A stretch of 64,000 bases of DNA from the NCBI RefSeq assembly GCF_018780385.1, contig NZ_JADMJO010000025.1, positions 9,994 to 73,993 on the forward strand, written 5' to 3'. Every line of letters begins with the position of its first letter. Positions within the stretch are counted from its first letter, which is position 1. This document shows positions 1 through 64,000 of this stretch, one piece after another. Both the position numbers and the translations under genes were made by a program. The notes below the pieces were generated by a model that had not been told where the DNA came from, made no database searches, and was given only the letters and a program-made list of their open reading frames with translations. Origin of the DNA: Hydrogenophaga sp. Its GTDB lineage: Bacteria; Pseudomonadota; Gammaproteobacteria; Burkholderiales; Burkholderiaceae_C.

Positions 1-2
1 AG

Positions 3-524
3 GGCGAGCGCCGTGGGCTGGTGATGGTGCACACCGGCAAGGGCAAGGGCAAGAGCACGGCCGCGTTCGGGCTGGCGCTGCGCGCCCACGGCCGGGGCAA
101 AAAAGTCAAGGTTTACCAGTTCATGAAGGTGCCAACGGCCCGTTTCGGAGAGCACCGCCTGTTTGAGTCCCTGGGCATCCCCATCGAGGGGCTGGGCGAT
201 GGCTTCAGCTGGAAAAGCCGCGACCTCGATCATTCTGCAGAACTGGCGCAGGCCGGCTGGGCCAAGGCCGAGGCAACCGTGCGGACCGGAGAGCACTTCA
301 TGGTGGTGCTCGACGAAATCATGTATCCGCTGCGATATGGGTGGATCGCACTGGAGACGGTACTGACCTGTCTGCGCGAACGGCCCCCGTCGGTGACGGT
401 GGTGCTGACTGGGCGCAACGCACCGGCCGAGCTGATCGAGCTGGCCGACATGGTGACGGAGATGACACTCATCAAACACCATTTCAATGCCGGTGTGCCT
501 GCGCAACGCGGCATCGAGGACTGA
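3..524 (+). CDS. cobO: cob(I)alamin adenosyltransferase, 5'-partial (frame open to window edge)
   Basis: P-loop HTGKGKGKSTAAFG, VVLDE, LTGRNAP and QRGIE C-terminus typical of CobO/BtuR. Confidence 0.9.
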   Translation, partial: GERRGLVMVHTGKGKGKSTAAFGLALRAHGRGKKVKVYQFMKVPTARFGEHRLFESLGIPIEGLGDGFSWKSRDLDHSAELAQAGWAKAEATVRTGEHFMVVLDEIMYPLRYGWIALETVLTCLRERPPSVTVVLTGRNAPAELIELADMVTEMTLIKHHFNAGVPAQRGIED

Positions 525-592
525 TGGCGTCGTCATTTCCGCACACCCGCTCTTTGCTTTGATCTTTCACCCATTTCATCAACAGGCCCCTC

Positions 593-1639
593 ATGAATCT
601 CCAGAAAATCCCCGCCACCATCGTCACCGGTTTTCTGGGCAGTGGCAAAACCACACTATTGCGCAAGCTGCTCACCAACGCGCAGGGTCTCCGCATCGCG
701 GTCATCGTCAATGAGTTCGGCGAGCTTGGCATCGACGGCGAGTTGCTGCGAGGCTGCGGCATCGGCTGCGATGAGAACGGCGAAGAAAACGGCCAGTTGT
801 TCGAGCTGGCCAACGGCTGCCTGTGCTGCACGGTGCAAGAAGAATTCGCACCCGTGATGGAGCTGCTCGCGGCCCGTCGCGACCAAATCGACTACCTCGT
901 GATCGAGACCTCGGGCCTGGCACTGCCCAAGCCGCTGGTGCAGGCGTTCCAGTGGCCTGCGCTGCGCAACGCCTTCACCGTGGACGCAGTCATCACCGTG
1001 GTGGACGCGCCCGCTGTGGCCGCCGGTGATTTCGCGGACGACCCGGTGGCTGTGGATGCGCAGCGCCGTGCCGATGAGAATCTCGACCACGACTCGCCGC
1101 TGCACGAGCTGTTTGAAGACCAGCTGGCCACGGCCGATCTGGTCATCGTGCACAAGGTCGACGGGATGGACGCGGTGGCGCTCGAGGCCGTCGAAGCCAC
1201 CGTCCGCGCCGAAGCACCGGCCGGTGTGAAGCTGGTGCGCGCTTCGCATGGCGATGTGCCGCTGGACGTACTGCTGGGCCTGCAGCGTGCGGTGGAAGAT
1301 GTCATTGACGAGCGCAAGACCCACCACGACGACGAAGACCATGACCACGACGCCTTCGACTCCGTGTCGGTAGCGCTGAACGTGACCGACCGTGCCAGGC
1401 TGCTCGCGGCGCTGATGGCGTTGGTGCAGCGCCATGAAATCTACCGCGTCAAGGGCTTCGTGGCGCTGCCCGGTGCGGCCATGCGCCTGGTGGTGCAGGG
1501 GGTGGGCCAGCGCTTTGACAGCTATTTCGACCGCGCCTGGCGCGCCGACGAGCCGCGTGCCACCCGCCTGGTCCTGATCGGCGACCACCTGGACGCCGCC
1601 GGCCTGCTTTCTGAGCTCCAGGCCGAATTGACCCGGTAG
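593..1639 (+). CDS. cobW: cobalamin biosynthesis GTPase/metallochaperone CobW
   Basis: GFLGSGKTT, NEFG, GCLCC, ETSG motifs, His/Asp-rich HHDDEDHDHD segment, upstream of cobN. Confidence 0.92.
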   Translation: MNLQKIPATIVTGFLGSGKTTLLRKLLTNAQGLRIAVIVNEFGELGIDGELLRGCGIGCDENGEENGQLFELANGCLCCTVQEEFAPVMELLAARRDQIDYLVIETSGLALPKPLVQAFQWPALRNAFTVDAVITVVDAPAVAAGDFADDPVAVDAQRRADENLDHDSPLHELFEDQLATADLVIVHKVDGMDAVALEAVEATVRAEAPAGVKLVRASHGDVPLDVLLGLQRAVEDVIDERKTHHDDEDHDHDAFDSVSVALNVTDRARLLAALMALVQRHEIYRVKGFVALPGAAMRLVVQGVGQRFDSYFDRAWRADEPRATRLVLIGDHLDAAGLLSELQAELTR

Positions 1640-1689
1640 CACTTATCCCGTGCGTTTTTCCCTCCACTCCACCCTTGAAAGGACTTTTT

Positions 1690-1881
1690 ATGCCCGACTT
1701 GACCTCCGAGACCCACAGACCCTCCTATACCCACGAACCGGCCCGGACTGTGTTGCGCCCCTTGCTGGCAGCGGCGGCACTCGGCTTGGTGGTTCTGTAT
1801 GGCGTGGGTTTCGCTGAGAGCCCGCTGGCCCACAACGCCGCGCACGATGTCCGACACATCACTGTTAAGCCCTGCCACTGA
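1690..1881 (+). CDS. cbtB: cobalt transporter small subunit CbtB
   Basis: one TM helix followed by HNAAHDVRH...PCH; ATG at 1690. Confidence 0.8.
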   Translation: MPDLTSETHRPSYTHEPARTVLRPLLAAAALGLVVLYGVGFAESPLAHNAAHDVRHITVKPCH

Positions 1882-1905
1882 ATTGTTGGCACCAAGGAGA
1901 GCAAC

Positions 1906-2730
1906 ATGCTTTTTCAAAAGCTGATCTGGGCAGCGCTCACTACCGCTGTGGTGGTGGGCAGTCTCCAAACCGGTGTGCAGCGCTGGCAGGCCGCTCCGCT
2001 GATCTTGGCGGCCGAGGTGTACGAGGACCAAAAGGCAGAGGTATCCCCACCAGGCGCAGCGCTTACCGCTCACGCGCATGGCGAGGGCCAAGCCGGCCCG
2101 GCGCACGACCATGGTGCTGCCGAGGAATGGGCGCCCGAGAACGGCGTCGAGCGCACTGGCTGGACGTGGGTCGCCAACATCCTGCATGCCTTTAGCATGG
2201 CATTGCTGGTGTTTGCAGCGATGGGCTTCTGGTTTTCTCGGCAGGACACGTCCTGCCTGACGGCGAGCGCTTCGTTGCGTGTCGCTGGTCTGGTGGCGGC
2301 GGCCGGCTGGGTGAGCTTTCACCTGTGGCCCACCCTGGGGCTGCACGCCGAGGTTCCCGGCATGCAGGCGGGCCCGCTGCAGGCCCGACAGATATGGTGG
2401 ACGCTGGCGGTGGGGTGCGCAGCGGGTGCCTGCGCCATCGCTGCATTTGTGCGCAGTCCCTGGCGCTGGCTGGCGGTGGCGGCTTTGCTCGTGCTGCCGT
2501 ACGTGGTGGGAGCGCCCAAGCCGCGAGGCGATGCACTCGCGGGCTTTGGCCCTGAAGCTCATGCCTCACTGGAGCAGTTGGGTCACCAGTTCATCCTGGC
2601 AACCACTTGGGTTGCGCTGTCGTTCTGGCTTTGCATGGGGCTGGTGGGAGGCCTGGCGTTCCAGCGCTGGGTGGCGCCCGGCGTTCGCGCCGCGTTGTCC
2701 GGCACGAACACGCCGCCCCGGGCGCCATGA
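1906..2730 (+). CDS. cbtA: cobalt transporter subunit CbtA
   Basis: PLILAAEVYE, His-rich loop, WAPENGVER, PTLGLHAEVPG, multiple TM helices; RBS aaggag. Confidence 0.85.
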   Translation: MLFQKLIWAALTTAVVVGSLQTGVQRWQAAPLILAAEVYEDQKAEVSPPGAALTAHAHGEGQAGPAHDHGAAEEWAPENGVERTGWTWVANILHAFSMALLVFAAMGFWFSRQDTSCLTASASLRVAGLVAAAGWVSFHLWPTLGLHAEVPGMQAGPLQARQIWWTLAVGCAAGACAIAAFVRSPWRWLAVAALLVLPYVVGAPKPRGDALAGFGPEAHASLEQLGHQFILATTWVALSFWLCMGLVGGLAFQRWVAPGVRAALSGTNTPPRAP

Positions 2731-2766
2731 ACCCGGTGGATTGACGCCGCGCCCCCAAGGTCCAAC

Positions 2767-5700
2767 ATGCATCTTTTGTCTACCCGACCCGGCGGCCACG
2801 TGGAAGACGCTGGCCTGGGCGTGGTGCGCGTCGCGCAAACGCCCGCCGACATCGTGGTTCTTACGGTGGCCGACACCACGTTGTCCCTGCTGGCAGAAGC
2901 GGTGGCGGCGCTGCCGCCAGATTTCCCGACCGTGCGCCTGGCCAATCTGATGTGGCTGCGGCAGCCCGCATCGACCGACATGTACGTTGACGACGTGCTA
3001 CGCCACGCCCGTGTCGTGGTGATCGACCACCTGGGCGCACCAGCGGACTGGGCTTATGTGGTGGAACAGGCGACGACGCTGGCTCGCCAGCACGACCAGT
3101 GGCTGGCCATGTTTTCGGGCGAGCAGTTGGAGGACCCACAGTTGCTGTTGCGCAGCACAGCAGCAGTGGAGGACAGCCGTTTTCTGTGGCAATGCCTGCG
3201 CGAGGGCGGTCGCGACAATGCCCGCGCCTTTTTTGACTTGATCGCGTACCGCGCGCTGGGGCGGGGGTCTTTGCCCGCGCTGCCACAGCCCTTGCCGCCC
3301 GTCGCACGCTACCTTCCTGCCCTGCCACCGGCCTGGCTGGATGGTGCACCGGTGGCCCTCGTGCTGTTTTACCGGGCCCATGCGCAGACGGGCAATACAG
3401 CGGTGTTCGACGCCCTGATGATGGCCTTGCACCGCGAGGGCGTCAACCCGCTGGCCCTGGCGCTGGACTCGCTGAAGTCGCCCTCGTCACTGGCGGCCGT
3501 GCATGCCCTGGCTGCCGAGCACTCGGTCGATGTCGTGCTCAATGCCACCAGCTTTGCAGTCGGTGCCATGGGCGACGATGGCGCCGACGGCGTGGACGCT
3601 CCACTGCTCGCCGGCGACGCGCCGGTGCTGCAACTCATCACCGCCGGCTGCGCGCGTGAGCAGTGGCAGGCCGATCCGCACGGCCTGCAGCCGCGCGACC
3701 TGGCCATGCAGGTGGTGCTGCCCGAAGTGGACGGCCGCATCGGCACCCGGGCCATCAGCTTCAAGGGCGTGGCCTGGCGCTGCGAGCGCTCGCAGGTGGA
3801 TGTAGTGCGCTACCAGCCAGAGGCCGACCGGATTGCATTCGTCGCCGAGCTTGCCCGGCGCTGGTGCGTCCTGCGCCGCAAGCCGGCGGCCGATCAGCGC
3901 CTGGCCCTGGTGCTGGCCAATTACCCCAGCGACGACGCCCGCCTGGCGAATGCCGTGGGCTTGGACACCCCGGCCTCGGTGGTGGGCATCCTAGGCGCGC
4001 TGCAGGCCCAAGGCTATGCAACGGGCGAGCTGCCCGCACACGGCGACGCCCTAATGGCGCGACTGATCGAGGGCGTAACCCACAAAGTGGACGCCAACGA
4101 CCATCGCCCCGTCGGGCAAAGCCTCTCCATGGCCGACTACCTGGCTGACTTTGAAGCCCTGCCCCCTGACCAGCAGGCCGAGGTCAACGCGCTGTGGGGA
4201 CCACCCGAGAAAGATCCGTTGTTGCGCAGCGGCCGCTTCATGGTGCCGGGCCTGCGCGTCGGCCAGGTCTTCGTCGGCCTGCAGCCGGCCCGCGGGCGCG
4301 ACCTGGACCTGGTCGCAAGCTACCACGATGCCGACCTTGTGCCCCCGCACAACTACCTTGCGTTTTACTTCTGGTTGCGCCGCGTCTGGGGCGCCGATGC
4401 GCTGGTACATGTGGGTACGCACGGCAACCTGGAGTGGCTGCCGGGCAAGAGCGTGGCGCTGGGTGCGGGCTGCTGGCCAGATGCGATCTTCGGGCCGCTG
4501 CCCCACCTGTACCCTTTTATCGTCAACGATCCGGGCGAAGGCAGCCAGGCCAAGCGGCGTACGCAGGCGGTGATCATCGACCACCTGATGCCGCCGCTGA
4601 CGCGGGCCGAAACCTACGGGGCGCTGCAGGTATTGGAGCGGCAGATGGACGAGTACTACGAGGCTCTGTCGCTCGACCCACGCCGCGCCACTCGGTTGCG
4701 CCAGACCATTCTGGAGGAAGTGCTGCGCCACGGCTTGCACGCCGACCTGGGTTTTGAGGCGCCCGCCGACGAAGCCGCACGCCAGCGCCTGCTGGAACGG
4801 CTGGACGCCTACCTGTGCGAGATCAAGGAATCACAGATCCGGGACGGTCTGCACGTGTTCGGTCTGTCGCCTCAAGGGCGTTTGCGGACCGATACCCTAC
4901 TTGCTCTGGTGCGGTTTCCACGCGGCAAAGGCCAGAGACAAGCCAGCTTGTTGCAAGCCTTGTCAGCCGACCTGCGGCTGGACGGATTCGACCCGCTCGA
5001 CCCCAACTGGAACCATAACTGGACCCAGTCGCGCCCACCGGTACTGGCAGCCTTAGGAAACGAAGCCTGGCGCCATGCGGGCCACACCCGTGATCGGCTG
5101 GAGCGATTGGCCAGCCGTCTGGTGGACGGCAGCGAACCTCTGGACCGCGCCAAGTGGCCGCTCACCGCGCAGGTGATGGACGAGCTGCAGGAGCGGCTCG
5201 GCCCCCGGCTGGACGCCTGCGGCGAGCAGGAAATGACCCAGCTGCTGCGCGGCTTGCGAGGCCGTTTTATCCCCCCCGGACCGAGCGGCGCGCCATCGCG
5301 CGGACGGCCGGACGTATTACCCACCGGCCGCAATTTCTACGCAATCGATACGCGCGCGGTGCCTACACCCACCGCCTACGCCATGGGCGTAATGGCGGCC
5401 GAGCGGCTGATCGAGCGCCATCTGCAGGACCACGGCGGGTTTCCAGCGTCGATCGGGCTTTCGGTCTGGGGCACCAGCACCATGCGCACTGGCGGCGAAG
5501 ACATCGCCCAGGCCATGGCACTGCTGGGCGTGCGGCCCAAGTGGGCGCCGGGCAGCCAGCGCGTAGTGGACATCGAGGTGCTCCCGATGGCGATACGTGA
5601 CCGTCCTCGGGTGGACGTGACCTTGCGCATCTCGGGTTTCTTTCGCGACGCTTTTCCGAATCTGATCGACCTGTTCGACACGGCGGTTAAGGCGGTGGCG

Positions 5701-6555
5701 GCCATCTCGCTAGAAGACGAGCCCGACGACGTGAATCCAGTGCGTGCTCGCGTGCAGCGCGAGGCGGCCGATACGTGTTCCCAAGGGATGTCCGAAGAGG
5801 TTTCGCAGAGGCAGGCCAGCTGGCGTGTTTTCGGCCCGCGGCCGGGCGGCTACGGCGCCGGCGTGCAAGACGTCATCGACAGTGGGCGCTGGGAAGCGCC
5901 GGGTGACATCGCCCAGGCCTACCTGCGTGCGGGCGCCTTTGCTTACGGCCAGGACGAACACGGTGCGGCGGCGCGCGCCAGCTTCGAGCGGCGTGTGGGC
6001 GGCTTCGATGTGGTGCTGCAGAACCAGGACAACCAGGAACAGGACATCCTGGATTCAAGTGACTTTTACCAGTTCCAGGGCGGCATGGCTGCCGCGGTAC
6101 AACACCTGAGCGGCAAGGCGGCGTCCATGTACCACGGCGACTTCAGCACACCTGGATCGCCGCGCATCCGCAGCCTGAGTGACGAACTGGCGCGGGTGGT
6201 GCGGGCCCGCGTGGTCAACCCCAAGTGGATCGCGGGTGTGCAACGCCACGGCTACAAGGGTGCCTCCGAGATGGCTGCCACCGTCGACTCCCTTTTCGGC
6301 TTTGACGCAACCACTGGCCTGGTGGGGGACCACCAGTACGCGCTTGTGGCCGATGCCTACGTGTACGACCCTGTCAACCGCGCCTTTCTTGAACAACACA
6401 ACCCCCAGGCCTTACGCAGCATGGGCGAACGCCTGCTTGAATCCATGCAGCGTGGTATGTGGCAGGAACCCGGCGAGCATCGGGAGCGCATCGAACAGAC
6501 CTTGTTGGCACTGGAACACCGGCTCGAAACTCAGGGCGAAGGACCCACGAAATGA
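2767..6555 (+). CDS. cobN: cobaltochelatase large subunit CobN
   Basis: 1262 aa; MHLLSTRPGG start, HVGTHGNLEWLPGK, PTGRNFY, RISGFFRDAFP, NPKWI motifs. Confidence 0.95.
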   Translation: MHLLSTRPGGHVEDAGLGVVRVAQTPADIVVLTVADTTLSLLAEAVAALPPDFPTVRLANLMWLRQPASTDMYVDDVLRHARVVVIDHLGAPADWAYVVEQATTLARQHDQWLAMFSGEQLEDPQLLLRSTAAVEDSRFLWQCLREGGRDNARAFFDLIAYRALGRGSLPALPQPLPPVARYLPALPPAWLDGAPVALVLFYRAHAQTGNTAVFDALMMALHREGVNPLALALDSLKSPSSLAAVHALAAEHSVDVVLNATSFAVGAMGDDGADGVDAPLLAGDAPVLQLITAGCAREQWQADPHGLQPRDLAMQVVLPEVDGRIGTRAISFKGVAWRCERSQVDVVRYQPEADRIAFVAELARRWCVLRRKPAADQRLALVLANYPSDDARLANAVGLDTPASVVGILGALQAQGYATGELPAHGDALMARLIEGVTHKVDANDHRPVGQSLSMADYLADFEALPPDQQAEVNALWGPPEKDPLLRSGRFMVPGLRVGQVFVGLQPARGRDLDLVASYHDADLVPPHNYLAFYFWLRRVWGADALVHVGTHGNLEWLPGKSVALGAGCWPDAIFGPLPHLYPFIVNDPGEGSQAKRRTQAVIIDHLMPPLTRAETYGALQVLERQMDEYYEALSLDPRRATRLRQTILEEVLRHGLHADLGFEAPADEAARQRLLERLDAYLCEIKESQIRDGLHVFGLSPQGRLRTDTLLALVRFPRGKGQRQASLLQALSADLRLDGFDPLDPNWNHNWTQSRPPVLAALGNEAWRHAGHTRDRLERLASRLVDGSEPLDRAKWPLTAQVMDELQERLGPRLDACGEQEMTQLLRGLRGRFIPPGPSGAPSRGRPDVLPTGRNFYAIDTRAVPTPTAYAMGVMAAERLIERHLQDHGGFPASIGLSVWGTSTMRTGGEDIAQAMALLGVRPKWAPGSQRVVDIEVLPMAIRDRPRVDVTLRISGFFRDAFPNLIDLFDTAVKAVAAISLEDEPDDVNPVRARVQREAADTCSQGMSEEVSQRQASWRVFGPRPGGYGAGVQDVIDSGRWEAPGDIAQAYLRAGAFAYGQDEHGAAARASFERRVGGFDVVLQNQDNQEQDILDSSDFYQFQGGMAAAVQHLSGKAASMYHGDFSTPGSPRIRSLSDELARVVRARVVNPKWIAGVQRHGYKGASEMAATVDSLFGFDATTGLVGDHQYALVADAYVYDPVNRAFLEQHNPQALRSMGERLLESMQRGMWQEPGEHRERIEQTLLALEHRLETQGEGPTK

Positions 6556-7634
6556 AGACATTCAACGCACACAACACGTCCCACGAACTGCAGGACGCCA
6601 ACGATGTGATGTACCCATTTTCTGCGCTGATCGGCCACGCCGGGCTGCGGCAGGCGCTCCTGCTGGCGGCGGTAGACCCCGGCATCGGCGGCGTGCTGAT
6701 CAGCGGGCCACGCGGCACGGCCAAATCGACTGCGGCGCGCGCACTGGCGGCTTTGTTGCCGGGTGCTCCCTTCGTGAGCCTGCCGCTCGCGGCCACCGTT
6801 GAGCAACTGGTGGGCACACTCAACCTCGAACACGTACTGCGCGACGGCCTCGTGCGCCTGGCGCCTGGCATGCTCGCTCGTGCGCACGGCGGCGTCCTTT
6901 ATGTGGACGAGGTCAACCTTTTACCCGACGCGCTGGTGGACGCCCTGCTTGACGCGGCGGCAAGCGGCATCAACACGATCGAGCGTGACGGCGTTTCGCG
7001 CCAGCATGCGGCCCGCTTCGTGCTGATCGGCACCATGAACCCCGAAGAGGGCGAGTTGCGCCCCCAGTTGCTGGACCGCTTTGGCCTGTCGGTGGTGCTG
7101 GAAAATCCCACCGATCATGCGCTGCGCCAGTCGATCGTCCGTGCCCGCTTGGACTTTGACCTCGATCCGCAGGCATTGATGCAGCGCACAGCCAGCGCGC
7201 AGGCCGAGCTGGTGTCCCGGATGGCAGCCGCGCGAGAAGCGCTACCTGCGGTGGACTGGAGCGATGCCGTGCTGACGCACGCCACCGCGCTGGCCGTGCA
7301 GGCCGCCGTGGACGGTGTGCGCGGTGACCTAGTGCTGCTGAAGGCGGCCCGGGCCCATGCCGTGCTGGCGGGTCGGTTCGAGGTGACGCCGGCGGATGTC
7401 GACACCGTGGCCGAATGGGCCTTGTGCCACCGCCGGATGGCGCCGGCTCCCCAGGCCCAGCAGGCTGCGGCGCCCCCCCGCACGACCAGCGGCCCCTCAG
7501 GGGCGGGCAGTGCCGGATCGCAGGCAGATCATTCATTGACGAGTGCCGCCGGGGACTGGGGCGCACTGCCGGCGCAGGCTGAAGGCTGGGAAGCGGTTCG
7601 AACCACTGGAGGGCCTGTCGCAAAAAAAGCCTGA
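6552..7634 (+). CDS. chlD: ChlI/ChlD-type AAA+ chelatase subunit (frame-0 product)
   Basis: ATGA overlap with cobN stop; GPRGTAKST, YVDEVNLL, GTMNPEEGELRPQLLDRF; Pro/Ala-rich linker at the end. Confidence 0.88.
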   Translation: MKTFNAHNTSHELQDANDVMYPFSALIGHAGLRQALLLAAVDPGIGGVLISGPRGTAKSTAARALAALLPGAPFVSLPLAATVEQLVGTLNLEHVLRDGLVRLAPGMLARAHGGVLYVDEVNLLPDALVDALLDAAASGINTIERDGVSRQHAARFVLIGTMNPEEGELRPQLLDRFGLSVVLENPTDHALRQSIVRARLDFDLDPQALMQRTASAQAELVSRMAAAREALPAVDWSDAVLTHATALAVQAAVDGVRGDLVLLKAARAHAVLAGRFEVTPADVDTVAEWALCHRRMAPAPQAQQAAAPPRTTSGPSGAGSAGSQADHSLTSAAGDWGALPAQAEGWEAVRTTGGPVAKKA

Positions 7635-7682
7635 GCCACCCCGCAGGCCGCGCCTCCACGGTGCCCGGACTGCGGCGGTGGT
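7608..7682 (+). other. putative -1 programmed ribosomal frameshift signal
   Basis: GGAGG at 7608-7612, slippery A_AAA_AAA at 7622-7628, 12-bp stem 7635-7646/7670-7682; VWA ORF is open in the -1 frame from the slippery site. Confidence 0.7.
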
Positions 7683-8323
7683 TCTCCATTGACCCATACG
7701 CAAGGCCGCAACTGGCGCAGAACGCGATGCAGGCATCGGCCCACACGCCAGGGCGAATCGATTGGTGTCGCACCCTGCTGCGCAAAGGGCCCGCCGCCTT
7801 GCAGCGGTCCCATCTGCAGCGCGAACACCGCCCCGCTGACATGTCGACGCTTCACCTGATCGCGCTGGACAATTCCGGCTCCATGCGGCAAGGCGGTCGT
7901 CTGGCGCGAGCCAAGGGTTTCGCGGCGCGCCTTATCGAGGACGCGGCCCGTACCGGCAACCAGGTCGGACTGCTGCTGTTCGGGGGACAGGGGGTGCAAT
8001 GCGTACTGTCGCCCACCCAGGCGCGGCGCTCGGCGTTGGGGCGGCTTCGGCCGCTGGGCGGGGGTGGCGGTACGCCCCTGGCGGCAGCGCTGGGTCAGGC
8101 GCAGACCGAACTTCTGGCGCATCGGCGGCGCCACGGCAATGGGCGCCGCCTGCTGTGGCTACTCACCGACGGGCGCAGCCTGGAGCAACCAGCAGCACCT
8201 ACGGCGGCTGACCACATCGTCATCGTCGATTTCGACAACTCTCCTCGCCCACTCGGACGCTGCAGGGCCTGGGCACAGGCCTGGGGCGCCGAGTTGCGCC
8301 AACCCACCACTGACACACAATGA
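7661..8323 (+). CDS. VWA domain of ChlD-type subunit (probably translated as a -1 frameshift extension of 6552-7628)
   Basis: MIDAS DNSGSM, GGGTPL, LTDGR; no convincing independent start or RBS. Confidence 0.8.
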   Translation: MPGLRRWFSIDPYARPQLAQNAMQASAHTPGRIDWCRTLLRKGPAALQRSHLQREHRPADMSTLHLIALDNSGSMRQGGRLARAKGFAARLIEDAARTGNQVGLLLFGGQGVQCVLSPTQARRSALGRLRPLGGGGGTPLAAALGQAQTELLAHRRRHGNGRRLLWLLTDGRSLEQPAAPTAADHIVIVDFDNSPRPLGRCRAWAQAWGAELRQPTTDTQ

Positions 8324-8748
8324 CTCCAAAAACCGACCTCAGCACGACTGAGCTCATCATTTGCACCACCTGCCGCCCTGCGGAGAACACGCGAGATCAG
8401 CGCGCTGCAGGTGACATTCTGTTGGAAGCCGTGCAAACCGCACAGGCCTTCGGCGATCAGCCCGAGTGGGCCGCTATTCATGTGCGAGGGGTGGCGTGCA
8501 CGGCCGGCTGCTCGCGCGCCTGCACGGTGGCTTTTCAGGCTCCTGGCAAGCACAGCTTCCAATTTGGCGACCTGACCCCCTCAGAGGACGCTGCCCGGCA
8601 ACTGCTGGATTGCGCCGTGATGCATTTTCGGGCGCCCGATGGCAACTTGCCCCGCGATGCCCGCCCTGCCCTTTTGCGCAGCGGCATCCTGTGCCGCCTG
8701 CCACCGACCCGTTCATCCGCTGAAAGCAATCATGACGCGGGCCGTTGA
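8320..8748 (+). CDS. DUF1636-family Cys-rich metal-binding protein
   Basis: ICTTCR, VACTAGCSRACTVAFQAPGKHSFQFGDL; ATGA overlap with previous stop. Confidence 0.75.
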   Translation: MTPKTDLSTTELIICTTCRPAENTRDQRAAGDILLEAVQTAQAFGDQPEWAAIHVRGVACTAGCSRACTVAFQAPGKHSFQFGDLTPSEDAARQLLDCAVMHFRAPDGNLPRDARPALLRSGILCRLPPTRSSAESNHDAGR

Positions 8749-9487
8749 AAGTCCGGCCGTGCAAGCCGCCGCGGCAGACACCGACCTGACCGGGGCGACG
8801 GCCCCGGAGCACGTTTTTTCGCCGGCTCAGCAGGAGGCCGTCTACCGCGCCATTTTCGAGCGGCGCGACATGCGCCACTTTGCCGGCGGTGCGGTTGCGC
8901 CGGCTGTGATGCGCCGCCTGCTCATGGCCGCGCACCATGCGCCCAGCGTGGGCTTCATGCAGCCGTGGCGCTTCCTGCGGGTAGCCACGCGCGCGTTGCG
9001 GGCCGAGTTGCAGGCGCTGGTGGAGCAGGAGCGGCAGCAAACCGCCACGGCGCTGGGAGAGCGCATGGATGCGTTTTTGCGCCTCAAGGTCGAAGGCCTG
9101 ATGGACGCGGCCGAGGTCTGGGTGGTGGCGCTGTCCGAGGGCCGTGAACAGCATGTGTTCGGCCGGCGAACCTTGCCGCACATGGACCTCGCCTCGACCG
9201 CCTGCGCGATACAGAACCTGTGGCTGGCCGCGCGCGCCGAGGGCCTGGGCATGGGCTGGGTTTCGATGTTCGACCCGGTGGCGGTGGCTTCATTGCTGGG
9301 TATGCCCGAAGGCGCAGAGCCCGTCGCGCTGCTGTGCATTGGCCCGGTCCGCCATTTTTATGATGACCCCATGCTCCAGCAACAGCGCTGGGCACAGCGA
9401 ACGGCACTGGACGATGTGCTGTTTGAAGACGCTTGGGGCCAGCCCCTGAGCGCGGGCGGGACGGCGGGCTCGGGACGTGGCGATTGA
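8732..9487 (+). CDS. bluB: 5,6-dimethylbenzimidazole synthase BluB
   Basis: RRDMRHF, AHHAPSVGFMQPWRF, CAIQNLWLAARAEGLGMGWVS. Confidence 0.9.
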   Translation: MTRAVESPAVQAAAADTDLTGATAPEHVFSPAQQEAVYRAIFERRDMRHFAGGAVAPAVMRRLLMAAHHAPSVGFMQPWRFLRVATRALRAELQALVEQERQQTATALGERMDAFLRLKVEGLMDAAEVWVVALSEGREQHVFGRRTLPHMDLASTACAIQNLWLAARAEGLGMGWVSMFDPVAVASLLGMPEGAEPVALLCIGPVRHFYDDPMLQQQRWAQRTALDDVLFEDAWGQPLSAGGTAGSGRGD

Positions 9488-9944
9488 TCCAGATCGCCTC
9501 AAGGAAATGATACGGAAAATGAACGTGCAGATCTCTCATGCCGACGCCTGACCTCGTCATGAGCCTCGTCGGTTGGTTCACCCCCCGACGCAGCCGTACT
9601 GACCGGCGCGGTACTGGTCGGGCTGGGGCTGGATGACTGCAGCCCCCTTAATAGCCGTTGTTGTTGCCGTAACGCTGACGGGTGAGTCGATGACGGCTTC
9701 GTGCCAGCCAGCGTCTACCCAGCTCGTGACCACGACCGACGGCTGTCGCTGCACAGCCGAAGTACAGGTCCGTGCGGCGAAGGACTGCAACAGTCAGGAG
9801 TACTGCCGTGACTGGCTTGAAGCGCTGACCACGACAACCACGGGTGGTCCGATTCAGGCGACAAGCCTGGAGCTCTGAACCACAATCTCAACCGTTGACG
9901 GCCACGCCATACATCGGCACCCCTGCGGTGCCAACTTCAACCAA

Positions 9945-10002
9945 CCCGCCGGGTGCACTCATTGCCCGGTCGGGCTTTCGAGGCTCCCGGCTTTTCTTTT
10001 TT
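9945..10002 (+). terminator. intrinsic terminator with alternative upstream stem (attenuator-like)
   Basis: UUCG-capped stem 9971-9989 plus TTTTCTTTTTT; 9971-9974 can instead pair with 9945-9948. Confidence 0.5.
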
Positions 10003-10011
10003 GGAAAAACC

Positions 10012-10185
10012 ATGAACGTCAAAGACCAAGCCCGCAACTGGATCAAGACTGTGGTGGGCAGCCATATCGGCCGCAACATCCGGACCTCCAAGTTCGTCAC
10101 TTACACGGGCGAGACCAGCCACAACCAACTCGGTGGCGTCAGCTACCTGATGCCAAACGCGCCACCCGAGGAATCGCGCCGCTGA
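10012..10185 (+). CDS. small hypothetical protein (57 aa)
   Basis: ATG after GGAAAA; MNVKDQARNWIKTVVGSHIG reads like a natural protein. Confidence 0.5.
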   Translation: MNVKDQARNWIKTVVGSHIGRNIRTSKFVTYTGETSHNQLGGVSYLMPNAPPEESRR

Positions 10186-10453
10186 GTATTTGATCCTCGC
10201 AGGTGAATGCGACGCCTGACAAAGCGCAGCCCTGATACCCTGGCGCTTCACCAACGCAGATCACCTCTGGATCGCAATCCAAATGGGCTCCCAAGCGAGC
10301 CAGTTTCGCCTGGGGGTTGTTGCTGTTTGCGTCCAGTGGGTGAGGCGTGGCGTAGGGGTTGAACAATCCCTCGCGGATAGCTGGAAGCAATGACGCAAGC
10401 TCCTGAGCCAACGCCATTGCAGATGAACTCACAGAACACGCTTCAGTCATCAT
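10139..10453 (-). pseudogene. truncated uracil-DNA-glycosylase-like gene
   Basis: LFNPY and VICVGEAPGYQGCALSGVAFT motif; reading ends shortly after, C-terminal half absent. Confidence 0.55.
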
Positions 10454-10628
10454 GGTTCCCGAACTGGTCGATGCTGCCGTGGTTGTGGGTAACGGCCCGC
10501 CCCCCGCCGCTGGAGCCTTCTTCGTCTTCATCACCGCCACCAATCCCACTTGCAATCCCTTTGAGTGCAAGGAAGATCACGAATCCCACCACACACAAAA
10601 TCAGCAAAGATTCCATTTCGTTCCCCTA

Positions 10629-10976
10629 TCAAGAGTTCAAGCGCCACTCAGGCAGCGCCATGTTCTTTTTCACGGCCAACGTCATCATGGCCACCGTCTT
10701 CACATACGCCAGCCGCTGGCCGAAGGTCTTGGGCTCGGGCATGTCCCGCAGTCCCAGCTCGTCGACCATGTCCTCCAGAAGCGGGTCCAGGTGGGCGGCG
10801 TGCTTCCACTCCGACACCACCACCTCGGGGCGGCTGATGTGCAGCTTGATCTTCAAGAGATCGCGGCCGTAAAGGCTCCCCAGCAGCCAGTGAGGCTCTT
10901 TGGCGGCGGCCTCGACGGGAGCGTAGTGCTCGCGGAAGTCTGCAACGGTCATATCGATTTCGGCCAGGTAAGACAT
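10629..10976 (-). CDS. hypothetical protein
   Basis: 115-aa ORF with GC3-rich codons and RBS-like AGAGGA; no motif recognised. Confidence 0.6.
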   Translation of the reverse strand: MSYLAEIDMTVADFREHYAPVEAAAKEPHWLLGSLYGRDLLKIKLHISRPEVVVSEWKHAAHLDPLLEDMVDELGLRDMPEPKTFGQRLAYVKTVAMMTLAVKKNMALPEWRLNS

Positions 10977-11103
10977 TTTTGTCCTCTCTTTCGGTTTGCT
11001 TGAAACTAGGTTCTCACGTATCAAGCTCGTGTCAAGGGTGCTTCAAACGAAAAAAAGGGCCGACATTTGTCAGCCCCCTTTCATGCTCAGATCGCGCTTG
11101 CGT

Positions 11104-11448
11104 CTAGTGCGCCGCCAGTTTGTAGGTCTCACCGAACATCCGTCCGAAACTGTTGAGTTCAGCTTCGTCGGTTTCGTTGTTCACCACGCTCGCTGCCGGT
11201 ACAGACGCCGCGCTCGCCTCGGCGGAATCTACCGCTGACCGATGTGGTGTGACCGGCGCTTGCGGTGAGGAGATTCCCCCGTTTCGCAACATATCCTTCC
11301 TGAACAGCCACCCAAGATAAGCCAGCTGGTACACGGCGTTCGAGAGAGTCGATGGGTCCAGCCCGTCCAGATGCTCCATCAGGCCATCGGCGTCCTTTGG
11401 AAAGCGAAGGCGCACCCGCACGCCAGTTCCTTCTTTGGATGTAGCCAT
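11104..11448 (-). CDS. putative ParR-like partition adaptor
   Basis: small ORF immediately downstream of ParM-like gene; N-terminal VRVRLRF beta-strand and acidic tail fit a ribbon-helix-helix adaptor (inference). Confidence 0.5.
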   Translation of the reverse strand: MATSKEGTGVRVRLRFPKDADGLMEHLDGLDPSTLSNAVYQLAYLGWLFRKDMLRNGGISSPQAPVTPHRSAVDSAEASAASVPAASVVNNETDEAELNSFGRMFGETYKLAAH

Positions 11449-11465
11449 GCTCGTTGCTCTCCGGG

Positions 11466-12554
11466 TCAACGGTTCGCACTGCCCATGCGCTGGGTGTACT
11501 CGGCGACGATCTGGAATCCCCGCACGTTCGAGAAGGCCGCGCCGGCATCGATGCGAAGGCGAGGGCGCAGCTCCGGGTGGTGTTCGCGCAGAAAGTCGTA
11601 GAACACAGCCCCACCACCACCACCACAGACCAGGATGCTGTGAAAGTCCTCCAGAGCACCGATCGTGTCCAGCATCGCATCGTAGCCCCCGCGCAGCACG
11701 TCGCTGATGGCTCCAGAGAAGTCGGACATCGCATATTCCACACCCGAGATCCGGATCGTCTCCTTGCGCTCGCGAATCGCGGTGTCGATTTCTTGGATGA
11801 TGCTGTACTGGCCGCGCAGGCTTGGGTTGATCATCTTGGCCACGGCCGAAGCGCAGGCCAGCATTGATTCCGGATGAGCACCGGACCGCTCGTAGTTGGG
11901 AGCCTTGTCACGGGCAACAAGGAAGTCGATGGTGCCACCGCCCACGTCGATGACGAGGTTCCACCCGCTCAGATTGAAGTCGGGATGGGTCAGGCCGTAG
12001 TTGTACAGAGCGCCCATAGGTTGAACCATCACCGAGGCATCCACCACCGTGACATGGCGAGCGCCCAGTTGGGGATCAGGGCTCACGACTTCATGCCGAC
12101 CCACCACGAGGCTGCGGAGTCGATCACGTTATTCGAGGTACGTGTTCAGAGGCAATCCCACCGTCAGGTGCTCGATGGCCATTTCCTGCGGGTTGCCTGC
12201 ATCCTCCAGCATGTAGTGCATCGCGCCGCGCATCAGCGCCAGGTACGCGGGAGAGGTGCAGTAATCCTTCATCACGTGCCGTGGCTGGATGCCCTTCAAG
12301 TGCATGTCTACCCCTCGGCCTGCAAAGTGGGGGACGCCGTTGACTTCGCTGATACAGCCGTCAGCACCGTGCGAACCAGGCGCGTGCATGAACGTGGCAT
12401 TCGGGCGCAGCGTGGCAGTGATCGAGGGGAACAAGTCGGCGTGAACCATGTTGATCCCGTTGACCTGCTTGCGCCCGCAGGTGTACTTGGTGTTGGCGTA
12501 GCCCACGTCGATTGCTCGAGCTGGGACGCTGGTGATGTTCGTATCGCGTTTCAT
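11466..12554 (-). pseudogene. parM: ParM/StbA actin-like ATPase (PRTRC protein D-like) with single in-frame TAA
   Basis: RAIDVGYANTK, VGLP, QPMGAL, IDVGGGTID, CGGG, NVRGF; YLE*RDRLR stop at 12129-12131 joins two same-frame ORFs; RBS aaggag. Confidence 0.8.
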
Positions 12555-12648
12555 GGGACTCTCCTTGAAGAAATTGCATGCACGGGGTGTGCTGGTAGGG
12601 GAGTTTCTGGTCGCATGCTCAAGTGCGCAAGCGATGGCGACCAGTCCT

Positions 12649-12841
12649 TGGCCCGGAGTGACCCGCACCGGGCCACGCCGGGCCAGGTCAACAGTCAAAA
12701 AGCGACACAACGGATTGGGAGCTGGCCCGGAGTGGCCCGCACCGGGCCACTCCGGGCCATGCCAAGCACATGCGGACAGGAATAGTGCCAAGAGCTTCTT
12801 CGGCTGGCCCGGAGTGGCCCGCGCCGGGTCACTCCGGGCCA
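12649..12841. repeat. three 37-bp palindromic repeats, parC-like centromere candidate
   Basis: TGGCCCGGAGTGGCCC-N5-GGGCCACTCCGGGCCA at 12649, 12723, 12805; half site at 12911-12921. Confidence 0.8.
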
Positions 12842-13058
12842 GGGAGTGTTGTTCTTCAACAGGCGGCTTCGCCTTCAGTGAACGCCATCGCAACCCTCGA
12901 ACGTTCCGAACGGAGTGGCCCTTTCACTCAGGTCATGAAGGGGAGGTGCGACAGAAAAGGAACGCTTAAAGACAGAGTGATAACAAGAGGGTTGTTTCGC
13001 AAGCCATTTTTTCCAACATATAAAGAGAGGAAAGGGGGGAGGAAAACTTTCTTTAGTC

Positions 13059-13067
13059 TGTGGATAA
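13059..13067 (-). promoter_or_regulatory. perfect DnaA box
   Basis: TGTGGATAA is the reverse complement of TTATCCACA; single copy, so function uncertain. Confidence 0.35.
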
Positions 13068-13120
13068 CCCGACGACAGAACGCATATCGCGAGGGGTTGC
13101 CCACAACTGGTCCGCATCGA

Positions 13121-13149
13121 ATGACAAGATGTGGCACAGCCCCTAATAT
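13121..13149 (+). promoter_or_regulatory. sigma70-like promoter
   Basis: ATGACA (13121-13126), 17-nt spacer, TAATAT (13144-13149). Confidence 0.5.
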
Positions 13150-13155
13150 CCGTTT

Positions 13156-13990
13156 CGCTGTACCTCGGTACGTCGACATCCCGGTTCACACCAGTGATGT
13201 CCTAGCCCACCGGGCAAACCGCCAACCGACGCTCCACTGTGAGTGTCCTAAGGCAAAAAGTCGGCCTCCCACGTTGGAAGTCGCAAACCAAGACGGTGCT
13301 CTGTATGGGGCATCGCAAAACAGGTCGCATAAAGACCAGCTGCTGAATCCGCGATGCGGTTCGGAAGTGGTGGCCCCCGGATGGGGATTGCCCACAGCAA
13401 GCTAACTAGGCCTTCCTATGGAAGCCGCCAGCCAACGCTCCGAGCTACGGAGCATGTGTGGACGCGCAAGCGTAAAGAACAACTCACGTTTTGACTTCGC
13501 TCTGACGACTACTTTCGGGTGGCTCGTCACAAGTACCTCCCGCCTGGCAATTGAGCCGGGAGCCCTCTGGGCCTAAAAAGGGGCAGGTTGGACAAGTAGC
13601 AAAGGACAACGCCGCCAAATCAGTCTGGCGGTGAAGTGAGTTCACCTGGGTAGTGAATAACTACTCTGGTCTAGCCCACCACACAAGGCTCTGTCTGAAG
13701 AAGACAGTACCCCCCCAACGCCATCACTGCGTTGGGGTGCTCATCCAGTAAGGATGAGGGTCACATGGGGATTCCACCTATGCCGACAGGATGGCTTGCT
13801 AACGAAAAACGGAAACCACTGAAGACTGTTGTGCCTTGCCCAGGGGCCTTGTACCGGGCGACCAGTAGCGAAACACGAAAAAAGGAGCCAGAGCGATCTG
13901 GCGGTTTGAGGTTGCCCGGAGGGTTGACACATGCAGGTTGCGAGAGCCGCCTTCAGGTGTGAACCCTCTGCGGTAGAGGCCACGTCAGTA
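13156..13990 (+). ncRNA. candidate large structured RNA / very long leader of the recombinase gene
   Basis: more than 12 local hairpins with G-U pairs and GCAA, GCGA, UUCG tetraloops; 10-nt complement 13183-13192/13956-13965; no credible ORF. Confidence 0.5.
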
Positions 13991-14003
13991 AAGGAGCGTC
14001 AAG

Positions 14004-15494
14004 ATGGATGAAGGTAAACATTTGGGTATGGGAGATGCATCTACAGGTGGGACAGGAGGCGGGCGTTCGTATAACGGTGCTCCATTCCGGCCGAAGAAGA
14101 AAGCAACGATTCCCCGCAAATCGCGTGCACAGACCTTGAAGCGGGGAGGTCCTGGCAGCGCCAAACCACGTTCTGACCACGCCATCGCCTTGTATGCGAA
14201 CGACCCGCACAAACAGATGGCAAATTTTCTGGACGGGCTGGATCCGCAGGCCTTCATAGGACGTGTACGTTCGGTGTCGCACCTCACGGAAACGCGCTTC
14301 GGTCAAACCCTCAAACGCATGATCGGTGAACTAAGCGAACTGAACATGCCGATCCAGCGCATCGACCAGGTCAGCCGCCGCCACGTGGCTGCCCTGGTTG
14401 TGCGTTGGGTGAACGAGGAAAAACAGGTGGCTGCTACCGTCAACAACAAGGTGAGTTTCATTCGCAAGTTTTGCGAACTCATCGGCAAGGTGGGCGCGAT
14501 CCCCAAGGGAGAGGAGTGGTACCAACTTCTGGAATCGAAGGGAGTACCGCGCAGCGCCTTGGTGCGCCAGCAGGTGGCCTATGGCAGCAAGACCTGGAGC
14601 GCTGCAGGGATTGAACCCATCGGCATTGCTGCGCTGTTGGCGGAGGATCATTACCACGAGTCATTGCTCATCGAGCTGATGTATTACTTCGGGTTGCGGG
14701 TGTCGGAAGCGCTCAGTCTCAACCCCACCCGGGCAGACGTTGTGGGAGGTCTGCTGTTGACGTCAGGCACCAAGGGCGGAAAGGATCGGCTGGTTCCATA
14801 CATGGAAGGTGCTGAAATGAAGGCCAAGCAGCGTGAGGTGCTGAACCGCGCGATCGACTGGATGAACAAGAACAACCGCCGCGGTGACATGGGCTACCCG
14901 GGACTGTCAATGGAGAAGTCGCGTCAGAAGTACTACAACACACTGTACGCGGTGGGCGTGACGAAAGCTGATCTGGGAATTGTCAGCCATGGTCTGCGGC
15001 ATGAGTACGCTGCAAACTTGTTCGAGCAACTCACTGGACATCGCCCACCGGTGGAGGGGCAGGAGCCGTCGGATTGGTTCAAGAAGAACCGGGAACTGGT
15101 TGATCACGCCTACCTCATGGTGTCGGAGGCCTTGGGGCACTGGCGAAAGAGCATCTCAGCTGCGTACTTGGGCTCCATCGCAGGGATGAGCAAAACGCAG
15201 AAGGTTCGCATCGAAAAGCTGATCGAGATGTTCCAGAACACACCCGGCGTCGCCGAAGGCTTGCTTGCGGTGGGGATTGAGCGTGCGTGGCTGACCGGTC
15301 GCGGTGGTCAAGGCGTCCAGTTGGCGCCTAACGAGCGCGTGCAACTCACCGTGTCGTTGAAGGAGGGCGTGTTGTGGTCTGTTCTCAACGACGCGCACGC
15401 CGTACTCGAAAAGTTGCTTCCTGGGCGTGTGATGGTCGCGCCATTGCTCGGTGGCGTGCAACCCGATGACGGCGTGGAGGTTTTCCTGGACTGA
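14004..15494 (+). CDS. tyrosine recombinase (integrase-domain protein) with C-terminal extension
   Basis: GLRVSEA (R), GTKGG (K), HGLRH, LGHWR, SAAYLG (Y); RBS aaggag. Confidence 0.9.
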   Translation: MDEGKHLGMGDASTGGTGGGRSYNGAPFRPKKKATIPRKSRAQTLKRGGPGSAKPRSDHAIALYANDPHKQMANFLDGLDPQAFIGRVRSVSHLTETRFGQTLKRMIGELSELNMPIQRIDQVSRRHVAALVVRWVNEEKQVAATVNNKVSFIRKFCELIGKVGAIPKGEEWYQLLESKGVPRSALVRQQVAYGSKTWSAAGIEPIGIAALLAEDHYHESLLIELMYYFGLRVSEALSLNPTRADVVGGLLLTSGTKGGKDRLVPYMEGAEMKAKQREVLNRAIDWMNKNNRRGDMGYPGLSMEKSRQKYYNTLYAVGVTKADLGIVSHGLRHEYAANLFEQLTGHRPPVEGQEPSDWFKKNRELVDHAYLMVSEALGHWRKSISAAYLGSIAGMSKTQKVRIEKLIEMFQNTPGVAEGLLAVGIERAWLTGRGGQGVQLAPNERVQLTVSLKEGVLWSVLNDAHAVLEKLLPGRVMVAPLLGGVQPDDGVEVFLD

Positions 15495-15521
15495 GTTGGA
15501 ACACCGTGGCTGGGCGTGGAG

Positions 15522-15760
15522 CTATGCCGGGTTGGATTGGGTGCTCGTTTCTGGTGTGCCTTTGAAAGCCAGCACGAGCATCAACATCCCGGCCACTGGC
15601 GGAATGCAAAGCAGCAATGCCCACCAGCCGGAGCCCAAACCATCGCGAGATTGCTTGATCACCTGCAATGCGATGGCCAGCAGGACCCAGGAGGAACGCG
15701 ATACCACCGAAAAGGCTCTTTGCCTGCACTCGGGTGCCCGTTGAGGCAATGAATGTTCTC
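15522..15760 (-). pseudogene. DUF805-like membrane protein C-terminal fragment
   Basis: RDGLGSGWWALLLCIPPVAGMLMLVLAFKG resembles the DUF805 signature; N-terminus missing. Confidence 0.4.
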
Positions 15761-15813
15761 TCGGCCCCTGATGGCCACCCAAATTCCCTCAACTGAACTG
15801 ATCGGGGATAGGG

Positions 15814-16380
15814 TCACCCACCTTCAAAGGCAACCCCACCACGCAACCCGAGCGGGGCAAAAACCGAGAGGTTGGACTGACCTACTCCAGCGGTCTGCAC
15901 GAGGTCAAGGTCACGCGATTTGACAACCGGGTGAAGGGTTTCATCACATTGCAACCGGCTGTGGGTAACGTACCGCGCGCTCGCATCGAAGGATGGTCGT
16001 TGGCCTACACCGGTGCGGCGGGCGCGTGGAGCTGGTATACCAATCTGGAACTGCTGGACGCACGTAACGAGCTCAACCTGCGCAAGCTGCAGCGCCGCGC
16101 CGACGAAGTGCTCACCGCCAGCGTCGACCACAAGGTCGGGGCCTGGAAATGGGGCGCCTCGCTGCAACTGGTCTCCGAGCGTTTCGACAACGCGGCCAAC
16201 ACGCAGCGCCTGCCGGGCTACGGCACGCTCGATCTGCACGCGCGCTACACCGTGAACAAGGACTGGTCGGTGGCCCTGCGTCTGAACAACGTGGGCGATA
16301 AGTTCTACGAAACTGCCTACAGCTACAACCAACCCGGGCGTGCGGCCTACGTAACGCTTAACTGGGCACCGCAGCAGTGA
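15814..16380 (+). pseudogene. btuB: C-terminal fragment of BtuB-like TonB-dependent receptor
   Basis: GNPTTQPERGKN...LNNVGDKFYETAYSYNQPGRAAYVTLNW; upstream in-frame stop at 15799, about two thirds of the gene missing; coupled to cobB. Confidence 0.75.
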
Positions 16381-17720
16381 TGCAACACTGCCCCGCAGTC
16401 CTAGTGGCAGCCCCGGCCTCCGGCCAGGGCAAGACCACTGTAGCCTGCGCGCTGGCGCGTCTGCATGCGCGGGCGGGTCGCCGGGTGCGTGCCTTCAAGT
16501 GTGGGCCCGACTTCCTGGACCCGCATTGGCTCGCGCTTGCCACGGGCCACCCCGTGCACAACCTCGACCTGTGGATGACGGGCGAGGACGATGCACGCGC
16601 ACGGCTGCACGCAGCGGCCAGCGAGGCCGACCTGATCATTGTCGAGGGTGTGATGGGGCTGTTCGACGGTGAGCCAAGCGCGGCCGACCTGGCCCAGCGT
16701 TTCAGCCTGCCGGTGCTGGCGGTGATCGACGCCTCGGCCATGGCAGGCACCTTCGGCGCACTCGCTTTCGGCCTGCAGCACTTTCGACCTGGACTGCCTT
16801 GGGCCGGAGTGTTGGCCAACCGCGTGGCCAGCGAACGCCATGCGCAGATGTTGCAGGACGCGTTGTCGGGCGAGGGCTCGCGCACGGACTCGAATTTGCT
16901 GGGCGCGGTCATGCGCAATGAAGCGTTTTCGCTGCCGGAGCGTCACCTGGGACTAACGGTAGCGTCTGAAATTCCCGATGCGCTGGCGCGCCTGGACGCG
17001 GCCGCCGACGCACTGGCCGCCACACCGCTTGGGCGCATGGACGCTGCTGCGCTGGCACGCTGGTCGGTGAGTTTCGAACCGACGGTGGAGATTCCTGCCC
17101 AGGCGCCCTTGCTCGCCGGCCGGACCATCGCCATTGCGCGCGATGCATCGTTCTGTTTTGTCTACCCTGCCAACCTCGACGTGCTGCGCGGGCTGGGCGC
17201 GGAGTTGGCTTTCTTCTCGCCGCTGGCCGATGAGGCGCTGCCGTCTTGTGACGCGGTATGGCTGCCCGGAGGCTACCCCGAGTTGCATGCGACCACCCTG
17301 GCAGGCAGCACGGTATGTCGTGCGAGCCTGATCGAGCATGTGAACGCGGGCGGTCCGCTGTGGGCGGAATGCGGCGGCATGATGCTGCTGTTTGACGAGT
17401 TGCTGACCCTCGACGGAGAGACGCATGCGATGTGGGGTTTGCTGCCGGGTTCCGTGACCATGCAGAAGCGCCTGACCGCGCTTGGGCCTCAGCGGCTCAC
17501 GCTGCCTGCGGGCGCGTTGCGTGGCCACACGTTTCACTACTCGCGTTGTGTATCCACGCTCGAACCGGTGTGCCGCACCGAGCCGGCGCGGGCGGGCGCC
17601 AGCGGTGCGGGTGAGGCCGTGTTTCGTTCGGGCTCGGTGCATGCAAGCTATTTCCACGCCTGGTTCGCTTCCAATCCCGAAGCCACCGCTTCGCTGTTCC
17701 TGTCAGGAGACACTGATTGA
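16377..17720 (+). CDS. cobB: cobyrinate a,c-diamide synthase
   Basis: SGQGKTT, FKCGPDFLDP, EGVMGLFDG, LPGGYPELH, AECGG, SYFH. Confidence 0.92.
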   Translation: MMQHCPAVLVAAPASGQGKTTVACALARLHARAGRRVRAFKCGPDFLDPHWLALATGHPVHNLDLWMTGEDDARARLHAAASEADLIIVEGVMGLFDGEPSAADLAQRFSLPVLAVIDASAMAGTFGALAFGLQHFRPGLPWAGVLANRVASERHAQMLQDALSGEGSRTDSNLLGAVMRNEAFSLPERHLGLTVASEIPDALARLDAAADALAATPLGRMDAAALARWSVSFEPTVEIPAQAPLLAGRTIAIARDASFCFVYPANLDVLRGLGAELAFFSPLADEALPSCDAVWLPGGYPELHATTLAGSTVCRASLIEHVNAGGPLWAECGGMMLLFDELLTLDGETHAMWGLLPGSVTMQKRLTALGPQRLTLPAGALRGHTFHYSRCVSTLEPVCRTEPARAGASGAGEAVFRSGSVHASYFHAWFASNPEATASLFLSGDTD

Positions 17721-17786
17721 TCACCATGCTCCCACATGCGCTCAACAAACACTGGGTGGAGGCGTCGGGGGATGTCGAACGCCTGA

Positions 17787-18239
17787 ATGTCCGGCCTGCA
17801 CCTGATCGCACTCGATTCCTCGGGCTCCATGCGCCAGGAGGGTCGACCCGCACGGGTCAAGAACTATTCAGCATGCCTCATCGAGCAGGCCACGCGCGCG
17901 GCACGCAGCGCACGGGCACGGCCCGTGAGTGGCGGTGGCACGCCGCTGGCTGTCTGCCTTAAAGAGGCCGAGCGGATTTTGTGCGTGACCACGCGCCAGC
18001 GCGTTCGCGACCAGGATACCTGCCTGTGGCTCTTCACTGCTGGATGCACCTTCGAACGTCCCGACCTACGCCAGGCGGCAGGCCACATCGTCGTGGTCGA
18101 TTTTGATAATCCCTTGCGGTCCATCGGCCGGTGCGCGGCCTGGGCCGAGTGCTGGCACGGAGAACACCGCTTTCCAGACCGAACCCTTACTCGCCACACG
18201 CCATGTCAGAACCCGTTTCAACCGCGATCACTGAAGTGA
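17787..18239 (+). pseudogene. degenerate second copy of chelatase VWA domain
   Basis: LHLIALDSSGSM, GGGTPL, HIVVVDFDN parallel 7842-8323 with an internal deletion and TDG changed to TAG(C). Confidence 0.65.
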
Positions 18240-18610
18240 TCATCTGCATCACCTGCCGTCCACCTGGCGCATCGCGCGATCTGCCAGCGGCGGGTGCCGA
18301 CTTGTTCGAAGCTGTGCAGATGCAGCAACTTTTGCACGAAGACCGGTGGCCATCGGTGCGTGTGCGCGGCATCGCCTGCCTGAGCAGCTGCTCGCGCGCC
18401 TGCTCTGTGGCTTTCCAAGCTCCGGGTAAACACACCTACCTGTTTGGCGATCTGCAGCCCGACGAAAAGACCGCTCAGCACGTGCTGGCCTGTGCCGCCC
18501 TGCACGCCACGGCAACCGACGGCAACATGCTGCGCAACGATCGACCTGAACGGCTGCGCAGCGGTATCTTGGCGCGGCTACCGCCTAGCCTGGAGACCAC
18601 GACCCTGTGA
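18203..18610 (+). CDS. DUF1636-family protein, paralogue of 8320-8748
   Basis: ICITCR, ACLSSCSRACSVAFQAPGKHTYLFGDL. Confidence 0.75.
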   Translation: MSEPVSTAITEVIICITCRPPGASRDLPAAGADLFEAVQMQQLLHEDRWPSVRVRGIACLSSCSRACSVAFQAPGKHTYLFGDLQPDEKTAQHVLACAALHATATDGNMLRNDRPERLRSGILARLPPSLETTTL

Positions 18611-18861
18611 TCATCAGGTTCGTTCCCGCAAAGCATTGGTTCAACGTGGAGAGCAGAGGATTGGCGGATTCACGGTTCCGTCAACATTCGACTGCGCAGC
18701 GACTGGGCGAACTTTAGGGGTTACATCACCCGAAGCCCTATCAGGTGCTCTGCGCCACGGGACACCCGAAACGCTGCCCTTGGCAAGCCTTGCAAATCTG
18801 TATTTAATTGTGCACGCGTCGTGTGCGACCCCGCACCGGGCCAAGCTGCTCAGGAGCGGTG

Positions 18862-20253
18862 ATGCGTGAACCTCTCGAGACAGATTACCTCGTGGTCGGC
18901 ACCGGAGCGGCCGGCATGGCGTTCACCGATGCCCTGCTCAGCCAGTCTGATGCGACCGTCACCCTGGTGGACCGGCGCCACGCGCCGGGTGGACACTGGA
19001 TCGACGCCTATCCTTTCGTGCGCCTGCACCAGCCGTCCGCCTTCTACGGTGTGTCGTCTGTGCCCCTGGGGCGCGATGCGGTGGGCCAGTCCGGCATCAA
19101 TGCCGGGTTCCACGAGATGGCGAGTGCGGACGAACTGCGCGCCTACTACGCACATGTGATGGACCAGCACTTCCTGCCGACCGGACGGGTGCGCCACTTC
19201 CCCTGCAGCGATCACTCCATCGGCCCCGACGGCCAACACGTCATTACCTCGCGCCTCACCGGTGCGGTTCAAGAGGTGCGTGTGCGGCGCAAGCCGGTCG
19301 ACACCGGCTATCTCGAAGGACGCATACCCGCCACCAGCCCGCCGCCCTTTGAAGTGGCCGAGGGCGTGCGCTGCGTGCCTGCGGGCGACATTGCTCGTTT
19401 GACCGAGTGGCCCGAGCGATACGTGGTCATCGGGACTGGCAAGACTGCGTTGGACACCTGCATCTGGCTTTTGTCGCATGGCGTCTCGGCAAGCGCCATC
19501 CAGTGGGTCAGGCCGCGCGAAGCCTGGTGGCTGAACCGGCGCTTCTACCAGCCGGGGGAAGGTCTGCCAGACTTCTTTGCGGGGGTCGGCTTGCAGCTCA
19601 AGGCCATGGCGCAGGGCACTTCTGTGGATGACGTATTCGCACGGCTAGAGGCCGAAGGCCTCTTCCTGCGGGTGGACACCGGGGTGGTACCCACCATGAG
19701 CCGCGGGGCCATGATCAGCGAAGCCGAGTTGGCCCTTTTGCGCCAGATCGAAGACGTGGTGCGACTGGGGCATGTGCGCCGCATCGAGCGTGACCGCATC
19801 GTGTTTGACGGTGGCTCGGTGCCCACCGGGCCCGAGACGCTGCATGTGCACTGCGCTGCCGTCGGCCTGGCGCGTCCGGCGCTGCGGCCAGTCTTCGAAC
19901 CCGATCGGGTAACCCTCCAGCCCCTGTTCTGGGGCTTTGCCTGCTACCCGGCCGCCCTGCTGGGCGTGATCGAAGCCACCATCGCCGACACCGCCGAGAA
20001 GAACCGCGTGTGCCCGCCGATCCGGTACTGGGACGAGCCGCGCGACTACCTGTCGACCTACCTCGCGCGAATGGCGCACGACCGCGCGTGCGCGTCTCAC
20101 CCTGCCGTGGTTGCCTGGACAAAGAGCAGTCGGCTCAACCCCATGTCGGGTCTGGGGGCGCACCGAGACCACCCACTGGTGGCACAGACTTCGGCCGACC
20201 TCAAACAATACGGAGCTGTCGCGGCAGAAAATCTGGTCAAGCTGCTGCAATGA
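18862..20253 (+). CDS. FAD/NAD(P)-dependent oxidoreductase
   Basis: VVGTGAAG and VIGTGKTA dinucleotide motifs, GGHW; RBS aggag. Confidence 0.8.
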   Translation: MREPLETDYLVVGTGAAGMAFTDALLSQSDATVTLVDRRHAPGGHWIDAYPFVRLHQPSAFYGVSSVPLGRDAVGQSGINAGFHEMASADELRAYYAHVMDQHFLPTGRVRHFPCSDHSIGPDGQHVITSRLTGAVQEVRVRRKPVDTGYLEGRIPATSPPPFEVAEGVRCVPAGDIARLTEWPERYVVIGTGKTALDTCIWLLSHGVSASAIQWVRPREAWWLNRRFYQPGEGLPDFFAGVGLQLKAMAQGTSVDDVFARLEAEGLFLRVDTGVVPTMSRGAMISEAELALLRQIEDVVRLGHVRRIERDRIVFDGGSVPTGPETLHVHCAAVGLARPALRPVFEPDRVTLQPLFWGFACYPAALLGVIEATIADTAEKNRVCPPIRYWDEPRDYLSTYLARMAHDRACASHPAVVAWTKSSRLNPMSGLGAHRDHPLVAQTSADLKQYGAVAAENLVKLLQ

Positions 20254-20414
20254 CGCTGTCTTATCGCCGCCGTCAATCTGCCGACGTTCGACCTCGCTCG
20301 CTGACAGCTGGGATCAGATTTACCTCGGACATTCGTCGCAGAGGCGCCAAGTCGTCAGGACGTTGCCTTTTGATCATTGAGGCGAGCAGCACTTGCAACG
20401 ACTGACTACTGTGG

Positions 20415-20527
20415 TTAGCCCAAGCCGCTGCGGCGGCACATGGGGTTGTACCAGCCTTTAATCCAGGTGATGACAGTCATGTGGGCCTTGGACTCGAAGC
20501 TGTTGCGCTCGATGAGTTTGGCCCTGC
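20415..20527 (-). mobile_element. IS3-family transposase C-terminal remnant
   Basis: TWIKGWYNPMCRRSGLG matches the IS3 OrfB tail (WIEGWYN..RRHS.LG). Confidence 0.55.
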
Positions 20528-20731
20528 GTATTTCGGGCTTCTTGGACACCAAGTTCGACACCGTTGACATAGAGTTCGGCACCTCAGTCAACGAACTTGA
20601 CCGGCCACCCTGTAGAGAACTCCACGAGCCCAACGATTGCTTGAAGAGGCTGGCGATACATAGACTGCCGGCGATCCCGTCTTGATGGGTAGCTGACCCC
20701 CAGCTCCAAGGCTAAACTTCGCCAATCGGCC
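20528..20731. repeat. ~200-bp segment, diverged inverted copy of 31467-31669
   Basis: 41/42 identity over 20528-20569 and strong similarity across the rest, aligned by eye. Confidence 0.75.
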
Positions 20732-21131
20732 ATAACAAGCCCTTGAGTGTGGAAGTGCTGGCCATCCTGTGGTCGCTCAAAGGTGAAGTCATTCGCGTTT
20801 GAACTTAGACCTGTTCGGGTACCCTACCGAAGCCACTACGTGGTCATTGGCCGTTTCCCGGACAGGTGAGTTCTGGTTAGTATTACTCACAGGCACCCTG
20901 AAGGCGAGCAGGAACGCGGGTGGTGTCCATCCGCCGGCTGTCGTGACGTGCCGGTTTTGAATGTTCAGCTGTCAGTCGAGCTGCGTCTTGCTCTAGGACC
21001 GGTGCTCGCTCTCGCAACCGAGTAACGCCTCCACAATGTATGCCCGAGACCAGTCTTACTCAGACATACACGTGGTGAATGAGCTTGTATTGCGACACGC
21101 GTCGGGCGCTAGATCTACAGCTCCACCGCTA

Positions 21132-22028
21132 CTACACCAAATCTTGTTGCAGAAATCCGATCAAGCTGCGGTTGCGCGCCACGCGCAAGCGTTCAGGTGT
21201 GGTCACTGCGGTGATCTCGGTGCCGAAGCGAGTGCGGGGTGTCCACTGCCGCAGCACTGGCAGCAGCCGCTCGGCGTCCAGTTCACTCTGACAAAGGTAG
21301 GTGGGCAAGAGTGCAATGCCAAGGCCAGCCATAGCGGCTTCGGCCACCGCCTCAGGGTTGTCCACGTGGTAGCGACTGGGCACCTTGATTCTCTGAACCC
21401 GCCGGCCCTGGGTCAAGGTCCACGCCTCATCCAGCGCGTCCCGCCAATAGGCTAAGCAGGCATGGTCAGTCAATGCTGCTGGACTCTTGGGATGACCATG
21501 GGTGCGTAGGTAGTCGGGAGCAGCCACCATCACCCAGTGCACCTGTGCCACCGGGGTGCACACCAGCTCTGGCGCGGGTGCGGTGGATGACCAGCGCAGC
21601 GCAATGTCGAAGCGCTCGAAGGCGATGTCGGTGATGCGGTCAGCCAGATGCAGGTCGATCTCGATTTCAGGATGCTGCTTCAGAAACACGGGCACCTGTT
21701 GGGCCAGCACACGCTGGCCCCAGGACACGGGTGCCGTCACGCGGATTCGCCCACTGAGCGCCGAACGCAGCGCACGCACCTCCTCTTCACCATCGCCCAG
21801 TGCATCGAGCGCGCGGCGCGCGTGCACAGCGTAGATCTCGCCTGCCGGTGTAAGCACCACACGTCGGGTGCTGCGCGCAAACAGCGTGGCGCCAACCGAG
21901 TCCTCGAGCTGTGCCACGCGTTTGCTCACTACGCTTTTGCCGACCCCCAGTGCCTGCGCAGTAGTACTCACGCTGAGAGAGTCGGCCACACCCAGGAAGG
22001 TGGTGAGCATTTCGCGCGATATCGGCAT
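21132..22028 (-). CDS. LysR-family transcriptional regulator
   Basis: N-terminal HTH ...VSKRVAQLEDSVGATLFARSTRRVVLTPAG; divergent from GST. Confidence 0.9.
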   Translation of the reverse strand: MPISREMLTTFLGVADSLSVSTTAQALGVGKSVVSKRVAQLEDSVGATLFARSTRRVVLTPAGEIYAVHARRALDALGDGEEEVRALRSALSGRIRVTAPVSWGQRVLAQQVPVFLKQHPEIEIDLHLADRITDIAFERFDIALRWSSTAPAPELVCTPVAQVHWVMVAAPDYLRTHGHPKSPAALTDHACLAYWRDALDEAWTLTQGRRVQRIKVPSRYHVDNPEAVAEAAMAGLGIALLPTYLCQSELDAERLLPVLRQWTPRTRFGTEITAVTTPERLRVARNRSLIGFLQQDLV

Positions 22029-22149
22029 TGTTTCCAATCGGGACACAAAACGTTCGCATTCGAACATGCGCGTGTTTCGGTGTCCATCCCTAGAATTTAT
22101 TACAGGTGGCGTCAGACCACTGCCCCAACCACCGCTGGAGACAAACCCC

Positions 22150-22806
22150 ATGAAAATTTATGCTGATCCGATCACCATCAACTGCCGCAAGGTGCTCGCG
22201 GGTCTCGACCTGATGCAGGCGCCCTACGAACTATCCCACGTGGACTATTTCAAGGGCGAGCAAAAGGGCGACGCTTACCTCGCCATCAACCCCAATGCAT
22301 CCATTCCCGCCATGGTCGACGGTGATCTGGTGCTGTGGGAGTCCAACGCCATACTGCAGTACGCCGCCGACAAGACCGGCAGCGAGACGGTCTACCCACG
22401 AGATGCGGCGCAGCGCGCCGACCTCAATCGCTGGCTCTTCTGGGAATCGGCCAGCTGGTTTCCAGCCTGCTACACCTACTTGGTAGAGAACTGTGTCAAG
22501 CCCTTGCTGGGGGGCGCGCCCGATGACAACGTGCTGCAAGCCAACGAAGTGCAGTTCCACAAACTCGCTGGCATCCTGGACACACGGCTGCAGGGCCGTG
22601 ACTGGGTAATGGGTTCGCGCGCGACCATCGTCGACATCGCGCTGGCCGCGCCCATGCACCTGCACGGCTGGCAAAAGTTGCCACTGAACGAGCACCCCAA
22701 CGTGCGGCGCTGGCTGATGCACAACGTGGAGTCCCTGCCGAGTTGGGACAAGACCTGGGTGGGCGAGGGCTTCACCTTGGAACGCACTTTGAAAAAGGCC
22801 GCCTGA
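22150..22806 (+). CDS. glutathione S-transferase family protein
   Basis: YLAINPNASIPAMVDGDLVLWESNAILQY; ATIVDI. Confidence 0.9.
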   Translation: MKIYADPITINCRKVLAGLDLMQAPYELSHVDYFKGEQKGDAYLAINPNASIPAMVDGDLVLWESNAILQYAADKTGSETVYPRDAAQRADLNRWLFWESASWFPACYTYLVENCVKPLLGGAPDDNVLQANEVQFHKLAGILDTRLQGRDWVMGSRATIVDIALAAPMHLHGWQKLPLNEHPNVRRWLMHNVESLPSWDKTWVGEGFTLERTLKKAA

Positions 22807-23630
22807 TGCTGATGTCTGCCAGGCGCTCGGTGCGCGCGACCTTGAACTACACGGTAGACAACGGTCGCCCGCCCGACTACTACTTCTACGAACCCGATCC
22901 GGGGACCGAACTCAACCCACCGGGAACGGATGCACGGGAGGTGGAGATTCACGATGCTTGGTCCGAGGTTGGACAACTCAGCGCTGACCGCGAGGGTTTC
23001 GAGCTGCACGATTTTGGAGCCGCCTTCAATGCCTTCGATGACGACGCTGCTGTAAAGCGCGACTTCTATCCCCAGGTGGTCGAACACGTGAAGCGAAATA
23101 CCGGTGCGAAGCGCGTCGTGGTGTTCGACCACACGGTGCGCAAACGTCTGCCGGCTGACCTAAAGGTGCAGACCACCGTTCAGCGTCCGGCGGTTCTATT
23201 GGTGCATAGCGACTACACCGTGGCCAGTGGGCCGCAGCGGGTGCGAGATATTCTGCCCAACGAAGCTGACGCGTTGCTCAAGCGCCGCGTAGCCTTCTAC
23301 AACGTGTGGAAACCGTTGCGCGAGCGAGTGCACGAACTGCCTCTGGCAATGTGTGACGCGCGTACACATTCTGAGGGCGACATGCTGCGCATGGATCTGA
23401 AGTACCGCGAACGCACCGGTGAGATCTACGTCATGCGTCACGCATCCACGCACCGCTGGATGTACTTTCCGCAGATGGAAGCGCACCAAGCGCTGCTATT
23501 GAAAACCTACGACAGTGAGACTGATGGGCGCGCACGTTTCATGGGACACACCGCGTTTGAAGACCCAACCACGCCCGCCGATGCGCCCAAGCGCGAGAGC
23601 ATCGAAGTACGGACGATGGCATTCTTTTGA
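22806..23630 (+). CDS. CmcJ/NvfI-like oxidoreductase
   Basis: DREGFEL, VVVFDHTVR, VHSDYT, NVWKPL, PLAMCDA, GHTAF, RESIEVR. Confidence 0.75.
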   Translation: MLMSARRSVRATLNYTVDNGRPPDYYFYEPDPGTELNPPGTDAREVEIHDAWSEVGQLSADREGFELHDFGAAFNAFDDDAAVKRDFYPQVVEHVKRNTGAKRVVVFDHTVRKRLPADLKVQTTVQRPAVLLVHSDYTVASGPQRVRDILPNEADALLKRRVAFYNVWKPLRERVHELPLAMCDARTHSEGDMLRMDLKYRERTGEIYVMRHASTHRWMYFPQMEAHQALLLKTYDSETDGRARFMGHTAFEDPTTPADAPKRESIEVRTMAFF

Positions 23631-24029
23631 ACGGTGCGGCCCTAACGTCTCAGAAGTTCCGCAGCGTGGCGGATGTCGAAGACCTTGTCCCTTTGCATCA
23701 CCCCTGTGGCAAGAGAGACATCTTGGCTTGAATCTGATCTCTTTGCAGCTTCAGCAGCTGGCAATGCAAGTGCGGCCGGACTCATGAATGGAGCTCAGAG
23801 CATCGTCACGACCTCCTGTCTTGGCTGCGCAAAGGCCATTCGGGCAGTGGCCATTGAACGGTCGGTGATGCACGCTGCAGCCTTTCAAGGCGAATCACCC
23901 AAGCGACTCCATTCAGTTTTGAGCGGATTTCGAAAACGGGCCTTGCGCTGCAGCGATTCCCGACGATGAGGAGTAAAAACCAAGTCCACAGTCTCTGCCG
24001 CAGCGCAGTCAACGAAACCCCTTTGGCTT

Positions 24030-26420
24030 CTAAACAGCTCCATTGGGGCATGAACGGTTGCGCAGCGGCACCATCACCTCGTCGGCAAGGGATTCCAGCA
24101 ACTTCGCATCGCGCAGGCTCATGGTGCGTGGCTGGGTGTCAAGCAAGCAAAGCGTGCCCAGGATGTGGCCTTCGGAATCCCGCAGCGGCGCCCCTGCGTA
24201 AAACCGAATCCCGTTCTCGATCAACACTGGGTTGGCCGCAAACCGCGGGTCCCGCTGCACGTCGGGCACCACCAGCGCCGCGCCGTCGGCGACAACATGT
24301 CCGCACATCGACGCACCGCGCTCAGGCCCCCGCTCGGGCTCACCGATCCCGACGCGCCCGGCCTTGGCCGAGTCGCCATGCGTGTACTGCCACTGCTCGT
24401 CAATCAGCGTGACCATCGCCACGGGCACGTCGAAGATGTCGGCGGCGCGTCGTGCCGCGCTGTCGAACGTGCCGCGCAGCGAAGCGTCCAGGATGCCGCT
24501 GTCACGCAGCGCGCGCACTCGCTGTGCGTCGTCGGCGCCGTATTGCGCAGGCGACCAGCCCACCGCCCCTTCGCGTTCCAGCCGGGCGCAGACTTCGGTG
24601 ACCATGGCGTTGATGGAGCCGACGGCCGCATCCACCCCCCAATCGGCAATCGGCAGCGCCGCCAGTTCGGCGCCCTCCACATTCCACAAGGCCAAGATCA
24701 CTTTCGAGTCGGGCCAGCGCCGCTTGAGGCGGCGGGCGAAGTACTGCGCGTGCTCCTGAGGTTGTGGACTGAAGTACGACAGCACGAACACTTTCGCACC
24801 GTCAGAACCCAGCGACGCGATGAGCTCCGCCGTGACTGCGCCCGCCGCTGCTGGAGCGGCTGAAGCGGCCACGCCGTCCAGCGCAAGCGCATGGGCGGCC
24901 ATCCCTGCGCCGAGGGTGTCCACCGTCCAGCGGCTGCCGATGCACAGGGCTTCAAGGGGCGCCTGCGGCCGCTCGGCAGCGTGGTGCGCCCGCAGTTCGT
25001 CAATCACCGCCGACATGCCGCTGACGATGCGGTGTCTGTGCTCCGCCGAGGCCTCTTGCAAGCGGTGATCCACCGTTGCCATGCGCAGCACGGGAATACC
25101 GACGTCTTCGTAGAACTGGCGCGGGCTCGACCCGGCCACCGATTCCTCAGCCAGCTCGATGGCGTCGGCGCTGTTGCCGGCCAACAGCCTCTGGTACATC
25201 CGGCTGGGGAGTTCCAGCGCGGGCCGGCTGCCCAGCATCACGTCCAGAAAAGCCAGTTGCGGCAGGTGCCGTCCAATGACGAGCATGCAAACCGTCAGAG
25301 GCGTCGACAGCACCAGCCCGATCGGGCCCCACAGCGCCGTCCAGAAAGTCGCTGCAACGATCAACGACATGGCCGACAGACCCGTGCTCGCCCCATAGAG
25401 CCAAGGCTCCACAATGTTGTTGCTGATCAGCTCCAGCACCACGATCAGGGCCAAGGCCCATGCCACCATCGACCAGCCAGGATCCACCGCAAAGGCCAGC
25501 AACAGCGGAAACACCGCCCCTACGAGCGAGCCGACGTAGGGTATGAAGCGCAGCACTGCAGACAGCAACCCCCACAGCAGGGCTCCCGGTATGCCGATCA
25601 ACCACAGCCCGGCGGCCATGGGAACGGCGTAACAAAGATTGACCACCAACTGCATCGTCAGGTAGCGGCTGACGCGCTGGCCAGCGTCGTTGAGGGCGTC
25701 GGTGGTGCGATGAACGCTGCCGCCCAACAGGCTGACCAGCCGATCGCGCATGTCTCCGGGATTCAGCAGCACTAAAAACAGATAGATGAGCGTGGTGCCG
25801 AAGAGCGCGGCAGGCGGACCGATGCGTTCGAGCCAGCGGCCCACCGATTCGTAGGCTCCGGGTGCGGTCGGAACCAGCTCGACCCGGGCGGGGCGCCGAG
25901 CGGCTGTGGCGGGCTTTTGCTCCAGCTCTCCCTGCGTCTGCTCGATCTCGGATTCGACCGCGTCGATCACCCGGCTGGCTTCTCTGAAGAGACCCGGCGT
26001 GCGCAACTGCGCGCGAAACCGGTCGAACTTCGCGGCGATGTTGCTTTGGTAGGTGGGCAGTTCCTTGCCCAGCCCGCGGACCTGTCCGGCCATGAACAGG
26101 CTGAGTCCGATCAAGGCCCCCAGCGTGATTGCGACCACCACCGTCACAGCCACTCCACGTGGAATGCCCAGACGCCGTATGCGGACCGTCAAGGGCGCCA
26201 GCACGAACGCCAGCAAGGTCGCCAATGCCAACGGAATCAGCAAATCGCGTCCGAAGTACAGCGCCGTCACGACAACAGCCACTGCCAGCAAACGCTGAGG
26301 AAGCGGCAACGATGTTTCTGGCTCTTGCAAGCTGCACCTCCAAACAGGGAGACAAACAGTACCAAGTCCCTTGCTGGCGCCTCTGTGAAAAGGTGCCGAG
26401 GGTTCAGCCGGTGCCGGCAT
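24030..26420 (-). CDS. AI-2E family transporter fused to a C-terminal GAF domain (start uncertain)
   Basis: FIPYVG, NIVEPWLYG, GPIGLVLSTP; GAF DPRFAANP...IRFYAGAPL...GTLCLLD. Confidence 0.85.
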   Translation of the reverse strand: MPAPAEPSAPFHRGASKGLGTVCLPVWRCSLQEPETSLPLPQRLLAVAVVVTALYFGRDLLIPLALATLLAFVLAPLTVRIRRLGIPRGVAVTVVVAITLGALIGLSLFMAGQVRGLGKELPTYQSNIAAKFDRFRAQLRTPGLFREASRVIDAVESEIEQTQGELEQKPATAARRPARVELVPTAPGAYESVGRWLERIGPPAALFGTTLIYLFLVLLNPGDMRDRLVSLLGGSVHRTTDALNDAGQRVSRYLTMQLVVNLCYAVPMAAGLWLIGIPGALLWGLLSAVLRFIPYVGSLVGAVFPLLLAFAVDPGWSMVAWALALIVVLELISNNIVEPWLYGASTGLSAMSLIVAATFWTALWGPIGLVLSTPLTVCMLVIGRHLPQLAFLDVMLGSRPALELPSRMYQRLLAGNSADAIELAEESVAGSSPRQFYEDVGIPVLRMATVDHRLQEASAEHRHRIVSGMSAVIDELRAHHAAERPQAPLEALCIGSRWTVDTLGAGMAAHALALDGVAASAAPAAAGAVTAELIASLGSDGAKVFVLSYFSPQPQEHAQYFARRLKRRWPDSKVILALWNVEGAELAALPIADWGVDAAVGSINAMVTEVCARLEREGAVGWSPAQYGADDAQRVRALRDSGILDASLRGTFDSAARRAADIFDVPVAMVTLIDEQWQYTHGDSAKAGRVGIGEPERGPERGASMCGHVVADGAALVVPDVQRDPRFAANPVLIENGIRFYAGAPLRDSEGHILGTLCLLDTQPRTMSLRDAKLLESLADEVMVPLRNRSCPNGAV

Positions 26421-26761
26421 AGCCTTCAGAACGGACCACCGCCAGTCACACAAGGTTGTTCAAGACAGGAGCCAACGCGCAGGAGCCTCTCACTGAACTC
26501 TCGCCTCCAGATTCTCAAACAATAACTGGTGCGCGGTTGGTTGCTCAACGCACAGTTTCAACCCACGTTCAGGAAATGCGTAACCTTTGAGACGGACACG
26601 ATGCTTGCCCGATTGGTCCAGTGTCTGCAAGCAGACTGAGATCTAAAAACAGATCCGCTCTCTCTTTACTGACGTGAAACCTGGGTCCCCCGCCGCAGGA
26701 AGCCCAACAACAGTGAGGTACCGTTGTTGGGCCGAGGATCACCGGATACTGTTGATTCAGC

Positions 26762-27580
26762 TCACTCCACTTTTGCTGTCGTTCGAGCGGACTCAGCCAT
26801 CAGCTTGCCTGGGGTCACGTTGTCGATCAAGTCAAGCTGGAGTTTGTAGCTGCCTGGGGGTGGCGCCAACCAAACCTCGGTCTGGCCTTCGGAGAACTCC
26901 ATCACCGCAGGCGAGCCACGCCCACCTTCAGGTGTTACGGTCAAGCGAAAGTGACCCGTGTTGGCGATTCCTTGAGCACGGTGAGCCACATCCAATGCCG
27001 ATGCATGAAACTGCACACGAAATGGATTCTTTTGGGTGATGCCTTCCAGACCAATAGACAGGCCCTTGACTGAAAGGGCCTTGGGATCGCTGCTGCTCTT
27101 TCGCGTGACTGTGATGCGTGTCGGCTTGCTGAACACGAAGTGAGGCAGGTGCTGCTGGTCTGCAAGGAGCATGCGCAAGGTGTAGGTGCCTGGCTCAAGT
27201 GTGAGCACCGTTTCCATTTGACCTTTGCCGAAGTGGATGTACTGGTCGTTGAAGGGCAGTGCCTGTTTGAAGTTCAATGGCAGATCCCGGTTGACCAAGA
27301 GATGATGGTGACCGCTGCGCTCGCGGCCAGGCTGAGCAATCGGTGCCAGCCCCCAACCTCCTGAAAGTCCGAACTTGAGCAAGTAAGGCGTCTCGATCTG
27401 GTCCCCATCCTTGAGGTTGGTGAAGTAAGCCTCAGCGGTGAGCCGCGGGGCGGCAGCTTGCCAGGGGTGCAGCCGCGCGGAGGACGCGTCGCCTTGCGCG
27501 CAGGCGCTGATGGCGAAAGACGTCAAGGTGAGCGCTGCCATCGATTTTGCGAGAAACGCAAAAGTGTTCTGAAGTTTCAT
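26762..27580 (-). CDS. exported DUF4399-domain protein
   Basis: signal peptide/lipobox-like ISAC; GHHHLLVN, IHFGKGQMET, LEPGTYTL. Confidence 0.7.
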   Translation of the reverse strand: MKLQNTFAFLAKSMAALTLTSFAISACAQGDASSARLHPWQAAAPRLTAEAYFTNLKDGDQIETPYLLKFGLSGGWGLAPIAQPGRERSGHHHLLVNRDLPLNFKQALPFNDQYIHFGKGQMETVLTLEPGTYTLRMLLADQQHLPHFVFSKPTRITVTRKSSSDPKALSVKGLSIGLEGITQKNPFRVQFHASALDVAHRAQGIANTGHFRLTVTPEGGRGSPAVMEFSEGQTEVWLAPPPGSYKLQLDLIDNVTPGKLMAESARTTAKVE

Positions 27581-27712
27581 TGTTCTGTTGATGAATCGAA
27601 TGTTGGACTTTGATGCGCGCAGGCGTGTGCAGGCCATATCGGAGGGCTGCGCATTCTCGCTCAGCGCCAGAGACAACTCACCTCACGCATCACACCAGGA
27701 TGTGGAGCTGCC

Positions 27713-28009
27713 TCAACTGAGCCAACGAGCGTTGCCCACCAGTTCAGAGAAAAACGCGCGCAGCGTGTTCGGTCGCATCTCGTAAGGGTCGAACTGAGGG
27801 CCCGCTGCATATTTAAGAAAGAGGGCTTGGTTGTCCGGGGCCGAGTGGATGAGGCCCATCGACCACGATCCAAATTGGCGACACACGATTTCCTCAAAGT
27901 CCAGAATGGCGGGGTCGTGATGTCTCTGGTCCAGCAAGATGCGGTGGTACAGCGAGTTCACCACCAATCGTTCGCCTTCCAGGCACTGCAAGAAAATTGC
28001 ATTGGACAC
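27713..28009 (-). pseudogene. BLUF-domain protein lacking its N-terminus
   Basis: FLQCLEG...VNSLYHRILLDQRH...RQFGSWSMG; conserved N-terminal YxS segment not found in frame. Confidence 0.6.
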
Positions 28010-28503
28010 CCTCGGCCCAACGCACGCAAATATCGCTTCTCGTCAGGTTCCCTGCGCGGTCCGTGACGAACTCGAGCCCGCTCGCCCGCAAGTGGCAGCT
28101 TCGGCGTGCACTGCAGCCATTCATTGGTTTGCATACAGAACGGAGGGTATCAGAACGAATACCCGTTTTTACCGCAGCTATGAAGGTACGCACTCATTCG
28201 AGGCTGAGTGAAAACTCATCGCGGTCGACGCCAGCCCGAAAGGCGACCTCTCAGATTGACCCAGGTTGCGTTTTTGTCAGTGGGCTAAGGGGTGAAGGAC
28301 CCCTGAAAACGTCGCTAAACGGAGTTTTCACACAGCCTCTGTCTACAGCTGCCTTGGAGGACTGCGTGTGCAGGACTTGATCTTGAACGACAGGGAGCAT
28401 GACACGTCCCGTCTGCCAGACCTATCGAAAGAAAAATGCTCGGGGTTAGACGTCGCCCGCATAAGGCTTGACGCAAAAACTAAAATTTGCTTCGCGGAAT
28501 CCT

Positions 28504-29763
28504 ATGGACAGTCGTTCGAGCCAACGATCGCCATTCGCTAAACTTCAACGACTCGATCCATTGACCCTTGCTGTGCGCCCTCCCACGACTCGCCGCAACC
28601 GTTGGCCCATACCTCTTGTTGCCGTGAGTTCATGGTTGCGAGCGCTACTGCCTGCCTCTGTTGGGGCCGACTGGCGCGAGCGTTTGCGGGTTGTTCTTGG
28701 AGCCACAGTTGGCATCCTCGCGACCGCATTGGTCTGTCGCACACTGGCGGGTTCGCAGGCTGCATGGCCCTGGTTGATCGCACCGTTGGGCGCCAGTGCG
28801 GTGCTTGTCTTTGGCGTGCCCTCCAGCCCCTTGGCGCAGCCGTGGGCGGTGGTGGCGGGAAACGCCTTGTCGACGCTGGTCGGCATCGCCTGTGTTCGCT
28901 GGGTCGCCAGCCCGGAAATCGCGGCTGCGCTCGCTGTCGGGCTCGCTATCGCATTGATGTTCGCCCTGCGATGCCTGCATCCGCCTGGGGGTGCCTCAGC
29001 GCTGCTGGTGGTGCTCAACGGTATTCGGGACCCCTTTTTTGCATTGACACCTGTGCTTGTGAACTCGGTGCTCCTCGTGGCGGTGGGCATGCTCTTCAAC
29101 GGCGCGACCCGACGGCCCTACCCACACAGAGCGGCTGCAGTCTCCAGACAAGCCCGCGACGATGAAGCCGATGCGGTAGACGCGGACCTGAACGCGGTCC
29201 TTGCCCGCTACAACCAGGTGCTCGACATCAGCCGCGACGACCTCAAGGCCTTGTTGCAAGACACCCAACTCAGCGCTTATCAGCGAAAGCTGGCCAATCT
29301 GACATGCGGAGACATCATGTCGAAAAGGCTGATCACGGTCGGCCACCAGACGCTGCTACAGCAGGCCTGGGCTTTGTTCCAGGAGCACCGCATCAAAGCC
29401 TTGCCGGTAGTCAATGCTGCTGGTGGAATTGTGGGCATCGTCACGCCCGCTGACTTCATGCGTGCCGGCGATGGCGACCGCGGCATGAATTTCGAAACCC
29501 GGCTTCGCAAACTTCGCGGATGGACTGACGGCTCGGTATCTGCCGGGTCAGGCAGGGTCGGTGACATCATGACGCGCCAGGTGCGAGTGGCTAGCGTGAA
29601 CCGGCACCTTTCGGAGTTGATTCCGTTGTTCGGCAGCACCGGACATCACCACATACCCATCATCGATGGGGCAGATCACTTGGTGGGTATCGTGACGCAG
29701 TCCGACGTGGTTGCGGCGCTGTCGGCGCTGGGCCCGGCTTCAAGGGACCGCTTGTACGACTGA
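28504..29763 (+). CDS. HPP-family membrane protein with tandem CBS domains
   Basis: PLGASAVLVFGVPSSPLAQPW, CLHPPGGA, IMSKRLITV, LVGIVTQSD. Confidence 0.9.
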   Translation: MDSRSSQRSPFAKLQRLDPLTLAVRPPTTRRNRWPIPLVAVSSWLRALLPASVGADWRERLRVVLGATVGILATALVCRTLAGSQAAWPWLIAPLGASAVLVFGVPSSPLAQPWAVVAGNALSTLVGIACVRWVASPEIAAALAVGLAIALMFALRCLHPPGGASALLVVLNGIRDPFFALTPVLVNSVLLVAVGMLFNGATRRPYPHRAAAVSRQARDDEADAVDADLNAVLARYNQVLDISRDDLKALLQDTQLSAYQRKLANLTCGDIMSKRLITVGHQTLLQQAWALFQEHRIKALPVVNAAGGIVGIVTPADFMRAGDGDRGMNFETRLRKLRGWTDGSVSAGSGRVGDIMTRQVRVASVNRHLSELIPLFGSTGHHHIPIIDGADHLVGIVTQSDVVAALSALGPASRDRLYD

Positions 29764-29980
29764 GAATCTTTGGGGTACCGTTATTGTTTGTCGTGATTGG
29801 CCGTAGTTGGATCTCTCAGAGTTTCTAACTCATCCGTCAAAATCGAAGGCTCCCCTTGCGGCGCCATCTCGCTTACTTTCGGGGCTCATTCTTGCCCAAA
29901 ACCGCGTCTGTGAACCACCTCCACCGCAGGCAAACAGCACCCGTATAAACTGCGTGCGATCGCATCAACAAAGGCTATCT

Positions 29981-30139
29981 ATGAAAACACTGATCGTGGC
30001 GATTTTTCTTGTGTCGTCCTTAGCCGGCTGTGCCGTTTACACGCCATCCGGCTCGGTCGTCATTGACCCTGCTGGCCGGCATGACTCAGGTGGCGGGACG
30101 TTCTGCCCGCCCGGACAAGCCAAAAAGGGCAACTGCTAA
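29981..30139 (+). CDS. small lipoprotein with CPPGQAKKG motif
   Basis: lipobox LAGC; C-terminal FCPPGQAKKGNC. Confidence 0.7.
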   Translation: MKTLIVAIFLVSSLAGCAVYTPSGSVVIDPAGRHDSGGGTFCPPGQAKKGNC

Positions 30140-30226
30140 GCATTCAGTCATGTACCCTCAACTGGCGCTTAATTCAGCATGCAACTGCCCATCAGTTTGA
30201 TGCGCACGTTGCTGCCAGTTAGCTAG

Positions 30227-31419
30227 GGATGGTGTTCAAAACCCCGTGCAGTCCCCGATGGTTTGAAGGGCCGAGCCGAGGAACAATTGCGTCATGAAGA
30301 AGCAAGCCGAACTGGGACTGAACCTGAGCACAAGGCGCACACGCAAGGCCGTGTTGCTGGACGAGATGGAGCTGGTGGTGCCGTGGCGCGAACTCATTGG
30401 CTTGATCGCGGCAGCCTCGCCAGTGGCCAGCACGGGGCGCCCGCCGTTCGCACACGAAACCATGCTGCGTATTCATTTTTTGCAGCAGTGGTTTGGCCTG
30501 TCGGACTTGGCCATGGAAGAGGCCTTGTTCGAGACGCCGCTGTATCGTGACTTCGCTGGTCTCTCGGGCACAGAGCGCATCCCCGACCGCGTGAGCATCC
30601 TGCGCTTTCGCCACCTGCTCGAAGAGCACCAGCTCAGCCTGCAGATATTGGCCACCGTCAACAGCACGCTGGCAGCCAAAGGGTTGTTGCTCAAGAACGG
30701 CACGGCCATCGATGCCACGCTCATTGCCGCACCCAGCTCGACCAAGAACAGCGGCGGCGAGCGTGATCCCGAGATGCACCAGACCAAAAAGGGCAACCAA
30801 TGGCACTTTGGAATGAAAGCGCATATCGGCGTAGACGCCGATTCGGGCCTGGTGCACACGGTGGTGGGCACGGCGGCCAATGTCAATGACGTGACGCAGG
30901 CCAGCGCGCTGGTGCACGGTGAAGAGAGCGATGTGTTTGCTGACGCGGGCTACCAAGGCGTGGCCAAGCGCGAAGAAGCGCAAGGCATCGAGGCCAACTG
31001 GCATGTGGCCATGCGCCCGGGCAAACGCAAAGCGCTGGACAAGGCCACGCCGATGGGGCGCGTGCTGGATGAGCTGGAGCATGTGAAGGCCAGCATCCGG
31101 GCCAAGGTGGAGCACCCGTTTCGAGTGATCAAGCGCCAGTTCGGGCATGTGAAGGTGCGCTACCGCGGGCTGATGAAGAACACGGCGCAACTGCACACGC
31201 TGTTCGCACTCTCCAACTTGTGGATGGCGCGGCACCGGCTTTTGCAGAGGGCGCAGGGATGAGTGCGCCTGCAGCGCGCCCAAGGGCCAGGATGAGGCCT
31301 CGAAAGGCCGAGAAATCGACCTCTGCAGTGTTGAAATCGATCGAAACGAGCACGGTAATTTCATGTCGCGAGATTCATGCGCTCAACGGCCTTCTCTGCG
31401 CCGGTTTTGAACACCATCC
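30227..31419 (+). mobile_element. complete IS5-family insertion sequence (1193 bp)
   Basis: perfect 17-bp terminal IRs GGATGGTGTTCAAAACC; CTAG target duplication at 30223-30226 and 31420-31423. Confidence 0.95.
30294..31262 (+). CDS. IS5-family DDE transposase
   Basis: IDATLI, KKGNQWHFGMKAHIGVD, FADAGYQG, RAKVEHPF. Confidence 0.95.
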   Translation: MKKQAELGLNLSTRRTRKAVLLDEMELVVPWRELIGLIAAASPVASTGRPPFAHETMLRIHFLQQWFGLSDLAMEEALFETPLYRDFAGLSGTERIPDRVSILRFRHLLEEHQLSLQILATVNSTLAAKGLLLKNGTAIDATLIAAPSSTKNSGGERDPEMHQTKKGNQWHFGMKAHIGVDADSGLVHTVVGTAANVNDVTQASALVHGEESDVFADAGYQGVAKREEAQGIEANWHVAMRPGKRKALDKATPMGRVLDELEHVKASIRAKVEHPFRVIKRQFGHVKVRYRGLMKNTAQLHTLFALSNLWMARHRLLQRAQG

Positions 31420-31466
31420 CTAGGGCGTTAAGCGACTGCTGTCCCGTTTGTCGAAAGACCGTTACT

Positions 31467-31669
31467 GGCCGATTTCTGAAATCTAGTCTCGGAGCTGAGG
31501 GTCAACCACCCATCAAGATGGGATCGCATACAGTAGGTATCGCCAGCCTCTTCAAACAATCGGTGGGTCTGATGGAGTTCTCTACAGGGTGGCCGGTGAA
31601 GTTCGTTGACTGAGGTGCCGAACACTGTGTCAACGGTGTCGAACTTGGTGTCCAGGAAGCCCGAAATAC
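31467..31669. repeat. inverted partner of 20528-20731
   Basis: see 20528-20731. Confidence 0.75.
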
Positions 31670-32086
31670 TCAGCTGTGATTTCGCGAAGAAGTGTCGGTG
31701 CCCTTGAACGTTCGGCGCCAGGCGCCGATGACCGCGACCGAGGATGCTATTGGGGGGAATCTCGGTGCCGGGCTCGAACTGCCGGTAATGCGCGGCGAAT
31801 GGCAGCACGTTCTCCAGCTGGCGTGCTGCAGTCACGTCGCTGAGTCGATGCACATGCTCCCGTGCCCAACCCCAGCAGGAACGCTTGCATCTGTGAGCGA
31901 CAATGGGCTACTGGAGCGGGCAGCAAGCTTCTAGCACTGGCGCCCTGCCCTCTCCCTACGCCAACCATCTGACCGCGGCTCATGCCAGCAGGAACAGCAT
32001 GGCTTGCGCGAACGCAGGCAAAGGACCCGTGCCCTGAACAGACGCAAACAGGCGGCGCGCGGGCGGCGAGCCCATCAGGTCGCTGC

Positions 32087-32554
32087 TCATCCTTCGTTCT
32101 TGGGCAACCGCGGGGTCCCCATCCATTGGGTAGTGTCGCGCTTGCGCAGCAACCCGAACTTCTCGTTCTTGACCTTGTGGTTCGTGATGCCCCAGTCCTG
32201 GGTTTTGCTGAATTCCTTGTCGCGGCCCTCAAATGCAGCGTTCACGGTGTAGCTGCACTGGACGAGTGCCTTCATCAAGTCGTCCGAACTCATGCCGAAG
32301 GCCGAGTAGCTCTTCTTGACGGTTTCCAGCTCTTCTTTGCTCACGTCGGAGCAGGTGAGGTCGCTGACCTCATAGGACTTCACGTTGTAGGTTTTGGTGT
32401 CGACGTTGGCCAAGCGCCAGGCTTTCACGTCTTCAATGCTGGGAGCAGCGCTCGAAGAGTAAGCGCTACCAAGGGACGCGTCGCCACATGCGGTGAGGAG
32501 AGCGGCCACGCTGAGCATGGCCAAGCTGAGCTTGAGAGTGCAAGTGGATTTCAT
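32087..32554 (-). CDS. lipoprotein, unknown function
   Basis: signal peptide with lipobox LTAC. Confidence 0.7.
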   Translation of the reverse strand: MKSTCTLKLSLAMLSVAALLTACGDASLGSAYSSSAAPSIEDVKAWRLANVDTKTYNVKSYEVSDLTCSDVSKEELETVKKSYSAFGMSSDDLMKALVQCSYTVNAAFEGRDKEFSKTQDWGITNHKVKNEKFGLLRKRDTTQWMGTPRLPKNEG

Positions 32555-32562
32555 CGGTTCTT

Positions 32563-33402
32563 TCAGGTGTGAGGTTTTGAGGTTGAGGCTGCTGCGTGCA
32601 TCGCCCCAGTCTTTTTCAGAATCTCAAACAAAGCCCCAGAGTCAAGGGCCTGATGGTGATTTTTTAGGGCCGTGACGGTGAGCGCGACCCACCCGTAGAG
32701 ATCGGCTGCATCGACGGGCATGGCCAGCGTGGTGGTGCCCTGGCGCAGCTTCACGTACAACACGCTTCCCTGCTGGTGCAACTCAAGACGCTTGTCGTGG
32801 TCCGGCCCGTGATTGGTCAGCACCAGAGATTCCCCCGCATATCCCATCAGCATGGCGCCCAGGAGCGGCAGTTCTCGACGCGTGAACTGGAAAGGAATTT
32901 TCTGCCCCCAATCGAAGGAACGCGGCGCCGCAGCCGGTGCCAGTTCAATCTGCACAGTGAGGCGGCTTGGCCCACCCTCTGCCGCGCGTAATACGTCGAG
33001 CTCAACCTTCATCGCAGCCTTGGCTGCGTAGATGTGCATGCCCTGATCGCGCAAGACAGCTCTCTCAAAATTGACAGCGGCGGCCACCGGCTTGCGCTTG
33101 AGCGCCGGTACGGGCGGAGCAGACCTTGTGTTTCGGGTAGAAGGCTGCACCGCTCGCACTGCCAGCGGCTCTGGGGGGACTGCTGTGACCTCACGGTGGG
33201 CTGCGCTGATGGCCTCAAGGAACGCTGCCATTTGGTCGGTTGATTCCACTCCCTTCGCCACAGCGTTCAGGAACGTCCGAGCCTGTTCATGGCCCGCTGG
33301 TTCGAGCGACTTTACGAACGCTGCGCATGCTGCATCTGATGGGGCTTTGACACCCCTGTCGGTGAGCACCTGGCGCAGCCACTTGTGCGAAAGAGCGGTC
33401 AC
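32563..33402 (-). CDS. plasmid-backbone hypothetical protein
   Basis: GTG start with GGGGAG RBS; C-terminal half FDWGQKIPFQFTRREL is beta-rich; part of a co-oriented operon. Confidence 0.6.
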   Translation of the reverse strand: MTALSHKWLRQVLTDRGVKAPSDAACAAFVKSLEPAGHEQARTFLNAVAKGVESTDQMAAFLEAISAAHREVTAVPPEPLAVRAVQPSTRNTRSAPPVPALKRKPVAAAVNFERAVLRDQGMHIYAAKAAMKVELDVLRAAEGGPSRLTVQIELAPAAAPRSFDWGQKIPFQFTRRELPLLGAMLMGYAGESLVLTNHGPDHDKRLELHQQGSVLYVKLRQGTTTLAMPVDAADLYGWVALTVTALKNHHQALDSGALFEILKKTGAMHAAASTSKPHT

Positions 33403-33421
33403 GGGCACTCCCCTGCCCTTC

Positions 33422-33598
33422 TTAGGAGCGCCCGATCGTCTTGATCTTGCCCTCTCCCTTAGAGCCCTCATAGGTCTTGAAGGCCCTTGCCGTGATATTG
33501 GCCTTAGCGTTGAGGGTGTCGGTCAGGATCACAGCACCGTACGCGGCGAGTTCACTCAGTTCGCCCACGACAAAGCGGGTGATGTCAGCTTGGCTCAT
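33422..33598 (-). CDS. 58-aa protein missed by the ORF track (MSQADITRFVVGELSELAAYG...)
   Basis: ATGA overlap with the stop of 33595-34602; fills the operon gap exactly. Confidence 0.6.
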   Translation of the reverse strand: MSQADITRFVVGELSELAAYGAVILTDTLNAKANITARAFKTYEGSKGEGKIKTIGRS

Positions 33599-34602
33599 GC
33601 TTGCATGCTTTCAAGTTCGGCGGGTCGCGCGGCACCGGCCATGCGGACCGCATCTGCGATCAGGTTGCCCGCTGTGTCGGCGTGAACGGGGCCACTCTTG
33701 CCCGCGGGTGTGACCGTCATGGCGTGGTCAGCGGTGCGGCGGCGCGCGGGCTGCTCTACTGCGTAGAAGTCTCTCACGAGCTGGAAGTCGTCGGAGAACA
33801 GCGCCATCGGGTCGCTGCTGGTCGAGCCCTCGAACAATTCATCCATCACGTCTACGAGTCCATCGGCCTGTGCCTGCTCGCGCGCCACTTTCGCCTGCTT
33901 CATGGCCTCTGCCTCGGATGGAGCATCGATGCACAGGCGCAGCAAATCGAACGCTTCGTATTGGCTGGCGGCATTGCTGGCTTGCCACATCTGCAGCTTC
34001 AGCGGCACATGGCGGAGCCCGCCAAAACGCAGATGGAGCATCCTGAGTTGCGCAGCCAGCGCGCGGTAGCTGTTGAGCGAGGACGAACGGACCTCGAAGA
34101 CGCTCAGTGAATCGTCCTGGCCCTCGATCTGAACCGTCATCTTCATCTGGCGGCGGCAGGCCACGCCCGACTCCTGCGCGAAGGCGCACACCTCGGCGCC
34201 GGGGCATGGAACGGAGGTGAAAGTCTGCGTGTGGTCGCCGGCAACGGTGATACGCGAGGCGTCCTTGCCATCGCCCGTGCACAGAGGCGCGCCGGTGTCG
34301 GTGGCGTAGGCCTTGTACTGCAGGCTGAGTGACTTGTCGGGGCGGTTGAAGAACATGCGCACTGGAATCTCAACCAGAGCGCCGGCCTGCTTGTTCGCGT
34401 CGGTGGCCAGCAGGGTTTCCTGAATCGGATGAGCAGCCAGCTTGGGCATGTCGGCACTGCCTTCGGCTGGAGCCTGGTGGTGGCGAGCGCAGACAACCAT
34501 GCTGGGCTTGGTCTTGATCGTGCCGGGTAAGGCGCCCTCCTCGCTGTCGACCTTGATGATGCCTTGTGCGAAGGGGGTGATGGCGATGGTGTTGAGGTTC
34601 AT
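33595..34602 (-). CDS. Cys-containing protein resembling the Gp3-like / 'hydrolase or metal-binding' family of mobile elements
   Basis: IPVRMFFN, PLCTGDG, CPGAEVC...CRRQMKMTVQIEG, SSSLNSY..L; recalled similarity only. Confidence 0.55.
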   Translation of the reverse strand: MNLNTIAITPFAQGIIKVDSEEGALPGTIKTKPSMVVCARHHQAPAEGSADMPKLAAHPIQETLLATDANKQAGALVEIPVRMFFNRPDKSLSLQYKAYATDTGAPLCTGDGKDASRITVAGDHTQTFTSVPCPGAEVCAFAQESGVACRRQMKMTVQIEGQDDSLSVFEVRSSSLNSYRALAAQLRMLHLRFGGLRHVPLKLQMWQASNAASQYEAFDLLRLCIDAPSEAEAMKQAKVAREQAQADGLVDVMDELFEGSTSSDPMALFSDDFQLVRDFYAVEQPARRRTADHAMTVTPAGKSGPVHADTAGNLIADAVRMAGAARPAELESMQA

Positions 34603-34666
34603 GGCGTGTTCGCTTTCGTGTGTTTTGGGATCTGCTTCATCCATGAAAACACGAAGCTTTCGAGTG

Positions 34667-35617
34667 TCAAGAGCGCTCGGCTGACCTTTTTGCAGGGAGC
34701 CCGCCATCGCGCGCCACATCCATCACCGGGGCCAGCGCCATGAGCATCTGCATGATCTCGTCCACACCGCGCAACCCGATCTGGTGCTTGCGCAAGGTGA
34801 ACTGGGTCAGCGAAACATCTTGGCTGTCGAGTCGCAAACTGACTTTGATGACATCGGCAGAACTGGCCACGGGTGAAACACTCCAGCCCAGCACCTTGAC
34901 CGACTGGTCGAGTTCGAGGAGCCAGCGACACACGCCGTCCGTGATGGAGAACTGCACCCGGTCCGGGGTGAGGATCGTCGGCATGTCCGCGTCCTCAACG
35001 TGGTGCAGGGCGTAGCCGACCACATCCTGCAGGCGCTTGTCGGACATCGTGCTGGGATCGGGCAGCGCTGGCCAGCCGCGGTCGCTGGTCAGCACCATGC
35101 AGACGAAGCCCAGACGCGGTGCCTCGGGTGGATAGTCGATGTCCTCTGCGACCGTGGTGATCTTGGCCTGGGCGTTACCGGGCATGGTGCGGTACAGGTG
35201 GCTGCGCAGCACCGCAGGACGCCATGTGCCCACCCAGTCGAACGGCCGGATGCCGTTGAAGACGGTCTTGAATGCTTTGGCGGGCAACCACCGGTCCAAC
35301 GCTTCGCTCACCGCAAAGCTGGCCGATTTCCAGTTGGAGGCGTTGCCGATGAGTTCGCTGCCTGCGGGTGCGATGACCGGCATCAGAAACATCTCGGAGA
35401 AGCGTGGGCGGTTGTCCACCCGAAAGGCGAGGCGCGACACCAAAGTGGCCATCGCCTCCTGGGCTTCTTCCTGGTCGGGCTGGCGCGCGACCACGTCCCA
35501 CATGCCGGCGTCATCGTTGCGTCGAATCGCCTCATCGAGCTCAACTTGCCACTGAGCCGATACGAGAACAGGGTGTGCGTGCATGCCAGAGTTATTGCAG
35601 TGAGTGTTTGTGTTCAT
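34667..35617 (-). CDS. hypothetical protein
   Basis: 316-aa ORF with typical codon bias heading the leftward operon. Confidence 0.65.
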   Translation of the reverse strand: MNTNTHCNNSGMHAHPVLVSAQWQVELDEAIRRNDDAGMWDVVARQPDQEEAQEAMATLVSRLAFRVDNRPRFSEMFLMPVIAPAGSELIGNASNWKSASFAVSEALDRWLPAKAFKTVFNGIRPFDWVGTWRPAVLRSHLYRTMPGNAQAKITTVAEDIDYPPEAPRLGFVCMVLTSDRGWPALPDPSTMSDKRLQDVVGYALHHVEDADMPTILTPDRVQFSITDGVCRWLLELDQSVKVLGWSVSPVASSADVIKVSLRLDSQDVSLTQFTLRKHQIGLRGVDEIMQMLMALAPVMDVARDGGLPAKRSAERS

Positions 35618-35790
35618 TTTTTTGCTACCTCCGGTTTAAGGTATCACGGCCTTCTCGTTGTTCAAGCCCCCCTAACAATGGGTCGGCACCGCGTTGATCG
35701 CGGTATTTCTTCATGCGATATGCAAGTGCGGCCTTGACATCGAGGCGCGCCGTGTTTTCATGGATCAAGGAAACACCGGAGCGACACACC

Positions 35791-36717
35791 ATGGACAACT
35801 TCACGAATTTCAGCGACGTACTGGACCTTGTGGCCGACGCCACCAAGGAAGATCAGCCGATGACGGGCTATGCCGAGGGGAGCCTGCTGTACGAGTCCCT
35901 GCCCGCACACATCTATCACGCAGACCGCGACGCGCTCAGCTGCTCGCTCCTGAAGCCGCTGCTGATCTCGCCCGCCCACTTCAAGACCGCGCTCACCGCG
36001 CGGCGTGAGGACAGCGATGCCAAGGACTTCGGCTCACTCCTCCACCTTTTGCTGCTCCAGCCGCATCTGGCCGGTCAGGAGGTGGCCGTGTATCCGGGGA
36101 TCGTTCACTCCTCCAACAAGGACTACAAGCAGTTCCTGGAGAACAACGCGATGAAGCTGGTGGTGGACGAGCCCACCTTCTCCAAAGCACGCCAGCTCGC
36201 AGCCAAGGTGCAGGACACGCTCTACAAGGGCCGTGCGCTGGGCAAGTTCATTGAAGAGGCCATGACCGAGGTCAGCCTCTACTTCGCCGAGCCCACCACC
36301 GGCCTGCAGCTGCGCATCCGTCCGGACATCTACCACCCGGATCTGGACTTCGATCTGAAGTCGACGCGCCATCCCTCGGTGGGCCTGTTCTCGCGCGATG
36401 CCGTAAAGCTCGACTACGACCTGCAGGCCTTCATGTATTCGCTGGGTCGGTCCCTGTTTGAGGGCAGCAGCAGCCCCAAGCCGTTCGTGTTCATCGCTGC
36501 CGAGACGAGCGAGCCGTTTTCGGTGCACACGCTGGCCGCCGGCGACTCATTCCTCAGCAACGGAGCAAAGAAGTTTCAGGACTGTCTGGCCGTCTACAAG
36601 GCCTGCAGCGAGACGAACCACTGGCCGGACCTGAGCAGTGACGGCGTGATCGAGATCGAGCACTGGCACCAGCACACACCATCTCGAGCCTGGACAACAG
36701 GCCAGATAGCACAGTGA
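35791..36717 (+). CDS. PD-(D/E)XK nuclease-like protein (DUF3799 / RecE C-terminal type)
   Basis: YH..RDALSCSLLK, FGSLLH, EVSLY, RIRPD, DLKST, YDLQAFMY. Confidence 0.8.
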   Translation: MDNFTNFSDVLDLVADATKEDQPMTGYAEGSLLYESLPAHIYHADRDALSCSLLKPLLISPAHFKTALTARREDSDAKDFGSLLHLLLLQPHLAGQEVAVYPGIVHSSNKDYKQFLENNAMKLVVDEPTFSKARQLAAKVQDTLYKGRALGKFIEEAMTEVSLYFAEPTTGLQLRIRPDIYHPDLDFDLKSTRHPSVGLFSRDAVKLDYDLQAFMYSLGRSLFEGSSSPKPFVFIAAETSEPFSVHTLAAGDSFLSNGAKKFQDCLAVYKACSETNHWPDLSSDGVIEIEHWHQHTPSRAWTTGQIAQ

Positions 36718-36730
36718 ATCAGAGCTGGTG

Positions 36731-37013
36731 CGTGCTGTACCGCTAATAGCGGAGCAGCATGGCCCTTCTTCAAGCAGTACGGAGCGGAGCTATGCGTGCT
36801 ACTCCGCTATTAGCGGTACAGCACGGGTGCATGCGACGCCTACGCGGGACGCGATCCTCGTCGGGGGAGGTACCTCTTCGCGGATGATTCCTACTAAATT
36901 TTGCATTTGACTGCTAGCTGAGCAGCACGCCCTTTTGGTTTTACTGTCCCCAAACAATAGGCTTGGCTTGGCAAACTTTATGTGTGCTGCTCCGCTACTA
37001 GCGGTACAGCACG
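36731..37013. repeat. three 29-bp near-palindromic repeats downstream of repA
   Basis: CGTGCTGTACCGCTA(A/G)TAGCGGAG(C/T)AGCA at 36731-36759 (+), 36797-36825 (-), 36985-37013 (-). Confidence 0.8.
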
Positions 37014-37157
37014 AACGCACGTATCGCTCTCGCAGGTTGCTATCCTGTTTTGGCTGATAGCAGAACAGCCAACCGCATAAACCGAAGTCATTCGAAAGAC
37101 TACTCACGCTTCAACGTCACAACCATTAGCAACGAGACCCATCTGGTTTACTTTCAG

Positions 37158-38465
37158 TTAACCCATGAGCTTTTCAGTGGCGAATTCTAGAAGCTGTAAC
37201 TGGGTAGGTTCACCCCAGGTCTGAAGGCCTACCCAAGTGAAGTAGGCCGTTTTGGCTGCCTTCCCTGGCTTCGCTCCAATCCGCAAGCCCGGAAGTTCTT
37301 GCTGTGCGTTGTAGCGCTGGATCAAAGCATCTTGGTCTGCAGGGTCGAGTTCATTGAAATACCCCTCTGCCTGTTTTAGCTGCTCGGCCATGTACTGCTC
37401 TATGAGTTTGTCCGCGGCGGAAGCCTTCCGTCCAGGGAGTGCCTTCTTGGCATCCGCGTTGGCAAGAGGCGAGTCCACGATAGCCCAGTTGTTTTTCAAG
37501 GCTTGACGAAGGTAGGCGGCCGGGTTTTCCACAGGCGCCGCGCGCTTGTCTGCCATCCTGCGCTTGACGTACGCGACCGCAGCGGACAGTTCTTCAATTT
37601 GGTGTTGAGTGGTCAGTCTTTTTGCTTCGGATTGCAGCAGACCGATGTTGACCATCTCCCCCACCAGCTTCATCACTCGCTCGTCATCGATCACCACTTC
37701 AAGCTGTGGCGGTCCGGGTTTGTGGACGGTGAACCAAATGTTCTTGATTCGGCGGCCCTCGTGGGTTTCCATCAGTTCAACCTGAATGTCCGCTTGTGAG
37801 TTCACCTCAGCCACACTAGGCTTGAGCACCTTTTGCTTGAAGTACTTGTACTCAAGGTATGACTTGGCCTCTGTGGATTCCCCGAGAACCATGTCCCTGA
37901 AGCTCTCCCAAGGAATCTCCGCAGTCCTGCCGATGCGCTCGAAACGGACACAGAACTCGTACAGAGCCAGCGATGAGGCCCGTCTGAACTTCGCCACCAC
38001 ATTCATGTCGATCATCGCGTACATGTCGGGGTTTAGCACTTGGTCGCGCAGTTGCGTGCTGATTCTGTAGCGGACCACCTCGGCTGTCATCTCCACATCT
38101 GGAAATAGAACGGAGGCTTTCCACTTGGGACGTTTGCCTTCAACGGCCACCACGTCCCACTCAAACACGATGCGCATCAACTCCAACGCGGAGTCTCGCA
38201 AGTACTCGCGGTTGTTGGAGTCGAATCCAATCTCTGTAGCCATGTCCGCAATGCGGATCGACCACCAACCCTCTTCGTCTGGCTTGTTCTGTACCGCGTT
38301 CTTCAGCCAGCTGTTGGATACTTTGCGCTGCACAAGCGACATCGGTGCCCGTGGCTTGCTGTGGACGACCTGAACAGCCTTCTTGTAAGGCTTGGGCACT
38401 TCAGGCACTTGGAACAGGGCAATTTGCCTAACTGCAGTGCGAGGAGTGTCGGATCGTTTTGCCAT
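37158..38465 (-). CDS. repA: Rep_3-type plasmid replication initiator
   Basis: LVQRKVSNSWL, SLALYEFC, YKYFKQKVLKPSVAEVN, GRRIKNIWF; adjacent iterons. Confidence 0.85.
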   Translation of the reverse strand: MAKRSDTPRTAVRQIALFQVPEVPKPYKKAVQVVHSKPRAPMSLVQRKVSNSWLKNAVQNKPDEEGWWSIRIADMATEIGFDSNNREYLRDSALELMRIVFEWDVVAVEGKRPKWKASVLFPDVEMTAEVVRYRISTQLRDQVLNPDMYAMIDMNVVAKFRRASSLALYEFCVRFERIGRTAEIPWESFRDMVLGESTEAKSYLEYKYFKQKVLKPSVAEVNSQADIQVELMETHEGRRIKNIWFTVHKPGPPQLEVVIDDERVMKLVGEMVNIGLLQSEAKRLTTQHQIEELSAAVAYVKRRMADKRAAPVENPAAYLRQALKNNWAIVDSPLANADAKKALPGRKASAADKLIEQYMAEQLKQAEGYFNELDPADQDALIQRYNAQQELPGLRIGAKPGKAAKTAYFTWVGLQTWGEPTQLQLLEFATEKLMG

Positions 38466-38646
38466 GAATCGCATTCTAGGGTGGAAACGCATTCAGATGC
38501 CTTCCACCAATGAAGGGATTCTTGGCTGTTGGTTTGGTTGTCACAACGACAGCCCCAACGTTGTTCTTTTTTGAAAAACACTTTGAACTCTTTAATACCT
38601 TTAGCCTGGCACAACCCCAGTGTTTATGCGGCCTGCAGCGTGCTGA

Positions 38647-39681
38647 GGTGACCATCGATGGGAGCAATGGTGACCACTTGTGGGTGTCCAGGTCATTGGA
38701 TATGGGATTGGAGTGACCAGCTATGGGTCGCAAGGTGACTGGATTTGGGACATAGGTGACCATCTATGGGAGATCTCCACAGGTGACCATTTATGGGATG
38801 CACTCGGTGCAGTGCTTGGGAGCAGCCCACCTGCGTGGTCTGGTGTCGCATTTGCACAATAGGTGTCCGGTTATGGGAACCCCGCAGCTTTGTCGGGTAT
38901 TGGTGTGTACACGCCTCTTAGCGGACCGCAAGGTGACCGTTTATGGGAAGTACTTGAGGTGACCGTTTATGGGAAGTCATGCTGGCTGCGGTGAGTGGGT
39001 GCGATTCGCTGGTGACCATCTATGGGACATGCTTCTGGTTGGTTGGCTCCCGCGTTTCGACCTGCGTTTCCAGGGACACCCCGCGACACGGTGGAAGGTT
39101 ATGGGAAGCAGTTGAGCTTGGGTGACCTATACCCATTAGACGTATGGTGACCATTCATGGGAAACCAGTAAGGTGACCAGTTATGGGAACTTGGGTAAGT
39201 CTGACTGCTGCCTTGCAAACTGGGTAGAAACAGTCCGAGGCTCTATAGGTGACCATTTATGGGAGGCTTGGGCGGAGTGCGAGTTCGGCCTGGGCGGGTC
39301 AATCCGGTCTTAGGTCGCCTCTTTTGGTGCGCTCAATGTGGTTTGGACGCTTCAAGGTGACCACTTATGGGACTCTTTTCAGCGAAATGTTACTTCTCGG
39401 TCCTGTGCGCGGTCGAAAAGAGGAGGTGAGGTGACCACTTATGGGATGCACGTCGGTCTTTATTGACGGATCTCCCATAGCTGGTCACCTTTGAGGGTGA
39501 CAACGGGGTGTTCTCCAGTAGTTGGAGAGGGTCCCCATAGAGGTGAACCGTGGTAGTTAACGTTTTTGGGAAGCTACCAGGATAGCGAGTGCTCACTGTG
39601 AGGGGACGATCAAAGGGGGGTAGAGACCTGATCTTGCCGTGCCTCAACTCATTTATCACGCCAAGGTGACCAGTTGTGGGA
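38647..39681. repeat. oriV iteron array, ~20 copies of 17-bp GGTGACCANYTATGGGA
   Basis: e.g. 38647, 38754, 38782, 38932, 38958, 39011, 39146, 39172, 39248, 39356, 39430, 39665; inverted copies near 39473 and 39533; AT-rich tract about 38565-38600. Confidence 0.92.
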
Positions 39682-39709
39682 CGGATCCAGTTGCGTCCCC
39701 TTGTTCTGA

Positions 39710-40813
39710 TCAGGTGCTTGCGACCCCCTTTTTTGCCATGAAGTCTTCCAGCGCCTTAACCAATACTGTGCGCATCTCTGGCATCTCAGACTCGGTGAGG
39801 CCCGCGAGCGTGAGTTCGATCTTTCCCTTGCGGGTGAACATCTTGATTTGCCCTTTGTGGGCGCCGAAGGCCAAGGGATGAACAGTGCTGCGATCACGCG
39901 ACTTTGGTCCGTCGAGCTTCGACTTCACCAAGGCGACGATCTGCGCTTTGTTGAGCTTGCGCCGCTTCACCTCCTCAATCACCTCAAAAGCGAGTTCTTG
40001 CCTTTGCTCCTGTTGAGCCCCGTCCATGTTTTCATCGAACATGGTGGCGATGGCATACAGGGCCGCGGCCGTGGAGGTCTCCTCGGAGCCCACCATGGCA
40101 CGCTGGAGCTTCTCGGGCATGCGGGCCATCCTGAGGTACTGGCTGACCGTTCCCTCGGAAAGGCGCCCTCCTCCAGGCGCTTCCACCTTCTCGATGAGCT
40201 CGCGCTGGGACGACACGGCACCTTCCTTGAGCAGCGTGTGCAGGCTCAAAGCGAAATCGAGAGCACCCGTGTCGGAACGCTGCTCGTTGAGTTCTCGCGC
40301 GCGGCGAAACAGGTCTAGCTTGTCTCTGGGCGCTCGTTCGATCTTCACGTCCAGGTAAGACCGGTCCGTGATCTTGGCCGCCCTAAAGCGGGTACCACCG
40401 TCGATGAGCTTGATGCGGCCTTCCTCCACGTAGCCATGTGCCGCGACGTCCTGTCCGTTCGGGAGCGTTTTGGCAATTTTGTCAATTTCCTCCCCGGTGT
40501 AGATCTGGCGTGGGCTCACCGGGTTGGTGTCGATCAAGTAGAGTGGAACCCGCACGATCTCGTCTGGCAAACAGGCGTTGAGATCGAACGGTACCGCTTT
40601 GGTCACGACAGGAGCGCGGGGAAGGGTGGCACGTGCGGGCTCCATGACCAAATCTGCAAGAGGAATCGACATCGGCCCAGCTAGCCCATTCGGCTGGATC
40701 TTGGTGATTGCTTCAGCCGCAGCGAACTTGTCCACCGCCGCTGAGCTAGCGGCCTGCTGGTGTGCCTGCATGGCTTGTACGTTGTCGAGCTTGACTTTGC
40801 GAACTGGCTTCAT
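39710..40813 (-). CDS. parB: ParB/RepB/Spo0J-family partition protein
   Basis: NPVSPRQIY, LIDGGTRFRA (Box II-like), HTH SQRELI...VSQYL. Confidence 0.88.
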   Translation of the reverse strand: MKPVRKVKLDNVQAMQAHQQAASSAAVDKFAAAEAITKIQPNGLAGPMSIPLADLVMEPARATLPRAPVVTKAVPFDLNACLPDEIVRVPLYLIDTNPVSPRQIYTGEEIDKIAKTLPNGQDVAAHGYVEEGRIKLIDGGTRFRAAKITDRSYLDVKIERAPRDKLDLFRRARELNEQRSDTGALDFALSLHTLLKEGAVSSQRELIEKVEAPGGGRLSEGTVSQYLRMARMPEKLQRAMVGSEETSTAAALYAIATMFDENMDGAQQEQRQELAFEVIEEVKRRKLNKAQIVALVKSKLDGPKSRDRSTVHPLAFGAHKGQIKMFTRKGKIELTLAGLTESEMPEMRTVLVKALEDFMAKKGVAST

Positions 40814-40817
40814 GGCA

Positions 40818-41516
40818 TCAGACCTTTCTCTCGGCTGGAATCTTGAGGAGTTTGGCTACAGCGTCTGCCAGTGCGTCGATCTCGGCTATCGCGTCCTTGG
40901 CGTTTGGCATGGAGTGCACGGTGGCGCCGTAGAGCATCGAACGAGTGAAGGCGACGCGGTCGCTGAGCACCTGCTTCAGTGGTGGGTAGTCGGGAAAGTT
41001 CTTGTCGTTCGCGATGGCTTCGAACGCAGCCTTTTCGTCTGCACGGTTCCGACGGAACGCGGTCGCCACGGTCCGCACCGGATAGTCCAGGCCGCTGGTC
41101 TGTTTAGCCTTCTTGGCAAGCCCAAGGGCTGCAGGGAGTGCGTCTGTATCTGCCGGGCTGAGTTTGGTCGGGATGAGAGCGAGGTCGCTGACCAGGAGCG
41201 ATGCCCAGGTTCCCGGTTGGTCTACTGCTGGCGCGCAATCAACGAATATCAAGTCGTATTTACCCGCCAACTTCCCTAGTTCGGCGGCGGTGTTGTCTTT
41301 GTATCGAAAGCCACTCCACAGCGTTGCTGGGAAGTTCTTTCCTCCCATCCGACCGAGCCAAGATGCTGCTGTTTGCTGTGCGTCCAGATCGGCTACTAGT
41401 ACGTCATAACCGCGATGGCCGAACGTACCAGCAAGTTGGCAGGTGGTGGTGGTCTTGCCGACCCCACCTTTTTGATTGAACAACGTGACGATTTTACCGA
41501 ACGGAGTTTTGCCCAT
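40818..41516 (-). CDS. parA: ParA Walker-type partition ATPase
   Basis: NQKGGVGKTT, ADLDAQ, FVDCAP. Confidence 0.92.
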   Translation of the reverse strand: MGKTPFGKIVTLFNQKGGVGKTTTTCQLAGTFGHRGYDVLVADLDAQQTAASWLGRMGGKNFPATLWSGFRYKDNTAAELGKLAGKYDLIFVDCAPAVDQPGTWASLLVSDLALIPTKLSPADTDALPAALGLAKKAKQTSGLDYPVRTVATAFRRNRADEKAAFEAIANDKNFPDYPPLKQVLSDRVAFTRSMLYGATVHSMPNAKDAIAEIDALADAVAKLLKIPAERKV

Positions 41517-41777
41517 AGAAATTCCTTAATGACGGGTGAATTGTCTATTATTTTTCACACAACTTGCAAGAGATTCAAGAATGCCCATTGATCTTTTTTC
41601 GCGATTTTTGCAACTACGTGCCTGGTTGCTGTGGAGTGCGAGATATGAGCCCAAGCACCGTTTTCGTGAGAGATGCCCCAGCACCTATGCCTTACGCCCG
41701 AAATAGCGTCTTAGCCCTGTGGCGCAGTGTTGAAAACGGAGCTTTATGGCGACTGAACCTGCGCCCACTTCTGCAAA

Positions 41778-42010
41778 CTTTTCCCGGGAAAAGCACGGAC
41801 GGAGGGGGTAAGGGGGCAAATTCGAGCTTCTTTGAGTGGCGGGCTGGGGACTTTTCCCGGGAAAAGTTCGCACTTGCGAAGGATCGGTCTCGCGGGTTAG
41901 TGGTGATGGGCGTCCATAAGGGCGACTTTTTCCGAGGAACTTTTACTTCGAATGGCTTCTCCATCCGCGATCCGAGGCGCTTCATTGTGTGGACTTTTCC
42001 CGGGAAAAGT
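41778..42010. repeat. parS-like palindromes (A)CTTTTCCCGGGAAAAG(T)
   Basis: perfect copies at 41778-41793, 41850-41867, 41993-42010; degenerate copy near 41925; just upstream of parA. Confidence 0.8.
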
Positions 42011-42035
42011 TTTTCAGACTTGGGCCGTTTGAGAC

Positions 42036-44447
42036 CTAGCGCCCCAGTGGGTTGACCTTCCGCAATGCCTTCACCATGACCGAAATGTCCTGCTTCAGGT
42101 ATGCCCCAGTAGTTGCGATGGAGGCGTGCCCCAGGGCCTTCTGTGCGTAGTTGAGGCCCGCACCATCGGGATTACGGAGGAGAACTTCCTTGGCGAACGT
42201 GTGCCTCATCCAATGTGTGCTGAATGTGAGCCGCCGGTGCGCTAATTTGGAGTCTCCGTCGAGGCGACGAATTTCGATCTGCAGTCGCGCGACCTCTTGC
42301 GCATCCCCTCGTTTCGAGGCGCGGTCCAACGACGCTTTGATCGCCTTATATTCCCGCCTCAGTGCCGTAATGTCGCGCCGTGCTGCAGTTCGGAAGAACT
42401 GTTTGAGCGTTTTGTAGATGCCGTGCTTGCCAAGTCCGAGCGGTATTTTCCCGATGTTTTGTGGTGTACTGCTCGTATTAGCGGCGAATCCGGTCAATGT
42501 TGCGATCAATGGGCGTTCGATACGAAAGGCGACTAAACGGGGGGAGTTGGCGCCCTCGGCTTTCTCGATGAGTTGTTCAACATCGCGATGGTGTGCTTCG
42601 ATCAGATCCTTGATCACTGCTGGGATGTAGATCGTGCGCGCCTTATTTCCTTTGCCGATGACCTGCAAAGCAAACTCGCCAACTGCTGCCTTGCCGTCTA
42701 CGTGGGCGGCGAACATCCTCGAAACGCTACTGGTTGCCACTTCTTCCAGACGCATTCCCGTCCGAAGCAGTGTCTCAATCAGCAACTCGACTCGCCGCGT
42801 GCGTGCCTGCATCAGGGTCGGGCAGGGCGGTGTGGCGCCGTCCGTCCCCTCGACCTTAGACGCGCTTTGCTTGCGACGATCCAGCAGCTGATTTACCCAG
42901 GCCAGATCTCCCTCATCGAGCGAGCGAGAGGTGTCCATTGCTCTGTCCACGACAGCCTGTGACTTCAAGCTGGAGAATGGATTGCCTGTGAGATAGGCGT
43001 TCGTCAGCAGCGCTTGGTACATCAGCTTGATCACCGTGAGCGCGTACGCTTGGCTCTTTGCGCTCAGCTGGCCACGCCACGGTTTCCAGCGCGGATCATC
43101 CCGAGTAACACGGTCAGCGCAGATAAGTTCGTCAGGGATTTTTTTGAGGAAGATCTGGTAAGCCTGGGCATGGCCAATGGCCACGCTGGACACCGCTACG
43201 TGCGCTATCGAGTAGCACCAAATCAGGAAGCGCTCAGCTTCGCGCCGGTACGCCTCGAACGTCCTCATCTTGTCGGCCACAAGAAATGACCGAAGCCACA
43301 CGGTGATGGCATCGAGGTCGGTCCTTGCTTCGAATAGATTTGGACCTCGTACGCGGAACAAACCATCCTGCCCATCGAGCCGAGCGGGCACCTGCAGAAG
43401 TTCGAGGGGGGCGATGTCCAGGGCGGTTCCATGCGCTGCGGGCAGGGCGAGCGCACCACCTGGCTCAGGCATGAGGTCCAGCAGGCACTCGCTGGCCCGC
43501 TTCAGAGGCACCAGCGCGCTTTTGAGTGGGGCGTAGGGTGACCACGAAGGTCCGGTGCATTGAATTCGCCCAAGCGAATCCGCGTGTTCAGTGAGCCAGG
43601 CCTGCAGTCGTGCTGCCCGAACAGGGCCCAGACGCGGAACCTTCCTGTGCCAATTGCGCCCCGCACCTTCGATGAACTGCACGAGCTGGCGCAGCGTCGT
43701 GATCTGCATCTGCGCCAGCGCAGTGGTGAGCGATCCCGCCAGCCAGACCGATATAGCCGCATCCGGTTGCGGACGGTAGGCCAGGATCGTCTGGAGCTCG
43801 TTGATGGCCTTGACCTTGCGGTCAATGATCACTGCTCGGTTGACCTCGGAGGAGAGCGCCGCTCGAATCTCAATCCCGTTGTCCAGAAGGTACTCTTGGA
43901 AGCGCTCAGGAAGCTCGGCCTCACCGTAATAGTCGGCCGAAGGAAGGCTGTTGAACCAAGTCTCGTAGATCTCATTGAGGTCGCGCTTGTCGGCCTCCGC
44001 GCCTTCAGCCGGTATGGACTCCGCGAGCACCGAGGCTGCCAGCTGCAGGCGCTTGTCCTCGGAGGCCTGTGCGGTGGCGAGGATGCGTTGTTCCAGGTCA
44101 TCGTACGTCGCCTTGAGAGTCGCCCCGTGGGGAACGAGCGGGGCACCCTGCGAGTTAAAGTGGACGTTTGCGTAGAAGCGGGCGTATGCAGCGCTCGTTG
44201 ACATACCGTTGACCACGCCACGCACGAAAGAGAAATCTTCGACAGTCAGCTCATCCAGATCGGCAAACGTCGGTACCCGGTAGCCACGCTGTCGGCCTCG
44301 GGGAAGCTTGGGTGGCGAAGGGAGGAGGGGGGTGACGATTTTGCGAGGCCGTCCACGCCCCCGCTTGGCGACGGGGGCCTCACACGCCGGCGGAGCCGGA
44401 ACTGTTGACAGGGCATCGGCATTTTTTTGCGTGGGCTCATGCTGCAT
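42036..44447 (-). CDS. large tyrosine recombinase, probable plasmid multimer resolvase (DUF3701-type N-terminus)
   Basis: GMRLEE, GKGNK, HWMRH, LGHASIATTGAY; N-terminal KRGRGRPRK. Confidence 0.88.
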   Translation of the reverse strand: MQHEPTQKNADALSTVPAPPACEAPVAKRGRGRPRKIVTPLLPSPPKLPRGRQRGYRVPTFADLDELTVEDFSFVRGVVNGMSTSAAYARFYANVHFNSQGAPLVPHGATLKATYDDLEQRILATAQASEDKRLQLAASVLAESIPAEGAEADKRDLNEIYETWFNSLPSADYYGEAELPERFQEYLLDNGIEIRAALSSEVNRAVIIDRKVKAINELQTILAYRPQPDAAISVWLAGSLTTALAQMQITTLRQLVQFIEGAGRNWHRKVPRLGPVRAARLQAWLTEHADSLGRIQCTGPSWSPYAPLKSALVPLKRASECLLDLMPEPGGALALPAAHGTALDIAPLELLQVPARLDGQDGLFRVRGPNLFEARTDLDAITVWLRSFLVADKMRTFEAYRREAERFLIWCYSIAHVAVSSVAIGHAQAYQIFLKKIPDELICADRVTRDDPRWKPWRGQLSAKSQAYALTVIKLMYQALLTNAYLTGNPFSSLKSQAVVDRAMDTSRSLDEGDLAWVNQLLDRRKQSASKVEGTDGATPPCPTLMQARTRRVELLIETLLRTGMRLEEVATSSVSRMFAAHVDGKAAVGEFALQVIGKGNKARTIYIPAVIKDLIEAHHRDVEQLIEKAEGANSPRLVAFRIERPLIATLTGFAANTSSTPQNIGKIPLGLGKHGIYKTLKQFFRTAARRDITALRREYKAIKASLDRASKRGDAQEVARLQIEIRRLDGDSKLAHRRLTFSTHWMRHTFAKEVLLRNPDGAGLNYAQKALGHASIATTGAYLKQDISVMVKALRKVNPLGR

Positions 44448-44598
44448 GGAACTTGCGGAGGGCGCTCGGTGGGGCGTTGGTGGTTCAGCTCTCGCACGCG
44501 AACCTTGAAGCTCCGGACGCACCGTGTGGACCCGCTTCTGAGGTTGGGATCGGGAAAGGCAAGTGGTTGATTTTCAAAGCGTTTTCGGGAAAATATGT

Positions 44599-44682
44599 AA
44601 TGATTCTCATTCAAAAACAGAGTTCTACGCGGAATCGATATTTTGTTGAGTTTAATTTTACGGCATCCTAATACTAGTTAGG
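44599..44682. promoter_or_regulatory. AT-rich site with Fur-box-like AATGATTCTCATT and CCTAA-N6-TTAGG dyad
   Basis: dyads at 44599-44611 and 44667-44682 upstream of the recombinase; function inferred. Confidence 0.3.
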
Positions 44683-44977
44683 CAGACGTGATTTTTAAAA
44701 AACGGAAAAAAGCCGGACAAGTAAAGTTGTAAGAGCCCAGCCCGCGCCAAGGTGGAAGCAGTGCGCGCGGCGGCAGTTGCGGAAAGCCACTCATCCTTCT
44801 CTTCCGCGTCACTGCGCTTTCTCCTTGCGCAAATGATTCCATATTATGAAAAGCCCGCCACTCTTCCGGCAGTCATCATTCGAACTCTCCGGGACCTCGG
44901 CATTGGGTTGCCAGGGGAGTTGAGTTGCAACGAGCAGTGTTGAAGGGGTGCTAGCGGAGACGCCGCCGGTGGCCGCT

Positions 44978-45118
44978 CGCTACCGCTTCCGCTCCCCATA
45001 CTACGTTGTGGACCGACTGTTCGGCGCGGCCGAACTGCGGCTGGGCGGCGACCAGGCGCAGGTGGTGCGCATCGAGCGCACGGATGGAGTCGGGGCGGGC
45101 GCCACGCGGAGGAACTGA
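44978..45118 (+). pseudogene. trbG: 3' remnant of P-type conjugative transfer gene trbG
   Basis: RYRFRSPYYVVDRLFGAAELRLGGDQAQVVRIERTD; directly precedes trbI. Confidence 0.75.
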
Positions 45119-45120
45119 AC

Positions 45121-46365
45121 ATGAGAACATCCCCCGATGCAGCGCCAGCGTCTGCCGCGAAGGTCGAACCCGAATCCGTAGCCATGCGCGCTTCGCCTCG
45201 CCCTGCCACGCGCTTGAACCGCCGTGTGCTGGCTCTCGGTGCCGGCGTCCTGGCCGCCGCCGTGCTCAGCGGCACCCTGTGGTCGCTGCAGTCGAACAAG
45301 CGCCAGCGCAATCCCGCCACCGAGCTGTACAACGTCGATCGCGTCTCACGCGCCGAGAACCTGGACCAGTTGCCGAAGGACTATGCGGGTATTCCGCCCG
45401 CCGTGAAGCATGGGCCGCCAGTGTTGGGCGAGCCGCTGCCCGGCGACCTGGGTCCGGCTATCGTCAAGGCGCAGCAGCCGATGGAGACGCGGCCGCCGGG
45501 CGGTGGCGTCGATCCGGCGCAGGCCGAGCGGCTGGCGGCTGAAGAGGCGGCCCGGTCGTCTGTGTTTTTCCGAAGCGGTGCGAGCGGCGGAGGACTGAAG
45601 CCGGGCGCCGCGCAGACCATCGTTGATCCTCCGGCATTGGCTTCAGGCAATCAGCCGTTCAACCCGATGGGGCTCACTGCTCCCCCAGCGCAGCCGGCCG
45701 ATCCAACGGCCATGCAGAACCGGCAGGATCAGAAGGATGCGTTCATCGCCAAGGCTGGCGACACCTCGACGCGCAATCCCGGCAGCTTGCAGTTGCCGGC
45801 GTCACCGTACCAGGTGATGGCAGGCACCATCATCGCGGCGGCATTGGTGACGGGGATCAACTCCGACCTGCCTGGGCAAGTCATCGCCAACGTGTCGGAA
45901 GCGGTTTACGACACCGCCACGGGCCGCCATCTGCTGATCCCGCAGGGCTCGCGCCTGATCGGCCGTTACGACAGCCAGGTGGCCTTCGGCCAGCGGCGTG
46001 TGCTGCTGGTGTGGCCGCGGTTGATCCTGCCCGACACGTCGTCGGTGGCGCTGGATCGTTTGCCCGGCGTCGATTGGCATTGGGATCGCATCCTGGCCGG
46101 CGCTGCGCTGTCCACGCTGCTGGGGATCGGCGCAGAGCTAGCGGCACCGGAGAGTCGCACCGATGGCAGCCGTGTCGTCATCGCCGGGCGTGAGAGCGCG
46201 CAAGAGACGGTGAACCAAGTCGGGCAGGAGATCACGAAGCGCAACATGAGCATCCAGCCAACGCTGACGGTCCGTCCGGGCTTCCCGATGCGGGTGATGG
46301 TCAGCAAAGACTTGGTGCTGAGACCGTATCAGCCCCTGTTCTTCCAGCGGGGATCGTCGCAATGA
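45121..46365 (+). CDS. trbI: TrbI/VirB10 (Tn4371-type), probably with a short in-frame deletion
   Basis: AGTIIAAALVTGINSDLPG, LIPQGSRLIG, DWHWDR, PTLTVRPG. Confidence 0.85.
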   Translation: MRTSPDAAPASAAKVEPESVAMRASPRPATRLNRRVLALGAGVLAAAVLSGTLWSLQSNKRQRNPATELYNVDRVSRAENLDQLPKDYAGIPPAVKHGPPVLGEPLPGDLGPAIVKAQQPMETRPPGGGVDPAQAERLAAEEAARSSVFFRSGASGGGLKPGAAQTIVDPPALASGNQPFNPMGLTAPPAQPADPTAMQNRQDQKDAFIAKAGDTSTRNPGSLQLPASPYQVMAGTIIAAALVTGINSDLPGQVIANVSEAVYDTATGRHLLIPQGSRLIGRYDSQVAFGQRRVLLVWPRLILPDTSSVALDRLPGVDWHWDRILAGAALSTLLGIGAELAAPESRTDGSRVVIAGRESAQETVNQVGQEITKRNMSIQPTLTVRPGFPMRVMVSKDLVLRPYQPLFFQRGSSQ

Positions 46366-46619
46366 GCACAAACAAGCTGCGGTTGGGACCTTTGCCGAAG
46401 GCCCAGAGCGTCAAGATCACAGTTACCCTGCCGGCTGAATTGATGCAGAGCCTTGAGCGGTACGCGCAATTGCACAGCCAGGCGCATGGCGTGCCGGTCA
46501 ATGCGGTTGCATTGATTCCGCACATGCTTGCTGCATTCATTGCGCGTGACCGCGAGTTCCTCAAGCGTAGCCGCAAGAGCGACACCCTGTCGGCACCGCC
46601 GCCTCCACCAAGCACCTGA
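46362..46619 (+). CDS. DUF2274-family protein
   Basis: KLRLGPLPK...LIPHMLAAFIARDREF; standard position after trbI. Confidence 0.8.
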   Translation: MSTNKLRLGPLPKAQSVKITVTLPAELMQSLERYAQLHSQAHGVPVNAVALIPHMLAAFIARDREFLKRSRKSDTLSAPPPPPST

Positions 46620-46732
46620 ATGCTTCGGCGTTCCGACCTCGATCAGCGTTGCCGACCAACAACTCTGCCGCATCTCCGTTGGAGTGAAAACTTCATGCTA
46701 GTGAGCCCACGGATCCAGGCTCATGCCACTTA

Positions 46733-47950
46733 TCAGAACCAACGTGCAAGAACGGGGAGAAAGGCTACAGCCCAATCTCGTGCTGGAGGCGTGAGTTTGA
46801 GATAAATCACATGCGAAAGCAGGAGCCCTCCGACGACAAATGCGTCGATGACCCAAAGGATTACCCGTTGCGTGAAAGCGCGTTTTGACAGGTAGTTGAA
46901 TGTTCCGGTAAAGGAGTCTGCAACGGCGGCGAATTCTTTCTTGAGTTGCCGTTTCTGCCGATCAATCTCATCCCGCAGAACCGCCAGCGTATGCGACTGG
47001 TTATGCAGCAAGAAGATCATCAGAATGGCAAATACCCAACAACCAAGCAGAACCGCCGTATTGACCCAAAACTCGTAGCCAACTGCCTTGGCGTCTTTCA
47101 TCTGGGTTGCCACGATGATCGTGGCAACCGGGATTCCGAGCAGTTGGTTTTGTATCTCCGAGAAAACCTTATGGATCTTCCCGCTGTATTCCACCCTCGC
47201 TGCTTCGACTTGGTCTCTGACCTTCTCGTATGAGAATCCTGCTGCAAACAACTGGTATCCCTGCTCGAACTTCTTCTTGAGCTCGCCTGCGTTAGCCAGT
47301 AGGTGCCCAAACCGCTGTGCACCTGACAGATGTTCGGTGATAGAGATCACAGCCTCCGCGAGGATCGACGCGCACTGTTTCTCATGTGTGCCAGATGGAA
47401 TGAGATCCAGAATTTCCCGCACTACAGGAAGAGACATTTTTCTCAGGTCATCCGCGCCGTATTCAATGGGCAGTTCGAACTTACCGTCCTTGATGAAAAT
47501 GAGTGCTGGTTCGTCAACGTCCAGAAACGCAGCCGATCGTTTTAGCGTTTGAATAAAACGGAGCACCGTGCGGTAACGTGCCACAACATGATCTTCCGCG
47601 ACGAGATCGTTGCTGGAAATTCCCTCGGCCATCAAGAAGAACGATGGCTCTTTGATACGCGCTTTGCGAGCCCCAGAAAGCAGATCGCCGACATCATTTT
47701 TGAGCACACCAAAGCCAAGCCGGGGCGAAACCGAAATTTCAACCGATTGCCCGACGGCTAATGTGGATGGATCCTCTTCGTTGGCAAGCAAAAGATGCGC
47801 ATCGTGTGGCGCATCAATGCACGCCTTGAGCGCGGCGAGATCCGATGCTGTGCTGATCGAGAAGGTTCCACGAACAGGAGGCCCGTCTTGCCGATTGGCA
47901 AGACCCCGAACAACCTGGGTCAGGTCGTCCCAGGTTGCCTCAGTCGCCAT
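46733..47950 (-). CDS. unknown protein with C-terminal coiled-coil and ~3 TM helices
   Basis: hydrophobic LLGIPVATIIV, WVNTAVLLGCWVFAILMIFLL, VILWVIDAFVVGGLLL; 11-bp overlap with upstream gene. Confidence 0.75.
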   Translation of the reverse strand: MATEATWDDLTQVVRGLANRQDGPPVRGTFSISTASDLAALKACIDAPHDAHLLLANEEDPSTLAVGQSVEISVSPRLGFGVLKNDVGDLLSGARKARIKEPSFFLMAEGISSNDLVAEDHVVARYRTVLRFIQTLKRSAAFLDVDEPALIFIKDGKFELPIEYGADDLRKMSLPVVREILDLIPSGTHEKQCASILAEAVISITEHLSGAQRFGHLLANAGELKKKFEQGYQLFAAGFSYEKVRDQVEAARVEYSGKIHKVFSEIQNQLLGIPVATIIVATQMKDAKAVGYEFWVNTAVLLGCWVFAILMIFLLHNQSHTLAVLRDEIDRQKRQLKKEFAAVADSFTGTFNYLSKRAFTQRVILWVIDAFVVGGLLLSHVIYLKLTPPARDWAVAFLPVLARWF

Positions 47951-48962
47951 CTTTTATCTCACGGTCCAACTCTGCCTTCAGTCCATCAGGCAGCTTTAGC
48001 AAGGTTAATTCACCCTTCTTCTGGTTGTAATGCGCATAGCCTTGCGATAGAGCGTGGCGATCAATATCCACGGCCCAGTAGTCGGTTTTGTACTTCATTC
48101 GCATCAAGGCTTTGATACTGCGGCCGTCCGGCACAAAACCGTCCGATATCTGCACGCCATCTTCGACGAAAGCGTCTTGCAGCTTCTTGGGTTCGTTTGG
48201 CCACGCGACATTCGAAAGGGCTTCCAGACTCAACGGCTCGTCGTTCTTGTTGCGCTCCTCACAATAGCTGAAAGCTGACTGCAGAAAATCTTCTTCGGCT
48301 TTCTGATCCAGCCCTTGGCCTTTTGCGAACTTCTTCAGGGCGCTGACTAATTTCTTGGTTTCTTCCGTGTCGGCGATCAGTTCATTGCAACCGAGAAAGA
48401 CCTTGAAGTAGTCTGCTATCTCGCCACGCTGCTTGAGGAAGCCGACATAGCGGATGTCTTCATCCGCTTTCTCCCAGTCGGTGAGATTGACGCGGCCCGC
48501 GACGCGCAGGTTGCTGAGATCAACGTGCATTGCATCTACGACCTCAAGGGTTTCATCGTTAATGACGCTCCCATCCACATTGTTGATGATGGCGACTAGA
48601 AACCAAGTCACATGGGCTGCATTGGTCACCTGTGCCATGAGGACATAACCGCCTGTTGCGAGCGGCACGCCCCCCGCTTTGGCCGAAAGAACGCTCAACA
48701 GCAGCTTTGACGCTTCTAGGAAACCGGTGCTTTTCTCGATGAATGTTTTTCTCAAAATAGCGGAGGAGGGATAGTTAACCTCATCAGCCTCGAAGCGCCC
48801 ATATCCTTTGCTGGCCTTGCCCGCATAGAGGTCATGAATCGCCAGGATCAATTTCTTTACGGGATCAGTAACCTTGAGCGCGGCTTTTCTTTCGACGACC
48901 GTTGCTTTGCCATGCTTTTCCTTGACCAACTTGTGGACGATGACGTTGTTAACAGTGTCCAA
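47940..48962 (-). CDS. nucleoid-associated protein, NdpA/YejK (NA37) family
   Basis: TTG start after GGAGGAG; VIVHKLVKE, GGYVL, RVAGRVNL, YVGFLK, ADYFKVFLGC. Confidence 0.75.
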   Translation of the reverse strand: MDTVNNVIVHKLVKEKHGKATVVERKAALKVTDPVKKLILAIHDLYAGKASKGYGRFEADEVNYPSSAILRKTFIEKSTGFLEASKLLLSVLSAKAGGVPLATGGYVLMAQVTNAAHVTWFLVAIINNVDGSVINDETLEVVDAMHVDLSNLRVAGRVNLTDWEKADEDIRYVGFLKQRGEIADYFKVFLGCNELIADTEETKKLVSALKKFAKGQGLDQKAEEDFLQSAFSYCEERNKNDEPLSLEALSNVAWPNEPKKLQDAFVEDGVQISDGFVPDGRSIKALMRMKYKTDYWAVDIDRHALSQGYAHYNQKKGELTLLKLPDGLKAELDREIKDGD

Positions 48963-49194
48963 GAAAATCTCCTCCGGTGTGCGGCTATATCCGCTGTTGT
49001 TATCTGACCCTGCATTGTTACATCTGTTGACGATCCTGTCCGTTCGGGTTGTTCCGTGCAAGGTGCATCGCGCCCAGAGTTCAAAGTTTCCTTCATCCGG
49101 GCATTGGCCACCCCAAGGACGCACACCGGATCCGTCAAGCAACTGATGCTTCGGCCGTCCCGACCTTCGATATGGCTGTGCTACCGTCCTTGTT

Positions 49195-50097
49195 ATGAAG
49201 AAAGCTGATGTGAAGACGTCCGAGGCTGCCGCGTTGCTGGACAGGATCAAGGTCCTTGCGGTTCAGGCGATGTTCTCGGACGATGAGCTGCTAGAGCAAC
49301 TGGTCCTTAAGGGTGGGAACGCTATGGCCCTGGTGCATCAAATCAGCGCGCGCGCCTCAGTTGACCTGGACTTTTCGTTGAAACAGGACTTCGGCGATGA
49401 CGTCGCATCTGCTGAAGCGCGTATCCACAAGGCGTTGACCGAGAACTTTCGCGCGAGTGGGTACGAGGTATTCGACTTCCGCATGATCGAGAAGCCGCGG
49501 GCAATTTCCGAGGACATGCGCCATTTCTGGGGCGGCTACGCCGTCGAATTCAAACTGGCAACTGCCGATGTGTTCGCGGAGCATCGCGACGACTTGGAGG
49601 TCTTGCGCCGGCGTGCGGTCAACCTCGGGCTGGGCACCAAGTTCCTGATTGACATCAGCCGCTTCGAGTATGTCGACGACAAACAGCCAGTCGACTTCGA
49701 GGGCTACATGATCTACGTGTACTCGCCCGTGATGATCGTGTGTGAGAAGCTTCGGGCGATCTGCCAACAGATGCCCGAATACGGTCCCATCATCAAGCGG
49801 GATCGTGCCGGCAGCGCTCGCGCCCGGGACTTCGTTGACATCTTTGTGCTGATGGACACCCTAAAGCTGGACCCGACGACGGACAAGGTGGCCCAGATCT
49901 TGAGGTCAATGTTCGAGGTCAAGAAGGTGCCGTTGGCGTTCCTGGGCAAGGTGCCGGAGGTGTACGAGTTCCACCGGGCCGGTTTCGCCGCAGTGGAGGC
50001 GACCGTCACGCCGGGGTTCGACCTCCAGGAGTTTCGCTTCTACTTTGACTATGCGTTGGCCCTGATCAACAAACTAAAACCCGCTTGGGATGTGTAG
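49195..50097 (+). CDS. abiEii: AbiEii/AbiGii-family nucleotidyltransferase toxin
   Basis: LVLKGGNAM, RASVDLDFS, EKLRA, RARDFVD. Confidence 0.8.
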   Translation: MKKADVKTSEAAALLDRIKVLAVQAMFSDDELLEQLVLKGGNAMALVHQISARASVDLDFSLKQDFGDDVASAEARIHKALTENFRASGYEVFDFRMIEKPRAISEDMRHFWGGYAVEFKLATADVFAEHRDDLEVLRRRAVNLGLGTKFLIDISRFEYVDDKQPVDFEGYMIYVYSPVMIVCEKLRAICQQMPEYGPIIKRDRAGSARARDFVDIFVLMDTLKLDPTTDKVAQILRSMFEVKKVPLAFLGKVPEVYEFHRAGFAAVEATVTPGFDLQEFRFYFDYALALINKLKPAWDV

Positions 50098-50964
50098 CCG
50101 CCAGTCGCTGTCGTAGCGTGTGTCGTTCATCTCGTGCGTCAGATAGAAGTCTTGCTCCATGGGCAGACGCCGCACTAGGTCGATCTGGCTAGGCTTGTAG
50201 TCCGCGCGCTGCAGGTAATAGCCGACGGCCTGGTGGTAGGGATAGACAAAACTCAACTTGTGCAGCATCGCCACCAGCTTGTTGATGGACACGCGCTCCT
50301 TTGCCAGCTCGTACGCTTTTGCCACCTCAAAGACGCCGCCCGCATAGACCGGCCGCACTGTGATGTCGATCAAGGTGCGTTCTAGATTCGTCAGCCGGGC
50401 TTGGACCTCGGCCCCGCTTTCGTCTGTCATCAGTTCGGTGACGACGCCCAGGTGGCCGGTGTCGGCGCCGTTCAGCAAGTAGATCTTCTTGTCGTCGTAT
50501 TCCACCCAGTTACTTGAGGCGCGTGCCGGCTTCTTGAAGGCGTTGTCAATATCTGCCTGGCTGATCTTGCTGTCGCGTTCGCTTGCATGCGAGGCGGTTC
50601 GTTCGTCCGTGAGATAGATGGACTTGGGTGACTGCTCGGTCAGCCCGTGTGCGCGCATCGCCGTGTAGTGGCTGAAGTGCAGGTCTTTTTTCAGGCCTAG
50701 CAAGATGGCGAGCAAAGGGGCTTGGTCCCAGACGTAGCACTTCTCAGCCCGCTGAGGGAAGAGAAACTCATACTGTTTGAGCTTCGAATGCTTCTCCAGA
50801 AATTCGATAAATCGTTCAGCAGTTGTGTTTTGTGCAAGCCGCCAGAAATCCCGCTGTTCCGTGAGGATTGCGTAAATCTCTTTCGGCTTCAGGACATGGT
50901 CGGGAAGCGCGTCAAAGTGCCGAACGATGTCCGGCTTTGCGATCTGGATTCGAGTGCGATTCAT
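50074..50964 (-). CDS. abiEi: AbiEi-like type IV antitoxin
   Basis: HFSHYTAMRAHGLT, TNLERTLIDI...YAGG; convergent with the toxin, 24-bp 3' overlap. Confidence 0.65.
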   Translation of the reverse strand: MNRTRIQIAKPDIVRHFDALPDHVLKPKEIYAILTEQRDFWRLAQNTTAERFIEFLEKHSKLKQYEFLFPQRAEKCYVWDQAPLLAILLGLKKDLHFSHYTAMRAHGLTEQSPKSIYLTDERTASHASERDSKISQADIDNAFKKPARASSNWVEYDDKKIYLLNGADTGHLGVVTELMTDESGAEVQARLTNLERTLIDITVRPVYAGGVFEVAKAYELAKERVSINKLVAMLHKLSFVYPYHQAVGYYLQRADYKPSQIDLVRRLPMEQDFYLTHEMNDTRYDSDWRLHIPSGF

Positions 50965-51000
50965 CCGACAGGGTGAGCTCGCGAATCAATGTGGTCGGCG

Positions 51001-51316
51001 TACTTGGCAGCATGCATGCTGCCAAGTATGCCATTGATGAAGCGAGGCTACAAGCCATTTACCTCGAAGTCGGGATGGGAAATGTGGTGTTGTAACGCTG
51101 TGCTGTGCAGCGTTCACGCTGCACAGCATAACATAGGCACCGTGGGTAGTCAAATCGCATCTTCGCCAAGGAGCCAGGTCAAAGCGTTGTTTACAGGGAG
51201 CTCGTTGACTGCTAGGCTGGGGCATATATGCCCCAGCCTAGCAGTCAAACCATAGCCCTACTCTTGCAATTCCTTTCTAAATAGGTTATGCTATGGAGCG
51301 CATGCGCTCCATAGCA
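51001..51316. repeat. four perfect or near-perfect palindromes
   Basis: 28 bp (51001-51028), 13+2+13 (51101-51128), 44 bp (51205-51248), 28 bp (51289-51316). Confidence 0.9.
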
Positions 51317-51362
51317 CAGTGTATCACTCGCGCATACGGCCAACGGATCTCGGGAGATAGGA

Positions 51363-51887
51363 ATGACGATAGGCACGATCGAACTGGCCGAACAAGAGCT
51401 TGCCCTTCTTGAACAAATCGATTTCAACTGGCACTCCCATGACAGTGGCCGGCGTTCGTGTGACGCGGCTGCAAGGTTGATGCCGTTGCTTTTGCAGCGC
51501 AAAGCGATCCCCGAGCGCCGTTTGCGCTACTTTGACGATCCGGAGCTCAATGGAGGAAGAAAGTCCCGTCTGCAGGTGTTCGAAGGCAACGGCACTGTAG
51601 GAGTTGACATCTTTGGACACGGAAACTTTCTCCGTCATCTCCGCTATTTCATCCACGGGGCGGCATTGCCTGAGCGCATCAAAAGCCAGATGGCCGAGCT
51701 GGTCGGCGACCCCTCGTATTTCACCAGTGGTGACCTTGAGCCGGCGCGCAAGCTCGCTCGACAGTTGGCTCGATCGTCCGGGCTCGGATCTGCTTTGTCG
51801 GACAGCTTTTTCCAGTTGATGAATGACCTTGGATTAAGTCCAAGTTGCGCGGACTCAGTGCGACGAGCGGTACTGTCCGTGCGTTAG
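51363..51887 (+). CDS. hypothetical protein
   Basis: 174-aa ORF with RBS; no motif recognised. Confidence 0.65.
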   Translation: MTIGTIELAEQELALLEQIDFNWHSHDSGRRSCDAAARLMPLLLQRKAIPERRLRYFDDPELNGGRKSRLQVFEGNGTVGVDIFGHGNFLRHLRYFIHGAALPERIKSQMAELVGDPSYFTSGDLEPARKLARQLARSSGLGSALSDSFFQLMNDLGLSPSCADSVRRAVLSVR

Positions 51888-51985
51888 GCGACATCTGGGT
51901 TGCCAGGCGGTTTCGCTTTCCGCCTGGACGTTCAATCCAGCTTTCACGTCCCGTCCTGGCTAGGTAGAATATCGTATCGAGATCT

Positions 51986-52140
51986 GTGTACCCAAAGGTG
52001 TACCCCGAGAATCGAGACGTTCGTGAGAGCGAGCATTGGCGCGGGTTGGAGAGGATTTTTCGATCCAGCCCCAGGCACCACTTCTGTTTCTCAGACGATC
52101 CCAAGTTAGCCCAGAGTCCTTGTAAATCAAGAACTTAGCC
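51986..52140. other. possible relic att arm of an integrative element
   Basis: tandem GTGTACCC at 51986 and 51998; AT-rich TTGTAAATCAAGAACTTAG segment. Confidence 0.3.
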
Positions 52141-52221
52141 TGAAAAGGCGGCTCAAGCGGTATCGTTGAATTCCACAACGTCCCGTTCTTGCGTGTACCC
52201 CTACTCTGTGGCCGGTGTGAC

Positions 52222-52587
52222 CTATCGCGCGCTCATCAGCAGCGCAGCAAGCAATCCCAAACCGATCGCAATCGCTGCTGGATTGTCCGGCTTCTCTGAA
52301 ATCACATCGACGCCTTGCTGCCGAAGGCGCGCCTCGTACTGATCGGCCCACTGCAACACTTGGCCAGGCTGCAAGCCGAGCTGTGTTGCCGCGTTCCTGA
52401 GTTGCGAGAGGTTTAGTACGGAGTCGCCTGACTCAAGTCTGGAATAGGCGGACTGCGATAGTCCAAGGGTTGCTGCGAGATCGCCTTGCTTGATCCCGCG
52501 AGCCTCACGCTGCTGCGCCAATATCTTGCCGACCAAAGCGGGATAGGTGACCAACGGTTTTTGAGGGGGGATTGACTTTTCCTGCAT
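52222..52587 (-). CDS. XRE-family HTH regulator with hydrophobic C-terminal tail
   Basis: QGDLAATLGLSQSAYSRLESG; tail AAIAIGLGLLAALL. Confidence 0.8.
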   Translation of the reverse strand: MQEKSIPPQKPLVTYPALVGKILAQQREARGIKQGDLAATLGLSQSAYSRLESGDSVLNLSQLRNAATQLGLQPGQVLQWADQYEARLRQQGVDVISEKPDNPAAIAIGLGLLAALLMSAR

Positions 52588-52626
52588 GTATGCGTTTAAT
52601 GCAAATATGTTCAACAGGAGGATACC

Positions 52627-53040
52627 ATGATTCCCGTTTCAAACCATCAAAAGATCTGGGCACTTCCCGCAGGAACCGTCATTCGGGTTAACTGCGGTTT
52701 CTATGATCATGTGGCGTTGCTCAGTGATCGATGGATTGGCGGGGAGCGTGGTGTCTTGTCGTTTTCGGCGCAAAGCTGTGGGCTCGTCGAGCAATGCATA
52801 TCGACATTCGCGGCCGCTCGCCCTGTAACGGTAGACGGATATCTCGGTGGCCTGCCGCCCGGAACCGTGATGCAGCGTGCGCGGCTGAAGCAGGTACAGG
52901 GTTATTCATGGACAAAATTCAACTGCGAGCACTTCGTCCGTTACGCGCACGGCGTACCCGTGGAGAGCCCTCAGCTGCAGCAATGGGCGTTTCTGGGCAG
53001 CGCGTTCGGATTTCTCGCGCTCTTATCTGCAAAGGCATGA
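52627..53040 (+). CDS. LRAT-like (permuted NlpC/P60) protein
   Basis: YDHVAL and NCEHFVRY motifs; hydrophobic C-terminus; RBS aggagg. Confidence 0.7.
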   Translation: MIPVSNHQKIWALPAGTVIRVNCGFYDHVALLSDRWIGGERGVLSFSAQSCGLVEQCISTFAAARPVTVDGYLGGLPPGTVMQRARLKQVQGYSWTKFNCEHFVRYAHGVPVESPQLQQWAFLGSAFGFLALLSAKA

Positions 53041-53119
53041 GCACTCCAGACATTGGCATGGTCGGAGCGCCCAGCCGCTTCGGCGAGTTTGCATAGTTGG
53101 AGGCGAAGCCCAAATGAAA

Positions 53120-53150
53120 ACCCCGGCTCTAGGCCGGGGTGGATTTTTTA
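53120..53150 (+). terminator. intrinsic terminator, possibly bidirectional
   Basis: ACCCCGGC-N5-GCCGGGGT flanked by AAAA and TTTTT. Confidence 0.5.
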
Positions 53151-53178
53151 GGTCTTACGTGAAGGGTCTTAGGGAGAG

Positions 53179-54159
53179 TTGGCTGGTACTTCGGTCCTGC
53201 TTACCGTAAGACCTGGTGAATCAGGCCAAGGCTATGTTCTGAGGATGGCGTCCGAAAATGGGTTGCGCGGCTTGCCATTCGTCAAAAGCGGATTGGGGCG
53301 GTCTCGCTTCCACACGCTGGATGCAGATGATGCAGCGAGGATTTCCAAATGGTTTGGAGCGCCGGAGGGAGAACTCGCAGAGGCGTTGGGGCACATTTCC
53401 AGAGATGCCGCAAAAACCGGGTTCTCGTATGCGGGCCAAGAGATCGGCCGGAGCTATTTTCTCAATCGAGGACGTCCGCGAGTGTGTCCCCGGTGCATGT
53501 CGCAGCATGGCTTCTGTCGAGCGGAATGGGATTTTGTCCTCGTGGTGGCCTGTCCGCGGCACGCTTGCCTTTTGGCGGACAGGTGCCCGGTGTGCGACAA
53601 AGCGGTGGACTGGAACCGGCCGAGCCTGACGGCGTGTCAGTGCTACTCAGATTTGCGTGGTTGGAAGGCGCAGTCCGTTGTGCCACCGACGCTTGAGCTG
53701 GCGTTTGCGCAATGGGTGTCCGCGTTCGTGACCCCAGGTGCCCGCGATGAGGCCGCTGTCGAGAACACTGATGGAGCAGGGTTTGCATTGCTGAGGCTGC
53801 TTCGACCGCTGTCCCTCGGGGCCGGTTTGTCACTCACCTATGCACTTGCCAGTGCATGCCAGTATCCACTGAGCGGGGGCGGCCAGCGAGTCAAGAAGAA
53901 GACGTCACTGCTTCATGGCAGACAGGTGCTCCAGGCGGCGGACCGGCTGGTACAGAGGATTGCACAGGGGGAGCGGATAGAGCTGAGGGTGAGTCAACGC
54001 CCTGTGACAGTGGCGCTGCTATCTGAAGCCATGACCAAGGCAACATGCCCGGAGGATCGATCCATTGCACTCTCGATCCTGGGCTCCGTGTTGAGGCAAG
54101 GTGGGCGCACGAAATGGTCGGGCCAATACGGGCAGCTCTCGCAGTTGCCGCTTTTTTGA
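53179..54159 (+). CDS. tniQ: TniQ-family protein
   Basis: PGES..GYVLRMASENG, VCPRC, ACPRHACLLADRCPVC, CQC zinc-finger pattern. Confidence 0.75.
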   Translation: MAGTSVLLTVRPGESGQGYVLRMASENGLRGLPFVKSGLGRSRFHTLDADDAARISKWFGAPEGELAEALGHISRDAAKTGFSYAGQEIGRSYFLNRGRPRVCPRCMSQHGFCRAEWDFVLVVACPRHACLLADRCPVCDKAVDWNRPSLTACQCYSDLRGWKAQSVVPPTLELAFAQWVSAFVTPGARDEAAVENTDGAGFALLRLLRPLSLGAGLSLTYALASACQYPLSGGGQRVKKKTSLLHGRQVLQAADRLVQRIAQGERIELRVSQRPVTVALLSEAMTKATCPEDRSIALSILGSVLRQGGRTKWSGQYGQLSQLPLF

Positions 54160-54288
54160 TGTGCGTTTCACAGAAGCGATTTGTATGCACAGGAGCCAAG
54201 ACTATCAATCTCAAGTCAGCGATGTCATCCGTTCCCCTTCTTTTCGCCACAGGAAAACCCGGGCAGGCTGCCGAGAAAGACGCCGCAC

Positions 54289-54633
54289 ATGAAACGAATT
54301 GAACGACTGCAAGTCGCTACAAATGCTGTACGGATCTTGGTTCCAAAGATTCGTGAACATGGCACTTATCACCCCGCCACAGCACTTGAGCCAAGTCGTT
54401 GGGTGTGGGAATCGCTTGGCTACAGGCTGAGCCTTGTTGAGAACATTCTGTTGTCTCCCGTGGAACCCAGTCTCTCATCGTTGCTTGACATTTGGCCTCG
54501 TGGAGGAGGGAAGCAGTTCTCAGCAAGTTGGTACGCTGATCGGCCGTGGGTGCCTCCACGAGTCATCTGTTTTCATCAGGGCGCGTGGATGGATGTATTC
54601 AGTCTAGGTTCGAGATCAGTGGAAAGTGACTGA
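54289..54633 (+). CDS. hypothetical protein
   Basis: 114-aa ORF from ATG 54289. Confidence 0.45.
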   Translation: MKRIERLQVATNAVRILVPKIREHGTYHPATALEPSRWVWESLGYRLSLVENILLSPVEPSLSSLLDIWPRGGGKQFSASWYADRPWVPPRVICFHQGAWMDVFSLGSRSVESD

Positions 54634-54811
54634 CTATCGTCCCGCGATGTTTTTGCCTGCTTCTCCAGCACTTTTATGAGCGCGCTCTGCAGCGGCAAAT
54701 ACCACCGAGACCCTGCCTTCCATCAAACGACCTTGATCGCGGCAGTTGCAGCCACCATCTTTCGCACACTTACGCAGAATGGCCAAAGATTCAAAGCCGA
54801 CATGCCTGGCC

Positions 54812-55957
54812 ATGAGCCGCATTCATCACCGCCCCAAACTCGCGCTCGACATTGCCACGCAGCTGCTGAGTCCCGGCATCCTCGACCAGGGCCTTCGCTC
54901 CGGCCTGTTCCTATCTGGCCCGCGCCGCACCGGAAAAACCACCTTCCTGCGCCATGACCTGACACCGGCGCTGAAGAACGCTGGCGCATTTGTGATCTAC
55001 GTGGACCTGTGGTCGGATACCAGCGCAGAACCCAGCAAACTCATCCGCGCCGCCCTGTGCTCGGCGCTGGAGGGTCTGCAAGGCACGAGAGGGAATCTGC
55101 AAGGCCGAGCTGCAGGCTTGACGTTCGACTTCCAAATCTCCGACCTTGGCACCCCCACAGGTGCCACCATTGCGCAAGCAGCCACGGAAATCGTCGACCA
55201 GGCCAAAACCGATCTGGTCTTCATCGTCGATGAGGTCCAGCACATGCACACATCAGATGCCGGCCTTGCGCTCACGTACGCCTTTAAGGCAGCACGCGAT
55301 GCCGTCAACGCCCGGCCCCAAACCCCCGGCCACTTCATCTTCATTGGGGCCGGATCACACCGCGCCCAGGTCATGGGAATGACGGTGCAAGGTAGAAGCG
55401 CCTTCGAGGGCGCAACCTCTGCCGATTTCCCGACGCTGGGCGAGGACTACGTGCAGTCTGTCCTCGAGACACTGTTGAGTGAAGGCACCAATGTCATCCC
55501 CAGTCTGTCGGTGACCTGCGAGTCGTTCGTCCGACTCGGCTGCCGCCCCGAGGAACTGCGGCGCGCTTTGCGCACCCTGCAGCAATTCCAGCCGCAGGAG
55601 GCCGACCAGTACCTTCCGGTCATCGCCACCACACTCATGGAGGCTGCTGCCGATATCGAGATCACGAAGGTCGAGGAAATTGGCGTCCTTGCCTGTGCCG
55701 TCTTCGAGCGCATCGCCCTTGCAGAGGAGGACGCCAAAGGCCTTTTCTCCGCCTCCGCACTCAGTGCTTATTCCGGCGCGGTAGGGCGGGCTGTCTCCGC
55801 CGATCAGGTCCAGAGCACTGCCCAGCTTCTGCAGGACCGCAACATCATCGTTCGCAAGGGGTACGGACGGTATGCAATCACCGACCCGTTCATCCGGCAG
55901 ACCTGGTGCAATCGCGTCGCAGTACTGGCGCCGACCTTTCATCACAAACAGTCCTGA
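54812..55957 (+). CDS. AAA-type ATP-binding protein with probable C-terminal winged helix
   Basis: Walker A GPRRTGKT, Walker B FIVDEVQ, GYGRYAITDPF. Confidence 0.8.
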   Translation: MSRIHHRPKLALDIATQLLSPGILDQGLRSGLFLSGPRRTGKTTFLRHDLTPALKNAGAFVIYVDLWSDTSAEPSKLIRAALCSALEGLQGTRGNLQGRAAGLTFDFQISDLGTPTGATIAQAATEIVDQAKTDLVFIVDEVQHMHTSDAGLALTYAFKAARDAVNARPQTPGHFIFIGAGSHRAQVMGMTVQGRSAFEGATSADFPTLGEDYVQSVLETLLSEGTNVIPSLSVTCESFVRLGCRPEELRRALRTLQQFQPQEADQYLPVIATTLMEAAADIEITKVEEIGVLACAVFERIALAEEDAKGLFSASALSAYSGAVGRAVSADQVQSTAQLLQDRNIIVRKGYGRYAITDPFIRQTWCNRVAVLAPTFHHKQS

Positions 55958-56391
55958 CCAGCAATTCGCTTCATCAAACCTGAGCGGCGGGTTTTCCAAG
56001 AATGTGGCCCTTTCGCCGATGGATTTATTGAAGAGCAGCGATGCAATGCAAGCATCCCGTGTAGGGCGCTTCGCAAGCATGTCTCCAAGTCGTGCGACAG
56101 CGTCGAGGCTGGGAGGCGATCCATGGTTCGAGCTCGCGGGCATATCACGCCCCGGGCGCTACGATTTTTGGCGTGAGAACGTGAAGGCTTGAGCCCTGTT
56201 CACATCGATTGGTGTGTGCGGCAAGGCGATCAAATTTGCCAACTTAACGAACTTGACGAAGAATCCCGACTGAACGAAAATTGTGCCCATGCGCTGCAAT
56301 AGAGCAGTTCGTGAACCGGAGAAAACTTATGTTGACTTGGGATGAGACCAGGGTCTCTGGCCTGCCTCGCATCGCAGGGGTTTTTGCCCAA

Positions 56392-56484
56392 TATCAGATC
56401 ATTCGCCGCAGTGGCGGCCTGACGCCGTTTGAGCCCAACAGATTCGCCCACGCCATGATGACGGCGTTCCTGGCGGTGCACGGC
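56392..56484 (+). pseudogene. nrdA: ATP-cone fragment of ribonucleotide reductase alpha subunit
   Basis: YQIIRRSGGLTPFEPNRFAHAMMTAFLAVHG resembles the betaproteobacterial NrdA N-terminus. Confidence 0.5.
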
Positions 56485-56709
56485 GTTGTGGCTTTCGCTC
56501 AGCGCGCCTGCAGTGGATGGCTCCACGGTCTATGGCGCGCAATCAAACCATCCAAGGTCGGCGCACATGCAGTCAATCAAGCCATTGGGCTTGAACGACC
56601 TCTCTTGGTGACTTCGCTGCAAGGCCACTGCAAGGAGCGAAGTTTCTTCGGCAGCAGCAAACCCGACATGCGCAACGCACCTTGAACCGGTGCTCAAGAC
56701 TCAATCGCC

Positions 56710-57180
56710 ATGAACACCTTAACTTCCCCTTTTTCTGTTGCTTTTGACTCTCTCAACCCACGTCGCGCGAGTACGGCAGACCCCTACGCCAGTGAGGCGC
56801 AGACCGCTGTATTGCTGCGCCGTGGTGCCGAGTACAGGCGCCAACGCATCAATGCCTCGGACATGGTCTCGACCGATGAAGCTGCTGAACTGAGCGGGAC
56901 GACCCGCGTCACGATCAACGCTTGGATCAAGAGCGGCCGTTGCATTGGCGTGACGCATTTGCGTCGAGGCTTCAAGATGCCGAAATGGCAGTTTGAGCCC
57001 TACGTGTTCCCCGTGATTCAGGCACTGTCTGAAGTCCTGGGCACCACCGATGGGTGGCCACTGCTGTCGTTCTTGGAAACACCGCATGAGGCACTTGACG
57101 GACTGGCGCCACGCATTGCCCTGGAGCAGGGCGTGTCTGGCAGGCGCATTGTTGAACTGGCAACAGCAGAAGGGCATTGA
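56710..57180 (+). CDS. putative antitoxin (HTH plus Xre/MbcA-like C-terminus)
   Basis: STDEAAELSGTTRVTI, PKWQF, FLETPHEALDGLAPR; upstream of RES gene. Confidence 0.7.
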   Translation: MNTLTSPFSVAFDSLNPRRASTADPYASEAQTAVLLRRGAEYRRQRINASDMVSTDEAAELSGTTRVTINAWIKSGRCIGVTHLRRGFKMPKWQFEPYVFPVIQALSEVLGTTDGWPLLSFLETPHEALDGLAPRIALEQGVSGRRIVELATAEGH

Positions 57181-57192
57181 GCCTGACTGCCC

Positions 57193-57774
57193 ATGAAATT
57201 CAAAGATCTCAAGCCGCCTGTTATTGAACTGCCTGCACCCTGCGTTTTTCATCGCGTCCAGCTGATTCGGCCCCGCGCCCACAGCATTCGAATGAATGGC
57301 TTGTCCCTGCCCCCGCTTGGCTTGATGCAAGGGCGCTTTTGTTTGTCCAGCGAGCCGGTGGCCTATCTGGCCAATAGTCCGGAGACGGCACTGTACGAAT
57401 CTCTGCTCAGGCGCGAAACAGTGAGCAGAACCCTCTCGGAACTGCGCCGCAGATGCCTGGTGGAGTTCGTCACGTCAGGACCACTGCGTTTGGCCGACGC
57501 GCGTGGCTTGGCCGAGCCATACCCTGTGCTGCAGTCGCTTCGTGTGTCTCAAACACAGGAGCTGGCTGCAGAATGCAGAGCCATGGAACTCGATGGGGTG
57601 GTGTACGCCTCTGCGCAACATCCCCAGCACACCTGCCTTGCGCTGTTCAGTTCCGGCATCACCCGACTGAGCAAGCGAAGCTCTAAGCGACTCGTCAAGC
57701 CAGGAACCAATCGCCTGCTGCAGGTGTTGCAAGTCGCGCTATGGCGTTCGGGGGTGCCATTGGATGAGTGTTGA
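57193..57774 (+). CDS. RES-domain toxin
   Basis: GRF, AYLANSPETALYE, GVVYAS. Confidence 0.8.
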   Translation: MKFKDLKPPVIELPAPCVFHRVQLIRPRAHSIRMNGLSLPPLGLMQGRFCLSSEPVAYLANSPETALYESLLRRETVSRTLSELRRRCLVEFVTSGPLRLADARGLAEPYPVLQSLRVSQTQELAAECRAMELDGVVYASAQHPQHTCLALFSSGITRLSKRSSKRLVKPGTNRLLQVLQVALWRSGVPLDEC

Positions 57775-57835
57775 TCGATGTTGGGGGGTAGATGGCTTAG
57801 ATGACGGTCATCAGCGAACGTCCAACCGCGGTCGC

Positions 57836-58951
57836 TTACTTTTTCCGCTGCCTGCGCATTGGCACCATGAGGTCTTCTGCCAAGCGTGCGGCATCGAATT
57901 TCAGCGACGCTCGCGGGCGGTCTCGCGAGACAGGCTTGTCCGGCCCTGAGAACATTCTCATGGTTCCCGAATTCGGGCTAGCGTCTTGCTCGGCTTGTGT
58001 GCGCCATCCCAGATGATCCGAGGCGTCTAGCATCGCCGCGATGCCGACGTGCATGGCGCGCTGTGTCGGATCCACGTGGTCCAAGAGCCAGGCGGAGAAG
58101 GAGATCGCGTTGGCAAGTTCGCGAAGAACCGTCTCCTCAATCACCCCTAGCATTGAGCCAAAGCCTTGATCCCGTCGGCTACCGCGCTCGAGCAAGAGCC
58201 GCAACTCGATCCGCCCCTTCTCGTCGATCCTCGCCAACGCCCCGCCCTCTTGCGACAGGACCAATGCGTCCTCCTCGATTGAGGTCTCCACCCTTTCTTC
58301 TTTCCCGAAAATTCTCGGGGAGCCGAACATTGCCTGCTGCTGGATGGCGTCGGCCAGACTTTCAGCCTCCAGTTCCGCTGGCCGAAGGATCTGGCGCACT
58401 GGTCCGCATGTCAATGCGAATCGCAGCGCCGTTCCCCCCTGTCCGCGATCCCTCTCGTGACGTGATAGCAGAGCCTCTGCGTCCCGAGCAAGCGCGGAGC
58501 CATCAATCGGCCCTGATGCATGCGCCAGTTCGTAGGTGTGAATGGAGCGCGTAATCAGGGTCCTCAGCTGCTCAGGCGTCTTGAACCCCTCGCGGAACAA
58601 GCCGCCCTGCCAGCCTTGTGCCTCCCTGAGCAGTTCCTGCTGCTTGGGCTCTGGGGTCACGCCTTCCAGTACGAACAGCAGGATGGGCTTGTTGCCTCGC
58701 GCCTCCAAGTATTCCTCGTGGGTGGGTGAGATGCCTGAGCCGGGCTGCGCCTGCCCGTATCGGTCGACCAAGACCAGGGCGACAAGGTCCGCCGATCTCA
58801 GCGCCTGAAGGCAGGCGACCTGAGGCGAGGTAGCTTGCGCGCGGAAGTCCTCCGCCATCACTGGCTCGTGGCCAAGGGAGGTGATTGCGTCGCGCGCGGC
58901 TTGCCGTAGCGCTTCGTAGCCGCCGATCAATGAGCTGATAAAAACTTTCAT
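57836..58951 (-). CDS. DUF4062 (TIR-like) domain protein
   Basis: MKVFISS...LGHEPVMAE...RYG...SPTHEEYLEA; uncharacterised C-terminal half. Confidence 0.8.
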   Translation of the reverse strand: MKVFISSLIGGYEALRQAARDAITSLGHEPVMAEDFRAQATSPQVACLQALRSADLVALVLVDRYGQAQPGSGISPTHEEYLEARGNKPILLFVLEGVTPEPKQQELLREAQGWQGGLFREGFKTPEQLRTLITRSIHTYELAHASGPIDGSALARDAEALLSRHERDRGQGGTALRFALTCGPVRQILRPAELEAESLADAIQQQAMFGSPRIFGKEERVETSIEEDALVLSQEGGALARIDEKGRIELRLLLERGSRRDQGFGSMLGVIEETVLRELANAISFSAWLLDHVDPTQRAMHVGIAAMLDASDHLGWRTQAEQDASPNSGTMRMFSGPDKPVSRDRPRASLKFDAARLAEDLMVPMRRQRKK

Positions 58952-59109
58952 TCGCCCATTCTGCCGTGGGATGCACGTTCAACAGTGCTCTACGATGTGA
59001 CGCCAGAATTGATATCAAGGCCTTTTCTCGGCGCGCAACGGTTGGTTGAGCAGTTGCTCGCCTCATCGCATGTCATTGCCAGCGAAGCCGCCAGACCAAG
59101 CACGCCCTA

Positions 59110-59655
59110 ATGGCCACGAAGAAAACAAGTCCCACATGGAGTGATATCAAGTCCAGTCTTGCCGGCCTGGACCGAACCGACCTGCTTGCCCTGGTTCAAG
59201 ACCTCTACACGGCCAGCAAGGACAACCAGGCATTTCTGCACGCCCGAATGCATTTGGGCGACGATGCCCTCAAGCCCTACAAGGCCGCCATCACCCGCTG
59301 GCTGTGGCCTGATGTGTTCAAGAATCAGGACACCTCAGTAGCCAAAGCCAAGAAGGCGATCGCTGACTACAAAAAGGCCGGTGGCCAGCCTATCGGGCTC
59401 GCAGAACTCAAGGTGTTCTATTGTGAAGAGGCCTCGGGTTTCGCTTGCGAGGTCGGTCTGCAAGACGAAGGCTTCTTTAATGCAATGGTACGAATGTTTG
59501 AGCAGGCGTTACGAGCCATCGGCACTTTGCCTGATGCACAGCGGCCCGCGTACTGGCTGCGCCTTGATGCGGTCCGGCAGCGATGTCACGACCTTGGCTA
59601 CGGAGTGAGCGACGAAATGCATGACTTGTGGGCTGCGCACGTGGACGATGTCTGA
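59110..59655 (+). CDS. hypothetical helical protein
   Basis: 181-aa ORF overlapping the start of the helicase gene. Confidence 0.7.
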   Translation: MATKKTSPTWSDIKSSLAGLDRTDLLALVQDLYTASKDNQAFLHARMHLGDDALKPYKAAITRWLWPDVFKNQDTSVAKAKKAIADYKKAGGQPIGLAELKVFYCEEASGFACEVGLQDEGFFNAMVRMFEQALRAIGTLPDAQRPAYWLRLDAVRQRCHDLGYGVSDEMHDLWAAHVDDV

Positions 59656-62083
59656 AACCGAAAAAATCGCGGGGCTGCAGGCCGAGAACGCGCGGCTGGT
59701 GGCGTTGCTGGAAGCGCACGGTATCGAATGGCATCCGCGGCCTTCGACAGATGATCGGTCCGTGTCAGCAGCCGAGGCCGAACCGCAACCGGCGCGTTCC
59801 AGTCTCACCACTGCTGAAAAAGTGGCCCTGTTCCAGCGGCTTTTCCGGGGACGCACCGACGTGTACCCAGTTCGCTGGGAAAGCAAAACCTCGGGCAAGT
59901 CGGGCTATGCCCCGGCTTGTGGGAACGAATGGCGCGCCGGCGTCTGCGAGAAGCCTCGCATCAAGTGCGGTGACTGCAATCAACGGCTCCTGCTTCCCCT
60001 GTCAGATGCGGTGATCTATGACCATCTGGCAGGCAAACAAACGGTGGGCGTCTACCCACTTCTGGAAGACGACGCTTGTCACTTCCTTGCGGTCGACTTC
60101 GACGAAGCCGAATGGCGACAGGACGCCCTCGCATTCATGCAGTCATGCAACGAGTTGGGCGTCCCAATGGCGCTGGAGATTTCGCGCTCGGGGCAGGGCG
60201 CACATGCCTGGGTGTTCTTCGCTGGACGTGTACCGGCTCGCGATGCGCGACGCATGGGCACCGCCATCATCAGCCACACTTGTGCGCGCACCCGGCAGTT
60301 GAAGCTGGCGTCCTACGACCGCTTGTTTCCCAACCAGGACACCATGCCCAAAGGCGGCTTTGGCAACCTGATCGCCTTGCCCTTGCAGAAGCACCCGCGC
60401 GAGAACGGATGCAGTGTGTTTGTGGACTCGGAGTTGCGACCGTACCGCGACCAGTGGGCGTTTCTCGCATCCGTTCAACCGATGGCGCCGCACGACATCG
60501 AGCCCACCATCCTGCGCGCCACCGGGGGGTTACATCCCCTGGATGTCACCTTCATTGATGATGAGGACTTGGCGACGCCTTGGAAGCGCGAGGTCATCAA
60601 GGCCAATCGGTTGATGGGCGCGATGCCCGATGCCCTGACGGTGACGTTGGCCAATCTGGTTTATTTTGAGAAGCCAGCGTTGCCCCAGGCGCTGGCCAAT
60701 CGGCTGATCCGCCTCGCCGCATTCCAGAACCCTGAGTTCTACAAGGCTCAGGCGATGCGCATGTCGGTATGGGACAAGCCGCGAGTCATCGGAAATGCCG
60801 AGAACTATCCACAACACATCGCTCTGCCGCGCGGATGCCTTGAGGCCGCTCAAACCCTGTTGAAGGACAACGGCATTCGCTGCGACCTGCGAGACGAAAG
60901 GTTTTGCGGTGAGGCCATAGACGCGGACTTCGTCGGTACGCTTCGGCCAGATCAAGAGCAGGCCGTCGTTGCCATGCTGCAGCACGACACCGGGGTGCTG
61001 TGCGCACCCACAGCGTTCGGGAAGACAGTGACGGCGGCTGCCATCATCACCCGGCGTGGTGTCAACACCTTGGTGCTCGTTCACCGCACCGAGCTGCTCA
61101 AACAATGGCAGGAGCGTCTGCAGACTTTCCTCGGCCTGGACAACCGTGGCCGCAATGGGGTTGTCGGCACCATCGGCGGCGGCAAGGCCAAACCCACCGG
61201 CCAGATCGACATTGCCGTGATGCAGTCGCTATCACGCCAGGGTGAGGTGAATGCGCTGGTCGAGAACTACGGGCAAGTCGTTGTGGACGAGTGCCACCAT
61301 GTGGGTGCTACCTCTTTCGATGCGATTCTCAAGCGGACCAAGGCCAAATACGTTCTCGGACTCACGGCAACGCCGGTGCGCCGTGATGGCCAGCAGCCCA
61401 TCATCTTCATGCAATGTGGTCCCATTCGACACACGGCCACCAGACCGGCCAGTGCACCGCACGACCTGGAGGTGGTGCCGCGATCTCGGTTCGCCCGCAT
61501 CGACCTACCGGGCACAGCTGGAATTCAAGACGTGTTTCGGCACATTGCCTCGGACCTCGCTCGCACCGAAGCCATTGCTGCTGAGATCGCAGCGGCCTTT
61601 GAACAAGGCCGCAAGGTACTGGTTCTCACCGAACGCACAGAGCACCTCGACGCCCTTCTCGTGTGCCTTGGCACCAGAATGGCAAAGCCATTTGTATTGC
61701 ACGGACGGATGTCCAAGAAGCAGCGGGCCGCCTTGATCGAAGAGCTTGAGTCACTGCCGCCCGAGGCCCCTCGTATCCTCTTGGCCACAGGAAAACTGGT
61801 GGGTGAGGGTTTCGATCACCCACCGCTGGACACCTTGGTGCTTGCCATGCCGGTGTCCTGGAAGGGCACGCTGCAACAGTACGCTGGCCGCCTGCATCGT
61901 GAGCACGCCAGCAAGGTCGACGTGCGGATCATCGACTTCGTCGATACGGGCCACCCGGCGTTGGTGCGGATGTGGGAGAAGCGCCAGCGCGGTTACCGCG
62001 CGATGGGGTACCGAATGGCGTTGGACTCGAGCAGCAGCGCGGGTGTTTTGCCGCCCCTTTTTGTTGCCGGGCAAGCTACCTGA
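59648..62083 (+). CDS. AEP-primase-like (TOTE-type) domain fused to SF2 DEAD/DEAH helicase
   Basis: FRGRTDVY, AVDFD, SRSGQGAH, GNLIALPLQ; APTAFGKT, VDECHH, LTATP, GRLHR. Confidence 0.85.
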   Translation: MSETEKIAGLQAENARLVALLEAHGIEWHPRPSTDDRSVSAAEAEPQPARSSLTTAEKVALFQRLFRGRTDVYPVRWESKTSGKSGYAPACGNEWRAGVCEKPRIKCGDCNQRLLLPLSDAVIYDHLAGKQTVGVYPLLEDDACHFLAVDFDEAEWRQDALAFMQSCNELGVPMALEISRSGQGAHAWVFFAGRVPARDARRMGTAIISHTCARTRQLKLASYDRLFPNQDTMPKGGFGNLIALPLQKHPRENGCSVFVDSELRPYRDQWAFLASVQPMAPHDIEPTILRATGGLHPLDVTFIDDEDLATPWKREVIKANRLMGAMPDALTVTLANLVYFEKPALPQALANRLIRLAAFQNPEFYKAQAMRMSVWDKPRVIGNAENYPQHIALPRGCLEAAQTLLKDNGIRCDLRDERFCGEAIDADFVGTLRPDQEQAVVAMLQHDTGVLCAPTAFGKTVTAAAIITRRGVNTLVLVHRTELLKQWQERLQTFLGLDNRGRNGVVGTIGGGKAKPTGQIDIAVMQSLSRQGEVNALVENYGQVVVDECHHVGATSFDAILKRTKAKYVLGLTATPVRRDGQQPIIFMQCGPIRHTATRPASAPHDLEVVPRSRFARIDLPGTAGIQDVFRHIASDLARTEAIAAEIAAAFEQGRKVLVLTERTEHLDALLVCLGTRMAKPFVLHGRMSKKQRAALIEELESLPPEAPRILLATGKLVGEGFDHPPLDTLVLAMPVSWKGTLQQYAGRLHREHASKVDVRIIDFVDTGHPALVRMWEKRQRGYRAMGYRMALDSSSSAGVLPPLFVAGQAT

Positions 62084-62359
62084 AACATCTTTTTGAGTTT
62101 CGGAGGTAAGCGGATGGCCAACCCATCTTGCACATGACGGTTGTTGATGGTCATCACTCCAACCTGGGGAGTGCGCTGGCTCCCATAGACTTGCGGTGCA
62201 CCGCCACCGTCAGGCGGTCGAGATTTGCACCGATGATGAGTTCCAAGCAGACCATTCTGGATCGCGAGTTGTTCACGCAGGCCCTGCGCCCCATGGGTGA
62301 GGAGGACCTGCTCTATCTCAACCGCATGATGGTTGAGCGCCTGAACCAGCTGGCCCAGG

Positions 62360-62755
62360 CTAACTCGTCACGAGCTTGATGCCCCACAACTTGATCATCG
62401 CCTCAACCCGCGACTCACCCTCGGGCACCAGCTTGAACAGATCGGCTCGCGCCCAGCGCAGGGCGTCCAGACACACAAGCATGTCGTCGCCGATGGCCAC
62501 ATCCACGCTGCGCAATTCGCAGAGGTCGAAAGGGTAAGCGCGGCCGTTGAAAGTGCCAGCCAGGAAGAGCGCGATCTTTTTCGCCTGGCCGGTATCGCAT
62601 TCCTCGGCGATCTTGAGCAACCTGGCGAACGCATGGGCTGCCTGCGCCTGTGCTGTGTTCGCGCACTGCAGCCATTACTCCTGGTCTGCCAGGCGCTTGG
62701 TCATGAACGCGTCGTGATCGACTGAAGGGGCCTTCATGGGTTCAGGCTGGTTCAT
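62360..62755 (-). pseudogene. mobile-element hypothetical gene with in-frame TAA
   Basis: TGQAKKIALFLAGTFNG...FDL..LR; stop at 62675-62677 in frame with ATG 62755. Confidence 0.55.
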
Positions 62756-62791
62756 TTTGGTTTCTGTAGAACTTGATTGAATTCAGCTTAT

Positions 62792-63754
62792 TCAAGGCCT
62801 CATGCTCGGAACAACAGATTCCCAGCCCTCGAGCTCAGAAGCCGATGACTCGTCAAGGCGAACATGCTTTACCCCGTCGGGAGCAGGATCTGAGAGCTCA
62901 ACAAACGAAGCGCTGGCAAGCTGATCTGGGAAGATGGCCACACAGTCGCCAGGCGCCTTGCTGCTTCGATAAATGATGCCTTCAAATCCAGCTTGGCGCA
63001 CGAGGTTCGACAAGATGTGGCTTGGAGCCGGCAATCCGAACTGAGCTGGCCAGAGACGCCAATTGTGCTTCGCTACCGATTCGTGGATGCGAAGTGGCGT
63101 GTTGATCATGAACAGGCTGTTCGCGGGGATCTGCAACTTCTTCTTCAGCTTCTCCGCTCTGGCCGGCAATTTGATTCTTCCCAGAACTCTTGCGAGCGCG
63201 GTGAGCGAGATCATCTCTCGAACGTCAAAAAGCCGGGTGAATGTACCGTGTACAAAAACCGTGGAGTGACTGACTCCGTGCTCAAGCGCCAGTTCTTGCG
63301 GTGTAAGGCCTTGCGTCAGTTCATCGCTGGGCAACACGAATTTTTCTCGGAATGCAGTCTCGTAGTCCTGCGCGATGTACAGCGCTGGCCATGGGTTGAG
63401 CGACGAGGCATCCACATCCAGACCGAGGTTGAAGCGTCCTCCGTAGCCGTGCAAGCTGCCTGCTGCGGAAAGTGGGGCGTTGCCGTATTGATAGGTCACG
63501 ATGCGGACCCACCTCTCCATCACAAGCGTCGCCGGCTCAGTACATGTCAGCGCATCGATGATCTCTTTGTGAAGACGTCTGCGCTCAGGCTCCAAGCCAA
63601 AGTAGAGGACGTCGTGCAACTCATCCAGATCGCTGGAGAGGGTCGCCCAATTGCAAAGATTAGCCTCACTGAAGCGATCAAGCTCATATAGGCCTTGCGG
63701 CTCAGTCGAAGCTGGCGGCCCCTTCCACGGAGGTAGCTGTTTTGGACGGTGCAC
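62792..63754 (-). CDS. long-form RES-domain protein
   Basis: GGRFN, ALYIAQDYETAFRE, FEGIIYRSSK. Confidence 0.8.
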   Translation of the reverse strand: MHRPKQLPPWKGPPASTEPQGLYELDRFSEANLCNWATLSSDLDELHDVLYFGLEPERRRLHKEIIDALTCTEPATLVMERWVRIVTYQYGNAPLSAAGSLHGYGGRFNLGLDVDASSLNPWPALYIAQDYETAFREKFVLPSDELTQGLTPQELALEHGVSHSTVFVHGTFTRLFDVREMISLTALARVLGRIKLPARAEKLKKKLQIPANSLFMINTPLRIHESVAKHNWRLWPAQFGLPAPSHILSNLVRQAGFEGIIYRSSKAPGDCVAIFPDQLASASFVELSDPAPDGVKHVRLDESSASELEGWESVVPSMRP

Positions 63755-64000
63755 TCAGGCGCTTGCCAAGTCAAGCTGTGCGGATGCCCCACGCCTTGCC
63801 ATGATTGCATTGAAAACGAACCGCCGAAGCCGTTCGTATCGTCCGAGTCGAATCATGTCGCGAGGAGAGATGTCCCCAAGCATGGGATTGCGAGCCTTGA
63901 ACCAGGCGACGGTTTTGTCTTCGCTCCCCTCGAAGGTCTGAGCGACCATGTTCATGATGTTGGCAATCTCCTCAATCCGCTCACGCACAGCAAGCGGCAT
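63755..64000 (-). CDS. MbcA/ParS/Xre-type antitoxin, probably 5'-partial
   Basis: WFKARNPMLGDISPRDMIRLG; abuts RES gene. Confidence 0.75.
   Translation of the reverse strand: MPLAVRERIEEIANIMNMVAQTFEGSEDKTVAWFKARNPMLGDISPRDMIRLGRYERLRRFVFNAIMARRGASAQLDLASA

Follow-up and report, generated by a model that had tools for sequence, protein, structure and literature searches.

The 64-kb stretch of Hydrogenophaga DNA analyzed here (referred to as the window) contains a tyrosine recombinase gene preceded by several hundred nucleotides that are dense in predicted hairpins, which raises the question of whether this interval encodes a structured RNA and, if so, whether that RNA works together with the recombinase. 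An earlier sequence-only reading of the locus had proposed both. Folding z-scores, alignment and covariation indicate that the + strand of 13156-13968 specifies a large structured RNA of ~810 nt with ~30 helices, and we consider it very probable that this element is a genuine new structured RNA. A role as partner of the recombinase is suggested by linkage and is proposed here more tentatively.

A conserved non-coding element

The loci used for comparison were collected through the recombinase protein, and the occurrence of the RNA was judged within those loci. At loci with 57-90% identity of the recombinase protein (67-91% for its ORF at the DNA level) the element is 84-93% identical, and it is still ~71% identical at loci where the protein identity of the recombinase is 44%. 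The non-coding block is slower-evolving than both flanking genes. The interval had been described as lacking any credible ORF, and this holds in the comparison: in 15 homologues and six frames, no stop-free stretch of the element is conserved, its substitutions show no 3-base periodicity (0.61/0.57/0.63), and its indels are not multiples of three. Hidden coding potential of 13156-13968 was rejected on these three grounds.

The element likewise belongs to no RNA family that we could recognize, as the earlier reading had also stated. A search of the whole 64-kb window with the covariance models of Rfam 15 (4227 families) at gathering thresholds gave no match, and a permissive search of 12700-14300 at E up to 10 gave none within 13121-14003. 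Families without a match include group I/II introns, RNase P, tmRNA, 6S, ROOL, GOLLD, OLE, HEARO, STAXI, and ColE1 RNAI. The sole permissive matches were microRNA-like hairpin models on the palindromes at 12716-12865; these weak matches to palindromic repeats are hairpin artefacts. No publication reporting the element was found in the literature. A blastn search with the element as query returned zero matches in PLSDB plasmids or in GenBank phages, and two conserved-pattern scans of IMG/VR returned chance-level matches only, none of which could be aligned to the element.

Folding and covariation

Comparison of the folding energy with shuffled sequences, and of the upstream regions of recombinase homologues with each other, had been suggested as checks of the RNA, and both came out in its favor. 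The + strand of the element has a z-score of -7.3 (20 shuffles) or -6.0 (25 shuffles), strongly negative rather than near zero, and the - strand -3.0/-3.5, while control segments of equal length from the recombinase ORF and from the neighboring actin-like partition gene (ALP) gave -1.7/-0.2 and 0/+1.8, respectively. The + strand is the more strongly folded one in the window and in loci L119, L120, and L057. The upstream regions are conserved and covary: 95.9% of the cells at paired consensus positions form pairs, vs. 36-39% with slid partners, and 46 of 193 pairs show compensatory (double) changes, vs. 21 in shuffles and 8-14 in slid controls. On four of five measures none of 500 shuffles matched the observed value; on the measure of further pair types, 17 of 500 did. 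Among the consensus pairs, G-U cells (284) outnumber A-C cells (42), which favors the + strand.

The hairpin tiling noted from the letters alone is largely recovered, as 11 of the 12 hairpins match helices in the consensus structure that was built on 15 homologues; the hairpin at 13965-13979 is present in the window and L007 only. The two tetraloops that had been read on the + strand keep their class in most lineages, the GCAA loop being GNRA in most homologues (GCAA, GUAA, or GCGA, with GUUA in L119 and L053) and the UUCG loop remaining of the UNCG/CUUG tetraloop type in most (L007, for example, deviates with UUCU). Two further proposals failed. The end-to-end pairing of GGTTCACACC (13183-13192) with 13956-13965 is exact in the window as sequence and is not conserved: its 5' partner is missing in 5 of 15 homologues, mismatches are uncompensated, and its 3' partner belongs to a strongly covarying local hairpin (13920-13967). 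The repeated decamer CTAGCCCACC is not co-conserved among the homologues.

Long-range helices connect 13396-13403 with 13793-13800 and 13481-13487 with 13636-13642 (+ strand). Because both show compensatory changes (in L006 and L119, by eye), we used the structure from alignment A4; in alignment A5, a plain MAFFT alignment including the two most divergent sequences, several long-range helices were displaced, and it was set aside. The best conserved part is a core domain at 13643-13802 (+ strand), in which 25 of 41 pairs show double changes among 20 sequences, and 0 of 500 shuffles came up to the values observed for this 160-nt core. It is the basis of our covariance model R1, which represents the ~160 core positions. 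The 3' end is formed by a long terminal hairpin (13920-13967, + strand), which is variable in sequence and has compensatory changes in 10 of its 15 pairs.

GNRA and UNCG tetraloops are RNA motifs, and their retention in most lineages, together with the presence of the region in RNA runs and a multi-branched architecture unlike known ssDNA promoters, argues against a structure acting as single-stranded DNA, for instance in single-strand initiation or as an ssDNA promoter. In favor of such a DNA-level site, the modules reside on conjugative plasmids, and comparative methods cannot cleanly separate ssDNA from RNA (PMC5737381). The same study reported ARRPOF and other plasmid motifs as conserved structures, possibly ssDNA, with a link to replication (Weinberg et al., 2017; PMC5737381); these motifs average 223-349 nt, as compared to ~810 nt for the present element, to which none of the Rfam families matched.

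Promoter and transcription

A sigma70-like promoter (ATGACA-17-TAATAT, 13121-13149, + strand), identified by pattern match, predicts a start near 13156. It is the sole sigma70-like match in 12500-15800, where 0.9 is expected by chance, and its position is conserved in the homologues, although in L119 the promoter at the same place is weaker (TTGCTG-17-TATCTT). The promoter of the sequence-only reading is therefore retained as a single match at a conserved position, and its start is less certain: since RNA-run contigs extend upstream of 13156, to 13077, 13101, and 13136, the start is a prediction only.

No terminator was found between the element and the recombinase ORF, whose putative Shine-Dalgarno sequence (AAGGAG, 13991-13996, + strand, read from the sequence) lies 7 nt before the ATG. 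In RNA-Seq run X34, a contig (13823-14174) crosses the junction between RNA and ORF, and the contigs of this run cover the recombinase ORF and not ALP. In run X33 only 13682-13868 is present (depth 35), and in metatranscriptomes X21 and X22 13101-13748 is covered with the ORF barely touched; X20 and X40, which are co-listed with the X21/X22 sample and are apparently DNA runs, have uniform coverage. These expression data are low-depth assembled contigs that carry neither strand nor ends and may include DNA carry-over. The claim that the element and the recombinase gene are co-transcribed is thus borne out in part, by the missing terminator and the X34 junction contig, and we regard it as probable on the basis of assembled contigs of RNA runs only.

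A transcription unit of this kind, uninterrupted by a terminator and with a contig across the junction, would also be expected of a purely cis-acting 5' leader that regulates how the recombinase mRNA is translated, degraded, or prematurely terminated, for instance to limit the amount of a dangerous enzyme or to tie it to the state of the plasmid, with no separate RNA. The last conserved hairpin is followed by the Shine-Dalgarno sequence at a distance of no more than 25 nt, and leader coverage without the ORF in some RNA runs is what attenuation predicts. However, the leaders known from bacteria are much smaller and less complex, whereas here ~30 helices and long invariant junctions are kept at 30-44% protein identity. 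Further, the least conserved part of the element is the segment adjoining the ribosome-binding site, where a translational switch would be expected to show the reverse. We therefore consider a simple leader unlikely.

Bacterial RNAs of such size and intricacy are seldom encountered, and new biochemistry has come from nearly all the classes studied. Like ROOL, GOLLD, OLE, and raiA, which measure 600-800 nt, the element has many covarying helices, and like ROOL and GOLLD, which occur on plasmids or in prophages, it resides on mobile elements. It could accordingly be an independent non-coding RNA in the manner of ROOL, GOLLD, or OLE, with the recombinase expressed by read-through, and runs X33, X21, and X22 do show the RNA portion without the ORF. 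The covariance models of these classes do not match, though, and the element gave neither a sequence nor a structure match to ROOL, GOLLD, or OLE; it has a fixed protein-gene partner and position, its adjacency and orientation are strict over deep divergence, and PLSDB, GenBank phages, and IMG/VR yielded no copy separate from the recombinase (a weak test). An independent RNA appears about as improbable to us as the leader.

The recombinase and its linkage to the RNA

The gene downstream (14004-15494, + strand) encodes a long-form tyrosine recombinase of 496 aa. Its Pfam matches are Phage_integrase and SAM-like N-terminal domains, and Foldseek relates it to XerA, IntI4, lambda Int, and Cre at probability 1.0. 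It has the R-K-H-R-H/W-Y residues and the core-binding and catalytic fold of the superfamily, and R232, K257, H329, R332, H379, and Y388 are invariant in 19 homologues. The enzyme is therefore catalytically complete, as had been suggested, judging from these residues and the fold. Residues 1-46 are disordered and are followed by a basic conserved motif (KSRAxTLxRGGxGS) and then by the core-binding and catalytic domains, while an extra alpha/beta domain occupies the C-terminus (approximately residues 385-496; 15156-15491). This C-terminal domain has a nucleotidyltransferase-like fold with weak Foldseek scores, and Pfam gave zero matches on the N- and C-terminal extensions or on the small neighboring ORFs. 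Both extensions are restricted to the clade linked to the RNA.

The RNA follows the same clade. R1 finds the core, on the + strand and directly 5' of the gene, in every long-form locus that contains that stretch, down to 30% protein identity, with E-values of 3e-12 (L057), 3e-9 (L059), 5e-5 (L119 and L053), and 1e-3 (L120). In 62 loci of shorter or truncated relatives, R1 gave nothing better than E = 0.28. Gaps of ~1 kb also occur at short-form recombinase loci and were considered as a place for a related RNA; this was rejected, as they show no homology and the intergenic regions of six such loci are mostly weakly structured on the gene strand (z -1.2 to -2.8).

The fold, the catalytic residues, and the proximity to partition functions are shared with Cre/loxP, ResD/rfsF, and XerCD at cer/psi. 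In contrast to the present recombinase, Cre, ResD, and XerCD are not known to use, or to be preceded by, a large conserved structured RNA, and the present enzyme has two extra protein regions. An integron, with an attC array and cassettes by intI, would look different as well, since the region has no cassette array and forms one continuous multi-branched structure.

Plasmid context and a possible replication origin

The element always lies between the long-form recombinase gene and a divergent Alp/ParM-type operon with centromere repeats, down to 30% protein identity, and two complete conjugative megaplasmids are among the examples. Because the operon too is always present, its linkage to the RNA is confounded with that of the recombinase; shorter relatives that also adjoin an ALP gene lack the RNA. 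The segment common to the plasmid loci, as delimited by blastn, spans 9793-15726 and consists of small ORFs, a truncated UDG, the Alp/ParM operon, the non-coding region, and the recombinase. Alignments of the window with L001, L004, and L007 extend from 9793 to 15717-15723, and homology among the other loci continues past these limits; in the window the module is a fragment surrounded by cobalamin genes. In DNA runs X20 and X40, module contigs continue into other sequence past 15726, and contigs on the cobB side differ before 15813.

The hosts of this plasmid-maintenance module are Comamonadaceae, where it is carried by large conjugative plasmids of Hydrogenophaga, Limnohabitans, Polaromonas, and relatives. 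Cultured carriers are Hydrogenophaga sp. PBL-H3 (pPBL-H3_B2-1) and Polaromonas sp. JS666 (plasmid 1).

The actin-like (Alp/ParM) partition ATPase gene (11466-12554, - strand) is listed as two in-frame ORFs in the window, where it is a pseudogene because of an in-frame stop at 12129-12131; a strain in X20 has T12129G, which restores the sense codon. Its homologues carry Pfam ALP_N, and the one in plasmid NZ_CP044976 is annotated ParM. Upstream of the gene, a repeat search identified three 43-nt palindromic repeats (12649-12847) as a candidate centromere (parC/alpC-like), and other lineages have different repeat arrays at this position. Next to the promoter, a stretch at 12990-13058 is AT-rich, with ~40% GC (by eye) vs. 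~58% locally. A DnaA-box-like site, TGTGGATAA (TTATCCACA on the - strand), lies at 13059-13067 on the - strand, and a weaker one, TTGCCCACA, at 13097-13105 on the + strand. DnaA-box-like sites with one mismatch at most occupy conserved positions in 6 of 7 independent lineages, vs. an estimated ~0.16 expected per locus, and L120 has a perfect box.

A replication-primer or origin function had been listed as an alternative for the non-coding region, and it gains weight from these DnaA-box-like sites, the AT-rich stretch just upstream, and the Alp/ParM operon, all of which recall the layout of pLS20. The origin oripLS20 comprises ~1.1 kb of non-coding DNA without a rep gene by the Alp7A-type operon alp7AR, which has its centromere repeats upstream; its DnaA boxes are conserved in position, and its mechanism is unexplained (PMC8557374). 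Compared by layout only, the present locus has the same features: ~1.1 kb of non-coding DNA, an adjacent partition operon with an ALP_N gene and upstream repeats, and DnaA-box-like sites whose positions are conserved. The region could thus be a Rep-less, DnaA-assisted plasmid origin that needs a structured transcript (a primer or origin-activating RNA), with the recombinase as a neighboring multimer-resolution gene. A primer RNA would also undergo selection at the RNA level; ColE1 RNAII is likewise a long folded transcript with selected structure in a plasmid-maintenance region, transcribed into the downstream DNA.

However, oripLS20 has been found only in Bacillus, its other neighbor is rap/phr instead of a recombinase gene, and no RNA has been described for it, whereas here there is a structured RNA-like element. 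The complete host plasmid NZ_CP044976, unlike the Rep-less oripLS20, carries a canonical trfA, along with a ParB-domain gene, 100 kb away from the module, so that this plasmid does not require the fragment as its only origin. The genes flanking the module in this plasmid are co-oriented and the GC skew has no inflection (which is uninformative); the module as the main origin of NZ_CP044976 was rejected, with trfA located elsewhere and no flip in strand bias. Neither iterons nor an antisense promoter for a copy-control RNA were found. ColE1 differs in the same respect, as no counterpart of the - strand promoter of RNAI and no Rfam match to it were found, and the present hosts are large conjugative plasmids of Betaproteobacteria with Rep proteins. 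In addition, the DnaA boxes lie upstream of the promoter and not at the 3' end of the RNA, the RNA tracks the long-form clade and is missing from the shorter relatives beside an ALP gene, and in all lineages it runs straight into the ribosome-binding site of the recombinase. We regard an origin as the main rival to a recombinase partner, and as unlikely.

An inverted repeat without detectable inversion

A long-range inverted repeat flanks the centromere segment beside the recombinase. Its left arm, a degenerate GATGGCGACCAGTCC, lies at 12633-12647, 79-93 nt upstream of the ALP start codon, and its right arm, CCACAACTGGTCCGCATC, lies at 13101-13118, ends two bases before the -35 hexamer, and is the most conserved upstream piece. 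The arms are 15-18 nt long and 454 nt (window) to ~630 nt apart; they are 94-100% complementary in L003, L004, and L007 and change in concert in the L051 and L119 lineages. Inverted repeats that flank a short segment beside a tyrosine recombinase gene are a feature of invertible switches (fimS-like, Bacteroides-type), and this covarying repeat around a ~450-630-bp centromere segment is a further point for a DNA-level site, be it an accessory or core recombination site or part of an invertible switch. A second orientation was not observed in populations, though: the segment between the arms has the same orientation in all assemblies of the window-like, L006, and L051 lineages (15 distinct loci), and no inverted joint is present in the deep DNA runs X1-X3, as seen in contigs, which miss rare variants. 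An 'opposite strands' joint in X40 derives from a divergent strain and a palindromic repeat and not from inversion. The inverted repeat also falls outside the structured block. Together with the tetraloops and the RNA runs discussed above, this leaves a DNA-level explanation of the element very improbable.

The RNA as a possible partner of the recombinase

The strict linkage of the RNA to the long-form clade suggests, as our preferred though tentative reading, that it is a partner of the recombinase. In this case, the RNA would be produced from the conserved promoter as the 5' part of the recombinase transcript, fold into a stable body, and act with the recombinase encoded downstream as a ribonucleoprotein, in which it would be a scaffold, a specificity subunit, or a regulatory subunit. 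The basic N-terminal motif and the extra C-terminal domain of the clade would be the likely contact surfaces. A physical or functional interaction between RNA and recombinase, the substrate of the enzyme, and the precise ends of the RNA are what we infer.

Bridge RNAs of ~150-250 nt carry two programmable loops. In IS110/IS1111 mobile elements, the structured non-coding bridge (seek) RNA is likewise encoded immediately 5' of the recombinase gene and in the same orientation. The recombinase of IS110/IS1111 is of the DEDD/serine type, with a DEDD (RuvC-like) and a Tnp domain, whereas the one described here is a tyrosine recombinase, and the bridge RNA is programmable, whereas the present RNA is ~810 nt long, nearly invariant, and devoid of covarying guide-like complementarity. 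When RNA loops were compared with nearby DNA (flanks of up to 8 kb at 14 loci), no complementarity recurred at the same RNA position or covaried, and flanking matches of at least 11 nt never recurred at the same RNA position across divergent loci. Isolated 9-10-mer matches exist and do not covary, and the remaining matches are at chance level. Matches between the RNA and the covarying inverted repeat are also present, again with no covariation. The RNA varies little among lineages, and this near-invariance makes it unlike a programmable guide.

A review of September 2026 describes tyrosine recombinases with defined DNA sites and RNA-guided recombination only for seekRNA/bridge RNA (PMC13604230). 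The RNA reported here may be the first RNA partner of the tyrosine recombinase class. In its most specific form, which we consider doubtful, this reading would make the system the first RNA-dependent tyrosine recombinase, in which an ~810-nt, ribozyme-sized, leader-encoded RNA would join a long-form Xer/Cre-like enzyme through the basic N-terminus and the nucleotidyltransferase-like C-terminal domain of the latter and be required for site choice, synapsis, or control of the recombination by which conjugative megaplasmids are maintained.

If the RNA is instead an active part of a Rep-less origin, it would provide a molecular handle on pLS20-type replication and place this mode of replication outside Bacillus. 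If it is a partner of the enzyme, RNA-assisted recombination would extend beyond IS110 to the best-known recombinase superfamily.

A Structured RNA Candidate Upstream of the Recombinase Gene

The interval 13121-14003 sits between a divergent actin-like (Alp/ParM) partition gene and the ORF of a 496-aa tyrosine recombinase. A sequence-only reading had proposed a hairpin-dense RNA here, with no credible ORF; consistent with this, in homologue comparison no open frame in the interval is conserved, substitutions do not follow a 3-base period, and indels of a length not divisible by three are frequent. No Rfam family matched the interval at gathering or permissive thresholds, again as that reading had anticipated. 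On the + strand, the interval folds with far lower energy than dinucleotide-shuffled sequence (z = -7.3 and -6.0 in two runs, not near zero), vs. z = -3.0 and -3.5 on the - strand and -1.7 to +1.8 for equal-length control pieces of the recombinase and partition genes.

The comparative evidence for structure is stronger than that from folding energy. Homologous loci were gathered via the recombinase protein from genomes, metagenomes, and exact-protein look-ups, and in every collected locus the block at ~13100-13968 is better conserved than both flanking genes. Against locus L004, the block is 88.6% identical, vs. 67.6% for the recombinase DNA, 58% for the recombinase protein, and 71.6% for the partition gene DNA; against L006, it is 71.6% identical and the recombinase protein 44%. 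An RNAalifold consensus of 15 sequences contains about 30 helices, with standard pairs in 95.9% of pair cells (36-39% with slid partners). Compensatory changes, as expected of a structured RNA, are present in the homologues' upstream regions: both sides change in 46 of 193 pairs, vs. 21 for shuffled columns and 8-14 for slid partners. Four of five covariation measures are attained by 0 of 500 shuffles, and the measure of further pair types by 17 of 500. G-U cells (284) outnumber A-C cells (42), which picks the + strand; prediction of the structure on this same strand biases the count somewhat. Two hairpin loops retain an RNA-type tetraloop class in most lineages (GNRA at 13466-13469, UNCG/CUUG at 13514-13517). 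Eleven of the 12 hairpins originally proposed recur as consensus helices, while the last hairpin, a pairing of the element's two ends, and a recurring decamer proved unconserved among homologues.

It is rather improbable that the element is purely a cis-acting leader of the recombinase mRNA, as it is too big and too conserved for this role, and its conservation is lowest beside the ribosome-binding site.

Distribution of the RNA Family

An nhmmer profile recovered the element (E = 2e-25) in L053, L054, and L119, where the recombinases are 34% identical. R1, a covariance model built on the 160-nt core (13643-13802), has full-length + strand matches directly upstream of the gene in L057 (3e-12), L059 (3e-9), L119 and L053 (5e-5), and L120 (1e-3). 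In a 20-sequence core alignment, double changes occur in 25 of 41 pairs and no shuffle attains the observed values, a result favored by the fitting of this alignment to the R1 model. Upstream of the gene in L119, L120, and L057, folding likewise exceeds chance expectation, with the strongest signal on the + strand. L119 (Hydrogenophaga sp. PBL-H3 pPBL-H3_B2-1) and L120 (Polaromonas sp. JS666 plasmid 1) are both complete circular conjugative megaplasmids.

Among 62 loci of shorter or truncated recombinase relatives, R1 found nothing better than E = 0.28. Where shorter relatives adjoin a partition gene, the gap has no homology to the element and its folding signal is mostly weak. Two loci with shorter recombinases share an upstream non-coding stretch of ~495 nt, 70% identical (L056 about 1237-1722, L060 about 1496-1978), and this stretch may represent another upstream element or a highly diverged one. 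Separately, the RNA gene of L039 (723-1628) is an apparent mosaic, L003-like in its 5' part and L001-like in its 3' part and recombinase; homologous exchange therefore appears to take place within the RNA gene.

Module Organization and Upstream DNA

The loci have a constant order of small ORFs, opposite-strand Alp/ParM, lineage-specific centromere-like repeats, an AT-rich stretch, DnaA-box-like sites, a conserved motif, promoter, RNA, and recombinase. In the window, the centromere-like array consists of three 43-nt palindromes (12649-12847) ahead of the Alp/ParM gene; arrays in other loci lie at L001 4542-4735, L004 4453-4692, L006 4473-4704, and L120 5421-5522. The array types differ by lineage (43-nt palindromes, 10-bp-phased GGCCA repeat clusters, GGGCCAAAAATGGTCCC units, or TGGACAGAAA palindromes) and diverge even where the adjoining RNA is about 85-89% identical.

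A long-range inverted repeat (12633-12647/13101-13118; L003 4415-4429/5061-5075; also in L051 and L119) encloses the array, with one arm at each divergent promoter. Arm 13101-13118, which directly precedes the -35 hexamer, is the conserved motif, and its inverted copy lies near the partition gene start. The repeat sequence is lineage-specific, and both arms co-vary in the L051 and L119 lineages (GATGCGGACCAGTTG/CGACCTGGCTCTCCA/TTCCGGCCAGTTTGG). Most simply, the repeat would be a shared operator of both promoters, or a recombinase binding site or site pair. A single-stranded DNA or invertible-switch element is very improbable, since the inter-repeat segment is oriented alike in all assemblies of the window-like and L006/L051 lineages (15 distinct loci) and no inverted joint was seen in the contigs of deep DNA runs X1-X3. 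The groundwater samples of these runs contain a second related Alp module on a contig aligned to 12468-12518 and 13099-13119, at greater depth (109-247) than the window's contig (67-156), indicating that several module variants coexist.

In six of seven lineages, DnaA-box-like sequences precede the RNA promoter at a conserved spacing (13059-13067 and 13097-13105 in the window, with equivalent placement in other loci), including a perfect TTATCCACA in L120. These recurring sites, and a layout equal to that of oripLS20 of pLS20, an origin of about 1.1 kb without a rep gene, beside alp7AR, with conserved DnaA boxes and an unexplained mechanism (PMC8557374), would suit a transcript-dependent, Rep-less plasmid origin. 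We nevertheless consider such an origin unlikely: pPBL-H3_B2-1 carries trfA 100 kb off, no strand-bias or skew change was found at the module, neither iterons nor an antisense promoter was found, and the RNA tracks the recombinase clade, not the partition gene.

State of the Module in the Window

The window has only a module fragment (9793-15726), set among cobalamin genes. Its uracil-DNA glycosylase-like gene (10139-10570) is shortened, relative to L001, L004, and L007, by an internal deletion of ~1.26 kb at about 10154, and the partition gene (11466-12554, - strand) is broken by an in-frame stop (12129-12131), where T12129G in a related strain of run X20 restores a sense codon. The right edge adjoins a truncated TonB-dependent receptor gene (15727-16380) with its 3' part present and 5' part missing, and with a btuB-like C-terminal sequence (ending YVTLNWAPQQ); the X20/X40 strain has different sequence ahead of 15813.

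The surrounding cobalamin genes encode CobN, a possibly BluB-like member of the nitroreductase family, and a CobB/CobQ-type amidotransferase (2767-6555, 8639-9487, and 16377-17720), and no cobalamin riboswitch was found at the Rfam threshold within the 64-kb window. Elsewhere are genes for a Rep3-type replication initiator (37158-38492, -), a DUF3701-type integrase (42036-44522, -), an NA37 nucleoid-associated protein (47940-49250, -), and a TOTE-type AEP primase-helicase (59621-62083, +), so the window may be a plasmid or bear other mobile islands.

Expression

Expression was read from assembled contigs of public runs, which carry neither strand nor ends. In RNA-Seq run X34, a single contig (13823-14174) crosses the RNA/ORF junction, with further contigs on the ORF and none on the partition gene; in X33, 13682-13868 alone is present (depth 35). 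Metatranscriptomes X21 and X22 have contigs over 13101-13748 and barely touch the ORF, whereas the DNA-run-like X20 and X40 from the same sample show uniform coverage (depth 57-98 for the matching strain). This fits an RNA portion that is transcribed, relatively abundant, and can be co-transcribed with the recombinase gene, at low depths and with DNA carry-over possible. Contigs starting at 13077, 13101, and 13136 make the predicted start at 13156 insecure.

The Recombinase as a Candidate Partner

The complete recombinase ORF (14004-15494, +; 496 aa) had been described as catalytically complete, and this holds: its protein matches Pfam Phage_integrase and SAM-like N-terminal domains, R232, K257, H329, R332, H379, and Y388 are unchanged across 19 homologues, and XerA, IntI4, lambda Int, and Cre are structural matches to its AlphaFold model (mean pLDDT 81.6). 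The RNA-linked clade is marked by two protein extensions, an additional N-terminal part and an additional C-terminal domain. In the former, residues 1-46 are disordered and followed by a basic conserved motif, KSRAxTLxRGGxGS. The latter (residues about 385-496; 15156-15491), modeled separately with high confidence (pLDDT 88.8), resembles minimal nucleotidyltransferases (MntA/MNT, CD-NTase core) with weak scores (E 6e-3, TM about 0.5), and has TGR...ER[IV] in place of the usual GS...DxD signature.

We tentatively propose the element as a candidate partner of the recombinase, based on their strict deep linkage and orientation, probable co-transcription, the clade-specific protein extensions, and the degree of structural conservation, which is typical for ribonucleoprotein or catalytic RNAs. 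Counting against this, no guide-like complementarity that recurs or covaries was found between the element and up to 8 kb of flanking DNA in 14 loci, or between the element and the inverted repeat, and the recombinase linkage is confounded with linkage to the Alp operon.

Comparison with Known Systems

In IS110 bridge-RNA systems, an RNA likewise precedes the recombinase gene, but the enzyme class differs and the RNA is small and programmable. ColE1 RNAII and the large mobile-element RNAs ROOL and GOLLD are among the closest layouts, although their defining features are unmatched here; oripLS20, whose layout features the module does match, is the sole exception among the systems compared. We give a low probability to an independent mobile-element RNA. 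Our literature searches turned up no account of a tyrosine recombinase with a linked RNA, and a September 2026 review still presents these enzymes as recognizing defined DNA sites (PMC13604230). We rate the element as a new RNA class or, conservatively, a variation on known kinds; if it is indeed a partner of the recombinase, it would be categorically new.

Follow-up and report, generated by a model that had tools for sequence, protein, structure and literature searches.

The window analysed here, a stretch of 64,000 nucleotides from a Hydrogenophaga sp. contig, contains a module of two divergent arms. On the forward strand lies a tyrosine recombinase gene (14004–15494; 496 aa) of a clade related to Integrase_1/PF12834, the product of which ends in a domain resembling the minimal nucleotidyltransferases (MNTs), hereafter the tail. 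The gene is preceded by a ribosome-binding site (AAAGGAG, 13990–13996), by a large structured non-coding RNA of ~800 nt and ~25 hairpins on the same strand (~13156–13970, with both ends placed by the promoter and by conservation), and by a sigma-70-like promoter (ATGACA-17-TAATAT, 13121–13149). The reverse strand encodes a ParM/PRTRC-D actin-like partition ATPase (11466–12554) and, directly behind it, a small protein of 121 aa (11104–11469), for which no family match was found and which is ParR-like by position only. The parM gene is broken by an in-frame TAA (12129–12131) at a codon that specifies Tyr in the relative L001.

The gap between parM and the RNA is itself organised. Three 37-bp palindromic repeats (12649–12841, starting at 12649, 12723, and 12805) are unique in the genome, relatives carry clade-specific repeat arrays at the same spot, and the repeats are probably a parC-like centromere. 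A box of 15–20 bp is present in inverted copies before each promoter, one just 5′ of the RNA promoter (13104–13118, forward strand) and a degenerate one at the parM end (12632–12645, reverse strand). The two copies change together between clades, and the box is probably a site for a regulator or for the recombinase that is common to both promoters; an invertible switch between the boxes was rejected, as no inverted orientation occurs among the relatives. A 9-mer that we take to be a DnaA box (13059–13067) has a degenerate inverted partner at 13097–13105, and in a scan of 67 loci, 11 tail-bearing loci had a perfect match to it 5′ of the RNA, compared with no tail-less locus. Repeats upstream of parM in two relatives (L127:8354–8579 and L141:7868–8030; GCCC-N5-GGGC) presumably resemble the box of the AcaCD/FlhDC family.

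The product of the gene, 496 aa in length, carries the intact catalytic residues of a tyrosine recombinase. It is comprised of a basic, disordered N-terminal arm (residues ~1–45), a core-binding domain (~54–195), and a catalytic domain (~196–392). Pfam assigned Phage_int_SAM_2 (89–162) and Phage_integrase (215–342), PF12834 scored 28.5 bits (cut-off, 22), and Integrase_1 (PF12835; 218–337), which is carried by many close homologues, gave a weak match of 17.6 bits, below its cut-off of 23. R232, K257, R332, H379, and Y388 are invariant in all 32 aligned homologues, as is H329, which bears out the full R-K-H-R-H-Y set reported in the sequence-only reading. That reading had also counted about 100 extra residues after the catalytic Tyr, and the protein indeed continues for 108 residues past Y388. 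A homologue search recovered 52 proteins, ~40 of which covered most of the query length; the nearest named ones belong to Hydrogenophaga and other Burkholderiales, and their database names are integrase or XerD. Viral contigs yielded a single match, distant and tail-less. In the AlphaFold model (pLDDT 80), the N-terminal arm is disordered and the C-terminal domain folds separately; Foldseek matched the core to IntI4, Tn1549 Int, XerA, and lambda Int, and every structure match was an integrase or resolvase.

Several variants of this architecture were observed among the relatives. A tail-less branch of 580–750 aa (L045, L058, L073, L086, L090, and others) has a large insertion within the catalytic domain and was omitted from the recombinase tree. 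Three proteins (L113, L115, and L118) bear a different C-terminal extension of ~100 aa, to which the MNT-like profile gives no match. At three loci, the catalytic region is duplicated in part near an intact recombinase gene (L125:11702–12349, L021:5760–6404, and L129:2829–3548).

The tail (residues ~397–496; 15192–15491) is a catalytically dead MNT fold by structure and profile matches. Folded alone, it reached a pLDDT of 93.8 and a pTM of 0.84. In a VIA-align comparison with 48,161 chains, the top match was the MNT 1WOT (Z 9.7, rmsd 3.0, 88/104 aligned), ranks 2–6 were also MNTs (Z 7.5–5.5), and RimP followed (Z 5.5). The first four Foldseek rows were likewise MNTs, led by MNT antitoxins, with none reaching E ≤ 0.001, and a sequence profile of the tails recovered 1WOT (E 0.0087). 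Thus, the degenerate MNT-like domain proposed from the sequence was confirmed, and the region folds as an MNT rather than in an unrelated or unstructured manner. Pfam gave no match for the window's tail and only scattered weak matches across 28 tails aligned from recombinase loci. The absence of the catalytic aspartates also held: the D-x-D positions of the 1WOT alignment correspond to R445/Q447 and the third to 477/478, and Asp occurs at none of the three in any of the 28 tails. The G-S motif of MNTs has become G-R/A/K/P/G/Q, with S in 2/28, and the W/Y-x-x-G...G backbone is kept. The tails are neutral to slightly acidic (10 K+R against 12 D+E in the window copy).

Mean identity among the 32 homologues is as high in the tail (58.6%) as in the core-binding domain (57.8%). 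In a quick IQ-TREE analysis of 109 cores, 40 of the 41 tail-labelled rows fell into one branch (SH-aLRT 94), which also includes the more diverged tail of L171; the assignment of L149 as tail-bearing is doubtful, because its match is borderline (11.9 bits) and it lies outside the tail clade. The tail-bearing recombinases thus form one clade and trace back to one evolutionary event; the tail is one old fusion, catalytically dead and kept by selection. A search of 1.84 billion representatives for free-standing relatives of the tail returned nine matches, none of them a free-standing relative (six were members or fragments of the recombinase family and three were repeat artefacts), and the ESM Atlas gave no usable match. 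A Pfam scan of neighbouring proteins revealed no HEPN gene beside the recombinase. Comparison of the tail with the AbiEii nucleotidyltransferase of the window revealed no similarity, and a homodimer prediction for the tail (score 0.27; mark, 0.42) speaks neither way.

The promoter at 13121–13149 is the sole sigma-70-like promoter found in positions 12500–15900, lies at the 5′ end of the RNA, and recurs as a pattern in four further clade-A loci. The predicted fold contains nested long-range helices (13396–13403/13793–13800, 13481–13487/13636–13642, and 13339–13344/13864–13869), its last hairpin ends ~25 nt before the ribosome-binding site, and no intrinsic terminator was found on the forward strand between the RNA and the recombinase gene. 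At the DNA level, positions 13101–13968 are 84–89% identical in relatives, the recombinase genes of which are 66–72% identical; in global alignments, the RNA (62–93%) exceeds the gene (56–74%) in 7/7 pairs. The best-conserved core of the RNA sits 200–600 nt from the recombinase start codon. Only 13 of 104 internal alignment gaps in clade A, and 1 of 40 in clade B, are multiples of three, and these frame-breaking gaps rule out a protein hidden in the leader.

That the putative large RNA of the sequence-only reading is a conserved RNA structure on the forward strand is supported by covarying helices and by strand-specific tetraloops. RNAalifold predicted 215 pairs from 14 sequences, 49 of them with compensatory change, and clade A scored z −19.6 on the forward strand against −9.2 on the reverse relative to column shuffles (six each). 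In the 3′ core, compared between three clades, both partners vary in 15 of the 30 pairs and 95% of cells pair, a level reached by 0/500 shuffles and compared with 1–4 pairs in slid controls, where the structure was drawn from the same alignment and the related sequences are not independent. GNRA/UNCG tetraloops (14 loci, bonuses off) make up 34/96 loops on the forward strand, 4/88 on the reverse, and 3/140 in random genome pieces; this enrichment on one strand only points to RNA and disfavours a folded single-stranded DNA. Folding z-scores of the window region were −7.3 (forward) and −4.3 (reverse); such single-sequence scores on 600-nt pieces are noisy, and weak in many loci, and the alignment-based tests were preferred. 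Contigs from RNA-seq (four runs of one sample) contain exact pieces across parts of the RNA and the gene, with DNA carry-over possible. Neither the window RNA nor those of seven relatives matched Rfam, the only rows for the window being two sub-threshold miRNA matches, both on the palindromic repeats, and blastn of the leader against plasmid records gave no match.

A covariance model of the RNA 3′ core was run over 80 recombinase loci, and every match at E < 0.01 lies upstream of a tail-bearing recombinase, including loci beyond the training set (L144, 52.8 bits; L170, 50.3; L145, 20.4; L027, 18.4); none of the 52 tail-less loci matched at this threshold (best, L041, E 0.07). Across 131 genomes of the genus, the model found 23 places in 17 genomes, 21 of them directly 5′ of the recombinase and one at a contig break; in G410, the RNA and parM are retained and the recombinase is lost. 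No match was found upstream of the recombinases of deep tail-bearing branches (G412, G472, G474, G483, G490, and G018). The tail-less relatives possess conserved leaders of their own (750–1000 nt), which are non-coding, fold better than shuffles, and contain GNRA/UNCG loops at 38/178 on the forward strand against 7/186 on the reverse (30 loci). An RNA can therefore be present without the tail, and possession of a large RNA characterises the broader parM-linked family: homologues lacking the tail keep the same kind of leader, although not detectably of the same family. Thus, the suggested link between tail and RNA stands insofar as the model matches only tail-bearing loci, but it is weakened by the single clade, the tail-less leaders, the deep branches with no match to this RNA, and the lack of net basic charge. 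The distribution of one clade with one RNA class, as read from these sequences, would allow for possible binding of the RNA by the tail.

Further RNA classes were observed upstream of recombinases. Clade E (L048, L049, L053, L060, L038, and L044) has a separate class of ~800 nt opening with a perfect hairpin of ~18 bp, others occur in L052/L085/L154 and in L155/L159/L162–L164, and clades G and H have in common a hairpin capped by GAAA, after which comes a TTCATTTTTA(A/C)G motif. The window's genome itself holds three copies of the module, the additional two from different sub-clades (G000:C147:~79300–83500, corresponding to L124:7287–11468, and G000:C112:54300–56700, corresponding to L006), so that three RNA variants are present in one cell.

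The layout, in which parR-parM diverges from the RNA and the recombinase across the repeats, the DnaA box, and twin promoters, is kept with and without the tail, and the spacing from parM to the recombinase is 1.1–1.9 kb in both kinds of loci. Three annotated plasmids show PRTRC-D and a divergent “integrase” separated by a gap of 1.2–1.6 kb. Exceptions are L143 and L198, with no parM nearby, and plasmid pB1A, in which the recombinase lies 9 kb from parM and has no leader. The module is an internal backbone unit of large plasmids and islands. The plasmids have their own Rep typing and often already encode a MOBH relaxase, and one named plasmid carries genes for an FlhC-family regulator, MobH, TraD, and VirB proteins. 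The chromosomal islands carry defence cargo (AbiEii, Wadjet, ABC-3C, and CBASS-like), and those of L002 and G420 (both beside tRNA-Arg) and of G405 have another integrase at the boundary. No MOBH relaxase (TraI_2), coupling protein, or TrbI match above cut-off was found in G405 and G420, which fits mobilizable islands. No att repeats were found for these two islands in 80–100 kb.

Short relatives of 288 aa occur in 262 plasmid records, of which 166 are typed non-mobilizable, and in three of six small plasmids inspected they lie 1–2 genes 5′ of a gene for a type IV coupling protein. These coupling-protein-linked proteins form a separate tree branch, and their loci show GNRA/UNCG at just 2 of 23 tetraloops and no sign of a structured RNA. 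Three small plasmids typed non-mobilizable (L172, L176, and L178) contain an operon of a short Integrase_1 protein, a small gene, and a coupling protein of type IV, which is a candidate for an unrecognised mobilization module.

The window copy is a decaying fragment of ~6 kb between cob genes, in which the recombinase and the RNA look intact. It joins the cob operon at ~9490–9790 on the left, where an internal deletion at ~10155 has shortened further backbone genes common to relatives (9793–11024). On the right, a DUF805 gene fragment (15522–15782, reverse strand), common to relatives up to ~15720, leads into a short sequence resembling an insertion-sequence end (15758–15813) before a 5′-truncated TonB receptor gene. 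In G419, this short sequence recurs at a contig break between the RNA and the recombinase, and it is also present in L001 at another site; it is probably the scar of an insertion-sequence end at the right junction. The sequence-only reading had seen neither an att site nor a cargo boundary: a search around the window recombinase revealed no pair of att-like repeats, in agreement with the former, whereas the cob junction and the sequence at 15758–15813 provide the boundaries.

The remainder of the window contains further traces of mobile DNA. A plasmid-like region (33595–46365) holds a Gp3-like recombination factor, a DUF3799 nuclease, Rep3, ParA, a lone TrbI, and a DUF3701-fused tyrosine recombinase, and the contig has the appearance of a megaplasmid in decay or of a plasmid that has integrated. 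The cob genes at 593–9487 and 15829–18610 make up a second set, 69–79% identical to the one at G000:C77, and are accompanied by the truncated TonB receptor gene and by duplicated VWA and DUF1636-like gene fragments. The reverse-strand fragment at 10139–10570, cut by the deletion at ~10155, has no Pfam match and contains a GEAPGYQG motif, which we take to resemble those of uracil-DNA glycosylases. A segment of ~125 bp (9628–9753) has copies of 71–92% identity on G000:C120 (two) and C3. An AbiEii-type toxin-antitoxin pair, TniQ with an AAA ATPase, DUF4062, and a TOTE primase-helicase are encoded at 49195–50964, 53179–55957, and 57836–62083.

These observations suggest a module for RNA-assisted copying or transfer of mobile DNA by the recombinase. 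From the layout and from precedent, we tentatively prefer a model in which the recombinase would be a relaxase-like DNA processor acting at an origin in the gap, with the RNA as its cofactor, in mobilization or transfer-linked replication. Also in keeping with this model are the coupling-protein genes close to some of the short relatives, the separate integrases at island boundaries, the missing transfer genes of G405 and G420, and the 21 of 23 RNA matches in the genus that directly precede the recombinase. The recombinase would thus serve as a DNA-processing enzyme of the mobile-element backbone, the insertion of the element being left to a separate integrase. The shared box may turn both promoters on together; the RNA would form the 5′ portion of the transcript that also encodes the recombinase, and may be processed; the recombinase would nick an oriT-like origin in the parM-RNA gap; the nick would start single-strand transfer or transfer-coupled replication via the conjugation machinery of a helper; and ParMRC would retain the excised copy. 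The RNA would be indispensable as a cofactor, in the manner of sgm-sRNA with MpsA of SGI1. The MNT-like tail, gained once in the clade, may be a non-catalytic docking domain, and the odds are about even between the RNA and a protein (such as the coupling protein, a helper relaxase, ParR, or DnaA) as its docking partner.

The closest precedent is SGI1, which depends on MpsA, a factor of the tyrosine-recombinase type, together with an RNA whose gene lies immediately upstream (PMC9299015, PMC6414798). The MpsA/MpsB-oriT-sgm-sRNA system and TcpM/MobK likewise possess the tyrosine-recombinase catalytic set, and SGI1 similarly encodes its RNA immediately 5′ of mpsA, in the same orientation, and has no full transfer system of its own; its order is oriT/sgm-sRNA/mpsA, with a primary RNA of 650–700 nt ending just 5′ of mpsA (PMC9299015). 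By contrast, the present system has a fused core-binding domain, a dead MNT domain, and a linked ParMRC, and belongs to Betaproteobacteria; its RNA is ~800 nt, ornate, and covarying, whereas the functional core of sgm-sRNA is ~180–280 nt. Similarly, the IncC/SXT/R391 srpRMC-oriT-mobI region has partition genes, oriT, and mobI in a similar order (PMC4542580, PMC13635750), with actin-type partition genes, a long intergenic region, a DNA-processing factor, MOBH relaxases on the plasmids, and FlhC-family activators (PMC4542580); here, the downstream gene encodes a 496-aa recombinase rather than the 23-kDa MobI adaptor, and the gap holds a large RNA. PF12835 serves as an “INT_DTR_like” DNA-transfer signature (PMC10484663), and MOB_M relaxases are reported to be common and often mis-annotated as integrases (bioRxiv 10.64898/2026.01.13.699239). 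On the other hand, the MpsA, TcpM, and MobK relaxases lack a core-binding domain (PMC8152469), which the window recombinase has. The loss of the recombinase in G410, the leaderless copy of pB1A, the sub-threshold Integrase_1 score, the lack of signs of a structured RNA in the short, coupling-protein-linked branch, and the MOBH relaxase already present in many carriers also argue against a relaxase-like role, and no nick site was found in the module.

As the main alternative, the module may be a par-ori-res cassette for maintenance, in which the recombinase would be a Cre/ResD-like multimer resolvase and the RNA, with the DnaA box, a Rep-independent origin primed or controlled by RNA. The DnaA boxes in 11 tail-bearing loci, the core-binding domain shared with resolvases, the extrachromosomal copy implied by an active partition system, and the existence of replication-tied plasmid RNAs such as ARRPOF, GEBRO, and PAGEV (PMC5737381) are in keeping with this explanation. 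However, the plasmids with the module have their own Rep typing, Rep3 and ParA are encoded on the window contig, the RNA-recombinase linkage is far tighter than an origin requires, and no fixed-sequence resolution site was seen, so that we regard a resolvase cassette as rather unlikely. It is less likely still that the RNA is a cis-acting 5′ leader controlling the recombinase by attenuation or at translation, possibly in an autoregulatory loop read by the tail. Its invariable position directly 5′ on the same strand, with a promoter at the 5′ end of the RNA, a start codon reached without an intervening terminator, and the last hairpin close to the ribosome-binding site, would suit a leader, but its ~800 nt, its nested long-range helices, and an identity above that of the gene go far beyond the needs of known leaders, and its most conserved core is remote from the start codon. 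That guide loops in the RNA set the DNA targets of the recombinase, as in the bridge RNAs of IS110, is highly improbable: a recombinase with a large cognate RNA, one class per protein clade, invites the comparison, but no short hypervariable loops in a constant scaffold were seen among 11 close relatives, no RNA segment matches the element flanks or the genome beyond chance, and the module is internal to larger elements and leaves no target-site scar. An ordinary island integrase to which a vestigial MNT antitoxin became fused fortuitously, as the database names and the integrase and resolvase matches of the core might imply, is equally improbable in view of the missing att pair, the separate integrases at island boundaries, a tail conserved like the core-binding domain, and the lack of a HEPN gene among the scanned neighbours.

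Other systems resemble single components of the module. MNT antitoxins and minimal nucleotidyltransferases (1WOT, HI0073, and MntA) share the fold and the W/Y-x-x-G...G backbone with the tail, but the tail has lost the catalytic aspartates and the G-S motif, has no HEPN partner in view, and is fused to a recombinase. GOLLD, ROOL, OLE, ARRPOF, GEBRO, and PAGEV are similar in size class, in their many hairpins, and in their association with mobile DNA, whereas the RNA described here has no Rfam match and is linked in a fixed manner to recombinase and partition genes. The IS110 bridge RNA and the IS1111 seekRNA likewise neighbour a recombinase gene; however, the present enzyme belongs to another class, no guide-like loops were found, and the module is not an insertion sequence. 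Rfam presumably holds most of the motifs of PMC5737381. In the literature covered, which is largely outside subscription journals, no account of an MNT-fused recombinase or of the ~800-nt RNA was found. The main text of bioRxiv 10.64898/2026.10.21.760802 mentions no integrases or ParM, and its database and supplements may hold the RNA as an unnamed cluster. The RNA thus appears to be undescribed.

Large, ornate RNAs are rare in bacteria, and for most of them no protein partner is known. The present RNA is linked in a fixed manner to one partner gene, is preceded by a promoter, occurs in several sequence classes, and has cultured carriers such as the named Hydrogenophaga and Polaromonas plasmid hosts, which makes its function directly testable, and the tail offers a clear case of an MNT fold retained after catalysis was lost. 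Tyrosine recombinases leave a 3′-phosphotyrosine and a free 5′-OH. It is tempting to speculate, although we consider it unlikely, that plasmids and islands of Burkholderiales harbour a widespread and so far undescribed ribonucleoprotein system in which the recombinase would work only with its own ~800-nt RNA as a scaffold, a primer, or even a guide, the tail would be the RNA dock, and every protein clade would have its own RNA class; if true, this would explain how a 3′-phosphotyrosine enzyme without a free 3′-OH starts strand transfer or replication. If the RNA does work with the recombinase, SGI1 would no longer stand alone as an instance of a recombinase-type transfer factor that depends on RNA, and the current non-mobilizable typing of many plasmids and defence islands would have to be revised.

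What the first reader, a model, noticed from the sequence alone, without database searches (positions are those of the whole stretch)
51001..51316. Four perfect palindromes with compensatory changes upstream of abiEi
Seen: TACTTGGCAGCA-TGCA-TGCTGCCAAGTA, TGCTGTGCAGCG-TTCA-CGCTGCACAGCA, a 44-bp perfect palindrome (51205-51248) and TGCTATGGAGCG-CATG-CGCTCCATAGCA within 316 bp. The second and fourth differ at two arm positions, and each change is mirrored in the other arm. All four loosely share a core like (T/G)GSRGCR-N4-YGCYSC(A/C). Established: AbiEi antitoxins autorepress through promoter inverted repeats. Inference: these could be AbiEi operators, but perfect symmetry kept despite sequence drift suggests selection on hairpin or cruciform structure, for example ssDNA/RNA hairpins or a sensor or decoy for phage proteins.
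Basis: partly seen in the sequence, partly recalled or inferred. Interest (0 to 1): 0.7.

Follow-up and report, generated by a model that had tools for sequence, protein, structure and literature searches.

The report
Perfect palindrome operators upstream of abiEi
Four perfectly symmetric DNA sites in front of an antitoxin/regulator gene (abiEi) look like its repressor-binding sites sitting on three promoters; relatives from many bacterial phyla carry the same kind of array, with sequences that change but stay perfectly symmetric.

Summary
Four of the six perfect inverted repeats in the 64-kb window lie at 51001-51316. They sit between a minus-strand abiEi-like gene and a divergent 174-aa ORF.

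The array travels with abiEi. Of 86 loci examined (AbiEi identity 99% to 46%, several phyla), 85 carry 1-5 perfect palindromes within about 450 nt upstream. The commonest length is 28 bp. The shared half-site is TGCTATGnAGYATA.

In the window's clade each palindrome begins four bases into a conserved sigma-70-type -10 hexamer. P1 and P2 face abiEi; P4 faces away. I therefore read them as AbiEi operators, which is a known kind of element.

What is unusual is the symmetry. There are 203 perfect sites against 34 with one mismatch. Substitutions, and one 1-bp deletion, are mirrored in both arms. The central dinucleotide flips to its reverse complement between near-identical loci. G.T mismatches are not favoured over A.C, which argues against RNA-level selection.

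My best account is protein-constrained operators whose arms are homogenised by replication template switching. A functional cruciform is not excluded.

The abiEi and abiEii genes are convergent and overlap at their 3' ends in most of the 86 loci, unlike the canonical operon. I file this as a new variant of a known kind.

The parts
51001..51028 (.). P1: 28-bp perfect palindrome (TACTTGGCAGCATGCATGCTGCCAAGTA). Proximal operator, 37-64 nt upstream of the abiEi ATG.
   Evidence: The orthologous site is kept in close relatives, with a mirrored G/A-C/T change and one hybrid (L009).
51025..51053 (-). Promoter-like element for P1: -35 TTGTAG (51053-51048), 17-nt spacer, -10 CATACT (51030-51025). The last 4 nt of the -10 are the first 4 nt of P1.
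   Evidence: Read from the sequence. CTTG and ATACT are conserved in 10 relatives. The register is enriched family-wide. It is a weak match and the transcription start site is not mapped.
51101..51128 (.). P2: 28-bp palindrome (13-bp arms, central TC asymmetric). Operator on the main abiEi promoter.
   Evidence: The centre is TGAA, TAAA, TTAA or TTTA in relatives.
51125..51153 (-). Promoter-like element for P2: -35 TTGACT (51153-51148), 17-nt spacer, -10 TATGCT (51130-51125), with an extended TG.
   Evidence: Promoter scan. TTGA and TTATGCT are invariant in 10 relatives. The same register occurs in 69 of 260 palindrome sides in the AGC/GGC clades, against 3.2 expected.
51205..51248 (.). P3: 44-bp perfect palindrome between the two divergent -35 boxes. 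The inner core GGGGCATATATGCCCC resembles the GGCATATATGCC operator class of other clades. It is absent from L001-L005.
   Evidence: L010 has mirrored 1-bp deletions; L006 has one mismatch. DNA hairpin energy is -25.9 kcal/mol.
51289..51316 (.). P4: 28-bp perfect palindrome. Operator on the divergent promoter.
   Evidence: With its flanks it is a 41-nt, 76% inverted paralogue of the P2 module (I1).
51264..51292 (+). Divergent promoter-like element for P4: -35 TTGCAA (51264-51269), 17-nt spacer, -10 TATGCT (51287-51292).
   Evidence: Read from the sequence. TTGCAA and TATGCT are conserved in all 10 relatives, including those that lack orf174.
50074..50964 (-). abiEi-like gene (296 aa): N-terminal winged helix-turn-helix plus a C-terminal domain. 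It is the presumed binder of P1-P4.
   Evidence: PADLOC AbiEi 7e-16. AF2 model pLDDT 93.6. Foldseek hits 1ZEL at E 1e-6 and 6Y8Q at E 2e-6. 3693 homologues.
49195..50097 (+). abiEii (DUF1814 nucleotidyltransferase toxin). It is convergent with abiEi, with a 24-bp 3' overlap.
   Evidence: Pfam PF08843 at 4e-24. The convergent arrangement recurs in most of the 86 loci. No family-type palindromes lie near its start.
51363..51887 (+). orf174: a conserved hypothetical gene downstream of the P4 promoter. It is variable cargo, not part of the conserved module.
   Evidence: Next to abiEi only in WIN, L006, L007 and L009. Homologues elsewhere lie in defence islands or ICE cargo without abiEi or palindromes.

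Best explanation
P1-P4 are operator sites of the AbiEi-type winged-helix antitoxin/repressor encoded at 50074-50964.

Site anatomy (shown): each standard site is 28 bp, made of two abutting 14-bp half-sites with consensus TGCTATGnAGYATA. I infer that each half-site is read by one AbiEi winged-helix domain.

Promoter layout (consensus and conservation shown; transcription start sites not mapped): in the window's clade every standard site starts four bases into a -10 hexamer. A bound protein would therefore cover the -10 to about +20.
- P2 sits on a strong promoter, TTGACT-17-TATGCT, facing abiEi.
- P1 sits on a weaker tandem promoter, also facing abiEi.
- P4 sits on a divergent promoter, which in this window drives orf174.
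- P3 is a longer variant site between the two -35 boxes. It may help build a higher-order or looped repression complex.

The result would be negative autoregulation of abiEi plus co-repression of whatever lies on the other side. The convergent toxin gene abiEii is not under these sites.

Symmetry (partly shown, partly inferred): the near-absolute symmetry has two causes. Purifying selection holds the contact positions in both half-sites. Frequent replication template switching between the arms copies a change in one arm onto the other, inverts the centre, and sometimes extends the palindrome beyond the protein footprint.
For: Linkage to abiEi:
- 221 perfect palindromes occur in 85 of 86 loci, and nearly all lie within -450 to -20 of the abiEi ATG. 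The counts are 203 perfect 28-bp windows upstream against 14 in all other sequence of the loci, which has about 11 times as many positions.
- The neighbours on the other side are unrelated between loci.
- orf174 homologues elsewhere have no palindromes.
- The one locus without palindromes (L051) also shows only a short AbiEii match.

A protein-defined site:
- The commonest length is exactly 28 bp (121 of 221).
- Strongly conserved positions are T14, C12, T11, G8, A6, G5 and T2.
- Within close relatives the arms change about 3 times less than the flanks (my rough count from the differences listed).

A locus-encoded binder rather than a host factor:
- The core class (AGC, GGC or AGT) follows the AbiEi tree, not host taxonomy.
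- AbiEi has the fold of the two solved AbiEi antitoxins, with an N-terminal winged helix.
- Those two antitoxins repress their own promoters through inverted repeats (PMC7319586).

Promoter register:
- The -35 and -10 elements are conserved in 10 relatives.
- 69 of 260 palindrome sides show the register, against 3.2 expected.

Homogenisation of the arms:
- 203 perfect sites against 34 with one mismatch.
- 10 pairs changed on both sides and none changed on one side only in P1, P2 or P4; 0 of 500 shuffles reached this.
- L010 has mirrored 1-bp deletions.
- AA<->TT changes fall exactly at the dyad of P2 or P4 between loci that encode an identical AbiEi and differ at only 7-9 of about 420 upstream bases.
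- L062 and L068 differ by a whole-palindrome inversion, two mirrored double substitutions and no one-arm change.
- Symmetric extension of 4 bp or more per arm occurs in 25 sites, against about 0.8 expected (my calculation from the lengths).
- Template switching is known to perfect quasipalindromes (PMC7202029, PMC5941160).
Against: - No binding, footprint or transcription start data exist for this family. Only DNA metagenome runs were found.
- The geometry differs from the characterised AbiEi operators, which are two 23-bp repeats 3 or 13 bp apart.
- In the AGT clade the promoter register is not detectable.
- Operators within one locus differ at several positions that still stay symmetric. Simple dimer recognition does not explain this. 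Template switching explains it only if it is unusually efficient here, because most bacterial operators are imperfect.
- P3 and other 36-50-bp palindromes extend well beyond a plausible protein footprint.
- The link between AbiEi residue 76 and core class is confounded by phylogeny.
Confidence: 0.65

Rival explanations
1. The palindromes work as extruded cruciforms or single-strand DNA hairpins, and perfect pairing is kept by selection on that structure. Examples would be sites that respond to supercoiling or replication, which AbiEi or a phage protein recognises. P3, lying between divergent promoters, would act as a sink for transcription-driven supercoils.
For: - Symmetry persists at positions that vary freely between operators of one locus, and it extends to 36-50 bp in about 25 sites.
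- Mirrored indels occur.
- Most of the family has a (TA)3 centre, which favours extrusion.
- Single-strand hairpin energies are -13 to -26 kcal/mol, z-scores -6 to -11.
- P3 lies between back-to-back promoters.
- The centre inversions show that the arms do pair with each other at some frequency.
Against: - A sharp 28-bp mode and conserved base identities point to sequence-specific duplex recognition.
- The pair next to the central dinucleotide is complementary in 220 of 221 sites. It would sit in or beside a hairpin loop and would not need to pair.
- The window's own clade has G+C-rich centres (GCATGC, GCGTTCACGC), which are poor for extrusion.
- From general knowledge, not computed here: 28-bp palindromes are short for extrusion at the superhelical density found in vivo.
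- A known mutational process already accounts for the symmetry (PMC7202029, PMC5941160).
- The TA-rich centre is equally well explained by bendability, since AbiEi bends its operator (PMC7319586).
Confidence: 0.15
2. The palindromes act at the RNA level, as 5'-UTR hairpins, a small RNA (the region gives a weak Rfam ar35 match), RNase III sites or terminators.
For: - A transcript from the P2 promoter would carry P1 as a complete 12-13-bp hairpin in the abiEi leader.
- Rfam ar35 matches at 30.6 and 27.6 bits across P4+P3 and P2+P3.
Against: - The ar35 scores are below the gathering score of 45. The match is carried by generic G+C hairpins. The family's U-tail terminator is absent, and ar35 is a Rhizobiales sRNA.
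- No terminator-like site was found.
- Among single-mismatch sites, G.T/T.G (13) is not favoured over A.C/C.A (15), so there is no wobble tolerance.
- The predicted start sites for P2 and P4 fall inside the palindrome, so their own transcripts would lack the left arm.
- The sites occur in both orientations relative to their promoters.
Confidence: 0.05
3. They are dispersed repetitive palindromic elements (REP- or MITE-like), or binding sites of an unrelated regulator, that merely happen to lie here.
For: P3 is an insertion/deletion polymorphism of about 46 bp relative to L001-L005. Promoter-operator modules appear duplicated and inverted (I1; L016 and L018).
Against: - There are no other copies in the window.
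- In 86 loci from many phyla they occur only upstream of abiEi.
- The core class tracks the AbiEi clade.
- The neighbouring HTH_3 gene (52222-52614) and orf174 do not stay with the palindromes: the upstream neighbours differ between loci.
Confidence: 0.03

Closest known systems
S. agalactiae AbiEi operator (IR1/IR2 in PabiE)
   Same: A two-domain AbiEi-fold antitoxin with an N-terminal winged helix. Inverted repeats lie in its own promoter. It represses its own transcription, and monomers bind each repeat and bend the DNA (PMC7319586).
   Different: There, a single pair of 23-bp repeats is separated by 3 bp in front of a bicistronic abiEi-abiEii operon. Here there are two abutting 14-bp half-sites per site and 2-5 dispersed sites, commonly about 100 or 111 bp apart. 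Three promoters are involved, one of them divergent, and the toxin gene is convergent. Protein identity is about 11%, so the relation is detectable by fold only (no sequence match).
M. tuberculosis Rv2827c promoter (four inverted repeats, negative cooperativity)
   Same: The protein is the best structural match and of similar size (1ZEL, TM 0.59). Several repeats of differing sequence and affinity tune the autoregulation (PMC7319586).
   Different: There, the four 23-bp repeats are packed into 131 bp, with 13-bp and 4-bp gaps, in a co-directional operon. I know of no report of perfect symmetry or of a family-wide comparison.
Quasipalindrome template-switch correction and conservation of perfect inverted repeats in Proteobacteria
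   Same: Imperfect inverted repeats are converted to perfect ones by strand switching during replication (PMC7202029). Perfect repeats are conserved more than expected (PMC5941160). The mirrored substitutions, mirrored indel, centre inversions and palindrome extension seen here are what that process predicts.
   Different: Those studies used reporter constructs or generic short repeats in E. coli. Here the process appears to act on a functional operator family across phyla, so the arms of each operator evolve in concert while the operators of one locus stay distinct.

Membership tests
AbiE (type IV toxin-antitoxin) autoregulatory operator | The adjacent gene encodes an AbiEi-fold protein with an N-terminal winged-helix DNA-binding domain | tested here: met
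   PADLOC AbiEi 7e-16. AF2 pLDDT 93.6, with helix-helix-helix-wing in residues 10-79. The only significant PDB folds are 1ZEL and 6Y8Q. Pfam and NCBIfam give no hit.
AbiE (type IV toxin-antitoxin) autoregulatory operator | A DUF1814 AbiEii nucleotidyltransferase partner gene | tested here: met
   PF08843 at 4e-24 for 49195-50097. A partner is present in most of the 86 loci.
AbiE (type IV toxin-antitoxin) autoregulatory operator | A bicistronic abiEi-abiEii operon behind the regulated promoter | tested here: not met
   The genes are convergent with a 24-bp 3' overlap in the window and in relatives. No palindromes lie near the abiEii start.
AbiE (type IV toxin-antitoxin) autoregulatory operator | Inverted repeats overlap the core promoter of abiEi | tested here: met
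   Conserved -35 and -10 elements have the palindrome starting inside the -10. This rests on promoter consensus and conservation only; transcription start sites are not mapped.
AbiE (type IV toxin-antitoxin) autoregulatory operator | Repeat geometry as characterised: pairs of 23-bp repeats with 3- or 13-bp gaps | tested here: not met
   Sites are 28 bp, made of two abutting 14-bp half-sites, and are dispersed at about 100 or 111 bp, compared with PMC7319586.
AbiE (type IV toxin-antitoxin) autoregulatory operator | AbiEi binds the repeats and represses transcription | not testable with these tools
   This needs gel-shift, footprinting and reporter assays.
Quasipalindrome template-switch hotspots | Changes make or keep the repeat perfect; an asymmetric centre can be inverted | tested here: met
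   Comparative evidence only: mirrored substitutions and an indel; dyad dinucleotide and whole-palindrome inversions between near-identical loci. The events were not observed directly.
Intrinsic terminators | A G+C-rich hairpin followed by a T run | tested here: not met
   No terminator-like sites in 50800-51500.
Rfam RF02346 ar35 sRNA | A score at or above the gathering threshold, plus a 3' U-tail terminator | tested here: not met
   30.6 and 27.6 bits against 45; no U tail.
REP-like dispersed extragenic palindromes | Many dispersed copies per genome | tested here: not met
   Copies lie only at this locus in the 64-kb window and only upstream of abiEi in 86 loci. The whole source genome was not available.
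Functional cruciform or hairpin DNA elements | The structure forms in vivo and is what gets recognised | not testable with these tools
   Only the energy of the isolated single strand could be computed.

The most novel reading that the evidence does not exclude
In this large AbiE subfamily, AbiEi (or a phage factor) reads the operators in an extruded cruciform or hairpin state. Perfect pairing is then selected for, and is not merely a mutational by-product. The array, with long P3-type palindromes between divergent promoters, would couple antitoxin expression to DNA supercoiling or replication stress during phage infection. That would give a convergent toxin-antitoxin pair a structural DNA sensor.
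Probability: 0.1. Interest if true: 0.8.

Novelty: new variant of a known kind. Interest (0 to 1): 0.55.

Why it matters
AbiE systems are widespread phage-defence toxin-antitoxin modules, but only two AbiEi regulators have been studied, both in co-directional operons.

This locus represents a large subfamily: 3693 homologues in the protein search and 425 genome loci in the scan. Three things set it apart.
- The antitoxin and toxin genes converge and overlap, so the antitoxin cannot co-regulate the toxin in the textbook way.
- The antitoxin promoter region is a multi-operator array with a built-in divergent promoter. That promoter can capture neighbouring cargo genes.
- The operators are a clear natural case of concerted evolution of the two half-sites of a binding site. 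Sequences drift, yet stay perfect palindromes over inter-phylum distances, and there are visible traces of strand-switch inversions.

This offers a tractable system for two questions: how much of operator symmetry is selection and how much is mutation bias, and whether DNA structure plays any part in sensing by toxin-antitoxin systems.

Tried and rejected
- Plasmid collection, near-identity search of 49000-52200: no match.
- PDB sequence-profile search with the AbiEi family alignment: nothing relevant. The relation to solved AbiEi structures appears only at fold level.
- First AF2 run with 21 sequences was poor (pLDDT 58.7). It was repeated with 88 sequences.
- Public sequencing runs: only DNA metagenomes hold the locus and no RNA runs were found. 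Laying contigs showed that assemblies break at P3, plus a few variants at centres and arm ends. It gave no information on variation within a population.
- Rfam: a sub-threshold ar35 match and microRNA-precursor hairpin matches. All were rejected as generic hairpin matches.
- Search for a conserved divergent ORF or small protein beyond the distal palindrome: none. Most candidates look like spurious high-GC ORFs.
- Test of the central TATATA as a -10 with an upstream -35 in the AGT clade: no signal.
- Covariation between AbiEi residues and operator class: the classes are monophyletic, so the association (residue 76 in the wing) has no independent support.
- Spacing periodicity of about 10.2-10.7 bp: R = 0.31, with 6 of 5000 jittered sets reaching it. 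It is suggestive but confounded by relatedness, and possibly by the fixed geometry of back-to-back promoters, so I do not rely on it.

Full report
**1. The observation**

The interval 51001-51316 holds four perfect inverted repeats:
- P1, 51001-51028, 28 bp
- P2, 51101-51128, 28 bp, with a 2-nt asymmetric centre
- P3, 51205-51248, 44 bp
- P4, 51289-51316, 28 bp

These are shown. The whole 64-kb window (60% G+C) has only six perfect repeats with arms of at least 10 and loops of at most 8, and four of them are here. P2 and P4 differ at two arm positions, both mirrored. With their flanks they form a 41-nt, 76% inverted paralogue pair (I1).

**2. Context**

The repeats fill the 398-bp gap between a minus-strand 296-aa gene (50074-50964) and a plus-strand 174-aa ORF (51363-51887).

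The 296-aa protein has no Pfam or NCBIfam hit, but it matches the PADLOC AbiEi profile at 7e-16. An AlphaFold model built on 88 homologues is confident (pLDDT 93.6). Its only significant PDB neighbours are the two solved AbiEi antitoxins:
- Rv2827c (1ZEL): E 1e-6, TM 0.59
- S. agalactiae AbiEi (6Y8Q): E 2e-6

Residues 10-79 form a winged helix-turn-helix.

The AbiEii toxin gene (PF08843, 49195-50097) lies on the opposite strand. The two genes converge and overlap by 24 bp. This is not an accident of this window. The same convergent, overlapping arrangement recurs in most of the 86 loci, from Betaproteobacteria to Planctomycetota and Zixibacteria.

**3. Comparative evidence**

AbiEi has 3693 homologues at E <= 1e-5. 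I collected 85 loci with flanks: five through an exact protein look-up and 80 from a scan of one genome per species.

- Of the 86 loci, counting the window, 85 carry 1-5 perfect palindromes upstream of abiEi, 221 in all.
- I counted 28-bp windows whose positions 3-14 from the dyad are complementary. The interval -450 to -20 has 203 perfect windows, 34 with one mismatch and 12 with two. All remaining sequence of the loci, with about 11 times as many positions, has 14, 19 and 81.
- No family-type palindromes lie near the abiEii start.
- The gene on the far side is unrelated from locus to locus.
- orf174 is next to abiEi in only four loci. Its homologues elsewhere sit in defence islands or conjugative-element cargo, without abiEi and without palindromes.

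The array therefore belongs to abiEi.

**4. Anatomy of a site**

The commonest length is exactly 28 bp (121 of 221), followed by 30 bp (43). The centre is fully symmetric in 149 sites and has a 2-nt asymmetric core in 71. No site has a 3- or 4-nt loop.

Reading from the outside to the dyad, the half-site consensus is T-G-C-T-A-t-G-n-A-G-Y-A-T-A. The best conserved positions are T14, C12, T11, G8, A6, G5 and T2. A fixed length and conserved base identities are the signature of sequence-specific protein recognition. Two conserved blocks half a helical turn apart would suit a recognition helix plus a wing; this is my inference.

The inner-core class (AGC, GGC or AGT) follows the AbiEi tree rather than host taxonomy. 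Bordetella and Advenella loci share the AGT class with Planctomycetota, for example. This argues for a locus-encoded binder, and AbiEi is the only conserved DNA-binding candidate.

**5. Promoters**

In ten close relatives the intergenic region has diverged by about 10%, yet three promoter-like elements are conserved:
- TTGACT-17-TATGCT directly abutting P2. This was also the only hit of the promoter scan.
- TTGTAG-17-CATACT abutting P1.
- On the other strand, TTGCAA-17-TATGCT abutting P4.

In each case the last four bases of the -10 hexamer are the first four bases of the palindrome. Across the AGC and GGC clades this exact register occurs on 69 of 260 palindrome sides, against 3.2 expected from shuffled flanks. 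Proximal sites face abiEi and distal sites face away.

A protein bound to the palindrome would cover the -10 to about +20, which is classic repression geometry. The divergent P4 promoter is conserved even where orf174 is absent, so it is part of the module and drives whatever lies next door. In the AGT clade, mostly from other phyla, this register is not seen.

**6. The symmetry**

This is the unusual part.

- Among the ten close relatives, 10 base pairs of the palindromes changed on both sides and none changed on one side only in P1, P2 or P4. One hybrid exists (P1 of L009). None of 500 shuffles reached these values.
- P3 of L010 has mirrored 1-bp deletions.
- L062 and L068 are about 94% identical upstream (my estimate from the alignment). 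They differ by two mirrored double substitutions, a GT/AC change at a dyad, and a 3-nt bulge that sits on opposite arms of a palindrome of about 50 bp. The bulge difference amounts to a whole-palindrome inversion. They show no one-arm change.
- L001, L002 and L003 encode the same AbiEi protein and differ at 7-9 of about 420 upstream bases. Two of those differences are AA<->TT changes exactly at the dyads of P2 and P4.
- Symmetry also extends past the 28-bp unit far more often than chance allows. Extension of 4 bp or more per arm occurs in 25 sites, against about 0.8 expected (my calculation from the lengths). The longest palindrome is 50 bp.

**7. What keeps the sites symmetric**

*Recognition by two identical subunits.* This explains symmetry at contact positions. 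It does not explain symmetry at positions that differ between operators of one locus, nor beyond the footprint.

*Selection on RNA hairpins.* This is disfavoured for two reasons. Single-mismatch sites show no excess of wobble-type G.T (13) over A.C (15). The predicted start sites of P2 and P4 also lie inside the palindromes.

*Template switching, or selection on DNA structure.* Template switching during replication is an established process that turns quasipalindromes into perfect palindromes (PMC7202029). It has been proposed to explain the conservation of perfect inverted repeats in Proteobacteria (PMC5941160). From my own knowledge of the older literature, the intermolecular form of the switch inverts an asymmetric centre, which is what searches show.

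I therefore favour purifying selection on contact positions together with frequent arm-to-arm copying.

A functional cruciform or hairpin remains possible. In its favour:
- the (TA)3 centres of most of the family;
- the long P3-type palindromes between divergent promoters;
- hairpin energies of -13 to -26 kcal/mol.

Against it:
- the sharp 28-bp unit;
- the always-complementary pair next to the dyad;
- the G+C-rich centres in the window's own clade.

The TA-rich centre is equally consistent with the DNA bending reported for AbiEi (PMC7319586).

**8. Comparison with what is known**

S. agalactiae AbiEi binds two 23-bp repeats 3 bp apart and represses a bicistronic operon. Rv2827c binds four repeats with graded affinities (PMC7319586).

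The present system works like these: an AbiEi-fold repressor with inverted repeats on its own promoter. It departs from them in site geometry, in the number and spread of sites, in having a divergent promoter, and in the convergent toxin gene. I file it as a new variant of a known kind.

**9. Rejected alternatives**

- Intrinsic terminators: none found.
- Rfam families: only a sub-threshold ar35 match carried by generic hairpins.
- Dispersed REP-like repeats: there are no other copies.

**10. Limits**

Everything about binding, repression and transcription start sites is inferred. No RNA data exist for this locus. The spacing periodicity and the residue-operator association are confounded by relatedness.

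Noticed in passing
window 49195-50964; L001-L085: abiEi and abiEii are convergent with overlapping 3' ends (24 bp in the window). This holds in most of the 86 loci, across several phyla, unlike the canonical abiEi-abiEii operon. The toxin promoter carries no family-type palindromes, so how the toxin is regulated is open. Antisense or collision effects are possible.
   Followed up: partly
window 46733-49250: Next to abiEii on the minus strand lie two genes. One is a 405-aa protein with a sub-cutoff match to NCBIfam DS1_2_antiphage (1e-18; 67 bits against a 315-bit cutoff). The other is an NA37/NdpA nucleoid-associated protein (PF04245, 2.5e-61). They may form another defence gene pair.
   Followed up: no
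window 51363-51887; L086-L089: orf174 belongs to a small unannotated family of 40 homologues. Elsewhere it lies beside restriction-modification genes and an OLD-TOPRIM/UvrD-helicase pair, or behind type IV secretion (TrbI) genes. It is a candidate defence or cargo gene of unknown function.
   Followed up: partly
window 52222-55957: An Xre-type HTH gene (130 aa, minus strand), a divergent LRAT/NlpC-like 137-aa ORF, a TniQ-domain protein (53179-54159) and an AAA ATPase (54746-55957). Together they suggest a transposon-borne or island context.
   Followed up: no
window 12723-12759 and 47105-47129: These are the only other perfect inverted repeats in the window. The first has 17-bp arms and a 3-nt loop and is G+C-rich. 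The second has 12-bp arms and a 1-nt loop and lies inside the 405-aa gene. Neither resembles the abiEi sites.
   Followed up: no
L062 and L068, -230 to -160 from the abiEi ATG: A palindrome of about 50 bp carries a 3-nt bulge (aaa/ttt) that sits on opposite arms in the two loci. This is a natural example of a whole-palindrome inversion between close relatives.
   Followed up: yes
All loci, upstream arrays: Centre-to-centre spacing of neighbouring palindromes clusters at 99-101 and 109-112 bp. There is a weak periodicity of about 10.2-10.7 bp (6 of 5000 jittered sets reach it). It may reflect helical phasing or looping, or only the geometry of back-to-back promoters.
   Followed up: partly
L030, L037, L039, L041, about -220 to -320: A second palindrome class, TAATnAGnAGCTTATAAGCTnCTnATTA, lies distal to the standard sites. 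Its outer end forms a perfect TATAAT on the strand facing away from abiEi. It may be a site for a different specificity.
   Followed up: no
window 51205-51248 in runs X9 and X10: Public metagenome unitigs break at P3 in X9 and X10. Other runs break elsewhere in the array: X11 ends within P1 and resumes just before P4, and X12 breaks near 51180. Arrays of this kind may therefore be under-assembled in short-read metagenomes.
   Followed up: no
L001, L002: The closest plasmid-borne relatives (from a Propionivibrio MAG and a public sequencing run) carry the module next to Rep3-type replication and ParA partition genes. The module is therefore mobile between chromosomes and plasmids.
   Followed up: no
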